DNA from: Podarcis pityusensis
Lineage: Eukaryota
NCBI GenBank assembly: GCA_964106645.2
Contig: OZ067051.1
Length of the DNA: 64,000 nucleotides
Strand: one strand, 5' to 3'
The position numbers were made by a program, and so were the translations under genes. Shown here piece after piece: positions 1 through 64,000 of the stretch; the first letter of the stretch is position 1, and each line of letters starts with the position of its first letter. The notes beneath the pieces were generated by a model. The model was not told the DNA's origin, searched no databases, and was given only the letters and a program-made list of their open reading frames with translations.

Positions 1-91
1 TTTACCCCCCCCCCCCGTATCCCTTGGGGGGATGCAAGAGCATGGGATCACTTCTCACAGTCCCACACCCCGGCCACCGCACATGCCTCAC

Positions 92-193
92 CTGCAAAGA
101 GTAGGTTTTGTTCTTGTATAGCTTCTTCACATTGACGTCAGACCCGTCCTCTTTGCAGTTGCTGTATGGATAGCCGAGTCTTTTGGACTTTGT
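92..193 (-). CDS. SCNN1G: SCNN1G exon 7 (TKSKRLGYPYSNCKEDGSDVNVKKLYKNKTYSLQ); gene continues beyond the left edge
   Basis: cccacAG acceptor and CAG|GTGAGG donor; 102 nt, phase 0/0; resembles mammalian gamma-ENaC TESFKLSEPYSQCTEDGSDV...YSLQ. Not in the ORF track. Confidence 0.9.
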
Positions 194-784
194 CTGTGGG
201 ATAGAAAGGAAGAACTCTGTTGGTATGAGCCTGCCAAGGTGGGGTGTGTGATGGGAGAGGGGCGTGTGGGGCAGGGAAGAGGCATCCTGGGTTGCGCTTG
301 TGCTTCTTCCTTTAATCCCAGATGTGTGGGTGCTGGAAAGGCACTTTGCACATGCTCAGATGCACTCTATTGTGTGCTATCAGGATTTACTATCCCAAGA
401 GGCCAAAGCCAGGCCTGGCATCCCAAAGGAGGTTTGGCAGGATTTACATCCTGAAAGATCTGTAATAAATAAAAAAAATACTTGGCAATGGCCAGGATTG
501 AAGCAGATGTTGTACCCCTGAAGTATGGATGAACTCCCTCATAAGACCTGACAATGTCTTATGTATATCTAATCTTTCATTGGGTAGACACTTCATAGTT
601 TCACTTTCGGGGGTGGAGTGAACATCTGTGATACTCCAGGTATTGCTGGACTCCAGCCCCCATCATCGGCCATGCAAGTTCAGATCTTTTTTTCCTTTTA
701 ATGCAGCCCTGACCCTTAGTCACAGCCACACAAGACAAAGAACATGGCAAAGAAAGTCTCCTCCAAAACAACCTCCAGCCAGGG

Positions 785-1226
785 CAGAGCTTTCCAAAGT
801 GTGTGTTGCGACATGTTAGTACGTCAGCTCAGTGTGTAGGTGTGTCACACTACAGTGGTATCTCGGGTTACAGACGCTTCAGGTTACAGACGCTTCAGGT
901 TACAGACTCCGCTAACCCAGAAATAGTGCTTCAGGTTAAGAACTTTGCTTCAGGATGAGAACAGAAATTGCGCCGCGGCGGTGGGAGGCCCCATTAGCTA
1001 AAATTGTGCCTCAGGTTAAGAATGGTTTTAGATTAAGAACGGACCTCCAGAACGAATTAAGTTCTTAACCTGAGGTACCACTGTATTACAATTTATGTAT
1101 GTGTCCGTATCACTTATAAGGGGTTAGCTTAACCTCCTGGTTTGCTAGTAAAACTGCACTACTGTGTCGCAAAATGATGCATGTCTAAAAAGCATGTCAC
1201 CAACATGAAAAGTTTGGAAAGCTCTG
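785..1226. mobile_element. Non-autonomous hAT-type MITE interrupted by a nested Tc1/mariner-type MITE
   Basis: TIR CAGAGCTTTCCAAA...TTTGGAAAGCTCTG; homologous to 15628-15831 in opposite orientation; degenerate 8-bp flanks. Confidence 0.75.
853..1083. mobile_element. Tc1/mariner (Tigger-like) MITE
   Basis: TA|CAGTGGTATCTC...GAGGTACCACTG|TA; near-identical copies at 27219 and 61533. Confidence 0.85.
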
Positions 1227-1328
1227 AGCACTGGACAGCCGTATGCTGGGAGGGTGGTTTCCTGTGCACCCGAGAGCAGAATCTGCCCAGGGTGACTGCT
1301 GCCCATCTGCTCCAGCACCACCACTCAC

Positions 1329-1492
1329 AAAGTGCATCCCGATGGAGGTGGCTGTGGCCGTCTCTATCTCAGTGCCGACGTCTTCGATGAAGGGATATTC
1401 ATCCTGGCCATGAATCACTATCTTGGCTCCCGTAGACGTCACCAAGAAAGGGTTGTACTCTGCTTCGTTTATATACAGGATCACCTGCAGCC
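1329..1492 (-). CDS. SCNN1G: SCNN1G exon 6 (GLQVILYINEAEYNPFLVTSTGAKIVIHGQDEYPFIEDVGTEIETATATSIGMHF)
   Basis: acacAG acceptor, TTT|GTGAGT donor; 164 nt; highly conserved ENaC gamma sequence. Confidence 0.96.
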
Positions 1493-3074
1493 CTGTGTAA
1501 AGGAAGGAGCGCAGGATTAGGCCAGTCTAGTGGAAGGTACGGGACCAAGAGAGGCTCCGGAGGAAGAGGAGGAGAAGGTGCTGTGGGGACAGGGGCCCAA
1601 AAAAGTCAGGGCGCACGGGATGAGACTTGCGAGCTAAACTATTGCGTCTCCCGTTCTCTCCTTTGTTTCTCTGCGCAGCACCTGAAGCAGCTAACAAAAT
1701 AAACTAATGCATCTTTTTTTAAAAAAATTGCAGCGAAAAATTTAGCCATACCAAAATGTAAAAATCAAAATGTAAAAACCAAAAATGTAATGCAGGCAGA
1801 CAGATCAGTCTGCTGAGTTTGGGCAAAGCCAGGCAATTACTTGGCAGTAAAAAACAGTGGTCAGCCGCAAACCTGGGTATATTAGATTTCTACGTTGCTT
1901 TCCACTACAAAAGACCTGAAGCAATTCATAATCGAAATCTTTAAACGATAAAAAAATAAATAAATCACGCAAATGTTAATAAAAACAGATCTAACAGTAG
2001 AATCGTATCAGTGATGCTGCCCCAATGCCTGGCAAAAATAAAGCACATTTGGAACCAATGATAGCAGGTTTGGTCCCAGGCGAGCCTCCCTGAAGGAGCA
2101 TTCCATAGACAGGGAACTACAGCAGAGAAGGCCCTGTTCTCTCATCAGCACCCTCCGAAACTCCCTCGGAGGTGGCAGGTGTTGATGTCCAGGTCTGGGC
2201 AGATTTACCAGGGGAAAGGAGGTCCTTTACAAGCAAGAAGGTCTCAGCTAAAGTGGCAGCGACTGGTACAGGAAATCCCCTAATGTGTATTTGCTTGCAA
2301 AATTGTGAACTTAAGCCCCTCAAGAGCAGTGCTTTTTTCGGGGGGAATGTAGGGGTACACATACAGATTCACACCAGGCCACTAGGGACCAGCTACCCAG
2401 ACAAGTAATATTTCAAATGTCAAATCTTAATAGTGGAAAAGAGGCTTGCATGCAAGATTCAGGTCAGGTAAGACTATCCATGGAGGGGAGGAAGGGGGCA
2501 GGGCGGGAGGAGCAGCGGTTGGATGCAGCTGGGACTTTGTAGGCTTCTCTTAGTTAGCTAGTTAGATTTCTCCCCCATAAAATTTATCCACTGCTTGGTT
2601 GTAAAACACACACACACACACACACACACTCCTCAAAGCAGTTTGCAAAGAAGAAAAAACAACAAAGTTATCACTAAAAGCAACTCTTGACAACATTTGA
2701 AAGAGAAAAACAGCAATAAACTAAAACAGATTAAAACATACATCCACATTCTACATGTCTGGGTAGGCTTGCCTAAACAAAACTGGTTTTAGCAGGTGCC
2801 AACGAGAGTACAGTGAAGGCTGGCTGATAGCAATAGGCAGGGAGTTTCCAGAGTGTAGGTGCTGCCACAAGGAAAGGCTGATTTCTTGCAAACGTGGAGT
2901 GGGTGTTAGGTGGCATCTGTAACAGGATCAGTTCTGCTAGTTGAAGTGATCGAGTGGACATGTTCTCTTAGCACTCTGGATAGTGGCTACAGAGCTCAGG
3001 ACAAGAATCTAGGCCCACCCACACCCACTCACAACTGAGATCAAGCAGGCAAACTGTCTGGAGGGCTCCCTTAC

Positions 3075-3178
3075 CGTATTCACTGCCTCCGGTGGTTGTG
3101 TTCAGGATGCTTCCGTTCTGCCCACTGTTGAAGGTATAGCAGTTCCCGTGCATCGGATGGTGGAATGTTGTGAAGTTC
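3075..3178 (-). CDS. SCNN1G: SCNN1G exon 5 (NFTTFHHPMHGNCYTFNSGQNGSILNTTTGGSEYG)
   Basis: ENaC/DEG GNCYTFN motif; ccAG acceptor, G|GTAAG donor; 104 nt. Confidence 0.96.
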
Positions 3179-4560
3179 CTGGCGCCGACCAAAGACATAT
3201 TTATTTTTTAAAAGCACTTTGCCCCACCTACTGTAGATAAACTCAACAAAAGAGCTTAAATTGCCCAGTTAACATGAACTGCATTAGAAATAAACTGTTT
3301 CTGCAGGGAATTTTGTTCAGCTTCCCAACAGACAAGGACAAAGAGTTAGTTTTGAAATTATTTGGGTGATGCCCAACTCTTAAAAAATGTCATGGGGAGT
3401 GGGAGGCAGCAAAGAGGGATCTTTCTGGGGGAGGTGTGGAGGGTGTCGACACAAGAACAGCCCCTCTCAGTGATGGCTCCACAGGGAAGAATGCCTGGCA
3501 CCATCAAGAATTAACCCTGGGGCCAGGCAAAAAACATTTATATTTTGCTAGACCTTTGGGTTTTCATTATCTGTGACCTCCTTTGGTGGGTGGGATGTTT
3601 CAGTCCCGCCTTTTAAAAATATGAATGAGGTTTAGGTTTTCGTTTTATGCTGATTTTAGAATCATATAATCGTAGAGCTGGAAGGATCTCCCAAGGGACA
3701 TCTAGTCCAAACCTCTGCAATGGAGGAATCACAACAAAGGAATCCCTGACATAATGTACTGGTATGTGTTATTTATTTCTCTTGCTGTTCTAAGTCACTT
3801 TGAGTTATTCTGTTAAAAAAAGAGAAACTAATAAGTTTAATGAGTAACAACAACAACAACATCTTAAGGGTATATGGTTCCCACTGAGAACATCTGGCGA
3901 GCACCAGATTGGGGAAGGATGGGTTAATGCAACAAGTGGCTAAGCAGGAATGGTGGGTTGAGCCGAGTGACGACTAGGCTTCCGCTTGCAATGGCAAGAT
4001 CTTTGGCATGACTCACCACTACCCAGTTGCGAACCTGAACAGCCCTGTTCTCCCCACGGATTGATGGGGAAACAGATGCTTTGGGGAGGCAGATCCCAGA
4101 GGGTGGGCTGTAAAGCTGCCACCTGGAAACCACAAGGCAGACCAGGTGGGTTGCCATGCAGAAACATCCATATCTGCAGTCCTAAGCTCATGGGTGAGAC
4201 CACATTTTGGACACTGCTGCAGAAAGGGCACTGCCCTCGTGGCTTCTGTACTCAGAGGTTCACCAGCAAAAGAACTCAGCTAAAACCTGCTCCAGCCACC
4301 GACCTTCACAAACCGTGAAGGCTTGAGAGGTGGTCCTTAAAAAGACACACGTGAGGCCAGAGAGCTCTGCATTCAACACCTGTCCAACTGCACAAGGCCA
4401 ATTTGGTGCGTATCTCACTTCTGTCTGGCCTCCCCAAGGATGCTAGAGAAAAGCCCCTATTAAACTTCCCATATCTAAAGCACTTTTAATTTGCATTAGA
4501 TATGTTCCACCTCTGCTGCTGGAGCATGCTCTGCCCCCTGCTCTGTTCCCAGTGACTGAC

Positions 4561-4754
4561 CTGGCATCGCAGGAACGGCCGTCAAAGAAGCAGCTCAAGA
4601 TGAGCTCCTCTGCCGAGTAGCTCATGTTCACTTTCTCTTCAGCACTGATTTGGGCCATGATGTTCATGTAATGCAGCTTGTACCACTCTTGGATGGCGTT
4701 GACACCCGAACTGAAGGTGTAAAGGGCACAGTCACTCTTGTTGTGGGAGTCACA
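4561..4754 (-). CDS. SCNN1G: SCNN1G exon 4 (CDSHNKSDCALYTFSSGVNAIQEWYKLHYMNIMAQ...CFFDGRSCDAR)
   Basis: SSGVNAIQEWYKLHYMNIMAQ motif; ttccAG acceptor, AG|GTCAGT donor; 194 nt. Confidence 0.96.
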
Positions 4755-4862
4755 CTGGAAGGAAGAGAAAGCAGGGGCTCAGGCAAGCAGGCAGGCCGAG
4801 GGGCTGCCCCACAGATGCATACGCTGCCTTGCAGTGTGGAAATAGGTAGGTGGCTCAGCACA

Positions 4863-5085
4863 GAATAGCGTGGTGCAGTGGTTAAGGTGTTGGCCTAGGA
4901 CCCGGGAGACCAGGGTTCAAATCTTGACACTCAGCCATGAAGCTCACTAGGTGTGACCATGGGCCAGTCACTGCCTCTCGGCCTAACGTGCCTTGCAGGT
5001 TTGTTCTGGGCATTAAATGAGGAGTGGGTGGACCACGTACACTTTGGACAAAAAGGGTGGGATATCAATGCAGCAAATAAAATGA
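4863..5085 (+). mobile_element. tRNA-derived SINE (Squam3/CORE-like)
   Basis: A box GTGGTGCAGTGG, B box GGTTCAAATC, A-rich tail; related copies at ~10440-10582(-), 11341-11540(+), 59200-59405(-), 61856-62050(-). Confidence 0.7.
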
Positions 5086-5843
5086 CAATAATTGTTCAGA
5101 AAGAGAGAGAAGGCATGAGCACAATCCTCAGATGCCTGGACCCAGAAAGAAAATCTCTCTGATCCAGCCTTGGAACTGCAAGTGACTCGTAACTCCGCAG
5201 GCAAGACATATTCAACTGTGAGACAGGAGGGACACCTTGTCGCATTTGTTTGTTGAGCTAATTAATGTGTATACAGTATTTATATTTGTTTGCAGTAGGA
5301 TTTATAACCTGCTTTCTGCCTCAATTGGAGATGCCCAAAGTGGAGAACAACCAAGGTTGCCGGGCAGGGGCTTCCGCTGAGCAGGGGCTACAACAGGAAA
5401 GCCCCCAACTCACTCCAGGCTATAGGCTGCCACCAGCCACATTTCAGGAGGCAAGTGGCACCTTTTCCTATGGTGAAGTTCTGGGCACAATCCAAGGTGC
5501 AGGTCTGAGCCTGCGAAGGGCACTTGTTGAGCTCACAAGCCTGTCCACTGCGCTCCAAATGGACTACATCTCCCAGCAGCCTCAGCACCACATGGCCGCT
5601 TCATGCCGGGACTGATGGGAGCTCTAGTCCAAAACCTCTGGAAGGCACTGGGTTGAGGAAGGCTGTGGCCATGGGGATGGAAAATGATTCAGAAGAAGCC
5701 CCAAAGGCGCTGCATGGGGCTCCCCATCTCCTAGAGTTCCCTCCTGCCTGTGCCAAGCACGCCAGCCCCAAATGTAAGGCTGGCATCCGACTCAACAGAG
5801 CTGCAACGGGTTCTCCCATAGGCCACAGAGCAAGGCGACTCAC

Positions 5844-6147
5844 CAGTTGGAATCCCACAATATCCTGAGGGTTCTTGACGCTGACAATGCTGGAGCCGCC
5901 CGAAATGATGTTGGCCTCCATGCGCCGTTTGGGACCAGAGGAGGGATTTGGAAAAGGCTGCTGGTGAGTGAGGTTGTCTAAATTCCTCAAGGGAAAGTAT
6001 CTGTGGAATTTTCTGTCCTCACTTGGCTCAGGATCACCAGCATCACGACGCTCCCTGATATTACTTCCAGAAAAGTCATACAAGGACCTCAGCGCGTTCT
6101 CTGTCTCTTTGTCCAGCTCGGCCAGGTGTTTCTTGATGGCACTGTAC
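5844..6147 (-). CDS. SCNN1G: SCNN1G exon 3 (finger/GRIP region with protease sites; YSAIKKHLAELDKET...DIVGFQL)
   Basis: tAG|GTACAGT acceptor completing K-Y-S; CTG|GTGAGT donor; 304 nt; conserved ends YS..L..LD.ET and VGFQL. Confidence 0.93.
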
Positions 6148-7293
6148 CTACCAGGAGACAGACAGGGGATCTTGTTGCTACAGGGGGCAAGATCTTTTGC
6201 TACAAGGAGAGCAGTGGGGGGGGGGGGGGCTGTTAAAATCAGATAGCCAGGATCTGGGTGCATCCACTCAGCCCAGCACTGGGCTCAAGGACCAAGACTC
6301 ACACACGATTATTTTAAAGCAGACTTGTGCTTCAAAGTGGGAAGGATAAACAGCTGCCACTCATCACTCAACAGTCCAAAGATCTTCCTGCACTTTTGAC
6401 ACTAGGCAGTATGTCTTATAATCACCCACCTTGCTTGGATATCTATTTGGGCGTAAGATCTGCTTATATCAATAGGTATGTTTAAATTGGATTGATGGAC
6501 TGTACTTACTGTGACAACCCAACAAACAAGAACATAAAACGCCACTTTTCGATGAATGTAAAATCACCCCACCCACTCCCATAGCCCAGCAGCAAGATGA
6601 CACAAGCTCCATAGGGATCAGGTTCACAAGCTGGACATTTAACAGTAGCCTACTTTGCAGGGTTATTGTCAATATTTCTGGGGTGATTAACATTTGTTAC
6701 TATTTTATTGTACAAGTCCCTCAGGGCATGATCCTATGCAATGCAAATTGCAATGGAAATATTATTATTATTCAAACCTCTCAGAGTGTCTTACAAACCA
6801 CAAGACACAAAATACATGACATTCCACCATGGCAATTCTCAAACAGGTCCAAAGAGATTGTTAACAAAAATACAGCTGCAACCGCCACCCTTGTGTCACA
6901 GGTTTGCAGGGCAACATTTCCTACTTTGGGCATTTTCAAGAGAAAGAAGAATCCCTCCTAAAAGATGATTTTACTCGTTTCCCCAAAGAGGCCGGAGAGG
7001 CCTCCCTAAGCAGGGAGTTCCACAGGTGAGGGCTGCACACTCAGCAGGGCTGCTTTAGGGGATCTTAAAGACCAGGGCGGGGAACTGTGAATTGGAGCTC
7101 TCTGAGCACTCCAAATAATAATTAAATGCTGCTATTATAAGTTGCCATTATTTATTCCACCCAAGGAGTCATCTCCCTGACTCCACATTCCAAGTTCTTG
7201 AGCAGGACTGTGCTGAAAGCAGCCTGACCCTTCGCTGTCCCTGTCTACTGGCAGGCTTGGGGGAAACTTTCCTGGATGCTGAGCCTCACTTAC

Positions 7294-7610
7294 TTGTAGG
7301 GGTTGATGTTACAGATGGTGACGGCTGGGAAGGGGAGTGCGTGGAACTGGACCGTGACAGAGACAGAGGCTTTGTAGTAGTTGAGGACAAGCTGAGTGCA
7401 GTACCACAGGATCAGTCCCACGGCGGTCAGCGTGAGCAGGATCCACAGGAAGCGGCGCAGGCGCCCCCGCGAGACCACGATGCGCCGACAGCCGTGGGTG
7501 TTGGTGTTCATGCAGTACCAGTGCATCAGCTCCCGCAAGGTGGGCGCCTGGGGGCCGGTCACGGGCAATGTCTTCTTGAGCTTGGCCTTGATCTTCTTGG
7601 CAGGCGCCAT
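7294..7610 (-). CDS. SCNN1G: SCNN1G exon 2, first coding exon (MAPAKKIKAKLKKTLPVTGPQAP...THGCRRIVVSRGRLRR...TM1...FPAVTICNINPYK)
   Basis: ATG at 7610; HG gating motif, TM1 and FPAVTICN motif; AA|GTAAGT donor after 317 coding nt; acceptor AG at 7626-7625 after a pyrimidine tract. Confidence 0.97.
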
Positions 7611-8176
7611 GCTAATGGCCGACACTTTGGAGGGGGAAACACAAAGCAAAAAGCAAGGATATTGCAGGCACTGGATATTGTAGAGCAGTGTTAGAAACTC
7701 AGATATATAAGCTAGGCACCCAGTGGCTCCTTAAACCAAGGTTGGAGTTGCAAAAAAGGAACGTCTAGTTCCCATTTGTGGCCAAGACGGCTCTAAAGTC
7801 TTCTTTTTCAGATGATGGACTGACTGTGATTCTCAGTTAAACATATTTCAAGTTCAGATGGCAACCTTGAGCTAGGTTAAGAGCTTTGAGAACTTAAAAG
7901 AAAAAAAGTGACTTGAAACCGGGAAAGCCCACATATATATTGGCCTATTTCAACCTCTTTTTCTTTAATGGTATCTGTTCTGGCTCAGGCTGCACAGAAA
8001 AAGCATTTTGGTTCCAGAAATGCATTCCCATTGTACAGATAAAATATAACTGATAGAATCCTCAGGATTGGGTATTGGTGTGTGAAAACAACCCAGATCC
8101 AATGATCTCCAGATGGTGGAGATGTCAGGTGCTATCTTGGCGCTCAGGCATCTTCACTTGGTTGCAAGTGGTTGAA

Positions 8177-8535
8177 GGTAAAGGTAAAGGTACCCCTGCC
8201 CGTACGGGCCAGTCTTGCCAGACTCTAGGGTTGTGCGCTCATCTCACTCTATAGGCCGGGAGCCAGCGCTGTCCGCAGACACTTCTGGGTCACGTGGCCA
8301 GCGTGACAAGCTGCATCTGGCGAACCAGCGCAGCACACGGAATGTCGTTTACCTTCCCGCTGGTAAGCGGTCCCTATTTATCTACTTGCACCCGGGGGTT
8401 CTTTCGAACTGCTAGGTTGGCAGGCGCTGGGACTGAACAACGGGAGCGCACCCCGCCGCGGGGATTCAAACCGCCGACCATGCGATCGGCAAGTCCTAGG
8501 CGCTGAGGTTTTACTCACAGCGCCACCCGCGTCCC
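8177..8535 (-). mobile_element. Sauria SINE
   Basis: 5' GGGACGCGGGTGGCGCTGTG, (ACCTTT)n tail, 14-bp TSD TGCAAGTGGTTGAA. Confidence 0.9.
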
Positions 8536-8580
8536 TTATGCAAGTGGTTGAAAGCCAGGTGCAAAAACACTGTTGTAGAG

Positions 8581-8971
8581 CAGGGATGTCCAACAGGTCA
8601 ATCGCAATCTACTGGTAGATCCCCGGGAAGTTTTGGTAGATTGTGGCTGATCTCTGGTTCCCTTTCCTTAGTGTCACTAAAACTGACTCCTGCCCTGCCC
8701 TCCATTGTTATTTGATCTCTAGAAGGGAAAACGGAGCTTTCTCTGTGCTGCTGTTTTCATCCATAGCAATCTTTTTGTGAGTGACTTTACCCCTTTGTCC
8801 CTTGCCTTTAACCCCCCCCCCCGTGGAAGTTCCCCTCCCAAAAAAAGCTATTTTTAACCCCTAAAAAAGCTCAACAACTTTGAGCTGAATCCCCCCAAAA
8901 ATGGTGGTAGATCACTGCCAGCTTTTAATTCTGAAAATAGATCTCAGTCTCTTGAGAGTTGGCCACCCCTG
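8581..8971. mobile_element. hAT-type MITE
   Basis: CAGGGATGTCCAAC...GTTGGCCACCCCTG TIRs; perfect 8-bp TSD TTGTAGAG. Confidence 0.85.
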
Positions 8972-9700
8972 TTGTAGAGGATATTGTACAGTTGGAAAAG
9001 GTTCAGAAGAGGTCAAGCAGAATGATCAAGGCGATGGAGCAACTCTTCCTATGATGGAAGGTTGCAGCGTTAGGGACTTTTTCATTCATAGAAAAGGTGA
9101 GTCAGAGGTGAATTACAGAATTGCAGAGTTGGATCATCTAGCCCAGGAATATGTAGTTGCCCCATACAAGGATTGAACCTGCAACCTTGGCTTTATCAGC
9201 CCCATGCTCTAACCAACTGAGCTATCCAGACCAGAGGTTTATAAAATTGCACATAGCGTTGAGACAGTCATCACCCTAGAACGTGTGCACACCCAGTGAA
9301 GATACACGTTGGAAGACTCAGAAGAGAACAAACAAAAGAAAGTCCTTCTTCCTGCAGCACATAGCTAAGCTGTGGAACTCACTTCCACAGGAGGAAGTGA
9401 TGGCCACCAACCTAGGCAGCTTTAAAAGAGCTTTGGGCAAATTCGAGGAAGAGACGGCTGTCAGTGCTACTGGCCATGATGCCAATATCCTGCCCCCAGG
9501 TTAGAAGGCTGTAATACTTCTGAATACCAGTTGTTGGAAACCACGGGGGGGGGGGGGGAGAAGACTCTTGTGCTCAGGTCCTGCTCGAGCCTTTCCCCGT
9601 AAGGAGCTTCTGGTTGGCTGCAGGAAGAAGAGGATGCTGCACCAGAAGGCCCCCTTTGGCCTGACCCAGCAGGCTCTTTTGACGTTCTCATGGCAGGCTT
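8972..9700 (+). mobile_element. CR1 LINE 3' fragment with a tRNA-Ile-headed SINE (~9115-9228, minus) nested inside
   Basis: CR1 ORF2 C-terminal remnants (LEKVQKR; ...LWNSLPQEEVMATNLGSFKRALGKF). Confidence 0.7.
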
Positions 9701-12639
9701 AATCAGAAAACCTCTGCTGCACATCTAAAACCAGCCACAAACCTGTTTAAACTGTCAGAGGCCCCAGGTGAGCCACAGATACCCGTTGAGCCTTTAATAA
9801 TACAAACACAATGTCAGCAGGGACCTCAGAGGACATTTAGGCCAACCCTTTGCCAATGCTGGCACTCCACTGCTGTAGCCTCCCTGAAAGGGGTCTCCCC
9901 CCCCATGCCCCTTCTGACATTTGCTGGCCCCTTCTTCCTACTCCTAGAGCTGTTTTGTTCTTAAACCCACAGCCTTGCATTTGTGCTGTGTGTTCAATAC
10001 ACCAAGATCAACCTCTGAGATGAGGAGGGGACCAAATAAAGACAAATATTCCTCTTCCCATGGTAAGACTCAGGCCTGGCCGACTTTCATATCGCTGTAT
10101 ACCACCCTGATAATTTTAGCAGAGGGAGGTCTATAAAAATACTCGTGGTAAATAAATAAAGTAAGAGCCAGGCCACTCCCCCTGTTAAAAGCCATAGGGA
10201 ACAATCATCACAATGACTGGCTACTTGAGAACATTTCCTAGAACTGCGTAGGTCAGTTGGCATTGAATAAAAATAAATAAATTCCAAGAGTTTACTGAAA
10301 GTGAAAGGGGAGGAGGACCTCTGCTGAATCTCCAGGAGCGTTTGTTTGCACAGGATGGGGCTGGTGACACATTGAATGCCCAATGTCTGCCTGAAACCAA
10401 CCGGGCCTCTCTCCCTCTCTCGTGTGTGGGTGTGTGCTTTATCCTCACAACAACCCTGTGAGGTGGGCTAGATGGAGAGGCAGTGACTGGCCCAAGCTCA
10501 CCCAGTGAGATTCATGACGGAGTGAGGATTTGAACCCTGGTCTCCCAAGTCCCCAGTCCGACACACTAACCATTGCACCACACTGCACCTGTTTACTCTG
10601 CATCCCACGTACACCTACTGCGGGTTTGGAAAGTGGTTTACACACAACACTAGTCATATGCCATACCAATCCTGCCGTTTCTTATAAAATACTGCAACCT
10701 GACGCATTTCCCCTGAAACCAACTTCCATCTGAACGGAGGAAAAATCCCTGCATAACTGTGTTTTAAGCTAGCAATTTATGCTAAGACCCCCTGTTTTCA
10801 GTGAGTTGAGGATTGTGTATGTCACAAGACAAGGAGATCCTCCAGTTGCCGTCTTGCTCCCAAAATACGGGTGGCCAAGAGTATTTATATATTTATTTCA
10901 TAAAATTTATAAGTCGCTTGGAAATCCTCAAAGCAGCTTACAAAGAGTATATAAAAGGGTATGTGGCAGGCCTAGATAGCGGAGTTGCTACAGCTTGAAG
11001 AATTTTGTGAAACTCTGAGGCTTGCATCTCCCTATAGCTATGGGTGGCTGTTCAGCCAGAGAATATCTGTTTTGTTTTGATTCCTGAAATGGGTTCTCTC
11101 AGTAGCAAACACCTGCTTCCCATCAACACCTTTTATAGACTGGGATGAAAAGCCATCTTTAAGATGCACGCACCTCTGGGACTTCCAGTGGTTCCAGGGG
11201 ACCTTTTCCCACAAAGGGATTACCTTAGAGGCCAGAGCCTTCTCTGCTAATAGTACACAGTTCAGGGCAGCCCCTGCCAGCCACTCCCCATACGCAAGGG
11301 GACCTGCCCCCCAGCTGGGAATCTCACTTTAGCCCTAGAGAGAGCCAGCATGGCACAGTGGTTAGTGCTGGGCTAGGACCTGTGAGAGAGCTTCACTGGG
11401 GACCAGTCACTGCCTCTCAGCCTAACCTACCTCACAGGGTTGTTGCGGGGATTAAATGAGGAGGGGGAGAACCATGGATGCCCCATTGAGCTCCTGGGAG
11501 AAAAAGGTGGCATATAAATTAAATAGATACATAAGAATAAAAGGTGGAAGAACCTTCCTTCCTCTCTCCTCCCTGCTCTCCAATCCCCAGAAAGAAAGGG
11601 AAGAAGGAAATTTCATGGGAAATCAAGGAGCATTGCTGTTATATCCCTGATACAACCCCATCTTCCTGTGACACCATCAGGAAGAAATGGTGTCACCTGG
11701 GATGTAAGGAAGTCTTCTGAGCGATGGAGGAGGAAGACAGAAAGCCCCCCTTCGACTGAGTCATTTGAGCTCAGCACTGTCAACACTGACTGGCAGGAGC
11801 TCTCCAGGATTTCAGGCAGGAGCCTAGTCTGTGCTTGGAGATGTCAGGGGCCCCGGAGGCAAGACAGTAGCTCCAACTGTGGCAAATGAAACACTGGGGA
11901 GACCCCCTCTTCTCCCTGGGGAGGGCTAGTTAAAATGGTCAGCTCTGGATTCCTGTCCCCCATCCCCCTCCATCCACCCCTTGGAGAGGGCAGACGTCTG
12001 CCCTGGGAGAGCCTCACTGCAGAGGAGTAAGAACACCAGAAGAGCCCTGCAGTGCTGGATGAGGCCAAAGGGGGCCCATCTGGTCCAGCCTCCTGGTCTC
12101 TTCTGTGCCTCTTCTGTGAAACCCTCAAGCAGGACCTGAGCATAAGAGCAGCACTGTCCCCTCCTGTGGTGTTAAGCAACCGGTATTCGGAATAAATATA
12201 TAAACAAATTATAGAATCATAGAGTTGGAAGAGACCCAGGGGTCATCTAGTCCAACCCCCTGCAATGCAGGAAACTCAGCTATGGCACCTATGACAGATG
12301 GCCATCCAACCACCAAGGAAGGAGAGTCCACAACCTCCCGAGGGAGACTGTTTCACTGTCGAACAGTTCTTACTGACAAAAGTTTTCCCCGTATGTTTAG
12401 TCGGAATCTCCTTTATTGTAACTTGGAGCCATTGGTTCCAGACCTACCCTCCAGAGCAGGAGAAAATAAACTTTCGCTTGCAAAAGAGAGCTCGATAGAA
12501 GCCATCGATAGCCTTCCCCTCCATATATTAGCTCAATCTTCATTTAATGACACGCCACCCAATACAGGGGCACTCGCTGCTTTCTGCGGCAGCGAGTTCC
12601 ATAGTTTAAGTCCTTGCTTCTGCCTGTCCTAAATCTCCC

Positions 12640-13095
12640 CACAACCCTCCGGTCGAGGCTGGCTCCCAGCCCCCGGTTTGGACCCTCGGAGGTGGGCGCG
12701 TCTCCAATCTCCCTCCCTCCCACCCAGGCAGCTGAACTTCCCAGCTTCCAGAGGCACCCGAGAGCAGACCCGAGCAGCTCATCTCCGCCGCGTCTCACCT
12801 GCGGGGCCGCGGTTGACGCTGAGAGCCGGCTGGGGCTGCATGGCGAGGCTGGCGAGGGCGCAGCTCCTACTGCGGGATGCCGCGGCTGGCTCTGCTCTGC
12901 CCCGGCCGCTCCAGCCCGCCCCCGGCCGGCCGCCACGCCTTCGCCAGGCTCGGGTTGCAATACGCGCCCGCCGCCCCGCGAGCTCGAGGCGCCCCCTGCA
13001 GGTTATTCGCCGCCCTGCCGCGCCACTCGCCCGCCGCTCCCTGCCCTGCAGCGGCCCCTGCCGGCAGCAAGCGTAGGAGCAGGCGGGCGTAACCC
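12640..13095 (-). promoter_or_regulatory. SCNN1G: CpG island: probable SCNN1G promoter and non-coding exon 1 (candidate donor CAG|GTGAGA at 12799/12798)
   Basis: Dense CpG/GC tract ~5 kb upstream of exon 2, with GC boxes and a consensus minus-strand donor; mammalian SCNN1G has a non-coding first exon. Confidence 0.65.
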
Positions 13096-13950
13096 TGGTC
13101 CAGCGGTGGAACAGAAAGAAAGGATTATGGTGTTTGTTTGTTTGTTTGTTTGTTTGAAAGAAGGAAAGAAAGAAAGTCTTGATCCATATCGTCAAAGTGG
13201 AGGAGCAGCTTTATATTATGCTGCCTTGATTTGCTTCATGGTTATGTAGTTATTTAAAATACCTTTAGCCCTTTCTTAAGGGTGGAACCCCACCCCGGGG
13301 GATGTTACATAGTTTGAAGCTATATAATACAGCTGCAGATATATATCAGTTAGAAAAGGCAAAAGAATGCAAGGAAGCATCCACCCTCTTTGAAAAAGAC
13401 AATCCAGTACTCAACTACAGCCAAAGCCAACCAACAATTGAAAAGAAGATCAAACTCAGGAAAAAGCCAGTGAAAAGAAGGGAGTCTTTACCCCCCCTGC
13501 CAGCCTGGTGCCCTCCAGCTGTTTTGGACTACAACTCCTATCAGCCCCTTGAAGCAACATGGTCCCCTGTCTCCCTCCTGTCTAACCTATATGCTCTCAG
13601 AGATGGGCAAGTGAGGCAAGGTAGAGGTGAGATGGACCTTTGAATAATTTGGTCCAAACCATTTAAGATTTTAAAGGTCAAAAGCATCACTTCAGAGTAG
13701 ACCAAGAAAATTGTCAGAAGAAGAAACAAACATTTTTCATCCCATAAATATTCTGGGTTTGGGGTTTATTCCTGTCCCTTGCTTTTGTTGCAGGATAGTG
13801 CAGAAGTTGGCAATAATATGGTAACATTGGGGAAAGCAAATTATAAAGCAGAATGGAGGGTCTAGTATAAACCACCAGTAATGTGCTTACATTGATTATA
13901 TCAACGATGTGTCACAAAATACTCCCCTGCCCCCACAAAAGAGTCTGGAG

Positions 13951-14192
13951 CAGGGGTAGACAACCTAAGACCCAGGGGCTGGATGCGGCCCAATTGCCTT
14001 CTCAATCCGGCCCGTGGACGGTCCGGGAATCAGCGTGTTTTTACATGAGTAGAATGTGTGCTTTTATTTAAAATGCATCTCTGGGTTATTTGTATGGCAT
14101 AGGAATTCGTTCATTCCCCCCCAAATCCAGCCCACCACATGGTCTGAGGGATGGTGGACCGGCCCATGGCTGAAAAAGGTTGCTGACCCCTG
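13951..14192. mobile_element. hAT-type MITE
   Basis: CAGGGGTAGACAACC...GGTTGCTGACCCCTG; perfect 8-bp TSD GTCTGGAG; homologous to 41448-41704. Confidence 0.88.
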
Positions 14193-15627
14193 GTCTGGAG
14201 AGACCCATAGAAAACTGACTTGGGGTTTGTAAGCAAACTGTATTTGGGTGGGCTGGCTGTTTCTCTGCATCAATCCCATGTGGCAGCAGAGGATCTTAGG
14301 CACTTCAAAACTCCAGCTATGCTCAACTTGTAGACAAATTCAAATATTACAAAACATCACAAATCTCTTGTGACCTCCTTCCAAAGGCAACCAGGCACAG
14401 GAAACCACTGATTCCGTGGAACATGCCACCAGACAAGCAGGAGTGAGCATAGCCATTGGACATTTAGAATGGAAAGATAGACGAGGAGAGCGTGGGAATT
14501 TCCCATCCAAATAAGTCCATAAGTAGTCCATAAACAAGGGGAATATGGGATTTCTTTACCTATGTGAATACTCAGCAGGGATAGTTCTCAATCCTACAGT
14601 TTTGGAACTGTATAATTGGAGATATATATTGATGGTGAGGCATTTCTACAACGAGGCAAAGAAGGAAAACAAGGGCCCCCCTCTTTTGGCTGAAGAAGGT
14701 AGTAAAAATGTTCCAAATAAATGATTCAGTGTAGTGTGTCATTAATATTTTCTCTCAGCCTACAATAACTGTGGTTGTATGAGATATGGTGAATGCTGAC
14801 ATTCACATGAAGGTTAACAGCCCTCAGGCAAATGCTGGGAATGTTTGCAAACTCCGAAATGCTGGCGATTGTTTGAAAAACATAGGATTGAATAATGAAT
14901 TATGTGTGTGTGAGTGAGTGTGCCATTCACAAGACCTATCTTGGACTGTTAGTTTTTAAGTGCTACAAGACTCTTTATTGTTTTTGTGGCAACAGACTAG
15001 CACAGCTGCTCTTCTGAAATGTGAATTTAACATTTGCTACGTTTGAGGTTTTCAGTTTAACATATGCAGATACCACTGGAGGGTGGTTCATTAGGGTGAG
15101 CCTTGGTCTGCCCTGTCCAGCCCTGCCTTCTGACAACAAGTCCAGAGGGTAGCAATGCCTATCAAGTTCCTCCTCTATAGCCCCAGTTCTGCCCTTGTAG
15201 AACTCAGCAGTTCTACACTGAACTCACGCATTGGCTCTGGCTCCCCCTACTGTTGACCTCCTTCCTTAAACTCTACCAGACTCTGTGAACAACAGCCACC
15301 CACTGACTGATACATAAATATATGTGATAACTTCAGCAGTGTCACCCAACCACATAACACACTGTAAAGCAGTGGGAGTCTGATCACTCCCAAATCATCT
15401 GCTTCTTGTTTTTAATAGCTCCCATGTGGTTCATCGATGCCTTTACAGTTGCAAAGCAGGAGGAGGGCACATTCAAGATCTGTAAAGACTGAAGGCATAA
15501 CTGAAGTTGGGTGAAGCTGCAGCTTGTCTTCATACCCTTGCAGCAGCCTCTGCTGAAGATGCCAAGGGTTATCTCCAAAACAGCAGTGCATCACAGGAAC
15601 ACATCAGACAACCTTCAAGCAGTAAAG

Positions 15628-15831
15628 CAGAGCTTTCCAAACTTTTCATGTTGGTGACATGCTTTTTAGAAGTCCATCATTTTGCGACACAGCCATTCAG
15701 TTTTACTAGCAAACCGAAGGTTAAATGAACTCCTTTCCAGCCCCTGGAGGAGCGCGGGGAGCATTTGCACAACACACCTACACATTGCAGCCAACACACT
15801 AATGTGTAGCGAAACAGTTTTGAAAGCTCTG
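15628..15831. mobile_element. hAT-type MITE
   Basis: TIR CAGAGCTTTC...GAAAGCTCTG; perfect 8-bp TSD CAGTAAAG. Confidence 0.88.
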
Positions 15832-16197
15832 CAGTAAAGGAAGTGTTGCTCTATAGGGAAGAACTAGGAGCACTGATGTTGCTGGAGCCAGCGATGCTGC
15901 AAATGTGTGCGCGTGGGGATTGCTGTGTTTGCTGGTAGAGGCTGGTCCAAGACATTTTGTTGCCGGAGGCAAAGGGCAAGATGGCACCTCCCTCCCAAGT
16001 TCAGAAGGTAACTGGATTGAGAAGGGACTTGAACTCAACACTGACAACAGGATAGCAGCACACCTGAAGGCTGCTGTTCAGGGGGGTGCAGGACAGGCCC
16101 TGTGGAACACCTGCTTTTGCCCTCCAACAAAAGCAGTGGTCGCACCCGCCTTGCTCAGGGAAAGCTCCCTGGGCAAGGGCGGGTGTAGCAATCTAGT

Positions 16198-17450
16198 ATG
16201 GCAGCAACAATCACAGAGAACAATGGCTCTTAAAGTGAACCACTCAGTGGGATCAGGTGTTAAACAGGGTTGTGTTATTGCCCCAACTCTATTCATTATT
16301 TTCATTCCATGATCCTACGCTTTGTCAAAGGGAAACTCCCCACTGCAGTAGAAATCATATATTGAACAGATGGAAAGCTCTTCAGTCTGAGCAGGCTGAA
16401 AGCAAAGAGTAAGGTTACTGTAACTTCCGTCATAGAGCTTCAGTATGCTGATGACAACGTAGTGTGTGCACGCTCAGAGGATGACCTCCAAACCATCCTA
16501 AATATCTTTGCAGCTTACAAAAAGCTTGGCCTATCACTCAACATCCAAAAAACCAAAGTGATGCACCAACAAGTACAAAATAACCCCTCTGCAGCACCAC
16601 AAATCTAACTCGATGGTGTCACGTTGGAAAATATCCATCACTTCTCCTACCTAGGCAGTTATCTTTCCACAAGGGGCCAACATTGATGTCGAAATCAACT
16701 ATCGCCTGAGCTCTGCGAGTACGACTTTCTCCTGAATAAAGTGCAGAGTGTTTGAGGACCGGGACATTCGCAGGGAAACCAAAATGTTTGTTTACAAAGC
16801 TATTGTACTGCCAACCTTACTATATGCTTGTGAAACATGGACCACTTATAAACGCCATCTCCAACTCCTTGAAAGATTCCATCAACGGTGGCTCCGAAAA
16901 ATTTTACACATCACTTGGGAAGACAGGCGAACTAATATCAGCGTACTAGAAGAAGCAAAGATCACCAGTGCTGAAGCAATGATTCTTCAACATCAACTTC
17001 GTTGGACTGGTCATGTTGTGTGGATGCCCGATGATCGTCTTCCAAAGCAACTACTCTATTCCGAACTTAAAAATGGAAAGCGTAATGTTGGTGGTCAACA
17101 AAAGAGGTTTAAAGACTGTCTCAAGGCAAATCTTAAAAAATATAGTATAAACACTGACAACTGGGAAACACTGGCCTGCGAGCACTCCAACTGGAGAACA
17201 GCCTTTACCAAAGGTGTCATGGGCTTTGAAGACACTCGAACTCAGGACGCAAGGGAGAAACGTGCTAAGAGGAAGGCACGCTTGGCAAATCCTCACCTTG
17301 TTCAACTCCCGACTGGAAACCAATGTCCCCACTGTCGAAGGACGTGTGGAACCAGAATTGGCCTCCACAGTCACTTACGGACTCATTGTTAAAACCGTGT
17401 TTATGGAAGACAATCTTATTCGGCTACGAGTGATGACCAAAGAGAAGAGA
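16198..17450 (+). mobile_element. 5'-truncated, degraded RTE-clade LINE with a C-terminal C2H2 finger (distinct from BovB)
   Basis: GVKQGCVIAPTLF; QYADD at ~16441; YKAIVLPTLLYACETW; LRWTGHV; CPHCRRTCGTRIGLHSHLRTH; stops and frameshifts. Confidence 0.9.
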
Positions 17451-17539
17451 GAATGTTTGCATGCTAGCTACTTTATTTATTTATGGCCACGATAATTCCG
17501 TCTCTGTGGAGAAAAAGGCAACTCCTGGCTTCCCTGTGA

Positions 17540-18037
17540 GCTCCCTGAGGCGACGGAGGTTTTGGCGGGAAGTCCCGAGGAGCCGAGCAAGAGGAAACAG
17601 GCTCGGGCCTGGGCCTTCGCGAGCCAGCGCCGAGGGGTACTGGGCCGCACTGAAAGCTGCCCGCCTGGCAAGAGTGGCCGAAGAAGCCGCCGCCGCCCCT
17701 TTACGCTATTTGCCTCTCTTCTTCACTGAGGGAGACGGAGGAGGGGGAAAGAGGCCTTTGCCAGGACCAAAGATGGCGGCGGCCGCGAGAAGGGTAGGCC
17801 GGCTGGTCTCGCGGTTGCCCGCAACCAGCATGGCGGCGCCGGCTTCCTGCGTGCCCGTCTCGCCGCGCGGGCTCCGCCCCGCCCGCCGCCGCCTCAGCCT
17901 GAGCAGCAGCAAGAGGAGGAGGAGGAGGCGCAGCTCCGGCTCCTGGACGGCTGTGCCGCCGGTGAAGCTCCCAGGCGCGGAGGCTGGGCTGCGGCGGCGG
18001 GGATGAGGCGGTGGTAGGCCCGAGGGGAGAGGGCGCC
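17540..18037 (+). promoter_or_regulatory. USP31: USP31 CpG-island promoter / 5'UTR
   Basis: CpG island continuing through exon 1; YY1-type AAGATGGCGGC (17770-17780), RFX X-box-like GTTGCCCGCAAC (17814-17825), GC boxes at ~17874-17885. Confidence 0.8.
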
Positions 18038-18847
18038 ATGTCGGGCCGGGCGAGTGGCGCTGCGGCGGTGGCGGCCCCGGTGCTGCCCGCCGCCGCTTCG
18101 CCGGTGGTGGTGGCGGCGGCGGCCAAGGAGAAGCGCTCCTTCAGCAAGCGGCTGCTCTTCCGGGGCCGGGTGGGCGGCGGCGGCGGGTCCGGCACTGGGG
18201 GCTCGGGCTCCTCCTCCTCCAGGTCGCTGGGCGGATTCATGAGCCGCGTGCTGAAGACGCTCTCGACGCTCTCCCACCTGGGCACCGAGCACGGGCCCGC
18301 CGCCACCACCGCCCGCCACGGACACCCCCCCGGCGGCAGCAGCCTGGGCCGCTGCTTCCAGCCCAGCCCGGAGCCCGAGCCGCCGCCTCCCCCGTCGCCG
18401 CCGCCGCCTCCGCAGCCTCCCGCCACCCAGGAGCTGATCTCGCCGCCGCCACCGCCGCCGCCGCCGGGCTCCTCGGCGGGGTCGCTGCTGCTGCCGGCCG
18501 TGCCCGGCGTGGCGGGGCTGCGCAACCACGGCAACACGTGCTTCATGAACGCCATCCTGCAGTGCCTCAGCAACACCGAGCTCTTCGCCGAGTACCTCGC
18601 CCTCGAGCAGTACCGCGCCGCCAACGCCGCAGAAGCCGGGGACGGAGGCAGAGGCGCCGGCGGAGAGGAGGAGGAGGAGGAAGAGGAGGGCGGCGGCGGC
18701 GAGAGGGACGTGCCAGCCGTGGCCCCCGCCCGCCCGCCGGAGCCCGCCCCGGACAACTGCAAGGGCGAGGTGACGGAGCAGCTGTCGCACCTAGTGCGGG
18801 CCCTCTGGACGCTCGAGTATACGCCGCAGCACAGCCGGGAGTTCAAG
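18038..18847 (+). CDS. USP31: USP31 exon 1 (N-terminus and Cys box GLRNHGNTCFMNAILQCL)
   Basis: gccATG; KEKRSFSKRL, FMSRVLKTLSTLSHL and GEVTEQLSHLVRALWTLEYTPQHS match USP31; AAG|GTGAGG donor; 810 nt. Confidence 0.96.
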
Positions 18848-20577
18848 GTGAGGGGCTCTCCCGCTCCTCTGCCGGCTCCTAGCAGCCCCTCCGCAGGGGA
18901 AGCATCTAATCTGGCCAGGGTCCCCTTTTCAGAAGCACCAAGAGCAGCAGCAGGGCCAGTGCATCGAGACCTGCAGCACCTAAAAATAATCATCAGATGC
19001 CCTGCTTGCTTGGAAGGCATGCTGCGCTGTGACCTGGGTGCTCTTGGCAAAGGTGTCATTCCCTTGGGTTAGAGCTGACATTAAGACTGTAAGCTCTTTG
19101 GGGCAGGGAGGTGCATTGGTTGTTCTTAGGAAGCTCCCTCACTGGCACTGATGGCAGTGTGTTAATGATTTGTGGTGGCTTCCAGAGGTGGTATATTCCA
19201 GCATCACAGGTACAGGTGCTGAGATCTGGCGGTGGAAAAGTGATACCTTTGTTTAATTCCTAGTTCAAGTCGGCACCCCAACTTAAGGTGCCTCTGTCAA
19301 TCAGTACTTGCATAGATGATTTTTTTCTTTCTACATATAGGCTGACTGAAAGGAAACCTCTGAGCAGATGCAGAGTGCCATTTGTGATAACTGTAGTTTT
19401 CCTTCTGTTCCAGGGGTGAGCTCTGAGGATTCTTGACTCATATTAAGACCGGCAGTGAATGAAGAATAGCAGAAAATACCTGTTTGGAATCTCCTTCAGG
19501 TGTTATCTGCAATTCTTATTGAGTGAGATGAGAGAAACAGTTCCGTTTACATCGTTTAAATATGTTACTTGTTCCATAGGAGGGTATAAAGTTTGGAGTT
19601 GCACAGAGAATTCTGTCATACCGAATAGAGGAGGGGCTACTTCCTAGGATCATAAGAGATGGACTCCCACCCAGCTTAGTTCAGTAATCTTCACCATTCC
19701 TGGCATATGGGTGGCCATCCACTGCTTAAATGCCTCAAGTGTGGGAGAACCCACCAGCACTACCTGTGCTGCTCCCCAGTAGCCTTTTGTGTTGCAATAT
19801 TTCTTTTAATGCTCAGTCAAAATTTGCTTCCTTGCAGTTTCTACCTATCAGTTCTAGTCCTGCTCTGTGGAGCAACAAAGAATGAGTTTGTTCCATCTTC
19901 TTCATGGCAGAATGTTCAGGTATTTAGCACTGGTATGATTCTTAGTTAAACACACGTGTTTCTGGTAGTTCATAGACAGTAGCCCTGATTCCCTCTCTGC
20001 ATAGAACCTTGGAAGCAGCCCAGTGCTGAATTAGGTTATTGGTTCATCTCACTCAGTATTGTCTACACTGACTGGCAGTGGCTCTTCTGGGTCTAAGGCA
20101 GGAGACGTTCTCAGCCCTACCTGGAGATGCTGGGGGTTGAACTGAAGAGGTCCTTCTGCATGCTAACCAGATGTTCTACCACCTAGCTGCAACCTTTCCC
20201 CAAAGGCACAGCATCCTCTGCAGGCTTTGGTCTTGGCTGTGTAGAGAGCTGTGACTAGTGAGTTAGTTCATGCCCAAGATCCCTAAAAACTTGTGTGGAA
20301 AGATAAGTTTGGTGTGTGTATCAGAAAGAAAGAGACATACATGCTAGTCAGTACTCCTGGCTTATGAATAACACCTGATAAATGATGCTTCATAGTTGAC
20401 TCTTATCATACCAAGACCCTGCCTATGACTGTGATGCCTACTCTGCCTTCTTTTAATATTGGGTGATGGAAAAACTGCAACTTCACACAGCTCTGTTGTC
20501 AATTGGGTTTTGTTTTTTTGAGGCAAAGCTGGTGGCTGCCTTGTTAACTCAAATTGGAGACAAGTAATTGTATAGGA

Positions 20578-20932
20578 GGGACATGGGTGACGCTGTGGGT
20601 TAAACCACTGAGCCTAGGACTTGCCGATCAGAAGGTCGGCAGTTCGAATCCCCGCGACGGGGTGAGCTCCCGTTGCTCAGTCCCTGCTCCTGCCAACCTA
20701 GCAGTTCGAAAGCACACCAGTGCGAGTAGATAAATAGGTACCGCTCCGGCAGGAAGATAAATGGCATTTCTGTGCGCTGCTCTGGTTCGCCAGAAGCGGC
20801 TTAGTCATGCTGGCCACATGACCCGGAAGCTGTACGCCTGCTCCCTCGGCCAAAAAAGTGAGATGAGCGCTGCAACCCCAGAGTTGGCCACAACTGGACC
20901 TAATGGTCAGGGGTCCCTTTACCCTTTACCTT
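20578..20932 (+). mobile_element. Sauria SINE
   Basis: tRNA-like head, (ACCTTT)-type tail, 13-bp TSD TAATTGTATAGGA. Confidence 0.9.
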
Positions 20933-23900
20933 TAATTGTATAGGAACAATTGATCTAGTCTTGTTTCCTACTTACCCTTTTGGTAGATGACAAGCAGTGC
21001 AATCCTAAGCATGCCTACTCAGAAGTAAACCCTATTTAATTCAATGTGACTTACTCTTAGTTAAGTGGGGGTAGGAGTTCAGCCTTAGTTAGCAAAGTTC
21101 TGGGTTGGAAAATGGTTGGGCTTGGTCAACAGATTAGTCATTTATTTTCTCTTGATTTTTTTTTTCAGGGTGGGGGGCTGCTCTTCCACTTTGTACCCTC
21201 TGGTCATGGATGAGGCTTCCTGGCTGCTCAACAAGGGCTGCTTAGAATGGACCTTGCTTCCAGGGTACTGTTTGTTTATGATTTGGTGCTTGGGACAATG
21301 AGGAGATTGTTCATTGCTTGTTTTTAATGATTGGATCAGGAGAATATGGAACACTTTTCAGCAGAGCTGCTTCTCTTTTAATCTCATGATGTTGGAAAAC
21401 AAGTGGGGTGCCAGGTTTCAGGAGGCCACCCACTGTTTACAAGAGCCAAGAGTCTACTGTTGTGTGCAAGAAAAGAGGGAGTCCGGGTTTGTCCCTTGCA
21501 AACTATGAGGTCAAATTGCCATAAACAGTGGATCTAGTGCAGCTATACTGGTTCAAGCTCAACAAGGCCTGTTAATGTTCTCAGTGGATTGCTGAGATTT
21601 TGAAAAGGGCGTAACTGTTTGTGTGATATTTGCCATTTCTTAGAGTGAATTGATTCAGTCTTGTTTCAGCAATTTTGATCACCAGTGGAAGAGACTTACT
21701 TAAATTATTATTCTAACATTTGTTCTAATTGTTTCAAAAACAACTTTGATCATGTTGTATTTCAGATTTTTCCTTAGAAAGTGTGTTTATTTGTGGTTGC
21801 CAGCATTAAACCTCACAGAAGCAGAGTTTTTGCACTTTCTAGGCATTAGTTGTCGAAATACTTGCACAGATCCCATATGGGGGAGGAGAACAACTGTGAA
21901 ATTAATAAAAGAGGAGGAATCCATGTTGGTTCATTGTGGGCAATGCCTTTATTAAGACCAGCCAAAATGTCATAAAATAGTGATCATGCTATTAAGGGAT
22001 TAATTACTCTCTACTTCTCGGTACACATGCAAGGGTACTTGTCAATACCTTTTTGCTTGAAGATTTATTTGAATAGGTTTGAACATTGAATATTTCCTCC
22101 ACTTACTGTGTGCCCTAGCTGCCTACCAGGGATGGGACATAATGTGTTTCTTAGGCAGTTCATGGGTGCAGCTGTTGCACCATGGATATTGTAACATGGC
22201 TCACTCTGCCTACAGAATGGCTGCAGTTATCAGCCAATAGCCACTGGGATTATTTATGGTTCTTGCCAGGATGCTCTGGGACCTACTGTGTTAATGGGCA
22301 GGCTGTTAAATAAACTGTGTTAAGGGCTCAAGCTGGCCAGTTCCTCCCCTCTTCCTTTTAGCTGACACCATTGACATTCTGTGGCTCAGCTGCCCTCAAC
22401 TTTCCGAAGGTCCTGGAAGCTCATTGCACCCTGTTGCTTTATTCTTATCAAACGAATACACTGCAGTTATCCTCCTGAGTATGAAGGAATCCTTACCTTG
22501 TTTTTCTTCCAAACTGGTGGGCATGGAAATAACCATCCCGGTCAGATTTAAACAAAACCCACAGATTTCTATCCAAACTGTTCCTTCCTGAAGCTTTAGA
22601 ATGGCACCAAATTTGACATGGTGTTTTGAGCAGGAATGGTGACTGTTGTTAGGTTGCCTGGGGAAGAGATAGTTGCTGCTTAGAGCCTGGTGACAACTTA
22701 AAGGCTAACATGTTTATTGTAGCCTAAGCTGGTGAAGTGGGCTTTCTGCTTGGTCTTTAAGGAGCCACAAGAGTTTGGGATGTTGGCTGCAGCAGACCAG
22801 CATGGCTGCTACTCTGGAAACAGCTGTTCAGAGGCTTCACTTTCATGTGGTGCTTTACTTTCTTAGGATCTTCCTGCTGAAGACGGGGAGCAATTTATTC
22901 TTGGAAACAGAACTGAAAGGCAGTTTCTAACCATAAAGGATGGATGAGTGGATGAATGAATAAATAGAGAGGAAAAAAGAGGAAACTGATCTTACTTTAT
23001 CTCGGGGGAAATAATCTGTCTGGTTTTTCTCCAAAGAGCTGAAACATGGCAGTCATGCTACTAGCCAGGGTGGATAAAAATAATTTCAAAAAAAGTGATA
23101 AGATTTTTTCCTTGATAAGCATTTCCCTTTTAAGAATACCCTAATGTAAAATCAAATGTAAATGTAATGTAGACTCAGCTTGTGACACTTAAGAAACGTC
23201 ATCAAATCTGCTTGTAAAGAAAGAACTGGAAGGTGATAGATACCCTTGCTGGTCATTGTGCAGCACAATTGTTCATGCACTTATTAAGGCTTGATTAAAG
23301 CTCAGCAGGAAAGCCAGCCTCAGCCTGTGGGCTAGTGCTAGCTTTCTTGGCACTGAAGTGAATCTTTTGTGATTTTCTGTAATTCTGGGTTTCCAGTTTT
23401 TGGAGGGGGACAGCAGTTTTGTTACCACAGATTCTATGGTGTCTGCTTTATGTTTATTGTAGCAACTTTGAATATTTAGTGGAGCTTTTAAACTATTAAA
23501 TACGGTTCACAAGGTCAGAAACTCAAGTGGGCATTTGCTGTATCAATGGTGATAGGTCTTATGCAGGGTCCCCACTGGTTTGCTGAAGCTGCATCACAGA
23601 AATAGTTACTTCGCTTGAACCAAATGCACAAGAAGAAGATGGATGAGAAGAGGTTCATGGCACTGTGAACTTTAAAACTCTTTAAGGTCTTTGCGGCTAC
23701 AGAATATTGGCACATTGAGGCCTGTTATGTGCTCCAGTCAGTGGCTGGATGCTCGACCACTTCTTTCTTCTCTTTTTGAGGAAGCTGGTTGCCTGTAGTG
23801 GTGGAATTTTGCCACTTCCACCTTGAGCAGTTGGTTGTGGGGTGCTTTCCTTCTCAGAAGACAGCAGCTGTAGCTGTGGTTGGGAGGTACATTCTTTCCA

Positions 23901-24778
23901 CACTTCCTTGCCTGCCGGCCTCCTTACTCATGCTGCTGCCCCCCTCCTGCTACTGTTCCCCACCAGGAGGAGGAGGAGATGGCGGCAGTGATTACATGGT
24001 GAGCCTGGCGGGCTTTAGCACATACCAACATTATATTTCTTCACATGTTACACAACTGCACGTACATCAGGAAACAGAGCTAGAAGCATGGCTTTAGTAC
24101 TGGGCCTTGTTACCATAGACCTGTGCGTTGCCTACATGTCCTTTTTATTTTGTGCTGTTCCCCTTGAGAGAAGGAGGGAGGAGAGGATGTGCAGTCCTCC
24201 TTGCAAAGGAGTGGAAGCCCTTTTTAAACTGTTCAGGAGAATGCTGCCAAAGAATGGCTTCTCTTTCCATTTCCAGGGTGCCTCTACCCAGTATGGAAAG
24301 CTGGATAGTTTATTCTGTTAGGAGGGTAGCTTCTGTATGTCATATGCTGGAGCAAAATGAGAGTCTTGTAGTAATGTAAAGTCTATCTAATTTATTATGT
24401 CATGGACTAGAAAGCCTCTGCCATATTAAATTTGTTAGTCTTTCAGGTGCTTTTAAGGCTCTCTTGTTGAGCTGGTTTCCTTCTCAGTGTGGCAGGAGCA
24501 GGGAAGGAGCGAAATGCCTGCGGTTGAATAACCATGTACCAGCAACTGCTTGTTCACACTAATCCATAGCTTGTTTTAAATATGGTTTAATGTGATGTGC
24601 TAACTAGAACACTATGTGGAAAGCAGATGGGAATACGGTTCATTATTTAATTGAATGTTATCATTTTGTAATGAATGGAGTCCCTGAATGAACAATGCAA
24701 AACTAAAATACATGGTCCTGGAAAATGCTTACAGTAATTGTTATTACTGTTACTTCCTTTTCCCTTCTAAATGGAGAT

Positions 24779-24916
24779 CAGGTGTGTGGAATGTCTGGCC
24801 CTCCAGATGTTGCTGAACTACAGCTCCCATTATCGCATGCCATTGTCCATGCATGTTGGAGCTGATGGCAGTTGCCGTTCAGCAACACCTGGAGGGCCAA
24901 AGGTTCCCCACCCTTG
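24779..24916. mobile_element. Short palindromic MITE (same family as 54759-54897)
   Basis: Long imperfect inverted repeat CTCCAGATGTTGCTGAACTACA...TTCAGCAACACCTGGAG. Confidence 0.7.
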
Positions 24917-26089
24917 TCGTTGAATTGTTACTCTGGTTCTGCTCCTCTGGCTTTGTTGAAGTTGGCCAAGCCAAGAGGGTGCACTTGGTTTTTCTGTAGC
25001 CAGGTAGCTTTGCAAGGTTGTCAGGAGTAAAATGGGCTTCCCTCTCATAAGTGAGTAGGGCTGTTGAATGAATAAGAATTTTGTTTCCTGTATTGTCATT
25101 GTCAAAGTCTGTTTCAAAAGGCTCCTTTTTGCAAGACAAGATTGCTTTAACCTCCCTGTCTTTGTCAGCTATTTCAGTCAGCTGTATTCTGCCTACCTAA
25201 ACATTTTCTTGGTCTTTTCAGTTGGATACAGAGAAGACTCCAATTCCTGCCCTGAATTTGTCGGTAGCAGCTACATATGTGCCTCTTTGTATGCAAGAAT
25301 GAGGGAGATTCCTGTAGCTCTGTGTAATAAGCACATCAGTTTCCTCTTGAATGGTCTTCCTCCATAGGCTGCAGGTGGCTTATGTTTTAAAAGTTCTACA
25401 TACAGATTTCCCTCCCCCAGTGCAAGTTCTATCATTCTATCTGTGAAATGGAATCAAATAAAGAAATAAACCCCATCACCTGTTTTTAGACTCTTTGAAG
25501 TTGAACCCCTTTCTAAAAATGCCCTTCATGATCTTGTTTAATAGAGAGTTCAGAAATGTTTGATCCCTGCGTCTAGCTGCATGGGAATCTGCGGATCTGT
25601 GGATTGGAGCAAACAGATACCAAAGACCCTAACAGCCACTGCAAGTGTCAGCTTAAGTGCTTGACAAGCAGTGGCCCTCGTGGATGTGGGTCGCAGAATG
25701 CAGGGTGAGGTCCTTATGGATTTTAAACCACACATCTAATGGAGAGGCAAATATGAAACTTAAAGGGCTCATTATAATAAATAAACCCCAATCATCAATT
25801 TTTGTCTCCTCGAGTGCTGAGAGAGGAGGCGAGTCTGATTCTGATTTGGGTCATACTTCGTTTTATGTACACTTTTGATTGCTTTCATAGGATTAACTGT
25901 ATACATTGTTTGTCCAGGCATGTTCCTGTGCTTAACAGTTGGCAAATTCTGTGATTGATGGGATTGTATTTGCTTACCAACAGGTTAGCAAACTATTGTT
26001 TAGATGTTTCAGTAAACATACTGGTTAATGCAGAGATTGGGAACTGCAGGCGAAGCAAGTAATTTATTGTTTTAAAGTACCTTTTTAAA

Positions 26090-26446
26090 GGGACGCGAGT
26101 GGCGCTGTGGGTTAAACCACAGGGCCTAGGACTTGCTGATCAGAAGGTCGGCGGTTCGAATCCCCACGACGGGGTGAGCCCCCGTTGCTCGGTCCCAGCT
26201 CCTGCCAACCTAGCAGTTTGAAAGCACGTCAAAGTGCAAGTAGATAAATAGGTACCGCTCCGGTGGGAAGGTAAACGGCGTTTCCGTACACTGCTCCGGT
26301 TCGCCAGAAGCGGCTTAGTCATGCTGGCCACATGATCCAGAAGCTGTATGCTGGCTCCCTTGGCCAATAAAGCTAGATGAGCGCCGCAACCCCAGAGTCG
26401 GTCATGACTGGACCTAATGGTCAGGGGTCCCTTTACCTTTACTTTT
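26090..26446 (+). mobile_element. Sauria SINE
   Basis: GGGACGCGAGTGGCGCTGTGGG head, ACCTTT tail, TSD TACCTTTTTAAA. Confidence 0.9.
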
Positions 26447-27218
26447 TACCTTTTTAAAAAAATAGAAAGCAACTTTCTCTAATAGTTTCCTGTCTTGAAC
26501 GGTCTGTAAACAATGCACAGAGTAAGAGTTCCTCGATTAATAGTGGAAAACTGCAGTTCCACCCCAGGGCTCAGGGGTTCTCAGTAAACGCCTGCAAATA
26601 TTCTATGGTAGGATGTAAAAAGTTTATCTTGCAATCTTTAGGCAGGTAGCAGTGGAAGTGTGTAGCTTGTCAGGGTTGACCCCAAAAATTCTGCTTCCCA
26701 AGGGGAACTGTCCATGCTTGCCCCCCACCTGAGAGCAGCAGGCCTGCACCTACCAGCCTACTCTGCCTAATGGTAGGGCTGGTCTTGGGGCTTGTAGCAG
26801 AATAATATGAGACTGACAGTGCCTTCATGTGGGATCCTGCAGTGGTTTAACAGTTTGAGGCTCTCCTTGTTGTTCCCTGTCGTTCTTCCCTTTGCTCCTT
26901 TGGGCACCTTTGTTGTGCCGCTGCCAGTGTACCTCATCCTGCTTTCCTGGGCTAAAACAGGGAGGCAGAGGGGTTTACTGTTTTGCCATCACTTGATCAA
27001 GGAGCTTGGGTATCTTGGCCAAGCGTCAGCCGAGAATGCCCCCCCTGGGGCAGTGGTGTGCTGCTGGTTTTACATGGCATGCTTTCCGGGTATTCTGAGA
27101 ATACAGCAGCCTCCCCGCACTTTTCCTCAGAGTTGGAAAGGGAAAGGGACTTCCACAGAGTTGTCAGGGCTGTTGCTTCCCACCTCTGCAACTCTTGTGT
27201 TCTTATGTATTTTAATTA

Positions 27219-27472
27219 CAGTGGTACCTCAGGTTACATACGCTTCATGTTACAGACGCTTCAGGTTACAGACTCCGCTAACCCAGAAATAGTGCTTCAG
27301 ATTAAGAACTTTGCTTCAGGATGAGAACAGAAATTGTGCTCCGGTGGTGCAGCAGCAGCAGCAGCAGCAGCAGGAGGCCCCATTAGCTAAAGTGGTGCTT
27401 CAGGTTAAGAACAGTTTCACGTTAAGAACAGACCTCCGGAACGAATTAAGTACTTAACCCGAGGTACCAGTG
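27219..27472. mobile_element. Tc1/mariner (Tigger-like) MITE with an internal (GCA)n expansion
   Basis: TA-flanked CAGTGGTACCTC TIR; homologous to 853-1083. Confidence 0.85.
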
Positions 27473-29644
27473 TACTGTTTTTAACTGGATTTTTTTTTAT
27501 TGCTTCTGTTTTGTAACATTGTTTTTAAATGTTGCAAGCGGCCTTGAATCCCAAAGTGGGAGAAAATGCGGGATATAAATAATAATGCAGTAACATCAAA
27601 GATGAGAAGAAGGCTCAGCTTGTGACAGCAGCTCCCTTGCCTGAGTGAATGTGGTAGACAGAGGTGTAGGTGCTTGAGATCCTGACAGTCTGTTTGAGGA
27701 GGCACAAGCGTTTGGGACTTTATGCCAGATTAGCTTGGAAATGGGCAGGATTTGAGGGTCGTCATGGGGAGGGTCAGGACTTAGTCAGGATCCTAAGCTG
27801 CCTCAGACCCTGTCTCTGCCCTGCCAGTGAGTGAATATGAGGCTGGCAAAAGAGGTGGCATAAGCTGAAGTATTTCCTCTGTGGAGAGACAGAAAATGCT
27901 GACTCCTGACCACCCACACCTAATTGCTGCTCCGCCGAGCAGTTTGCAGGGGGGCAACTGCTGCTCTGACTTAGATGGGGCTGGTTTAATTAAGTTGTGC
28001 CTGTAGATCTTTCCCTCCTTCTTGGGTTGGATATGTTGAGAGTTAAAATGCTTTTTATGCTTTCACACAGTACACAGTATTTATGGTTTTTAAGGCAGTG
28101 CAAAAACAAAGAGGAATTGGTGCTATTTTAATAGAGACGGCAAATGTACAACTTCAGGTATGTGCAATAAACATGCAACTACTTGTGGTAGTGGTGGATT
28201 CCAGATTCATGTTTGCTTAGACTCCCTAAAAACTTGATATTGATATCTAGGGTCTTTCACTATTTCCTGCTTTCCATGCAATTTATACAAAATCTCTTGG
28301 ATTGCTTTAGTTAACGCTAGTGGTTATTCTTTCTGCTTAGAGCTAAATAAAAAACACAAACCCATAACCACCTGAGATACATTGTGTGGAGCAAGAGTTA
28401 TGTGCAGAATGCAAGCTAACTTCATCCGGTGACCTTGCTGACAAAGCAGAAACGGGGGGGGGGGGTGTGTGTGTACAAGGGTCTGAAGGGGACTTGATCA
28501 TGTTACATGTTTAGGAATGGGGCCTAGTCCTGCTCTCCTTTGCTCATTCCCACTTTTTGGCATACACTGCTTGGCGAGGCCTGTGCTTATTCCCGAGTTC
28601 CAATTAATTGCCAAGGAGCCAGTGTTATTTCCATCAACATTTGCATCTCTTGACTAGACAGCCTTTCCGGCTTGTTGGGGTAGACAGAGGCAGTTTTTCT
28701 GTTGGGTTCTTAAGGTTAAACTGCCTGTGTGAATGCACCCCGTTGTGATTTCCTTGTTCTCCTTTGAGTGTTACCAGATCTGTTCCTTGCAGCCGGCCTC
28801 TTCTGACTGCTCAGCATTTTTCTGCATGAGCAGTGCTACCTTCCCCCTCTTGTTTGTGGCTGTGTGGCAGCACAAGGCTTTTTTCTGCCCATCAGTCCTC
28901 TTTCCTCACTGAGAAATGTGGGATGGTGACAAGCACTTACTGTGTATTCAGGAGGGGAAGCTCCGTGGTGCCTTTTGCCGTCTCCTTCCAGCTTGAGCTG
29001 CTGCCTGCCCCTGTGGCTAAGCAGCGGGTTCCACAATTGGGCTGGGTGGTATTTTTCAGAGCTGCCTGAGGATTTTCCAGCAAAATAACAAGAAGGGGGA
29101 TATCTAGGTTGCCTGGTGGTTCTGAAAATCCCTCTGCACCCGCCGCCTTAAATCTCCTCAGCTGACCTACATTATGGCTTGCTATTCTACCTGCTTGAGT
29201 GAGCCCATGGCTATACTATTATGCCTGATTTCATGCTTACAAAAGCCATCTGTCTGTCCTTCAGCAGAGGTCTCTAGGGTGGGAGCCGTTTTCACCCGGG
29301 GTGTGGTGGTGCTTTACATGGGAGATGGCTTCTTTTTAATAATCTTTTATATTTATATCATAGTGGTTCCTCTTGTTTTGCAGTTGTAAGCCTCCTGGGG
29401 TGTTGAGCCAGACTAAAATTCAGGATGGATTCTTGCCAGGGAAGCCATAAACTCAATCAATACAGTGACAAAATCTTCAAATTCCATTTTGTCTGTGTAC
29501 TTAAGTAATGCCGGTCACTGTGTCCGTGCTCCAGGATGGGGGTGGTGCAGGGAGGAGTCTCCCTGTATCAATTCCTTGTGAGTGTGGCATTGGGGCATTG
29601 CAGCAGGGTTCAAAGCTGATTGCCCTGAGTTACTCCCATGGAAA

Positions 29645-29703
29645 GATAGCTCAGCTGGTTGGGGTGTGGTGCTGATAACACCAAGGTTGCGGGTTCGATC
29701 TCC
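29645..29703 (+). pseudogene. tRNA-Ile-derived fragment (SINE head or tRNA pseudogene)
   Basis: TAGCTCAGCTGGTT...GTGGTGCTGATAACACCAAGGTTGCGGGTTCGATC resembles vertebrate tRNA-Ile; no acceptor stem. Confidence 0.7.
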
Positions 29704-31469
29704 TCTCCTCATTGTCATCTGAGCACAAGAGTGTCTGGATTATCATTTCGCTGAATGCATACCATGCTGAATGTTGAGTGGTTGGCAAAACAGCATCCAC
29801 TACAGCCTTCTTTTGCAGCCTAACTTGTTGCAGCTGAAACAAGATTTGGTGTAGGCCTTCCACACAAGGCTGTTTTACTTTGAAGTTGAACCAGCAGGGG
29901 GTAGTACGTGCAAACAATGTATTCCACTATCAGTCTTAAGTTGTTGGGGGCTTTGCCTTTAGTGGCTTACTGGACCAGTTTCAAGAAGGACCAGATCCAT
30001 GGGAAGTTTTTCTGTCCTTATGGCCTGTGTGATCCAATACTTGAACGCTTGATCAGTAGACAGATCCATTATGACATTGTCAGTCAGTGAAGAGGCTCTC
30101 AAGTTGTGAGTTTGGTTAATGAAGAATCAATGTCAAGTTCTGTAGCAGTGTCTTAACATCTTGTCAATGTTACCTGTCCACTTGCTGTTAGACAAGGTCT
30201 TTTCATTGAGTGCTAGATCAACTGTCATGGGGTAACTCGTTGGTGTGGAGGGCACAAACCAACCCGATCAGCTTACAACCAAACTTGATCTCTACCCAAT
30301 GCATAGTACTACCCTCTGAGCCAGTTTTAAGATTTGTAGAATCACCTTCAGTGGCCTTAAGACTCTCATCAATGCTGCTCTTCTTAATGAAATCTACAAA
30401 ATTATTAGCAAAAACTCCAGCCTTTTTCCAGTGTGAAGTGGTAGAGGTACCTTCCACCTGGCTCACTGCACACATATTAATTCTGTTCTGAGATGATGCT
30501 TGGGAACCGCTGATCTGAATTGTCTGCTTTGAGCATAACTTTAGTTGTATCTTCCTGGCTGTCAAAGAAGATGCTGTCAATTTCATCATTCTGACAAAGG
30601 TAATCAGATTCTTGATCCAGGGATTTCATAACTTTTTCTTGGCCCTCTTGACTTTATTGTGATCAAGTCTCTTGTTTTCAGTGATCAAGCCAGCTTCCAG
30701 AAAGGTGGCAGTGGTGAGGGCAGCTGTGGCACAAAGGCCAACACCCTAGCCGATGTTCTACATAGCAACATTATGTATTTCTAATGTGTTGTACTCTGTC
30801 TTTTTATTTGACGTGTAAGTCATACTTTTTTTCTTAATGTCAATTCATAACTTCCACCATTTCCATCTTGGGCACCTTCATTTTCACTAGCAGAGAAAAT
30901 TATTTCATTTCATGGTATTCAAGCAACCTACCTACTTCACTGCTTATATTCAGCAAGTCTTCTTCTCTCATCTTCTTGCCGCTTCTGCTTTGTGACTTGT
31001 CTGTTATGCTCAGGCAGATCTGGCAAGACAGTCTGATGTGGCCCAATCAAACCAGTATTCTCTCTCTGACCTTTAATGAAAGCAAGTTCCTTCCCAGGGA
31101 TCTTCATCTCCATAGGGCATGTACAGTTAACATGAGCTTCTTTTTTGCAACCAGAATCTGTAGGGCAGTCAAATTCAGAGCAAAGAAAAATCTTACACTT
31201 GCAATTGAGGATATCAAAAAGCTTGTCAAGTTTTGACGTTTCGATTTTTATGCAATTTCACATATATATTTTTCACTCTTATAAGACAAGTCTAAAATTA
31301 TTGGAAGTTTATTAAAAAGGTCAATATTTTATGTACTGTAGTTGTTTACTATGCAAAACTAAATTATATTAATTTAACCAAAATAGCTTTTGAATTCCCA
31401 GGTGATGTTATAACTTTTTAGCACCCCTCATTTTGGGAATGTGAAAGTTGAAAAAATAAACATGCTCTA
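29704..31469 (-). mobile_element. Fossil DNA-transposon transposase, hAT-like (divergent subgroup), heavily disrupted and 3'-truncated
   Basis: Hand-translated collinear motifs: KLFDILNCKC..CTC..KIPGKELAFIKGQR; AGLITENKRLDHNKVKR; GDSTNLKTG..LVCALHTNELP; DLSTDQ; GPVSH; PCWFNFK; SAWYAFSE. Confidence 0.75.
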
Positions 31470-32039
31470 GTAGTCTAGTATCCCCTTCTCACAGTGGCAG
31501 ACCAGATGCCTCAATGGCAAACCCTCAAAGAGGATCTGACCACAAGAGACCTCTCCCCTCTTGTTTCCAGAAACTGGTACCTTGGTTGTCAAACTTAATC
31601 CGTCCCAGGAGTCCGTTTGACTCCTGGAACCATTCAAAAACCAAGACGTGGCTTCCGATTTGCTGCAGGAGCTTCCTGCACTCAGTCATCAGATGTGGAA
31701 GCTGCGTTGGACGTTTGGCTTCCGAAAAATGTTCGCAAACTGGAACACTCACTTTTGGGTTTGTGGCATTCGTACAAATATAAAGGCATTCAAGAACTAA
31801 GGTACAACTGTATTTGAAAACATAGTTGCCTCCAGCTGTGGGGGGAGAGGATAGCCATTGTGGTAGCTTTACCCTCCTCCATGAATTTGTCTCACCCTCT
31901 TTTAAAGTAATCCAATTTGGTCGCCATCACTGCCTTTTGTGGGAGTGACTTCCATAGTTTAACTATGTGTTGCATAAAGAAATTGTTTATTTGGTGGCGA
32001 AGGTTCCTCTTACTTGCTTTAGGGGAAGTATTTCCCCAT

Positions 32040-32290
32040 CTAGAACTGCCTAAACAGTCTTCTTGAGCAGACAAAGCACCTACCAATAGTGCCTCCATCT
32101 TGTCCAGATTGAATTTCAGTTTATTGGCCTTTGCCCAGCTTCTCACTGATGTCAGACACCAGTTCAGCATTTCCACTGCTTTACCTGACTTAGATGAAAA
32201 TGAGAAGTAGAGTTTGGTGTCATCTGTGTATTGATGAAACCCTTCTTTGCAATCCCTGGATGACCCCACAATTTCATGTAAACATGGAAG
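32040..32290 (-). mobile_element. L2/CR1-group LINE RT fragment
   Basis: HQYTDDTKLYFSF...WAKANKLKFNLDKMEALLV; adjacent CR1 3' fragment at ~31830-31990. Confidence 0.7.
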
Positions 32291-35200
32291 AAGATTGGGC
32301 TGGGATGTGTGTGTAGAAGCAAGACAGAGCCCTTCAGGACCTCTTAGTGCAAATGTCATAGAGCTCAAGAGCAGTCACCAGGCATCTGATTCTGATGTGG
32401 AGACCCACCCAGAAGAGTACAATGGTCAAAACCTTATGAGAGATCCAGAAGGACTAACAGGGTTACTCACCCTCTGTCCTCTTCCATCAGTGTGACAGGC
32501 ACTTTGAGAACCAAAAGCAGGCCTGAAACTGGATTTAAATGAGTCTAGATTGGGCCCTTAATCTCTGCAGGGATAGAGGAACAATTTGTGTGGTTGCCAA
32601 AATAGGCTGATCAAACTGCTTGGTTTCCATAGGGCTCCTGGGCTTTCCTTGGCAGGTGATCCTCTTGAAGTCCTAGTTGACCTCTGAAATGGGGGTGGGG
32701 GGGGATGGCCCAGACTGTTGACACAGTTGTCCCTGAGCATCCTTCCCTGCTTTTTACAGCCAAATAAGCTTAATTGTCCCAATAAAAGAAGGAAACAAGA
32801 GAGACAACTCCTGGAGCAATGTTGGAGGAAGACTTCCATCTACATGAGCCCAGGAGCAGCTCTCCCCTCCTGTGATTGCCAGCAGCTGGTTTTCAGAGGT
32901 ACATTACCTCTGACAGTGGAGGTAGAATGTAGCCATTGTGGCTAGTAGCCAATGAACTACAGCCTGGGTACTCTTTGTGCTTTGCTTTTCCTCTGCAAAG
33001 AGGTCACTCCTGGGATCAAGTCATGGCTGCTTCTTGAGGCCAGGCAGCTGCTTTTAGATCTGGTCTTCTTTGGGGATAAACTTAGGTTTTCAGCACAGTG
33101 GGTTAGGCAGCACAGCTCCAGGAACTTGGTATAAGTGTTGGGAAGCAAGCGTTGTGTTGGTATTAGCAAGCTTTGCTGTGAGAGTGTTGCTGCACGCTGG
33201 TATCTCCAAAAGCAAATGGAACAACTCAGAGATTGCCAAAGAATAGGAGGCCAACAGAAATCGATGCGTTTCAGCAACTGTGGCTGGATGTTGCTGTGCC
33301 AAACTGGCCTAAAAGCTTTTGCTAATGAGAGCTGTGATCTCTGAGGGGATCTCTGAGCTATAGCTGATGTCACCTATCCTGGCCACATGGTAGTTTGGCA
33401 GCCAAAGCATAGCCGTTAGTCTCCCAGTTGTGCACAGTTGATACTTGACTAAAATCTGGTCACTGGCTTGTTTCTGGGACTGGAATAGATAACAGCACAA
33501 AAAAAGTGGAACAACCCTTTTAAAAACACACAAATTGAATTGTCTGTTCTCAGCAAAGTTGCAAGCAAAGTCTAAATTTAGCCTTGAACAGCCATCCTCT
33601 GCTTTTTCGTAATTCACACCTGCAGATGACTTTTCATTACGTTGGTGGGCAAATTCTTTCCTCCTTTGGAGGCGACTGTCACACTTGGGAGGTGCCTGGT
33701 TTGTGGTTGAGTGGCAGGAGGCATTGGGAGATCAGTGATCCCAGTGGCCAAGTCCCTCTTGTTTCCCTGGCCTCCAACTACATTCTCTTTCCCCCTGTCA
33801 CCTGGTAATGTTCTTTCTTTCTCTCTTTAGATAGGCAGGCTTGAGCAGCCACCTCGCTATGGGCACCTGGGATGTCACCATTAGGTGCTGTGTGCTACAT
33901 CATGAGCAAAGCAGAGAAATTGCCTGCTGAATATCGGCTTCCTTTTTTTGATAGCAAGCTTCTAAGGCTCATGGTGACAGAAGAAAGCTTAGAAAGTACA
34001 ACTTAGTTGTATCTGACTTATTGCTTACAGGACAGATAAAGCTGACCTCTGAAAAAAAAGGTTATGTTTTGAGGCTGATGCTCCTTACTGCTGTGGAAAG
34101 GGTCAATCTTTGGTGACTCCAGATGGTTAGTATTTTTTTTTTGGGGGGGGGCAATGTTAGGAAATTTAGGTTTGTGCAACTGAAGTGGTTTTAAGCACAG
34201 CAAATTAACTTTTTTAAAAAAAAGATTACAATGGTGGACTTTTTGCAGGAAAATGCATTGTAAAGTGCAGGAGGAGTGAAGAAAGATGTATATGCATCCC
34301 ACAAGGAAAAGGGGGATAAATTCAGGATGAGTGCTCATTGTGGGCTAACTGCCCTGCAAACAAGGAGGAATGAATGCTCAGATTAGATATAATCTATTCT
34401 CCATGCAAATCTTCTGCAAGGAAACCAAGATGAATGTCCAATAAATAGGTTGTCTGGAGGTGTCCCTATTACTCTTCCTCTGTGCTCTGCTTTGGAAGGC
34501 TTCAAAACCTTTCCCCCCACTCCATTCCTTTGCCAACTTCCAGATCCTTCTTGCAATGTTATCCAGGAGGGGGCATTCCTATGACTTTGCTGGGCTATGT
34601 GCAAGGCATGCAGCCTTCAACAAACTGGGAAATGCACACCGCCCCTTCTCTTTAGCTGTTTTGGGAAGCCTTGGAGTGATGTTGAGAATAATGGCTACCA
34701 AGGGGCTCAGATCTGGTGAAAAATGTCCATTAAAGAGGATATTATCTGTCTTGGGGCTAAGCCCTCAACTGATTGGGGGGAGTGGGGCAGCAGGCAGCTT
34801 CTATTACAGATGTTCTGCTTGCATGACCAGATTGTAGTGTCTGATTTGCAGTGGCTGTGATGTAGGAAGATTAATTTTAATAATGTGATACAAAAGCATC
34901 GTCAACCTATGTGGGGGTTGTAGTTGTGAGTTGTGGGCAGGGAGGCTTGTTTTTTTTAAGGATTACAGGTCCCACCACCCATTGAGTTTAGTCCACTGGA
35001 AGGAATTATCTTGAGCTGGATGATCCAGGACTGTAATACTTTTCCTTTGTCTCCTGTCTTGTTTTCCAGCAGCTGATTGGGTGTGCCTCGGTGTTTGTAT
35101 TGCGTTCAGTCTTGTGAACAGGATCATATCGCTGCTTAAGTGTGAATTCCAGAGCAGCCAATGAAATGCCTTTGTGTTACTGTGTTGTGCTGGACTCTGC

Positions 35201-36454
35201 TCTCTGTGTGGTGGGTTAGAGGTCGGGTAACTCCGCATATTATCCCTATCTGGTAGCTGAGGGAGACTGAATTAGCATGAATATCCATTTACCTGAAGTG
35301 GCCTTCATTGGGCTGGTTTTGTGTTAAAAGAGCCTGAAAGGGCCACATTTCAGGAAACATACTTGAGTCCAGAAGCACTTCTAGGTTTGGAAATTGATTG
35401 CGTGGGTTGAAGTTGAAACAGGAACCCTGTTAGTCACCTGCATTTCCTGCAGTAAGCAGGTCAGCAAAACAGTGTGTGCCTGCATTTGGGGACCCCGACA
35501 CCATTTCCATAAGCAGCAACATGTGTGTCTGTGTCAGAGAGAGACCCCCCATCATACATATTTGTTACCTAAAACCCTGGACTACATGCATCAAACGTAC
35601 ATTTGCCACATAATTTGTGAAGCTGCCCATAGCTAACTTTCTACTTCACATACTCTTTAAAATGCTGTTTTCCAAAGGGTCAGTGGATAGTAGGAAGAAT
35701 GGATGTCTCTTGCAACTTGCTGGGCGGTTGCTGTTGTGTCACTACATAGGCAGCCTAGTCTGGAGCTTTGGATTTCAGTTGTGTTTATGAATGGCCAGGC
35801 CATTCTGTGGGGGCTGGCTCTTGTGTTTGCGGTACTTGTGTACGGAATCCCCACGTGAGAAATTCACTGCTGGCCAAATGTGAAAGGGGAGCATGTGCCT
35901 ACATGCATGGAGGCCAGGGCTGAATGAGAGGCTGCTGAGAAATGCAGAGAGAGAAGCAGCTTTGGGAGGAGAGGGAAGTGGCCGCTTTTCCAGACTTGGT
36001 GGGAATCAGGTTTGCCTAACAAAGAGTTGCTAATCTCTTAGGATCTGTGTTAACCATCTTAAGCCCATGTATTTTAGAAAGTACAGAAGGAGGATAGAGA
36101 ACGATGGATTACCTCAAACTTATGTGAGGTATTCCATCTCCTGATAGCATGGCTGGAAAGTAGATTAGCACATTGAGTTATGGTGTAGCTTTTAATCTTG
36201 GCAGCTGTCGATGTTTATCTCCAGGGGTCTCTAAACATAGGTGCCAGTGGTGACCAAGGAATTTGATTCTGGCAACTGGTAGCAAAAGCCTCCAGTAATA
36301 AGTCGCATGAATAACAAATCTCTCTTTTAAAAAATAAATAAATAAATAAGAAGCCACTGTTAATGCAGGAAAGCAGAGTTTGCTTTTTCTTAGGTGGCAC
36401 CAGGCTAAGATGTAGCATCTGCCCCTGTTGTGCTCCCCCCCCAAGCAAACCTCT

Positions 36455-36546
36455 GGTCTCCCATCCAAGTACTAACCAGGCCTGACCCTGCTTAGCTTCC
36501 GAGATCAGACGAGATAAGGCGTGTTCAGGGTAGTATGGCTGTAGAC
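36455..36546 (-). pseudogene. 5S rRNA retropseudogene, 3'-truncated (~nt 1-92)
   Basis: GTCTACAGCCATACTACCCTGAAC...GCTAAGCAGGGTCAGGCCTGGTTAGTACTTGGATGGGAGACC; 13-bp direct repeat GCAAACCTCTGGT on both sides. Confidence 0.93.
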
Positions 36547-37455
36547 ATGCAAACCTCTGGTAATAATGGGTAATGACAAGAATGTAGCCTTGCCTGTTGA
36601 CTGTTTCCTCTCTTCTTGTTCCACAGAGGCTATGTAGCTGACTACTAATCCAGCTAGGATTTATGGGTCCAGTTTCACTTGGGGCAAGCAAAGAGAACAA
36701 TGCATACAATTATTGGGGGGGGGGATACTTAAATTGCTTTTTGAATAAAGGGAGCTTTTTTCCTCCAGAAGAGCTGTCATAGTTATTTGTGTACACTGTA
36801 CAGGTATTCTGCTGCCTTGCAAAAAGGGAAAGAGCCTTTCCTCAGGTAATCCATTAATGAGAGCAAGACCAGTAGGTGTCAGGTCAACTGTCTGTTGGCT
36901 CTTCAGAAGCTCTTTCAAAGTGCTGCCTTTGCCAGACCCCTGTGGACCAAAAAAGCCACCTGATGCCAGCTAATTGACAAGCGCAAAGCCCCCACCTGTC
37001 TCATTTGACCCCCTTGCTAGATCCAGTCCCCCACCCCACACTGGGCTTCTCTTATCTGCTTTGATCAAAGGGATGCATGCATTTATCCTGCCCTGTAAGC
37101 AGCATCTGTGTTCCCTTGGAGAGGGTGGAACTCTGGCCCTTCCAGAGGAAACAAAACACTATTTGGGTTCTCAGTTTCTCTTGTCTTGGATGGAAGACAA
37201 CTGGGGATTTAATAGGGATGCCTCACCTCCCTCTGGAAGAACTTACTGACCCAGAGAGCAACATCTTTCCCTGCTAGCTGGTCTTAGAGAAGGACAAAAA
37301 TTCACCCAACTGCAGTTTTCCTTGAGCTGAAACACAACAGTGTCATCTGGTGGTGACATATATATTCATTTTTGCTCTGTTGCGGAGAGCTGTGAGGGTG
37401 GGTGTTTCCTAGGGGTTTGGTGCAGCTGCTGAGCTGCTCTGCTGCTTCTCCACAG

Positions 37456-37590
37456 AGCATCGTTTCCAAGAATGCCATGCAGTATCGAGGGAGCTCACAG
37501 CACGACGCTCAGGAGTTCCTCCTCTGGCTTCTGGACCGAGTTCACGAGGACCTCAACAACATAGTGAAGAACAATGGCAGACCTCTGAAG
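37456..37590 (+). CDS. USP31: USP31 exon 2 (SIVSKNAMQYRGSSQHDAQEFLLWLLDRVHEDLN...)
   Basis: QHDAQEF USP motif; cacAG/GTGAGG; 135 nt. Confidence 0.96.
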
Positions 37591-38031
37591 GTGAGGCACG
37601 TCTTCAGGGCATGCTGGCAGTGGCCCAGGGAGTCCTCAGCTGGCACTTTGCATGCCTGTGCATCTACTGCTCCAGAGGAGTCAGATGTCGAAGGAGTTAC
37701 GGGCCCAGAAATACCTGGATGAGTCCCATCTTGCCACTGAAGTCCCAGGGCTGTGCTAAGTGCATTCTGAGTGGAAAGTATTCTGCAGCTCTTTCCAGAT
37801 GTGCATAGGTTTCTTACTTGGGGGCAGAATTTCTGCAGGTGTGCATGCTCACAGAATTCTGGCTGTGGAGGTGTGTGAACACAAACCAGATAGTTGCCAC
37901 CCTGAGCATTTTGCAGAAGCAGATAGTTTGTTTCCTCCTGTGCTTAGCTCTGTCCTCTGCCCACCATAGCGTGTGATTCCCCCAGCACATGGCTGAACAC
38001 CTTCCTTACAAAATGCTTTTTTTTCTTCCAG

Positions 38032-38120
38032 CCGCCTTTGGAAGATGAAGTGCTGATTGAAGGACCTGCATTTCCAATCAATAGCACTTTTGTCCAGGAA
38101 CTCTTTCAGGCCCAGTACAG
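38032..38120 (+). CDS. USP31: USP31 exon 3 (PPLEDEVLIEGPAFPINSTFVQELFQAQYR)
   Basis: Pyrimidine tract and ccAG; AG|GTATGG; 89 nt; phase consistent. Confidence 0.94.
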
Positions 38121-38795
38121 GTATGGCGCCCCTTGCCTGGCTGTCAGCATCACTTTGCTCTGTGTCTGGTTTGCCAGGGGCAGACACACTCGCAGGGCTC
38201 CTGGGACTAGGAGGAAGCCTCTTTGTTCTCTACGGAGCATAACCACCTTCTGGGATGAACATCTGTTTCATTCCCTGATTCAGCCTGCCCGCCCTGGGGT
38301 TTGTGAGTTGGGTGCTTTTCCTTGGGGCTGAGAAACAAGGTCTTGGGGCAGCCGGTGTGGGGCTCAGCTTTCCAGTGTGGCCTCTAGGGCCCAGTTCTCA
38401 ACAGCTGAGGAGGTGAATCTGTTTCTCAGCTGCCATGTGATTTAATGCTTCTTCAATGAAAAGTGAATAAATCTCTGCACCCGGAAGAATAGCTTGTCGG
38501 AGAGAAGGCATGACTACAAACCTGCCTGACATCTTTCTTTCTTTTTTAATATTGGGTGGAAGAGCATATTCACCTTATGGGAGCCAGATCTTAATCTTGC
38601 TCATTGCAAGAGGTGGAGGTGGGGGAATGGAAGGACCAGTGATATCGTCACATTTTGCTTGAATGCTGTGTTTTTTCCAGGCTCTAATTGCAAGGGAATT
38701 TGGGAGTTGGGTGGCCTCTGATTATCCCTTCTGCGGAGAGGGAGGCTGCTGTACTGTGTCCTAAATGAGGCTTCTGTTCCCTTGTTGTCTGGCAG

Positions 38796-38888
38796 GTCAT
38801 CCTTGACGTGTCCTCATTGCCAGAAGCAGAGTAATACCTTCGACCCGTTCCTGTGCATCTCTCTGCCAATCCCCCTGCCTCACACACG
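38796..38888 (+). CDS. USP31: USP31 exon 4 (SSLTCPHCQKQSNTFDPFLCISLPIPLPHT)
   Basis: First CxxC of the USP zinc finger; gcAG/GTATGT; 93 nt. Confidence 0.96.
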
Positions 38889-39691
38889 GTATGTGTCCAT
38901 TGCCATGGGAAAAGGAGTGGGGAGGAAGAGTGTACCTTGCTCACTCATTGGCGCTTTCCTGCACACCAGGGATGTGGAACCTCTGGTTCAGGTGGCCAAA
39001 TTATTTCCTGTATAGCTCACAGATTCTTTAATAGTCTTGAGGACCCACAGTTAAATTTGGGGGTGAGGGTGGGGAAGGAACCCTCACTGTTTAAATGTGG
39101 ATTGAGCTCAAACTATAGCAATATACTGCAAATCTGCTGCTTGGTGCTGAGCGAGCAAGCAAGGGAGGGGTGTTTCCAGTTCCCCTTCCCCGCTGTCCTC
39201 GAACCCTTATAAGAATCTGCTGCAGGAGAGGGACTGTGAGCAACATCAGGGCATGCGGTATTTCTAGGACCAGGGTGAAACTCTGATTTTTGCCATTGGA
39301 TGCTGGATGTTGTTTACATAACCTTGTTATATTTATAATAGTGAAAAGTGTTTCTTTTTTGTATGTAATTAAATTTGCTGTTGTGTTTTGCTTTGTTATT
39401 ATGAAATTGTTTTGCCCTCTTTGGTTTTAAAGTGCTTTCCTGTTTTCTTTGTTGGAAGCCGCTTTGAGTATCATTTTTGGTGTGTGTGGAAAAGCGGCAT
39501 ATGAATTAATGAATAAGCTAAAGTTCTTGCAGCCTGTGGAGAGTGAGCTGCAGCTGGGCCCAGAATGTCCATGTGTGCATTAGTCCTGTTCCACCCCACT
39601 CACCTTGCTGAACCTCAGCAGATTTGCCTCCTCGTCCAACTCCCAAATGTCTGCCCTCCAAAAAGATGTGCCCTTGTTGTCCTCTCTGCAG

Positions 39692-39827
39692 GCCGTTGTA
39701 CATCACAGTGGTGTACCGAGGGAAGTGCTCCCACTGCATGCGCATCGGGGTGGCTGTGCCTCTGTCTGGAACAGTGGCGCGACTGAGAGAAGCTGTGTCC
39801 AGGGAAACCAAAATCCCCACCAAACAG
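39692..39827 (+). CDS. USP31: USP31 exon 5 (PLYITVVYRGKCSHCMRIGVAVPLSGTVARLREAVSRETKIPTKQ)
   Basis: gcAG/GTGAAT; 136 nt; phase consistent. Confidence 0.95.
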
Positions 39828-40207
39828 GTGAATGTTGGTCCTGCCAGACATCAGGGTTGAGGACATTGGGGCTGATTCTTGCAGCTGTACCACACTCACT
39901 GTTCAGCATCCAGTGACCTAAAAATGTACCAAATACCTCTTCCTGTGCAGTGTTTATGATGCGTGGCTGAGGGTGTCTCAGTGATCCCTTTTATTTCTGC
40001 ATGATTGTAGAAACCCTCAAAGTGACTGGATCCAGTTTCCCACCCCTGAGTGGAAGGATTTTGGGAAGCTGGGAAAAGCTAGGCGGGCTCTGGGCACCTT
40101 GTATTATTTTGATCTATCCAGGGGGTGTATGTAGCATTTGGGAGTCTTGCTACTTGGCCTCGGCAATGCTGCAACACAGGTACTTATTACATTCTGGCCT
40201 CCTGCAG

Positions 40208-40352
40208 ATCGTGCTCACTGAGATGTACTATGATGGGTTCCACCGCTCCTTCTCTGATTTGGATGACCTCGACACAGTGCAGGAGAGCGACTGCATCTTT
40301 GCCTTTGAGACCCCGGAGATCTACCGGCCTGAGGGGATCCTAAGCCAGAGAG
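40208..40352 (+). CDS. USP31: USP31 exon 6 (IVLTEMYYDGFHRSF...PEGILSQR)
   Basis: gcAG/GTATGT; 145 nt. Confidence 0.95.
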
Positions 40353-40674
40353 GTATGTTGGGCTGCTAGGCCATCTGTATGGCATGTGCCTGATTCCTGC
40401 AAGAGTTTTCCTTTTGCCTCCCAACCTTTCCGGAGATGTTTAACATGACTGCTCTTGGAAGGGAAGAAAAAACCTTGTTAAGTTGTGCTTTCCCCACTCC
40501 CCCGTGTTACTTCTGTTCCACGTAGGCTGAGAAAAGGCCACCTAAGAGCACGAAACATTTACCAGTGACCTCCATGTTATCTGGACTTGGCCATCAGATG
40601 GCTTCACCAGATGTGCCCCTGTATCCCTCTCTGCGGCGTGTTGACCATGAAGTCTCTTCTTCACTCTCTTTCAG

Positions 40675-40861
40675 GAATCCACGTGAACAGCAATCTGAAT
40701 CACTTGAAATATGGCCTTGACCATCCTCGGGCAGCTCCGTATACCCAAGGGAGGCTGGAGAACTCCAATACCAGGGTGGCGGCGGCAGCGGCGGCGGTAG
40801 CAAGCGATAAGCTGGTGGTGTTGGTTTGCAACCGGGCTTGTACTGGACAGCAAGGGAAGAG
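40675..40861 (+). CDS. USP31: USP31 exon 7 (GIHVNSNLNHLKYGLD...VCNRACTGQQGKR)
   Basis: ttcAG/GTAACC; 187 nt. Confidence 0.93.
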
Positions 40862-41447
40862 GTAACCGTCGCCTCGCAGGCAAGAGGCCCCCTCTAGTTC
40901 TGGTTTTGAGAGGTGTGCAGTGAACTCTGCAATTGTTTTATTTCGGCTTTTGCTTATTTAACCTGGCTTTTTAAATACTCTTTTCTACAGTATCAATTTT
41001 TAAACAGTACCATAATAATTAAAAAGTTGAATCTCTTTTGTTTTTGATGTTGTAATTCACTTTGGGCTATCAGATTAAAGTGACCTCTGTCAGATCAACA
41101 GCCAAATTATGAGTCTGTCTAGAATCATTTTCCTTGTTCCCATGGCGAGCCAAGAAGGATAAAGGGTGTCACTTGCACCCTGCTGGTGGTCTGATTGTGC
41201 TCCAACATAAAACTTTTTAGACCACATTGCAGGGATCTCTCATCAATTGTATTGAAGTCTTGTTTCTTCCTGGGCTCATTTCGAGGTGCCTCCCTGTAAA
41301 GCCCTACATTGTTTGGTGTTGTTTGTTTGTAAAGTTTGTAAAGTTTACTTATCTATTTATTTCATTTTCTAATGTATATAAAACAAAGAGAACAATTAAA
41401 CAGATGAGAATTAAAAGATGAAAAACAACACTGCACATGGGTTAAAA

Positions 41448-41704
41448 CATGAGTAGGCATACTAAGGCCCAGGGGCCGGATCTGGCCCAATCGCCTTCTA
41501 AATCCGGCCTGCGGACGGTCTGGGAATCAGTGTGTTTTTACATGAGTAGAATGTGTGCTTTTATTTAAAATACATCTCTGGGTTATTGGTGGGGCATAGG
41601 AATTTGTTCATTCCCCCCCCCCCAAAAAAAAATATAGTCCGGCCCCCCACAAGGTCTGAGGGACAGTGGACCAGTCCCCTGCTGAAAAAGTTTGCTGACC
41701 CCTG
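41448..41704. mobile_element. hAT-type MITE
   Basis: 8-bp TSD GGTTAAAA; homologous to 13951-14192. Confidence 0.85.
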
Positions 41705-41958
41705 GGTTAAAATAACAAAAACCAAATAAAGACTACCATGAACGTTGGATTACTTTGATTGTTGTTAGCCGCCCTGAGCCCAGCCTCAGCTGGGGAGGGC
41801 GGGATATAAATAAAATTTATTATTATTATTATTATTACCAGTATTATCAGATTATCAAGTACAGTTCTAGATTTGCCAAGGTTGTGACGAGGGCTGTCTT
41901 GAAAATGATGGTTCCACTGCATATGTTATAAAGGAATGCCAAAACATTTAAAAGCAAT

Positions 41959-43716
41959 TTTGTTGTTGTTGTTTAGTCGTTTAGTCGTGTCCGACTCTTC
42001 GTGACCCCATGGACCAGAGCACGCCAGGCACTCCTGTCTTCCACTGCCTCCCGCAGTTTGGTCAGACTCATGTTTGTGGCTTCGAGAACACTGTCCAACC
42101 ATCTCGTCCTCTGTCGTCCCCTTCTCCTTGTGCCCTCAATCTTTCCCAACATCAGGGTCTTTTCCAGGGAGTCTTCTCTTCTCATGAGGTGGCCAAAGTA
42201 TTGGATCAGGATCTGTCCTTCCAGTGAGCACTCAGGGCTGATTTCCTTAAGAATGGAGAGGTTTGATCTTCTTGCAGTCCATGGGACTCTCAAGAGTCTC
42301 CTCCAGCACCATAATTCAAAAGCATCAATTCTTCGGCGATCAGCCTTCTTTATGGTCCAGCTCTCACTTCCATACATCACTACTGGGAAAACCATGGCTT
42401 TAACTATACGGACCTTTGTTGGCAAGGTGATGTTTCTGCTTTTTAATATGCTGTCTAGGTTTGCCATCGCCTTTCTCCCAAGGAGCAGGCGTCTTTTAAT
42501 TTCGTGACTGCTGTCACCATCTGCAGTGATCATGGAGCCCAAAAAAGTAAAATCTCTCACTGCCTCCATTTCTCCCCCTTCTGTTTGCCAGGAGGTGATG
42601 GGCCCAGTGGCCATGATCTTCGTTTTTTTGATGTTGAGCTTCAGACCATATTTTGCACTCTCCTCTTTCACCCCCATTAAAAGGTTCTTTAATTCCTCTT
42701 CACTTTCTGCCATCAAGGTTGTATCATCTGCATATCTGAGGTTGTTGATATTTCTTCCGGCGATCTTAATTCCGGCTTGGGATTCATCCAGCCCAGCCTT
42801 TCGCATGATGAATTCTGCATATAAGTTAAATAAGCAGGGAGACAATATACAGCCTTGCCGTACTCCTTTCCCAATTTTGAACCAATCAGTTGTTCCATAT
42901 CCAGTTCTAACTGTAGCTTCTTGTCCCACATAGAGATTTCTCAGGAGACAGATGAGGTGATCAGGCACTCCCATTTCTTTAAGAACTTGCCATAGTTTGC
43001 TGTGGTCGACACAGTCAAAGGCTTTTGCATAGTCAATGAAGCAGAAGTATATGTCTTTCTGGAACTCTCTAGCTTTCTCCATAATCCAGCGCATGTTTGC
43101 AATTTGGTCTCTGGTTCCTCTGCCCCTTCGAAATCCAGCTTGCACTTCTGGGAGTTCTCAGTCCACATACTGCTTAAGCCTGCCTTGTAGAATTTTAAGC
43201 ATAACCTTGCTAGCGTGTGAAATGAGTGCAATTGTGCGGTAGTTAGAGCATTCTTTGACACTGCCCTTCTTGGGGATTGGGATATAGACTGATCTTCTCC
43301 AATCCTCTGGCCACTGCTGAGTTTTCCAAATTTGCTGGCATATTGAGTGTAGCACCTTAACAGCATCATCTTTTAAAATTTTAAATAGTTCAGCTGGAAT
43401 ATCATCACTTCCACTGGCCTTGTTATTAGCAGTGCTTTCTAAGGCCCATTTGACTTCACTCTCCAGGATGTCTGGCTCAAGGTCAGCAACCACACTACCT
43501 GGGGTATATGAGACATCCATTTCTTTCTGGTATAGTTCCTCTGTGTATTCTTGCCACCTCTTCTTGATGTCTTCTGCTTCTGTTAGGTCCTTTCCACTTT
43601 TGTCTTTTATTATGGTAATCTTTGTACGAAATGTTCATTTCATATCTCCAATTTTGTTGAACAGATCTCTGGTTTTTCCCATTCTATTGTTTTCCTCTAT
43701 TTCTTTGCATTGCTCT
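41959..43716 (-). mobile_element. BovB (RTE) LINE, 3' half: RT domain and (CAA)n tail
   Basis: QAGFRRGRGTRDQI, FIDYAKAFDCVDH, GVRQGCILSP, LRYADD, ...VHGVTKSRTRLND; one frame broken by two TGA stops (43635, 43158). Confidence 0.96.
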
Positions 43717-45115
43717 GTGGCCATTGCCTTGCCGTGGCGAAGGGGCTTGAATAACTCAGAGAAGCTATGAGCTATGCCGTGCAGGGCCACCCAAGATGGA
43801 CAGGTCATAGTGGAGAGTTTTGACCAAACGTGATCCACCTGGAGCAGGAACTGGCAAGCCACTCCAGTATCCTTGCCAAGAAAACTCCATGGACAAAGAC
43901 AACAGGCATATGAAAGTTATGACGCTGGAAGATGAGCCCCTCAGGTCGGAAGGCGTCCAACATGCTACTGAGGAAGAGCGGAGGACAAGTACAAGTAGAT
44001 TCAGAGCTGATGAAGCGGCTGGGCCAAAGCCGAAAGGACGCTCAGTTGTGGATATGCCTGGAAGCGAAAGGAAAGTCCAATGCTGTAAAGAAAAATATTG
44101 CATAGGAACCTGGAATGTAAGAACCATGAACCTGGGTAAGTTGGATGTGGTCAAAAATGAGATGGCAAGAATAAATATTGACATCCTGGGCATCAGTGAA
44201 CTAAAATTGACGGGAATGGGCGAATTCAGTTCGGATGACCATCATATCTACTACTGTGGGCAAGAATCCCGTAAAAGAAATGGAATGGCCCTCATAGTCA
44301 ACAAAAGAGTGGCGAAAGCTGTACTGGGATGCAATCTCAAAAATGATAGAATGATCTCGATACGAATCCAAGGCAGACCTTTTAACATCACAGTAATCCA
44401 AGTTTATGCACCAACCACTGGTGCTGAAGAAACTGAAATTGAGCAATACTATGAAGACTTACAACACCTTATAGAAATGAAACCAAAGAAGGATGTTCTT
44501 CTCATTATAGGGGATTGGAATGCTAAAGTAGGGAGTCAAGAGATAAAAGGAACAACTGGCAAGTTTGGCCTTGGAGTTCAAAACGAAGCAGGGCAAAGGC
44601 TAATAGAGTTCTGCCAAGAGAACAAGCTGGTCATCACAAACACTCTTTTCCAACAACACAAGAGACGACTCTACACATGGACATCACCAGATGGGCAGCA
44701 TCGAAATCAGATTGATTATATTCTCTGCAGCCAAAGATGGAGAAGCTCTGTACAGTCAGCAAAAACAAGACCTGGAGCTGATTGTGGCTCAGATCATCAG
44801 CTTCTTATAGCAAAATTCAAGCTTAAACTGAAGAAAGTAGGAAAAACCACTGGGCCGGTAACATACAATCTAAGTCAAATCCCTTATGAATACACAGTGG
44901 AAGTGAGGAACAGGTTTAAGGATTTAGATTTGGTGGACAGAGTGCCTGAAGAACTATGGATGGAGGCTTGTAACATTATACAGGAGGCAGCAACTAAAAC
45001 CATCCCAGCGAAAAGGAAATGCAAGAAAGCAAAGTGGCTGTCCAACGAGGCCTTACAAATAGCGGGGGAGAGAAGGCAAGCAAAATGCGAGGGAGATAGT
45101 GAAAGATACAGGAAA
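43717..45115 (+). mobile_element. BovB (RTE) LINE, inverted 5' half: 5'UTR and APE endonuclease
   Basis: IGTWNV, DILGISE, IQVYAPT, GDWNAKVG, QIDYIL, CGSDH motifs in an uninterrupted ORF, on the opposite strand to the RT half. Confidence 0.96.
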
Positions 45116-45952
45116 TTAAAAGCAATATAGAGTACAATTTAGAAACTAATCCATTTCTCCCTCTACCCATTGTGTTTAATAAATTTCCAAATTCTGTTAA
45201 GGGCTTTGGAACTTATGTTTTTACATGTACTTCTATAATAAAGCTATAAATTAGATTAAAATAAAGCCAGTTTGTGTTAAGGTTTGACAAAGTTAATTTT
45301 ATTTGGTTAATAGATATGTTGTTTACAAGAACTGTATACCAATAATGTGTCTAAACTCAAGCCCTAAACTTAAGACCGAGATAGTGGAAAGATTTACCTC
45401 CTCCTGTATGAAGCTGCCTACAGGTAGAATTCATCTTTTGAGACCCTGTTTTGTATCCCACCATCAAAGGAGGCTTAATTGGTGGGAACAAAAGACGGAG
45501 CCTTTTCTGTGTCTCCTCTGAGTAGGCCTAATGTTGGCTGTAACCCCAGTATTTCCCCCCTCAGTGTGATGACAGCCCTTCAGGGATTTGAAGAGAGCTT
45601 CAGAAACCTGGATGAGCCTTTTCTCTGGGCTAAATGTACATAGTTCCTCTGGCCATATGTTTACAAATAAATATAAAGGCGATAGCTTCTCTCCCAACTG
45701 AAATTAGACAGGCAGCCTCTTTGCTGAACAAAGACTTTCTTATTCCAGCAGGCTTATTAAGGTTTCCGTTTGGCTTCATACAATTCTTTGATTAACTTCT
45801 ATTGCTTTATTCTCTGCTGTTTATTTTTTATGTGCTCTGCTTAGAAATGCTAACGATTAAGCGACATAGAAATGCCTTAAGTAAATAAAATTTTAAATGG
45901 TGGGAGTCAGAAAGAGCTGCTGGTCCCTTCATGGCCTTGCTCTTATCTGCAG

Positions 45953-46064
45953 ATTTGGCCAGCCCTTTGTGCTCCATCTGGAGAAGACGATTCCTTGGGA
46001 CCTACTGCAGAAGGAGATCCTGGAGAAGATGCAGTATTACCTGCGGCCCTCAGCCTGTGTCCAG
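45953..46064 (+). CDS. USP31: USP31 exon 8 (FGQPFVLHLEKTIPWDLLQKEILEKMQYYLRPSACVQ)
   Basis: gcAG/GTAAGG; 112 nt. Confidence 0.95.
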
Positions 46065-46518
46065 GTAAGGCTGCCTGGAACTGGGCCCTCTTTACACCTT
46101 GCTTTGTTTTTCAGCATGTGTATGTGCATTTGAGAGCTGCTGCTGTAAAAAGCCAGTCTAATTGTGGTGCTAAGTAAATAGCAATATCGCTGCTTACATT
46201 GCTGGCTGCTCAATAAACTCATTGTCAAGAGTGCAGCTGGTAGTGCCTTGTGAAGTTCCTACTCCTCTTGCTTTCCATCTGCTGGAGAGCGAAGAGAGGA
46301 AGAGAAAACTCCCCTCTCAGGGTGGATGAGCCAGGCTGATGATACGTTTCTTCTGGCCCATGTTGCACTGGAGGAGCATGTGCCAAAGGGCAGGTGGGCA
46401 CACCTGTTGGGGAAAGGGAAAGCCAGCTGTGTGCCCACCTAGGAGTCTCTTTTCCTACCTGTCCTCTCCTCACCATCTCCCCCTCACAACTGCTCTTCTC
46501 ATTTCCCCTGCCATGTAG

Positions 46519-46613
46519 GTTTGTCCGTTCAGCTTGCGAGTGGTCAGCGCTGTGGGCATAACTTACCTGTTACCTCAGGAAGAGAGGCCTCTGTGCCACC
46601 TAATGGTGGAGCG
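46519..46613 (+). CDS. USP31: USP31 exon 9 (VCPFSLRVVSAVGITYLLPQEERPLCHLMVER)
   Basis: gtAG/GTGAGT; 95 nt; translated by hand. Confidence 0.93.
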
Positions 46614-47240
46614 GTGAGTGTGGTTTCCTTGTTTGTGAAGGATACGGGGCCTCAGGCCTTATGGATTTGCTTATTTTACTGGGGTGGGGAAGGGGACGGC
46701 ATCTCACCTGCCGAGAGCCGCTTCAGTCTAACAGGCACCAATGGAGCTTCTGGGCTCTTCTGCAGGCCTCGCTTCTCCTAGAAGCTGGCTGCTCTCAAGC
46801 CGTTTCTGCCTGGATTGCTGCTTGTCCTGGAGAGAGAACCATAGAATTGTAGAGTTGGAAGGGTCATCTAGTCCAAGGGTCATCTAGTCCAAGGGATATT
46901 TTGCCCAACATGGGGCTCAAACCCACAACCCTGCGATTCATAGTCTCATGCTCTACCACGAAGGAGCAGAATAAACTAGAGGGAAGCTTTCCTGTGATGT
47001 CATCTCTTGAACTGTTCCTATGGAGTGGCTATTGCTTCTTTAGTAGGCTGGTAAAGGTGGCACCCTTTGGTCTGAAGGAGAAGCCCCTGAACTCAGCTGG
47101 TTCCTGTTGTGGGGGATCTTGATGGGTTTGGCAGGTTCTTTATGGGGGTGAGAGTTAGAGAGAAAGAAAGATGCTTGTGACTAGCTTACGCACTGCTGCT
47201 TTTTGAAAGACTTTGAGTGATTGTGGTGTGTTTTCTGCAG

Positions 47241-47318
47241 GGCCCTGAAGTCATGTGGGCAAGGCGGAACTCCTCACGTGAAGCTGGTTGTGGAGTGGGA
47301 CAAGGAGACAAAAGACTA
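47241..47318 (+). CDS. USP31: USP31 exon 10 (ALKSCGQGGTPHVKLVVEWDKETKD)
   Basis: gcAG/GTAAGC; 78 nt; translated by hand. Confidence 0.93.
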
Positions 47319-47953
47319 GTAAGCATCATGTTCCATTTGGGACTTTGGGGTGGGCTCCTGGCAGGCTGTGGTTTGAAACTCCCTTTCCCACATGACTGCT
47401 GCTCTAGGGACTTCCTGCTGCTCTAGGTTTGCCTCATGTGTGTGCTTAGTTGCTTCCCAGAACAGGGCTGGGCATTCCTCAAAGCTTGTGGGATGCACTT
47501 TTACCATAACCCTGAGTTTGTTCAACATGAGCCGAGTGCAGAAGGCATCCTCTGCAAAAGACAGAACTCTGAGGCGAGGAATTTTTTATTGCTTGTATGT
47601 TTTTACAACATAGCGGAACTGAACAGAACTCACAGTCTCTCTACATGCAAATCCACTCATGGTTCCTCCAAGTTCTCGTCATGTATGTAGTATTAATTGG
47701 GGTAAGGAGTCATTTTGCTGCTCCTATTGTTAAACAGTGGAGTCAGAAACCTTTTCTGATCTAATTGCCTGGGGATTTCACGGTAAATTCCGATCTATCT
47801 TCTGCACACTCAGTAGATTAATTTACAACCTGCCAGTCACCTGCCCAAGAGTGCTTCCCAAGAAGGTTGGCAGGCAGCCTCACCCCACTTGTGTGTTTTG
47901 CTAGTCAGCCTGCAAGCACAGGAATTGTTAAATGCTGCATTTCCTTGTTGCAG

Positions 47954-48083
47954 TTTGTTCGTCAACACAGAGGATGAATATATCCCGGATGCTGAGAGTG
48001 TCCGCCAGCAGAGGGAGCTCCACCACCAGCCTCAGTCCTGCACCTTATCACAATGTTTCCAGCTCTACACCAAAGAGGAACAG
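47954..48083 (+). CDS. USP31: USP31 exon 11 (LFVNTEDEYIPDAESV...CTLSQCFQLYTKEEQ)
   Basis: gcAG/GTGAGA; 130 nt. Confidence 0.95.
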
Positions 48084-48733
48084 GTGAGAGATTCAGGGAC
48101 CTGTCAGTAGCAGCACAGGAAGTTGGACCCATTCAGCTCGGCATTGTCTATGCTGGTTAGCAGCAGCTATCCAGGGTTTCAGGCAGGGGTCTCTCCCAGC
48201 CTTCTTTGGAGATGCTACTACCGGAGATTGAACCTGGGATATCTGTGTACTAAGCAGGTGCTCTACTGTTATGGCTCTTCCCCAAATATCCCTTCCTGGA
48301 TATGGCCAGGAGGTCCCTCGTTGCGTCATGAGTGGTCAGAGAGACCCTCGTAGTTCTGTGTGCCTTCAAAGGCCGCCTCTTCCATGTGTGATTGGTCTGC
48401 TTTGGCTTTCTGTCTCCTAAAAGTGTGGCAGGCACATGTTGGGCTGGGAGCTGGTCATGGCACAGCTGCTTTGCCTGCTGTTGTTCATTGTATAAAACAC
48501 ACAGTTGTCTCATAGGAATACTTGTGGAATACAACTAGAATGGAGTATATTGAGGCGATAACTAAACATGTTGCTGTGGGGTCTTATGATGCAGGGCAAG
48601 AAGCATTTCTTATGTTTATCTTCTTCCTTTATAAAGAGTGGATGTTCATGGCATATGCTAGGGGTGTGTGTGTGTGCGTGCGTATGTGTGTGTGCCTATC
48701 TGTCTAATAGCACCCTCCTCTCTTTGCTGCTAG

Positions 48734-48853
48734 CTGGCCCCGGACGATGCATGGCGTTGCCCCCACTGTAAGCAGCTGCAGCAAGGAAGCATCACGCTGA
48801 GCCTTTGGACTTTGCCTGACGTCCTCATCATTCACCTGAAGCGCTTTCGACAG
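48734..48853 (+). CDS. USP31: USP31 exon 12 (LAPDDAWRCPHCKQLQQGSITLSLWTLPDVLIIHLKRFRQ)
   Basis: Second CxxC and the LPxxLxIHLKRF box; ctAG/GTGAAA; 120 nt. Confidence 0.96.
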
Positions 48854-49186
48854 GTGAAAGGAGGCTTGCTTGCTGGGCTGGAGGGAACTCAGGAGCCAGG
48901 GCTCTGCTTGGATTACTGCAGTGGCCCAGTGATTCCTTAGTCATGTGGGCTGTTTTCATGCAGGGGCATTGTGGCTTCCTCCGCTGTGAGGAGAGCCCTG
49001 TCTGATCAACTAAGAGGGCCAGCCTTGCAGGTGCTGAACTCCTCCTCTTTGGCATGGTTTCATTCTTGCCTTTGCCCAAGCAGCCTCTGGGGCTGGAGGG
49101 GAGTTGTGTGTGCTCGGTGCTGATGTGGCGCCTCCAGCACCACACTTCTCTGTGCTGGTTGCAACCTGCATTTCCCCTTTAAACAG

Positions 49187-49412
49187 GAAGGAGACAGAAG
49201 GATGAAGCTTCAGAACATGGTCAGGTTCCCTCTGATTGGCCTGGACATGACGCCGCATGTGGTCAAGAGAAGCCAGAGCAGCTGGAGCCTGCCGTCTCAC
49301 TGGTCCCCCTGGAGGCGCCCTTACGGCCTGGGAAGAGACCCAGAAGACTTCGTCTACGACTTGTATGCTGTGTGCAATCACCATGGCACCATGCAGGGCG
49401 GGCACTACACAG
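49187..49412 (+). CDS. USP31: USP31 exon 13 (EGDRRMKLQNMVRFP...YDLYAVCNHHGTMQGGHYT)
   Basis: His box; acAG/GTGACT; 226 nt. Confidence 0.96.
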
Positions 49413-49823
49413 GTGACTGGGCTGCGCTGCCGGTTTGGGCTCTGCTCACTGCCATGCTGCTCCTGCCTTGCACCCTCCATGACTTGCTCTGCTGACAAGG
49501 ATGTTAACAAGTGGGCAGATGGCCAATGGCTCAGAATGCCTTTGCCTGCTCAGCTGAGCCTCTCCAGCAGCCCCCCTCTCGTAGTGGTGGTGCACTTCCT
49601 TAAGGGTCTTTTTACATGGTGGCCTTAGGGGGCAAAACATGCTGCCCCCCCCAGCCCTCAGCACAGTCTAGCAGTTTAATTCTTTCCTATCTTTTTGGGG
49701 TGGTGGGGTCTTAAGAGAGCCATGACTGGGCAACAGAGACCCCGGCATGTTCCGGCTGCTGGCCCAGCAGGGCTCCCTCGTGCTCACCTCCCCCCTAACT
49801 AACTCTGGCACCTTCTCTCGCAG

Positions 49824-49982
49824 CCTATTGCAAGAACTCCATCGATGGCCTGTGGTACTGCTTCGACGACAGTGAGGTTCAGCAGCTGGCTGAGAACGAG
49901 GTGTGCAAGCAGACGGCTTACATCCTCTTCTACCAGAGGCGGACAGCCATTCCCTCCTGGTCGGCCAACAGCTCTGTGGCAG
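49824..49982 (+). CDS. USP31: USP31 exon 14 (AYCKNSIDGLWYCFDDSEV...AYILFYQRRTAIPSWSANSSVA)
   Basis: WYxFDD and AYILFY USP motifs; gcAG/GTAATG; 159 nt. Confidence 0.96.
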
Positions 49983-50159
49983 GTAATGGCCTGGAGTAGC
50001 AGCTAGTTTTGTAGCTTCCACAGAAACACCAGAAGAGCCTGGCGGCAACTGGGCCAGACCCAAGAGGGCCCACCTGTATCCCACTGTGGCCAACCAGGTG
50101 CCTTCCCTGAGAAGGGTCCACAGGCAAGAGCAAGAGGACACCAGGGAAAGATGTCCTCT

Positions 50160-50430
50160 CCTGCTGCTGGAAACTGGGGTTCTGGTTCTGAAGGTAGCTA
50201 TGGAGACTAGTAGCCATATTGGTAGCCTCATTCTCCTCCATGAATTTGTCCAATCCCCACTTTAAAGGCATCAAGTTAGTGGCCATCTTTTTCTCCTGTG
50301 GTAGAAAATTCCATAATTTAGTTATGTGCCGTGTGAAGAAAAAGTTGTTCTCTTGTTTGTACTGAATCTCCCAACGTTCATCTTGACTAAAGGTCCCCCT
50401 TGGGTTCTAGTGTTATGATGAGAGGAAAGC
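50160..50430 (-). mobile_element. CR1 LINE 3' fragment
   Basis: ...MATNLMPLKWGLDKFMEE and GRFSTNKR; similar to 9300-9480. Confidence 0.6.
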
Positions 50431-50465
50431 TTCTTGCTACCCACTTCTTCCTCCTGCTTCCACAG

Positions 50466-50618
50466 GCTCCACCAGCTCCTCTTTGTGTGAGCACTGGGTG
50501 AGTCGACTCCCAGGCAGCAAGCAACCCAGCATTGCCTCTGCGGCTTCCTCCCGGCGCACTTCCCTAGCCTCCCTCTCGGAGTCCGTGGAGCTGATGGGAG
50601 AAAGGAGCGAAGATGACG
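50466..50618 (+). CDS. USP31: USP31 exon 15 (GSTSSSLCEHWVSRLPGS...ERSEDD)
   Basis: cacAG/GTGAGT; 153 nt. Confidence 0.94.
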
Positions 50619-51419
50619 GTGAGTGTGAGGGCTGCATGCAGTTGGCGAGTGGCTCTGCCACACCTCACTTTGAATGTTGATGGCAGGGGATCCCTTGCAG
50701 AGCACTGGGTTCCTCCTCTGCAGCTCAGCCACCCTGAGGGTCACCAGCTTTGCCCGAGGGACTGTGAAGAGGGGTGCTGAGGCAGAAAAACCAGCAGCAA
50801 CAGGGAATTCCTTCCTCCAGAAAATGAGCAGAAACCAGGGAGAAAGGGATGTTGCTGGTATTTTCAGGCCACCGTCTTCACTGCCTTCTTTCTCTCCACA
50901 TCTCAGTGCTGGCATGCGCTAGGTATGTCTGTCCTCTGATGTCTGATGGGAGCAGGTATCCTCTTCTGAGGAGTTTCCCTTTCTCTAGCTTCTACCCCTG
51001 GGTCATCCTTGGCCTTGCAGTGTTCTGCTCAAAGCTGGGAGAGCAATGAGAATGTCTCCTGCAGAATGAACAGCTTCCCAGCACCGTTCCTCAGAGGCTA
51101 GTGGGGAAGTTTCCTGTGACCTTTGTGCTAGCACATCTGTCTCCTGCCAGCAAATGAAAGAGGTGTGGACAGAATTCTTGCTTTTCTGAATTATGGATGC
51201 TGCATTGGGCCCTTGGTATTCAGTACACAGACGGGAGGAACTTACTCTAGATTGATGTTTTGCCTTCTGAGAATTGCTTTGGCTGCTGCTGCCACCCTCA
51301 GTTGTCCCCTGGCAGCAGGGTGTCCTTCAGGGGAGGGTCTCCTGATTTCTCAGCCCATGAAAGAGCTTTGATAGGTTGGCAAGGAAGTTACCATGTTGGC
51401 ACAGTTTCCAGAGCGGGAG

Positions 51420-51421
<2 letters not shown>

Positions 51422-51451
<30 letters not shown>
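51422..51451. repeat. (GT)n microsatellite
   Basis: Direct read; another (CA)n at ~2605-2629. Confidence 0.95.
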
Positions 51452-51453
<2 letters not shown>

Positions 51454-51756
51454 CATTTGTTTTAAAATGTGCACTCTGCTGTTCACTGCATCTGGGTTGC
51501 AAAGCAGCTTGTGACAAAACACAGTATGCAAATTAAAACATCGGAGAATGAAATGTGCTCCCGAAACAAACGCATTGTAGCTTCTTGTATGAAATAGACA
51601 GAGCCACAGAAACTCAACGTATGAAAGCAATTATAAAAGCACGGGGGGGGGGGGGGCGGGAATCAGTGAAATGCGTTTTAGAATGGCTTCCTTGCTTGTG
51701 CATGTGTCCATGCTCTGTTTGTGTATTTGGCTACCATGTTCCTCTGTGCTCCACAG

Positions 51757-53339
51757 GTGGCTTTTCCACCCGCCCCTTTGTGAGGAGTGTCCAGCGCCAG
51801 AGCCTGTCTTCCAGGTCCTCCGTGACCAGCCCCTTGGCCGTGAGCGAGAACGGGATCCGCCCCTCGTGGTCGCTGTCAGCGAAGCTGCAGATGCGCTCCA
51901 GCTCGCCTTCCCGCTTCTCTGGGGACTCTCCGGTTCACAGCTCGGCTTCCACCCTTGAGAGGATTGGGGAGTCTGCGGACGACAAAGTCTCCACCTCATG
52001 CTTTAGCAGCCTGAGGAGTCTCTCTGGAAGCCACATTGAGTCCAGCGAGAGCAGCGGCCGGCAGGAGCACCCCACGGCAGGCAGAGCTCCCCTGGCAGTC
52101 ATGGAGGGCGTCTTCAGAGACGAAGTGCCCGGGCGAAAGCCAGGCTCGGGCACGGACTCCTACAGCAAGACTCTGTCGCAGGCAGACAGGAACTGCCCCG
52201 CCCTGGATCCTTTCGATAACAACAACCAGATCGCTTTTGTTGACCAGAGTGATTCTGTTGAGAGCTCTCCAGTCAAGGAGGGGAGAAGCTTCAGTGGAAT
52301 GTCCAAGGCAGACAGCAGCCCCCAAAAGGCAGCCCACCCCAAAGACACATTGGAGTCAGACAGAAGCTCCAGGAAAGGCAGGACAGATTCCCCAGTGTCC
52401 TGCCAACCGGCAGCCCCGCTCCTTCCCTCCAAGAGTTTGCCGAAGGGGTCCCGGACCAGGAGCAAGCTGAACTCTGGCCGGGCTAGTGGGCGGCACGGCT
52501 CTCCTGCCCCCTCTGGGCAGGGCAGGAAGGAGGCTGGCTCAAAGGGCCAAGAGGCTGCCAGTAACACCTCTGCTGAGCATCAGAAGCAAAAACCTGCTTC
52601 CTCCTCTTCCTCCACCGCGACGAGAAGAAACTCCTCGGGGTCGTCCGTGCGGGGGCACAACACCCCCACGAGCAAAAACAGGACTTCGGAGCACAGCCTC
52701 AGCAGGGAGGGCTCCAAGCTCAGCCTCAGCTCAGACAAGGCTGGCGTTACCACCGGTTCGCGGACGGGCTCTCCACGGATCAGCCAGTCGCGGAGCGAGG
52801 GCAGGAGGCCGGACGGCAAGCACGTGCGCAGCTCCTCCATGGCCAGTCTCCGTTCACCCACCACAGGCGCCCCCCGTGCCAGCCTGAGGAGGGACAGCAA
52901 GTCGGAAGAAAAGGGACTTTCTTTCTTCAAGTCTGCCCTGCGCCAGAAGGAAAGCCGGAGGTCGGCCGACCTAGGCAAGACCACCATGCTGTCGAAAAAG
53001 ATGGCGAGCAGCTCCTCCAAAGCTGCCAGCAAGAACTTGCTTGAGGAGAAGCTGGAGAAGAGTGGTGGTGGTGGCGGCAGCGGCAGCGGCAGCGGCAGCC
53101 TCTCCCAGCCTCCGAATGCCCTCCCCTCGAACGCCACCCCGGCTTCTGCAAAAGACAACCCCTCTCCTGCCAAACACTCGCTGCTCACGAACCGCAAATC
53201 CAAGTCTTCCCAGCTGGAGGCCAACCCCCCGCAGTCGCCCAGCAGTGGCAAGCAGGCAGCCGACAAGGCCTTGCGCAAACTTCCTCCCAGCATGCCCTCC
53301 TCTGCACGGCCGCCGCCAGCCTCTTCGAAATCTCAGTGA
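51757..53339 (+). CDS. USP31: USP31 exon 16 coding part (Ser-rich C-terminal tail, GGFSTRPFVRSVQRQS...SSKSQ*)
   Basis: cacAG acceptor at 51755-51756; open to TGA at 53337-53339; conserved KSEEKGLSFFKSALRQKE; summed CDS is 4251 nt, in frame. Confidence 0.96.
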
Positions 53340-54758
53340 TTGGCTGCTGCTGCTGCTACTGCTGCTGCTCTTCCTCCTCCTCCTCCTGCAATCCAATTGG
53401 GTTGGTTTCCTCCTTTGCTTCTTTTTGTTCATGTGCCTAACGTGTTTGAAGAAAACTTGACTACTGTTCAAGCGCCTTTCGACTCCGCCATCGTACCAAA
53501 TAACTACAGGCTGCCGCTGGTATTTTGTAGCGGGCTTGTGGGGAGGGGGGGTGCTCGCCAAAGGACATTGTCATCATCTTCTCTCTTCCCTCTGCCTCAA
53601 CCCCACAGCAGAACTGCAGTCTGCACAGAAGCCTTCTTGGGGAGCCTTACCACTTTTCTCTCTGAAGAGGGACTCTGGATTATGTCAATGGCCAGCTGTG
53701 TCCATGTTGAAAAAGCTACCGCTTCTGTCCCTTGCAGTGTGTGTGTGTCACTGAGCAGGCTGAAGCATTGCTCTGTGAGCTGCAAAGGGAAACCGTGAAA
53801 AGCAAGACGATCATCCTGTTCTGCTGTGTGTCCCTCCTCCCCAGGCCATGTCTCCTCCCCCGCCTTCTGCCCCCCCCCCCCAGCACCCCATTTCCCAAGC
53901 TTCTTAAAGGGCAATATTTCAACTCTAATGTTATTTCTCAGGTAAGCGCTCAGCCAGTACTGGAGGGAACAGAAGATTCTGGAGGGAAAGGTGCATTCTC
54001 TCTCATAGAGGGGTGTATGTGTGTACGTCAGAGAAGTCTGCTTTTAAGTGTGTCTGTCTGTTTCTGATTTTTTTTTCCATTCCAGCAGATTTCTGTATGT
54101 TTGGAATTTTCATTTTTTAAAAAAGTCTGTCCTGCTTGACTCTTATCTGTTCAGAGGTGTCTTCTCGAAAGAGGGAGGGACCAGTTGGCAGCCTGGAAAT
54201 CAGCAGGTTGGGCCTGGAACTTCTGCAGAGTGGAAGGGGGTGGTTCATGGAATTGTAGAATTGTAGAATTGGAATGGACCCAAAGGGTCTTTTAGTCTGA
54301 CCTCCTGCCCTGCAGCAATCGTCGCATCACAGGTTAGGTGGAAGGAGGTTGCGTCTGTGTGATGAGCATATTCTGTAGTCCGCATGGAAGAATGCTTGAC
54401 TGCACACACACACACATTCTTTTTATGGAGCTGTGGATCAGTTGTTCCTGCACTCCATGCTGGAGGAAGGAGGCATTTAAGCTTTTGTAAGTCCTAGCTG
54501 GAACTAGGCTCCTGCTGCCCTTCCTCAAATCCTTTGGTCCTCACTCTTCTTGCTCCTCATCTGCCATGTGGCTTTGGAATGAATGGCCACTCTGAAGCCT
54601 TGGGAGGGGGGCACCTTTGTGCCTCACTGTTAGGCAAACTGTACAATGACTCCCTCCATGCACTCTTCCCTCCCTTGGCTCATTGCTCTTATTCCCATGA
54701 TCTTTCAGTGGATTTTAAGCTTACAGTGCCCACCTGCTTGTTGCCATTTCTTTTGGCA

Positions 54759-54897
54759 CAGGTGTGGGGAACCTTTGGCTTTCCAGATTATGCTGAGCTA
54801 CAACTCCCTTCAGCCCCTAGCAAGTATGACTGAACAGCTGAGGTGATGGAAGTTGTAGTTCAGCAGTTTCTGAAGGCCCAGAGGTTCCCCATATCTG
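54759..54897. mobile_element. Palindromic MITE in the probable USP31 3'UTR
   Basis: CAGGTGTGGGGAACCT...AGGTTCCCCATATCTG with ~50-bp inverted arms. Confidence 0.75.
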
Positions 54898-55826
54898 CTT
54901 CAGCCCGAGTTGGCAGCCTGCTTGCCTCCTGCAGCCTTCGGCTTGAGCAGGGAACTTTGCAGAGGCGTCGCTGACAAGCTGTGCCTTTTGTCTTTTTTAA
55001 TGCCGGGCGGCAGATGGGTTCCTTCCCTTGGCCATGTCATCTCATTGAGGCATGAAGCCTCTGCCTGTTTGAAGGTTTAGTTAACAAGACTTCAGCTCCT
55101 GAATGCAGCAGCTCCTTCCATGGTTTATTATTCCCTTTGCACTGCCTTGGGCTTGTCTTTGTTCAGCTGGGGCTGACACTGCCATGGCCCTAAGTGGTAG
55201 ATCCCACTGCACAGCCAGGTTATCATCTCCTCCTCCTCACCTAGGAACAAAGGATCTTGGGTCTTTGGGTCTGCTTCTGAGTGCCACGGGCAGCCTTGAA
55301 AGGTGGCAGGTAAGGCATTCGTCTTATACCTGGGTTGTGTTTCCAGTTGCTGAGCTGTGAACAGGTAGGCTGCAGCCCCATGGGAACTGACACCTGGCAA
55401 AACCCCTCCTCACACTGCCTGCAGTTTGGCTGCTATGGGGCAACAACACATCTCCTTCCCCCCGCCCCCAACCCTTGTGCCCACCTGTAGGTTAAAACAG
55501 GAGCTTTTGTGTGCTCAGCTCTTAGGTTGCCAAGCTCACCCCCTTTGCTTTTAGATGTTCCTGTTTCTCAAGTAGTGAGGCACTACAGTTAGAAGAAAAA
55601 TGTCTGGTTCCTGGAGAAAGGACTGTCTTGGGGGGTGACCTCAGCATGTCCCATGAAACATGATGGGCACAGGATGCCTTAGGCCAGCCTTGGTGAATAT
55701 GGCGCTGCTGCTGGGATATGGACCTTGACCCCTTCTCCTGCCCCACTGGCAGTGTGTGTGTTTAGTGGTACGTGTGGGGGTGAGCGATTGCTTTCATTGC
55801 CCTTTTGTCAAAGGGACCTTGCTAAG

Positions 55827-55874
55827 CTTTGTGGGGTTTCCTTTTTGTTCCTTTGTGGGGTTTCCTTTTTGTTC
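55827..55874. repeat. Perfect 24-bp tandem duplication
   Basis: CTTTGTGGGGTTTCCTTTTTGTTC x2. Confidence 0.95.
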
Positions 55875-58426
55875 CTTTGGCCTGGGCCACTTCCTTGTGT
55901 TGGGCTGGTTGCCAGTTTTTCATTGGCCAGCAGATCTCCCCTCATTTAGGAAGAGCTGCGACTCTCTGATCTTCAGCAGACTTCTAGGCCCTTAGCGCTG
56001 TCTCTTCTTTTTTAAGAAAGGACACAATTTCATCTCCCTTGGCTTTAGATCCAGGAGGACCGTGGGATTAAATTTAGGCCTCTCCTGACATGCAGCTCTG
56101 CAGTTCTCTTTGGGAGTAGGGGTTGGTGGAGTAACTAATTCAAGGCTCCCCTGAATAGGGAGGAAATTGAGCCCCCCTCCCTGCCTCCCCTGCACACCCA
56201 GCTCCATTCAAATGGCCCGAAAGCCTGTTTCTTCCTAATTCCATGAATGACACCTAGTCACCCTTCTAGTTGCAGGAAGGTTGAGTTCTGCATCTCGGAA
56301 GGCTTCCCATCCTTTGGGGCTAGATTTTTGGAGAGTGTTTATAATTAGTATGCACATTCTAAGCACATATCCAAGGGATTGTATTATAGAGGCACCTTGG
56401 ACTTCATGTTGCTTGTACTTGGTGGGCGAGATGGTGCCAACAGCCACTCTTTGTAGCCATGGCAAAGCACCTCACTTTTAGCTTCTGTCTTTTCAGATGT
56501 ATCTATGGCTCAATGCGACTGAGTTGGACTAATCATTTTAGGTAGAGAGTGAACCTCCATGTTCCAGACACATTTAACCTAGTTTTGTAGGCTCTTCTCT
56601 GCTTGGCAGTGCTGAATTTCTTTAGCATGGTTGACCACTTATCTCTCTTGCCCCCACTCCCCAAAAAGCCCACAATGAAGGTAACATGCATGGCCCTTCC
56701 CTTTGCCCCCCCCCCGCTCACGCATGACCATGTTAACTATGCAAGCAGCTAAAGCTAAGCTAAACCAGGCTGCCCCTGTCACTGCTGCTGCCCAACTGAT
56801 GCCCACCTAAGCTTGGACTGGAGCTCTCAGCCCACCCCTGGAGCAGCCTGAGGGACGAAGGGTCCCAGTTTCTGGCACCCACAACCCTCTCCTTCGTACA
56901 GCTCTTTTGTTTACTGATGTTTTTGGGGAGGGGGTACGGAAGTTACCTTGGAGTATTTAAAAGGTTGCAGGTGATTTCTCCCTGTTCTTTCTGAGGGTGC
57001 ATTTTTGTTTCCAGATGTGAGCAACCTGCTGTTTTCAAAGGGGCTCCCAGCCATTTGAGGGATGCTGCTAGCAGCTGGCAGCCTCTTTAAGGAGCAGATA
57101 TCTGTGATGGCAGAAGGGCTCCTTCCCACCATAACACAGCTTCTCTGGAGCCAGCTTTTTGGGTGTGTGCGTGGTGGCAAAGCAGGACTCTCCAGTCCCC
57201 CTTAGTTTCGTGTTGGTGCAAGGAAGAGCTGGCTGCAGAGCTGGGAAGGTCTGAGAGGAACCTCCTCTGGTTTCTGGGAATGAGGCCCCACGGAGCTTTG
57301 TTGCAAAGAGAGGCGTTGCTCCTTAAATCGGCACCACCCACAGCTCCCAGGCAGCTCCTGCACAGGAGGAGGAAGGGGAGCAAGGGAAAGAGGAGGAGGT
57401 TTTTCCACCATTCTGGAAGCTCTCATCAGCAGTCAAGGAAGCGTTTTTGTTTTGAAATGCCAGTTCAAATCATGTTAAGGGCAATCCTCTTTTTGGCTTT
57501 GCTGTCATTTGCCTGTTAATCCGCAGCAACTTGTCAGGGGTCCAACATTATCTGCAGAAGCAACTGAAATTTAGTTCTAATCTGCGGTGAGATGGAAGTA
57601 CTACATGGCTTTCCTTAATTATTAAAAAAAAGTAAAAAACAAAAAAACAAACAAACCAAAAATCCATTAGCATGCAGGGGGTTGGATTTGACAGAATGAA
57701 GGATGAAATGTAAATTCCAACACCCACTTTTTTTCCTTTTTACAAGCATTAAGCCAACCTGATTTGAATGCTGGGTGCTGAAATGGTTTGATTGGGCCCA
57801 AAATGAATTCTCTGCAACACAGCACGTGGGGGCTGGTTGCAAGAGGCAATTTGGAAAGTCTTCCCTCTTGCCTTTTCTAACTTCTTTTTTTTATTATTAA
57901 ACTAAATGTGGCACTTGCTGCATTTGCATCCTGGGCCCCCAGAACTGGAAGTGGTATCCAGAGAATTCATTTCCTCGGCTGCTGCTCACCAGTCGTGCCT
58001 CGTCTCACCTTTGGCTAAAACTGAGTCTTCAGTGCCATTCCAAAAACTGTGAGCCTCAAACACTGGACACGCTTTCCTGTCTGACAGCTGGAGTTGCATG
58101 TTACATCACAGGATGCTTCCTTCCTCCTCTCTCTCTCTCTTTCTCACCCCCTTATTCCTATCAAGAATTTCTAAGTTTTTTTAAAAACTGTACAGTACTC
58201 TGGGAGGGAGGCTGTGTCTCTTCTTGGGGTGGAACCATTACTATGTACCATAAGAGGGTTTTAACTTATTTGACGGCAAGTGCATGAGACTGTGTCAATG
58301 CCTTTTATTTATTTGTATGCACTTTTAATATGCAGAATTTATATTTTTATGTTTTAAAAAATCATTTCCTGTCAGGAAGAAGAGTTTGGATACAAGGTAT
58401 TGGATGATTTAAAAGTGGGAAAATGT

Positions 58427-58442
58427 AATAAAGTACAATAAA
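58427..58442 (+). terminator. Tandem AATAAA polyadenylation signals; probable end of a ~5.1 kb USP31 3'UTR
   Basis: AATAAA at 58427 and 58437, preceded by an AU-rich tract and followed by GU/U-rich tgtgttttttt at ~58466. Confidence 0.7.
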
Positions 58443-58786
58443 TTTATTACAGGGCATTGCCTGAATGTGTTTTTTTCTCCACCAGATTTTGTAGCACCTT
58501 CTCTCTGAGCAGAGCAGGCTGCCATATCAGACCGCTGGCCCATCTGGTCTGCACTGATGGGTAACAGTGGCTCTCCAGGGTTTCAGGCTGGGTATCACTG
58601 GAGACACAAGGGACTGAGACTGCTGGGATGTCATGAATGCAGAGGAGTGGTGGGAGGCACTAGCTGGGGAACCCCACTGTGTGTGGTATATTTGGGGGGG
58701 TAGCCAAGGTGGGTGGGGAGACATGTTGGTAAACACTTTAAACAATCACGCCATTTCTATGGTTCTCTTAAGCCTGAGCCTCTTCC

Positions 58787-58805
58787 TTGCCACCAGATGG
58801 CGCTT
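58787..58805 (+). promoter_or_regulatory. Candidate CTCF site
   Basis: TTGCCACCAGATGGCGCTT closely matches the CTCF core motif. Confidence 0.55.
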
Positions 58806-60299
58806 ATGCCTTTGTGCCACCACTAGAGATGGAGTGTTGGCTGGCTAGCTGGCTGTCTACTAGGCCAGGAATTGTACTCTGAGCCAGAGCTGGCTGTAGC
58901 TGATGGGAATCAAAGTCCAACAACAAATGGAGAGCCACAGTTTAGGACGAGTTGAGGGAATAATGCAAGAAGAGGTCTGAGTGGGGCCCACTTGCCTGCC
59001 AATAGAAGGAGCTGCCAACTGGTGCATCCACTCATAGAATCATAGAATTGTAGAGCTGAAAGGGTCACCTAATTGAACCCCCTACAATGCAGGAATCGCA
59101 GCTAACAAATCCCTGACTCGTAGCTTTCCAAGCATCTTCCCAGAAGAGACCTTTCCTGGTGTGCCTGGCCTGGTGTGCAGTGTGGGATGGGGCTGGATAT
59201 TATTTATCTTTTTTTTTACATTTATATTGCACCTTTTTCTTCAAGGAGCTCAAGGTGGCATACATTTTATCCTTGCAACAACCCTGTGAGGTAGACTGCG
59301 AAGTGACTGGCCTTCAAGGTCACCCAGAGAGCTTCATGGCCAAGTGGAGATTCAAACCCTGGTATCCCAGGTCCCTCGTCCAACACCCTTGACTGCTGCA
59401 CCACACAGGCATGCAGTGGAGTCCATGCAAACCATAGCGCCCACCCACAGCGGGCAAGAACTTGTTATGGGACACACTTCCTTTTCTAAGCTCAGTGAGC
59501 TCTGCAGTGCTTTTATCCCACCCCAAAAATCTACCTCCAGCAGTATCCTCCTTGTGGTACCCTGTGCAAGCCCAGCATATGGGGCGAATGGGACATGTCC
59601 AAAACATCTGGAGGGCACCAGATTGCTGAAGGCCATCTTGCAGGTTTCATAGGTGGTCCCAAGGGCCCACCGTTGTCTGAATCTGTATCCAGCCTTGTGA
59701 TGGTAGTGAATGAACAAGTTCTGTGCTGGCTTCTGAGTCAAGCCAGGAGTGAAGGCAAGGCAAGTAAAGGGGTGGCTTTAGGGCAGTGAAGTGGGAGAAT
59801 AATCTAAGCTGTGAGATGCTGTCTGCTTGGAATGAACAGAAGATGTGGATATATTACTCTGGCCCATCTTTTGATTTCAACCAGAAGGAGCATTCGGGGT
59901 GACTGTGCTGCATATTAATTAGAGGAGAAAAAGAGGCCGCCATGTTATTTCTTTACTGCTGTTACATAGGCCAGGGTACAAATGTTACATTAAGGATGCT
60001 GCTGATGTGTTCTGGTGTCCAGGGCAGGAAATTACCATGGCATCCTCTTCTCCAGGTATATGATTAATATAGAGTACAGACCCTGAGCCCCCCCTTCCAC
60101 TGATCCATTGGCCATCGCAGTGGGTGAGGGTGGGCAGCTTCCTCTCTCCTGAAAAGTACATAGATCTAAAGAGGGAAGTTGGGAGAGTGACCCTCCTTCC
60201 CGTTTCCTCTTTCAACCCCTTTGGCTTTTCAAGGCTCAAATTACTTTTACTGGATCTGAACTCTTGGAAAAGCGAAGTGTGCAGACTTTCTGTCTTAGA

Positions 60300-60710
60300 A
60301 ACAGAACCGTAGAGCTAGAAAGGACTCCCCCAACCCCCAGCAGTGCAGGAATCGCACCTAAGAATCCCTGGCAGATGGCCATCCAACTTCTGTTTAAAAA
60401 CCTCTTCCCGATGCTTTGTTGGGATCTCCTTTCCTGTCATTTGAATCCATGGGATTGGGTCCATCTGGAGCAGCAGAAAAAAAGCTTTGTCACCACCCTC
60501 CACATGACAGCCCTTCAGATATTTGAAGATGGCTCTCATACCACCTCTCAGTCTTCTCCAGTCTAAACACCCCAACTCCTTCAACCGTTGCCCATCATGC
60601 TTGGTTCCCAGACCCTTGATCATCTTGGTCACCCTCCTCTGCACACCTTGTTCAGCTTGTCAATATCCTCCTCAAACTGTGATGCCTAGAGCTGGATACA
60701 AGTCTCTTGG
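60300..60710 (-). mobile_element. CR1 LINE 3' fragment
   Basis: QRRVTKMIKGL...RLKELG...RRLRGGMRAIFKYLKGCH. Confidence 0.8.
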
Positions 60711-61532
60711 AGTGGGGCAGGGAGACAAGAAAGGACCAGAGGGGGTGACTCCCATGGGACTTAATCAAAAATCCCAAAGAGCCCCCAGAGGTTGGCACTC
60801 CTGGCATGCAGATATACATTTCCAGAGTTGGCATTTGGACTAAGCTGGCCGCCGTCTGCTGCCGCTTGCCCCTTCCCTTCACCTTGGCTGCAGCCACAGA
60901 GCGGGGCAAACCTCTTCCTGTTTTGATTTCATTTCCAAGCTCATAATTATTTTATGCCACATATGGAAATTGCCGGGACAGATGTCATATTAAAGTGCAA
61001 GGCCATCATTTATTTATAAGTGATTGGGTTATAGCTATATTAATACTGCCTGGGGCAATGCCAAATTAGAGCTAATACAGTTTTATTGTTTATTATATTG
61101 GCCAATATTTTTCCAATTCTGGTAGGGTCTTTTTTTTTTATAGCTCCTTATTGGTTGGATCAGGAGCTGCTGGAAGGAGAGGTGGCGGGGCGGCAGAGGG
61201 TGTGGGGAGAGAGTCCCATGTGAGCTATGGAGACCCTGGATCTCTCTTCCTGATTGCATTGTCTCCTGGACTGGCATTGGCTCTCAGAGGAAGGGGGGGG
61301 AGTGTGTGTGTTTGTGTGGCAGATGTGGGGTGGGGAGGATCAAATCTAGGTCATTGGAGGAGGTTAAGAGCCGGGAGGCAGCTGGGTGGGCAAGCTACTG
61401 CAGGCTCCAGCAGTAGGGGGAGCATGGCTGTCAAATAACATGAAGTCATGGTGGGGGGTGATGTATCCTTAGAGCAGAGGGTTGCTGGCACTGGGTGAGC
61501 TTTGGTTCTCTGTATGTTGTATGAATGCTGTA

Positions 61533-61758
61533 CAGTGGTACCTCGGGTTAAGAACTTAATTCGTTCTGGAGGTCCATTCTTAACCTGAAACTGTTCTTAA
61601 CCTGAGGTATCACTTTAGCTAATGGGGTCTCCCACTGCCGCCAAGTCACCGCCGCGCGATTTCTGTTCTCATCCTGAAGCAAAGTTCTTAACCCGAGGTA
61701 CTATTTCTGGGTTAGTGGAGTCTGTAACCTGAAGCGTCTGCAACCCGAGGTGCCACTG
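61533..61758. mobile_element. Tc1/mariner (Tigger-like) MITE, opposite orientation to 853-1083
   Basis: TA|CAGTGGTACCTCGG...CCGAGGTGCCACTG|TA. Confidence 0.85.
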
Positions 61759-63576
61759 TATAACCCTCCTCTTCCTTTGTCTCTGGGGTGGCTTCCAGGA
61801 CTTTAGATTTGAACCGTCTTCACCCTCTGGGTGCTCTCCAAATTCCTTTATCTGTTTATTTATTGCATTTACACCCCACCTTTCCCTCCAAGGAGCTCAA
61901 GGTGGTAAACATGGCTCTCCTATAATTCCCACAACAACCCTGTGAGGTAGGTTTGGCTGAGAGGCAGTGACTGGCCCAAGGCCAACCAGGAAGCTTTGTG
62001 GCTGAGTGGGGGATTCAAACCTTGGTGTCTCCCAGGTTCTTGTCGAACATTCCCATCAGCCACCAGCCTCAGGGGTCCAGGAGAAGTCTGGAGGGCAGCC
62101 TGTTGACAGAGGCTGTCTTTAGGAGCAAAATTCTTGAGAATCTTCTCTCTTCTTTTTCTCCTGGGGGTAGCTGGAGGTCCAGAGTCCATGGCAGCAGCTA
62201 TATTGAGATGCTGATGACCACCACCAGCCCCCCGGGGAGAACTCCTTGCCTCTGGCCCTGCAGCAGCCTTTTATAGCGCCTCCTCTCATCCCATAACTGC
62301 TGTTTCCTGAGAGATTGATGGAGGCCCCCAACTATTGCTCTAACTGGCCTTTGGGGGTTCCCTGCACAACAAACCTCTCCAGGAAGCACATGCACCCTTG
62401 GGTGCTGTGTGAATCGCTCGGTGATGGCCATGCATGTGTGAATAAGCTACCTGATGACTTCCAGGGGGTGCTGCAACCTGTCCCCGCTTCCATTCCTGCG
62501 AACAGCCTCCCCTGTTTACCTGAGCTCACCTTTTCCTTCTCTCCCAGAGAGAGGGCTGCTTTGTGCTCTAGTGTAGGGACATGCTAGCCCTGTCTCTGGC
62601 TTCGGTGGCGCTCTGTGTGCTCTCCTACCACCCTCCTGTGGTGCCTCTGTGTTGTTTGTGTTTGTGATTGAGTACACCCAGCCTGAAGGGCAGAGGCTTC
62701 CCATAATTTATCCCCTGTTTAAGTGCTGTCACTTGCACCCCTGGACTCTTAAATCCTGGCCTAATTAGCATCTCTCTCTTCCCCTTTCTCAGCACTTTCT
62801 CCCTCTGCTGGGTATCGATCCTTCCTCCACAGGCACAGGACCAACTGTTGACAATTTATGGTAACATAAAACCCGCTCTCTCTCTCAGCAAAAGTGGCAC
62901 CTCTTAATAGAATGCTCTGCCAGCCTCAGCCACTGCGCTGGCAGCTGAACGTGATTACAGAATAGATTGGACTGCTAGCCCTGCGCTGCGTGGCAGCAAG
63001 GAGCAGGCAGCCCATTAAGCCAGCCGGTGAGGAATCTTCCCTCGGCCGCTGAGAGTTTCATAAATATCCAGCCACCTAATTGAAAGCCACAGAGGTCAGC
63101 CGAGAACTGGGCAAGAGCCACGGAGCCCTCCTGGCTGCTTGAAGGACCGACTCTGTTTTCAAGCACAGACAGGCCTCCTCGGGAAGTGAGAGGTACCCTG
63201 ATAAAGGGACTGGCTGCTGCTTTCATTGTGCAGACGAGACCAAGACAAGATCTTGGATTGTTGACATCTGGAGACACCAAAGGACAACATCCTTCCTCTC
63301 CAGTGCATTTACAGGATGATGGCTGCTCTGACAGTCTATCTTTTAATTATTATTTATTCACTGAATTTATTTACTACCTTTCTGCCAAGATACCCAAGGT
63401 TTTAAAGAACTAATGCGATTGATAACAATTTGTAAAAACGAGGTAGGGGGACAGTCCAGGTGGAGCAGGCCTTGACTCCCTTGCACTTTTTTTCCACCTC
63501 ACCCACCAACATTTCTCTGATGAAAATAGGGACATCCTATTCTATTACTACTACTATTACTATTAGTATTTTACTA

Positions 63577-63816
63577 CAGTGGTACCTCTGGTTGCGAATG
63601 GGATCCGTTCCAGAGGCCCATTCACAACATGAAAAGAACGCAACCCGCAGCAGCGCACAGGTTGCGATTTGCTGCTTCTGCGCATGCGCGTGATGCCATT
63701 TTGCGCATGTGCGAGTGGCAAAACCTGGAAGTAACCTTTTCTGGTACTTCTGGGTTGCCGCAGGACGTAACCTGAAAGAACGTAACACGAAGTGGACGTA
63801 ACATGAGGTATGACTG
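63577..63816. mobile_element. Tc1/mariner-type MITE, second family with the same TIR
   Basis: TA|CAGTGGTACCTC...GAGGTATGACTG; different interior; partial relative at ~31577-31810. Confidence 0.7.
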
Positions 63817-64000
63817 TGTTTACACCCTGCCCATCTGACTGGGTTGCCCCAGCTCCCTGGGTGGATTCCAACATATATAAAAACATAATAAAACATTAAA
63901 CATTAACAAAACTATACAGGGCTGCCTTCAGGTGGCTCATACCCACCAACAGTTCTCAGATGAAAATAAGGGCATCCTGCCATACCCTCCAACATTTCTC

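What the first reader, a model, noticed from the sequence alone, without database searches (positions are those of the whole stretch)
41948..45126. Near full-length BovB with an inverted 5' half: twin-priming geometry in an RTE LINE
Seen in sequence: the RT half and (CAA)n tail read on the minus strand (43716 to 41959), while the 5'UTR and APE half read on the plus strand (43717 to 45115). The whole ~3.15 kb is enclosed by one direct repeat, TTAAAAGCAAT (41948-41958 and 45116-45126). The plus half stops at ...ERYRKL next to the TSD and the minus half resumes at EQCKEIEENNR. From recalled BovB sequence only ~15-20 codons are missing between them, so the halves look like consecutive parts of one RNA. 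This is the twin-priming layout TSD-[X to 5' end, inverted]-[X to 3' end]-tail-TSD. Inference: the TSD start (TTA AAA GCA) resembles the expected element continuation L-N-A (TTA AAT GCA), the target/RNA microhomology needed for internal priming. Established: 5' inversions of this kind are documented mainly for mammalian L1. A clean RTE case would suggest BovB machinery, or L1 acting in trans, can also twin-prime in squamates.
Basis: partly seen in the sequence, partly recalled or inferred. Interest (0 to 1): 0.8.

Follow-up and report, generated by a model that had tools for sequence, protein, structure and literature searches.

The report
BovB LINE with twin-primed inversion
A 3.2-kb BovB retrotransposon in an intron of a wall lizard's USP31 gene was inserted in one event with its front half flipped, the layout that "twin priming" gives human L1 elements, so this other LINE family can probably do it too.

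Summary
TTAAAAGCAAT occurs only twice in the 64-kb window, at 41948-58 and 45116-26. It brackets a BovB whose RT and tail half reads on the minus strand (41959-43715) and whose 5'UTR and endonuclease half reads on the plus strand (about 43722-45115).

Against a collinear full-length BovB of Zootoca vivipara, the two halves are 95.4% and 95.5% identical. They are consecutive, with 54 nt (17-18 codons) missing between them. The flipped half reaches to within about 13 nt of the element's normal 5' end.

The CAA-type tail and the 11-bp duplication are typical of BovB and other RTE-clade elements, not of L1.

At X the match is only 7 of 11 (local copies read TTG AAT GCA). The target 11-mer fits the element much better across the other breakpoint, TTAAA[TG]AGCAAT (empirical p about 0.003).

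I found a second, independent inverted BovB in the EEF1B2 intron of Podarcis raffonei and P. muralis, and the scan holds four more unchecked notes of the same kind in this genome.

Reads could not confirm the junctions because repeat copies swamped them, and I could not fetch the orthologous site. The verdict is a real twin-priming-type insertion by BovB's own machinery: a new member of a known kind, of moderate interest.

The parts
41948..41958 (.). Left copy of the 11-bp target-site duplication, TTAAAAGCAAT. It served as the primer for first-strand cDNA at the tail.
   Evidence: one of only two occurrences in the window. It abuts the tail.
41959..41974 (-). BovB 3' tail. In sense it reads ...GACTAAAC(AAC)4AAA.
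   Evidence: same tail as the collinear Zootoca copy L001 (7000-7046).
41959..43715 (-). Direct 3' segment, from Z (GAG of EQCKEIEE) to the tail. It is a single frame of 580 codons covering the RT and the C-terminal part.
   Evidence: matches L001 5282-7045 at 95.5%; one frame. RVT_1 at about 42534-43142.
43635..43637 (-). First in-frame stop in the RT half, where the reference has Gly.
43158..43160 (-). Second in-frame stop in the RT half, where the reference has Arg.
42205..42206 (-). Site of a copy-specific 12-nt in-frame deletion. Other copies carry GCCTCAGCTTCA here.
   Evidence: loose ends at 42205/42206 in all four runs. P0003 has IVKLRLQYFG where the window has ILIQYFG.
43716..43724 (.). 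Inversion junction. These 6-9 nt (TGTGGCCAT) match neither the sequence next to Z nor the normal 5' end (CCCCTTCATGGATCAC). They are filler or heavily mutated.
   Evidence: other copies diverge from the window just before 43725.
43722..45115 (+). Inverted 5' segment: the 5'UTR from about position 14 of the full-length element, and the endonuclease half up to X (...ERYRK).
   Evidence: matches L001 3834-5227 at 95.4%. Exo_endo_phos at about 44105-44797; open frame from ATG 43889 with no stop.
45116..45126 (.). Right copy of the duplication, TTAAAAGCAAT. Its complement, ATTGCTTTTAA-3', is the overhang inferred to have primed the second cDNA inside the RNA.
   Evidence: BLAST runs 9 nt on into it; it matches the element as TTAAA[TG]AGCAAT at Z.
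40659..40862 (+). USP31 coding exon upstream of the host intron (context).
   Evidence: tblastn with USP31 proteins P0128 and P0151.
45951..46067 (+). USP31 coding exon downstream of the host intron (context).

Best explanation
One BovB (RTE-clade LINE) RNA was integrated in a single event by BovB's own endonuclease and reverse transcriptase, with two priming events.

1. The plus strand was nicked after ...TTAAAAGCAAT. Its 3' end primed cDNA on the CAA-type tail. This cDNA ran to Z (GAG of EQCKE).
2. The other strand was cut 11 nt away. This freed the 3' overhang ATTGCTTTTAA.
3. The overhang annealed inside the same RNA, in the A-rich linker between the endonuclease and RT domains. It primed a second cDNA from X (...ERYRK) almost to the RNA's 5' end.
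4. The two cDNA 3' ends were joined, with 6-9 unassigned nucleotides between them. The 54 nt between X and Z were lost.

Shown: the geometry, the single duplication, the consecutive breakpoints, the equal divergence of the halves, the BovB-type tail and duplication length, and the target-to-RNA match. Inferred: the order of events and the annealing step.
For: - Perfect 11-bp duplication, unique in the window.
- The halves map to L001 3834-5227 and 5282-7045 at 95.4% and 95.5%.
- 17 codons are missing relative to P0002 and P0004.
- The X end abuts the duplication and the 5' end lies at the inner junction.
- The plus half has no 3' end of its own.
- The tail and the leading A of the duplication match the RTE signature (PMC6007223). 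The 11-bp length matches the RTE peak of 10-12 bp (PMC4245944).
- The target 11-mer matches the X-Z region better than 99.7% of 12,000 window 11-mers.
- The flanks are not BovB-like.
- A second copy with the same geometry has an identical inner junction in two independent Podarcis assemblies.
Against: - No independent read or assembly evidence for the three junctions. Read laying was swamped by BovB copies.
- No orthologous empty or filled site could be fetched.
- The best target-to-RNA match lies at Z. Priming there would predict X 48 nt further downstream than observed, so the exact path is unresolved.
- There is no clear microhomology at the inversion junction.
- The priming site was not the best complementary site in the element.
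Confidence: 0.85

Rival explanations
1. Post-insertion rearrangement: a near full-length collinear BovB was inserted normally, and its 5' 1.4 kb was inverted later by two breaks or by recombination.
For: The same end product is conceivable. A 6-bp inverted repeat (ATTGCT at 43709-14 and AGCAAT at 45121-26) lies near both breakpoints.
Against: One break would have to fall exactly between the element's 5' end and the intact 11-bp duplication. Working through recombination between the 6-bp repeats (my own reasoning) predicts that the 54 nt are kept and that TTAAA ends up on the other side, which is not what is seen. A second locus shows the same geometry.
Confidence: 0.05
2. Assembly artefact: the real locus holds a collinear BovB with a 54-nt internal deletion, and the assembler flipped 43717-45115.
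For: Flipping the segment back would give an ordinary duplication-flanked, slightly 5'-truncated copy. I obtained no read support for the junctions.
Against: A mis-join would need breakpoints exactly at the duplication boundary and at an internal deletion, with no inverted repeat long enough to confuse an assembler. The equivalent structure at EEF1B2 is identical in two independent assemblies. The target-to-RNA match at the breakpoints is not expected from an artefact.
Confidence: 0.05
3. L1 (or another LINE) proteins mobilised the BovB RNA in trans and twin-primed it.
For: 5' inversions are documented mainly for L1.
Against: There is no poly(A) tail; the tail is the BovB (CAA)n microsatellite. 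The 11-bp duplication lies in the RTE range, not L1's 13-16 bp. The nick site ...GCAAT^ATAGAG is not TTTT^AA. The collinear BovB copy L001 has the same kind of tail and an 11-12-bp duplication.
Confidence: 0.02
4. Variant of the main model: the source RNA already lacked 48 nt in frame, between the repeats TTGAAT and TTAAAT. The overhang annealed to TTAAAUGAGCAAU and primed exactly there, so only about 6 nt were lost at the inversion point.
For: The target matches this site 11 of 11 with a 2-nt bulge. The junction ...GGAAA|TTAAA... is what such a source would give. 48 nt keeps the reading frame.
Against: None of the 6 proteins and 4 DNA copies that span the region has this deletion. The sample is very small.
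Confidence: 0.1

Closest known systems
Twin-priming 5' inversions of mammalian L1 (Ostertag and Kazazian 2001; census in Kojima 2010, PMC2912911)
   Same: One duplication encloses an inverted 5' segment and a direct 3' segment with the tail. The breakpoints are adjacent in the element, with a small loss between them. There is target-to-RNA microhomology at the junction next to the duplication. The duplication is of full length, not shortened.
   Different: The element belongs to the RTE clade: a single ORF and a microsatellite tail instead of poly(A). The duplication is 11 bp rather than 14-16 bp. The host is a lizard. The inverted segment runs almost to the 5' end. There are 6-9 unassigned nucleotides at the inversion junction rather than microhomology.
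LINE retrotransposition assays of Yamaguchi et al. 2014 (PMC4245944)
   Same: Their model says a 5' inversion needs a 3' overhang long enough (10-20 nt) to pair with the RNA. An RTE element with an 11-nt overhang fits that prediction.
   Different: In their assays 5' inversion was seen only with human L1 in human cells, plus one Nimb-2_DR insert in chicken cells. No RTE element was tested. This is a natural genomic copy, not a de novo insert.
Ordinary BovB copies of lacertid lizards (for example Zootoca vivipara OY735914.1, locus L001)
   Same: About 95% identical over both halves, with the same 5' end region, the same tail and the same duplication length.
   Different: L001 is collinear. The window copy has its first 1.4 kb flipped and lacks 54 nt at the flip point.

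Membership tests
Twin-priming-type 5'-inverted LINE insertion | A single target-site duplication encloses both segments. | tested here: met
   11 of 11 identical, and the only two occurrences in 64 kb.
Twin-priming-type 5'-inverted LINE insertion | The direct segment carries the element's normal 3' tail next to one copy of the duplication. | tested here: met
   The tail ...AAACAACAACAACAAA abuts 41958.
Twin-priming-type 5'-inverted LINE insertion | The inverted segment's downstream end (X) abuts the other copy of the duplication, and its upstream end lies at the inner junction. | tested here: met
   ...ERYRK ends at 45115 next to 45116-26, and the 5'UTR starts at about 43722.
Twin-priming-type 5'-inverted LINE insertion | X and Z are adjacent in the element (small deletion or duplication). 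| tested here: met
   54 nt (L001 5228-5281) are missing.
Twin-priming-type 5'-inverted LINE insertion | Microhomology between the target overhang and the RNA at the internal priming site. | tested here: met
   TT strict, TTxAA relaxed and 7 of 11 at X (p about 0.02). 11 of 11 with a 2-nt bulge at Z (p 0.001-0.003). Which of the two sites was used is unresolved.
Twin-priming-type 5'-inverted LINE insertion | Microhomology at the inversion junction. | tested here: inconclusive
   6-9 nt at 43716-43724 match neither side.
Twin-priming-type 5'-inverted LINE insertion | Both segments derive from one RNA (same subfamily and same age). | tested here: met
   95.4% and 95.5% to L001. Both are closer to L001 and L003 than to the older L002 copy. 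Only a few reference copies were available.
Twin-priming-type 5'-inverted LINE insertion | Empty orthologous site with one copy of the target, and junctions confirmed by independent reads. | not testable with these tools
   Read laying was swamped by repeat copies. Exact look-ups failed. No lacertid USP31 protein fell in the length range, so the locus could not be fetched.
BovB (RTE-clade LINE) | Single ORF with an AP-endonuclease and a reverse transcriptase, about 3.2 kb, short-repeat 3' tail, duplication of 10-12 bp. | tested here: met
   Pfam Exo_endo_phos and RVT_1. 91-95% amino-acid identity to lacertid BovB proteins. 3,157 nt plus the 54 missing. (CAA)n tail and 11-bp duplication.
L1-mediated insertion in trans | Poly(A) tail, duplication of about 13-16 bp, nick at TTTT/AA. 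| tested here: not met
   (CAA)n tail, 11-bp duplication, nick at GCAAT^ATAGAG.

The most novel reading that the evidence does not exclude
Twin priming is a regular outcome of BovB/RTE integration in lacertid lizards, not a one-off. It would be made possible by the 10-12-nt overhang these elements leave, and perhaps favoured at the A-rich linker between the endonuclease and RT domains: both verified cases break within about 100 nt of each other there. That would make this genome a natural test of the overhang-length model for 5' inversion, by comparing BovB with the L2 and CR1 elements of the same genome, which leave short duplications.
Probability: 0.35. Interest if true: 0.6.

Novelty: new member of a known kind. 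Interest (0 to 1): 0.45.

Why it matters
5' inversion has been treated as largely a property of L1 in human cells. In cell-culture assays other LINEs almost never showed it (PMC4245944). In the paper library I found no report linking twin priming to BovB or RTE insertions. One key paper, Ichiyanagi and Okada 2008, is not held there, so prior mention cannot be excluded.

A clean BovB case, with a second one in another gene, shows that an RTE-clade element with a single ORF and an 11-nt overhang can make the same product. This fits the idea that overhang length decides whether the second end can prime on the RNA.

There is also a practical side. Flipped endonuclease halves present an open frame in the opposite orientation to the rest of the element. 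At EEF1B2 this frame has entered the NCBI gene models of two species.

Tried and rejected
1. Reads. The look-up of sequencing runs found 20 runs under 8 organism labels holding 0.60-0.74 of the words. A genome without this insertion would hold about as many, because many words are shared with other BovB copies. Read laying returned about 170,000 tiny unitigs from BovB copies and no locus-specific piece over any junction. One 408-nt contig of run X4 covers 45312 to 45120 and then runs on for 215 nt that do not fit the window.

2. Exact look-ups of 14 ORFs that span the junctions or lie in the flanks: none is in the protein collection.

3. Orthologous locus through USP31. I searched the last-exon ORF alone, by reference. 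It confirmed USP31 but returned no lacertid protein, because full-length USP31 lies outside the allowed length range.

4. Hairpin bridging of X and Z. The lost 54 nt fold no better than shuffled sequence. Rejected.

5. Target site as an old BovB fragment. The flanks score like shuffled sequence. Rejected.

6. A matching target-to-RNA pattern in the second case. Not significant (p 0.52).

7. L003 holds a sense-then-antisense pair of BovB pieces. The order is wrong for twin priming, so I did not count it.
Full report
**What is there**

The window comes from a lacertid lizard. The best protein matches to both halves of the element are BovB proteins of Podarcis muralis (94-95% identity) and Zootoca vivipara (91%).

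The 11-mer TTAAAAGCAAT occurs at 41948-41958 and 45116-45126 and nowhere else on either strand of the 64 kb. Between the two copies:
- The minus strand of 41959-43715 reads, in sense, from EQCKEIEENNR through the reverse transcriptase (Pfam RVT_1, E 5e-31) to the 3' end ...GACTAAACGACTAAACAACAACAACAAA.
- The plus strand of about 43722-45115 reads the 5'UTR and an open frame of 413 codons from ATG 43889. It holds the AP-endonuclease (Exo_endo_phos, E 2.6e-19) and ends at ...ERYRK.

The window holds no other BovB copy.

**Mapping on a collinear copy**

Locus L001 (Zootoca vivipara OY735914.1) carries a collinear full-length BovB at 3821-7046, with its own duplication (A)CTGGCTTTCTG.
- The plus half aligns to L001 3834-5227 at 95.4%.
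- The minus half aligns to L001 5282-7045 at 95.5%.

The halves are therefore consecutive pieces of one element and equally diverged. Between them, 54 nt (L001 5228-5281) are missing. At protein level these are the 17 residues NADFQKIARRDKKAFLN.

The normal 5' end is CCCCTTCATGGATCAC/A-TGCC. This comes from L001, L003 and the loose ends of other copies in three runs. The window's similarity starts at 43722-43725, about position 14-17 of the element. That leaves 6-9 nt (TGTGGC/CAT) at the inner junction that fit neither side.

The RT half is a single frame of 580 codons with two in-frame stops (43635-37 and 43158-60) and one 12-nt deletion at 42205/6. The endonuclease half has no stop. The copy is old enough to be dead, but it is well preserved.

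**Geometry**

Read in the sense of the 3' half, the order is:
1. duplication;
2. the antisense of X back to the 5' end;
3. Z through to the tail;
4. duplication.

This is the product expected if the second target end primed reverse transcription inside the same RNA (the model as described in PMC2912911). The plus half has no 3' end of its own, so it cannot be a separate LINE insertion.

**Whose machinery**

The tail is the BovB microsatellite, not poly(A). In element sense the duplication starts with A, as reported for RTE elements with (CAA)n tails (PMC6007223). Its length of 11 bp lies in the RTE peak of 10-12 bp, against 13-15 bp for L1 (PMC4245944, citing Ichiyanagi and Okada 2008). The nick site GCAAT^ATAGAG is not the L1 site. 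L1 acting in trans is therefore unlikely.

**Microhomology**

Podarcis copies read AGGAAA TTG AAT/AAC GCA at X, and the Zootoca copy reads CTG.
- Against TTGAATGCAGA, the target TTAAAAGCAAT matches 7 of 11, with TT at the junction.
- 54 of 3,207 positions in the element do as well, so this match is weak support.

I then noticed a better match. The same 11-mer equals the element's TTAAA[TG]AGCAAT, which straddles Z. The window itself keeps GAGCAAT at 43709-15.
- Only 0.3% of 12,000 11-mers drawn from the rest of the window match the 85-nt X-Z region as well.
- The figure is 0.7% for AT-rich 11-mers only, and 0.1% for the 30 nt around Z.

So the overhang ATTGCTTTTAA-3' is significantly complementary to the RNA at the breakpoints, which is what annealing-driven internal priming needs.

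Priming at that site would put X 48 nt further downstream than observed. Three explanations remain open:
- The primer's 3' end re-paired at the similar upstream repeat UUGAA.
- The source RNA already lacked those 48 nt in frame. This variant is not seen in the 6 proteins and 4 DNA copies that span the region.
- A slippage deletion occurred later.

A hairpin that would bring X and Z together is not supported. The flanks are not a decayed BovB.

**Rivals**

- A later inversion needs a break exactly at the boundary between the duplication and the element's 5' end. Recombination between the 6-bp inverted repeat near the breakpoints predicts a different product.
- An assembly flip needs the same coincidences.

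I could not exclude either with reads. The four runs I laid gave only unitigs from the many BovB copies. Exact protein look-ups for junction and flank ORFs failed. The orthologous USP31 intron could not be fetched. I searched the last exon alone, by reference, and did not join exons; no lacertid USP31 fell in the length range.

**A second case**

The loci I fetched for reference copies contained another inverted BovB, in an intron of EEF1B2. It is present in Podarcis raffonei (L002 8004-10816) and at the orthologous place in P. muralis (L004 about 8445-11290). In the coordinates of the L001 copy counted from L001 3829:
- The inverted segment covers 124 to about 1456-1468.
- The direct segment covers 1495-3215.
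- About 26-38 nt are missing between them.

The inner junction is letter-for-letter the same in the two independent assemblies. In P. muralis the tail is intact and the element is bracketed by AGACAGCTTTT and AGACAACTTTT, which match at 10 of 11. This copy is older, at 88-90% identity to L001. Its duplication shows no significant match to the RNA.

Both cases break within about 100 nt of each other, in the A-rich linker between the two domains. However, my retrieval favoured copies that keep the whole endonuclease, so I do not claim a hotspot.

The scan's notebook also lists four other unchecked first-reader notes of BovB or RTE insertions with twin-priming geometry in this genome: s1-717280, s1-736237, s1-725743 and s1-725714.

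**Context**

The element lies in the 5.1-kb intron of USP31 between the exons at 40659-40862 and 45951-46067. The endonuclease half is in the sense of the gene.

**Literature**

In cell-culture assays, 5' inversion appeared only with human L1 in human cells, plus one Nimb-2_DR insert in chicken cells. The authors tied it to overhangs of 10-20 nt (PMC4245944). About 30% of human and chimpanzee L1 insertions are 5'-inverted (PMC2912911).

No paper in the library links twin priming to BovB or RTE insertions. Ichiyanagi and Okada 2008, and Ostertag and Kazazian 2001, are not held, so an earlier mention cannot be excluded.

**Verdict**

This is a real, single-event, twin-priming-type BovB insertion (confidence 0.85). 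The mechanism is known, and the LINE clade is new for it. It is probably recurrent in this lineage. Interest is moderate.

Noticed in passing
L002:8004-10816 and L004:8445-11290: A second BovB with twin-priming geometry lies in an intron of EEF1B2 in Podarcis raffonei and P. muralis. Its flipped endonuclease half is annotated as a coding exon in the NCBI models 'elongation factor 1-beta isoform X1-X3' (P0005, P0121-P0124). The splice donor GTAGGC sits right at the junction between BovB and the flank.
   Followed up: partly
window 43716-43724 and 42608-42615: The unassigned letters at the inversion junction (TGTGGCCAT) share the 8-mer GTGGCCAT with the RT half of the same element. This could be chance (about 9% expected) or a short templated fill-in.
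   Followed up: no
window 45120-45312 (run X4): A 408-nt contig of organism D covers the right flank up to 45120, inside the duplication. It then continues for 215 nt that do not fit the window at 97% identity. It may be an empty site or a different allele in that species.
   Followed up: no
window 41453-41705 and 13956-14193; L002:15458-15667: Copies of an unnamed interspersed repeat that always ends ...GCTGACCCCTGG. In other genomic copies this end is often followed by TTG repeats (joints 41704 to 41960 in all four runs).
   Followed up: partly
window 18011-19072 and 38794-53339: The whole USP31 gene seems to lie in the window on the plus strand. Exon 1 has the start of the UCH domain at about 18.0-19.07 kb. 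Further exons lie at 38794, 39681, 40205, 40659, 45951, 46519, 47239, 47955, 48734, 49166, 49820 and 50465. The long serine-rich last exon is at 51756-53339.
   Followed up: partly
L003:11390-11769: A BovB piece in sense (to about RT position 702) is followed directly by an antisense piece (523 to 416). This order is the reverse of twin priming. It is probably two copies joined by a deletion.
   Followed up: no
window 41755-41838: A SINE-like fragment (...GCCGCCCTGAGCCCAGCCTCAGCTGGGGAGGGCGGGATATAAATAAA) followed by an (ATT)n microsatellite, about 110 nt left of the BovB.
   Followed up: no
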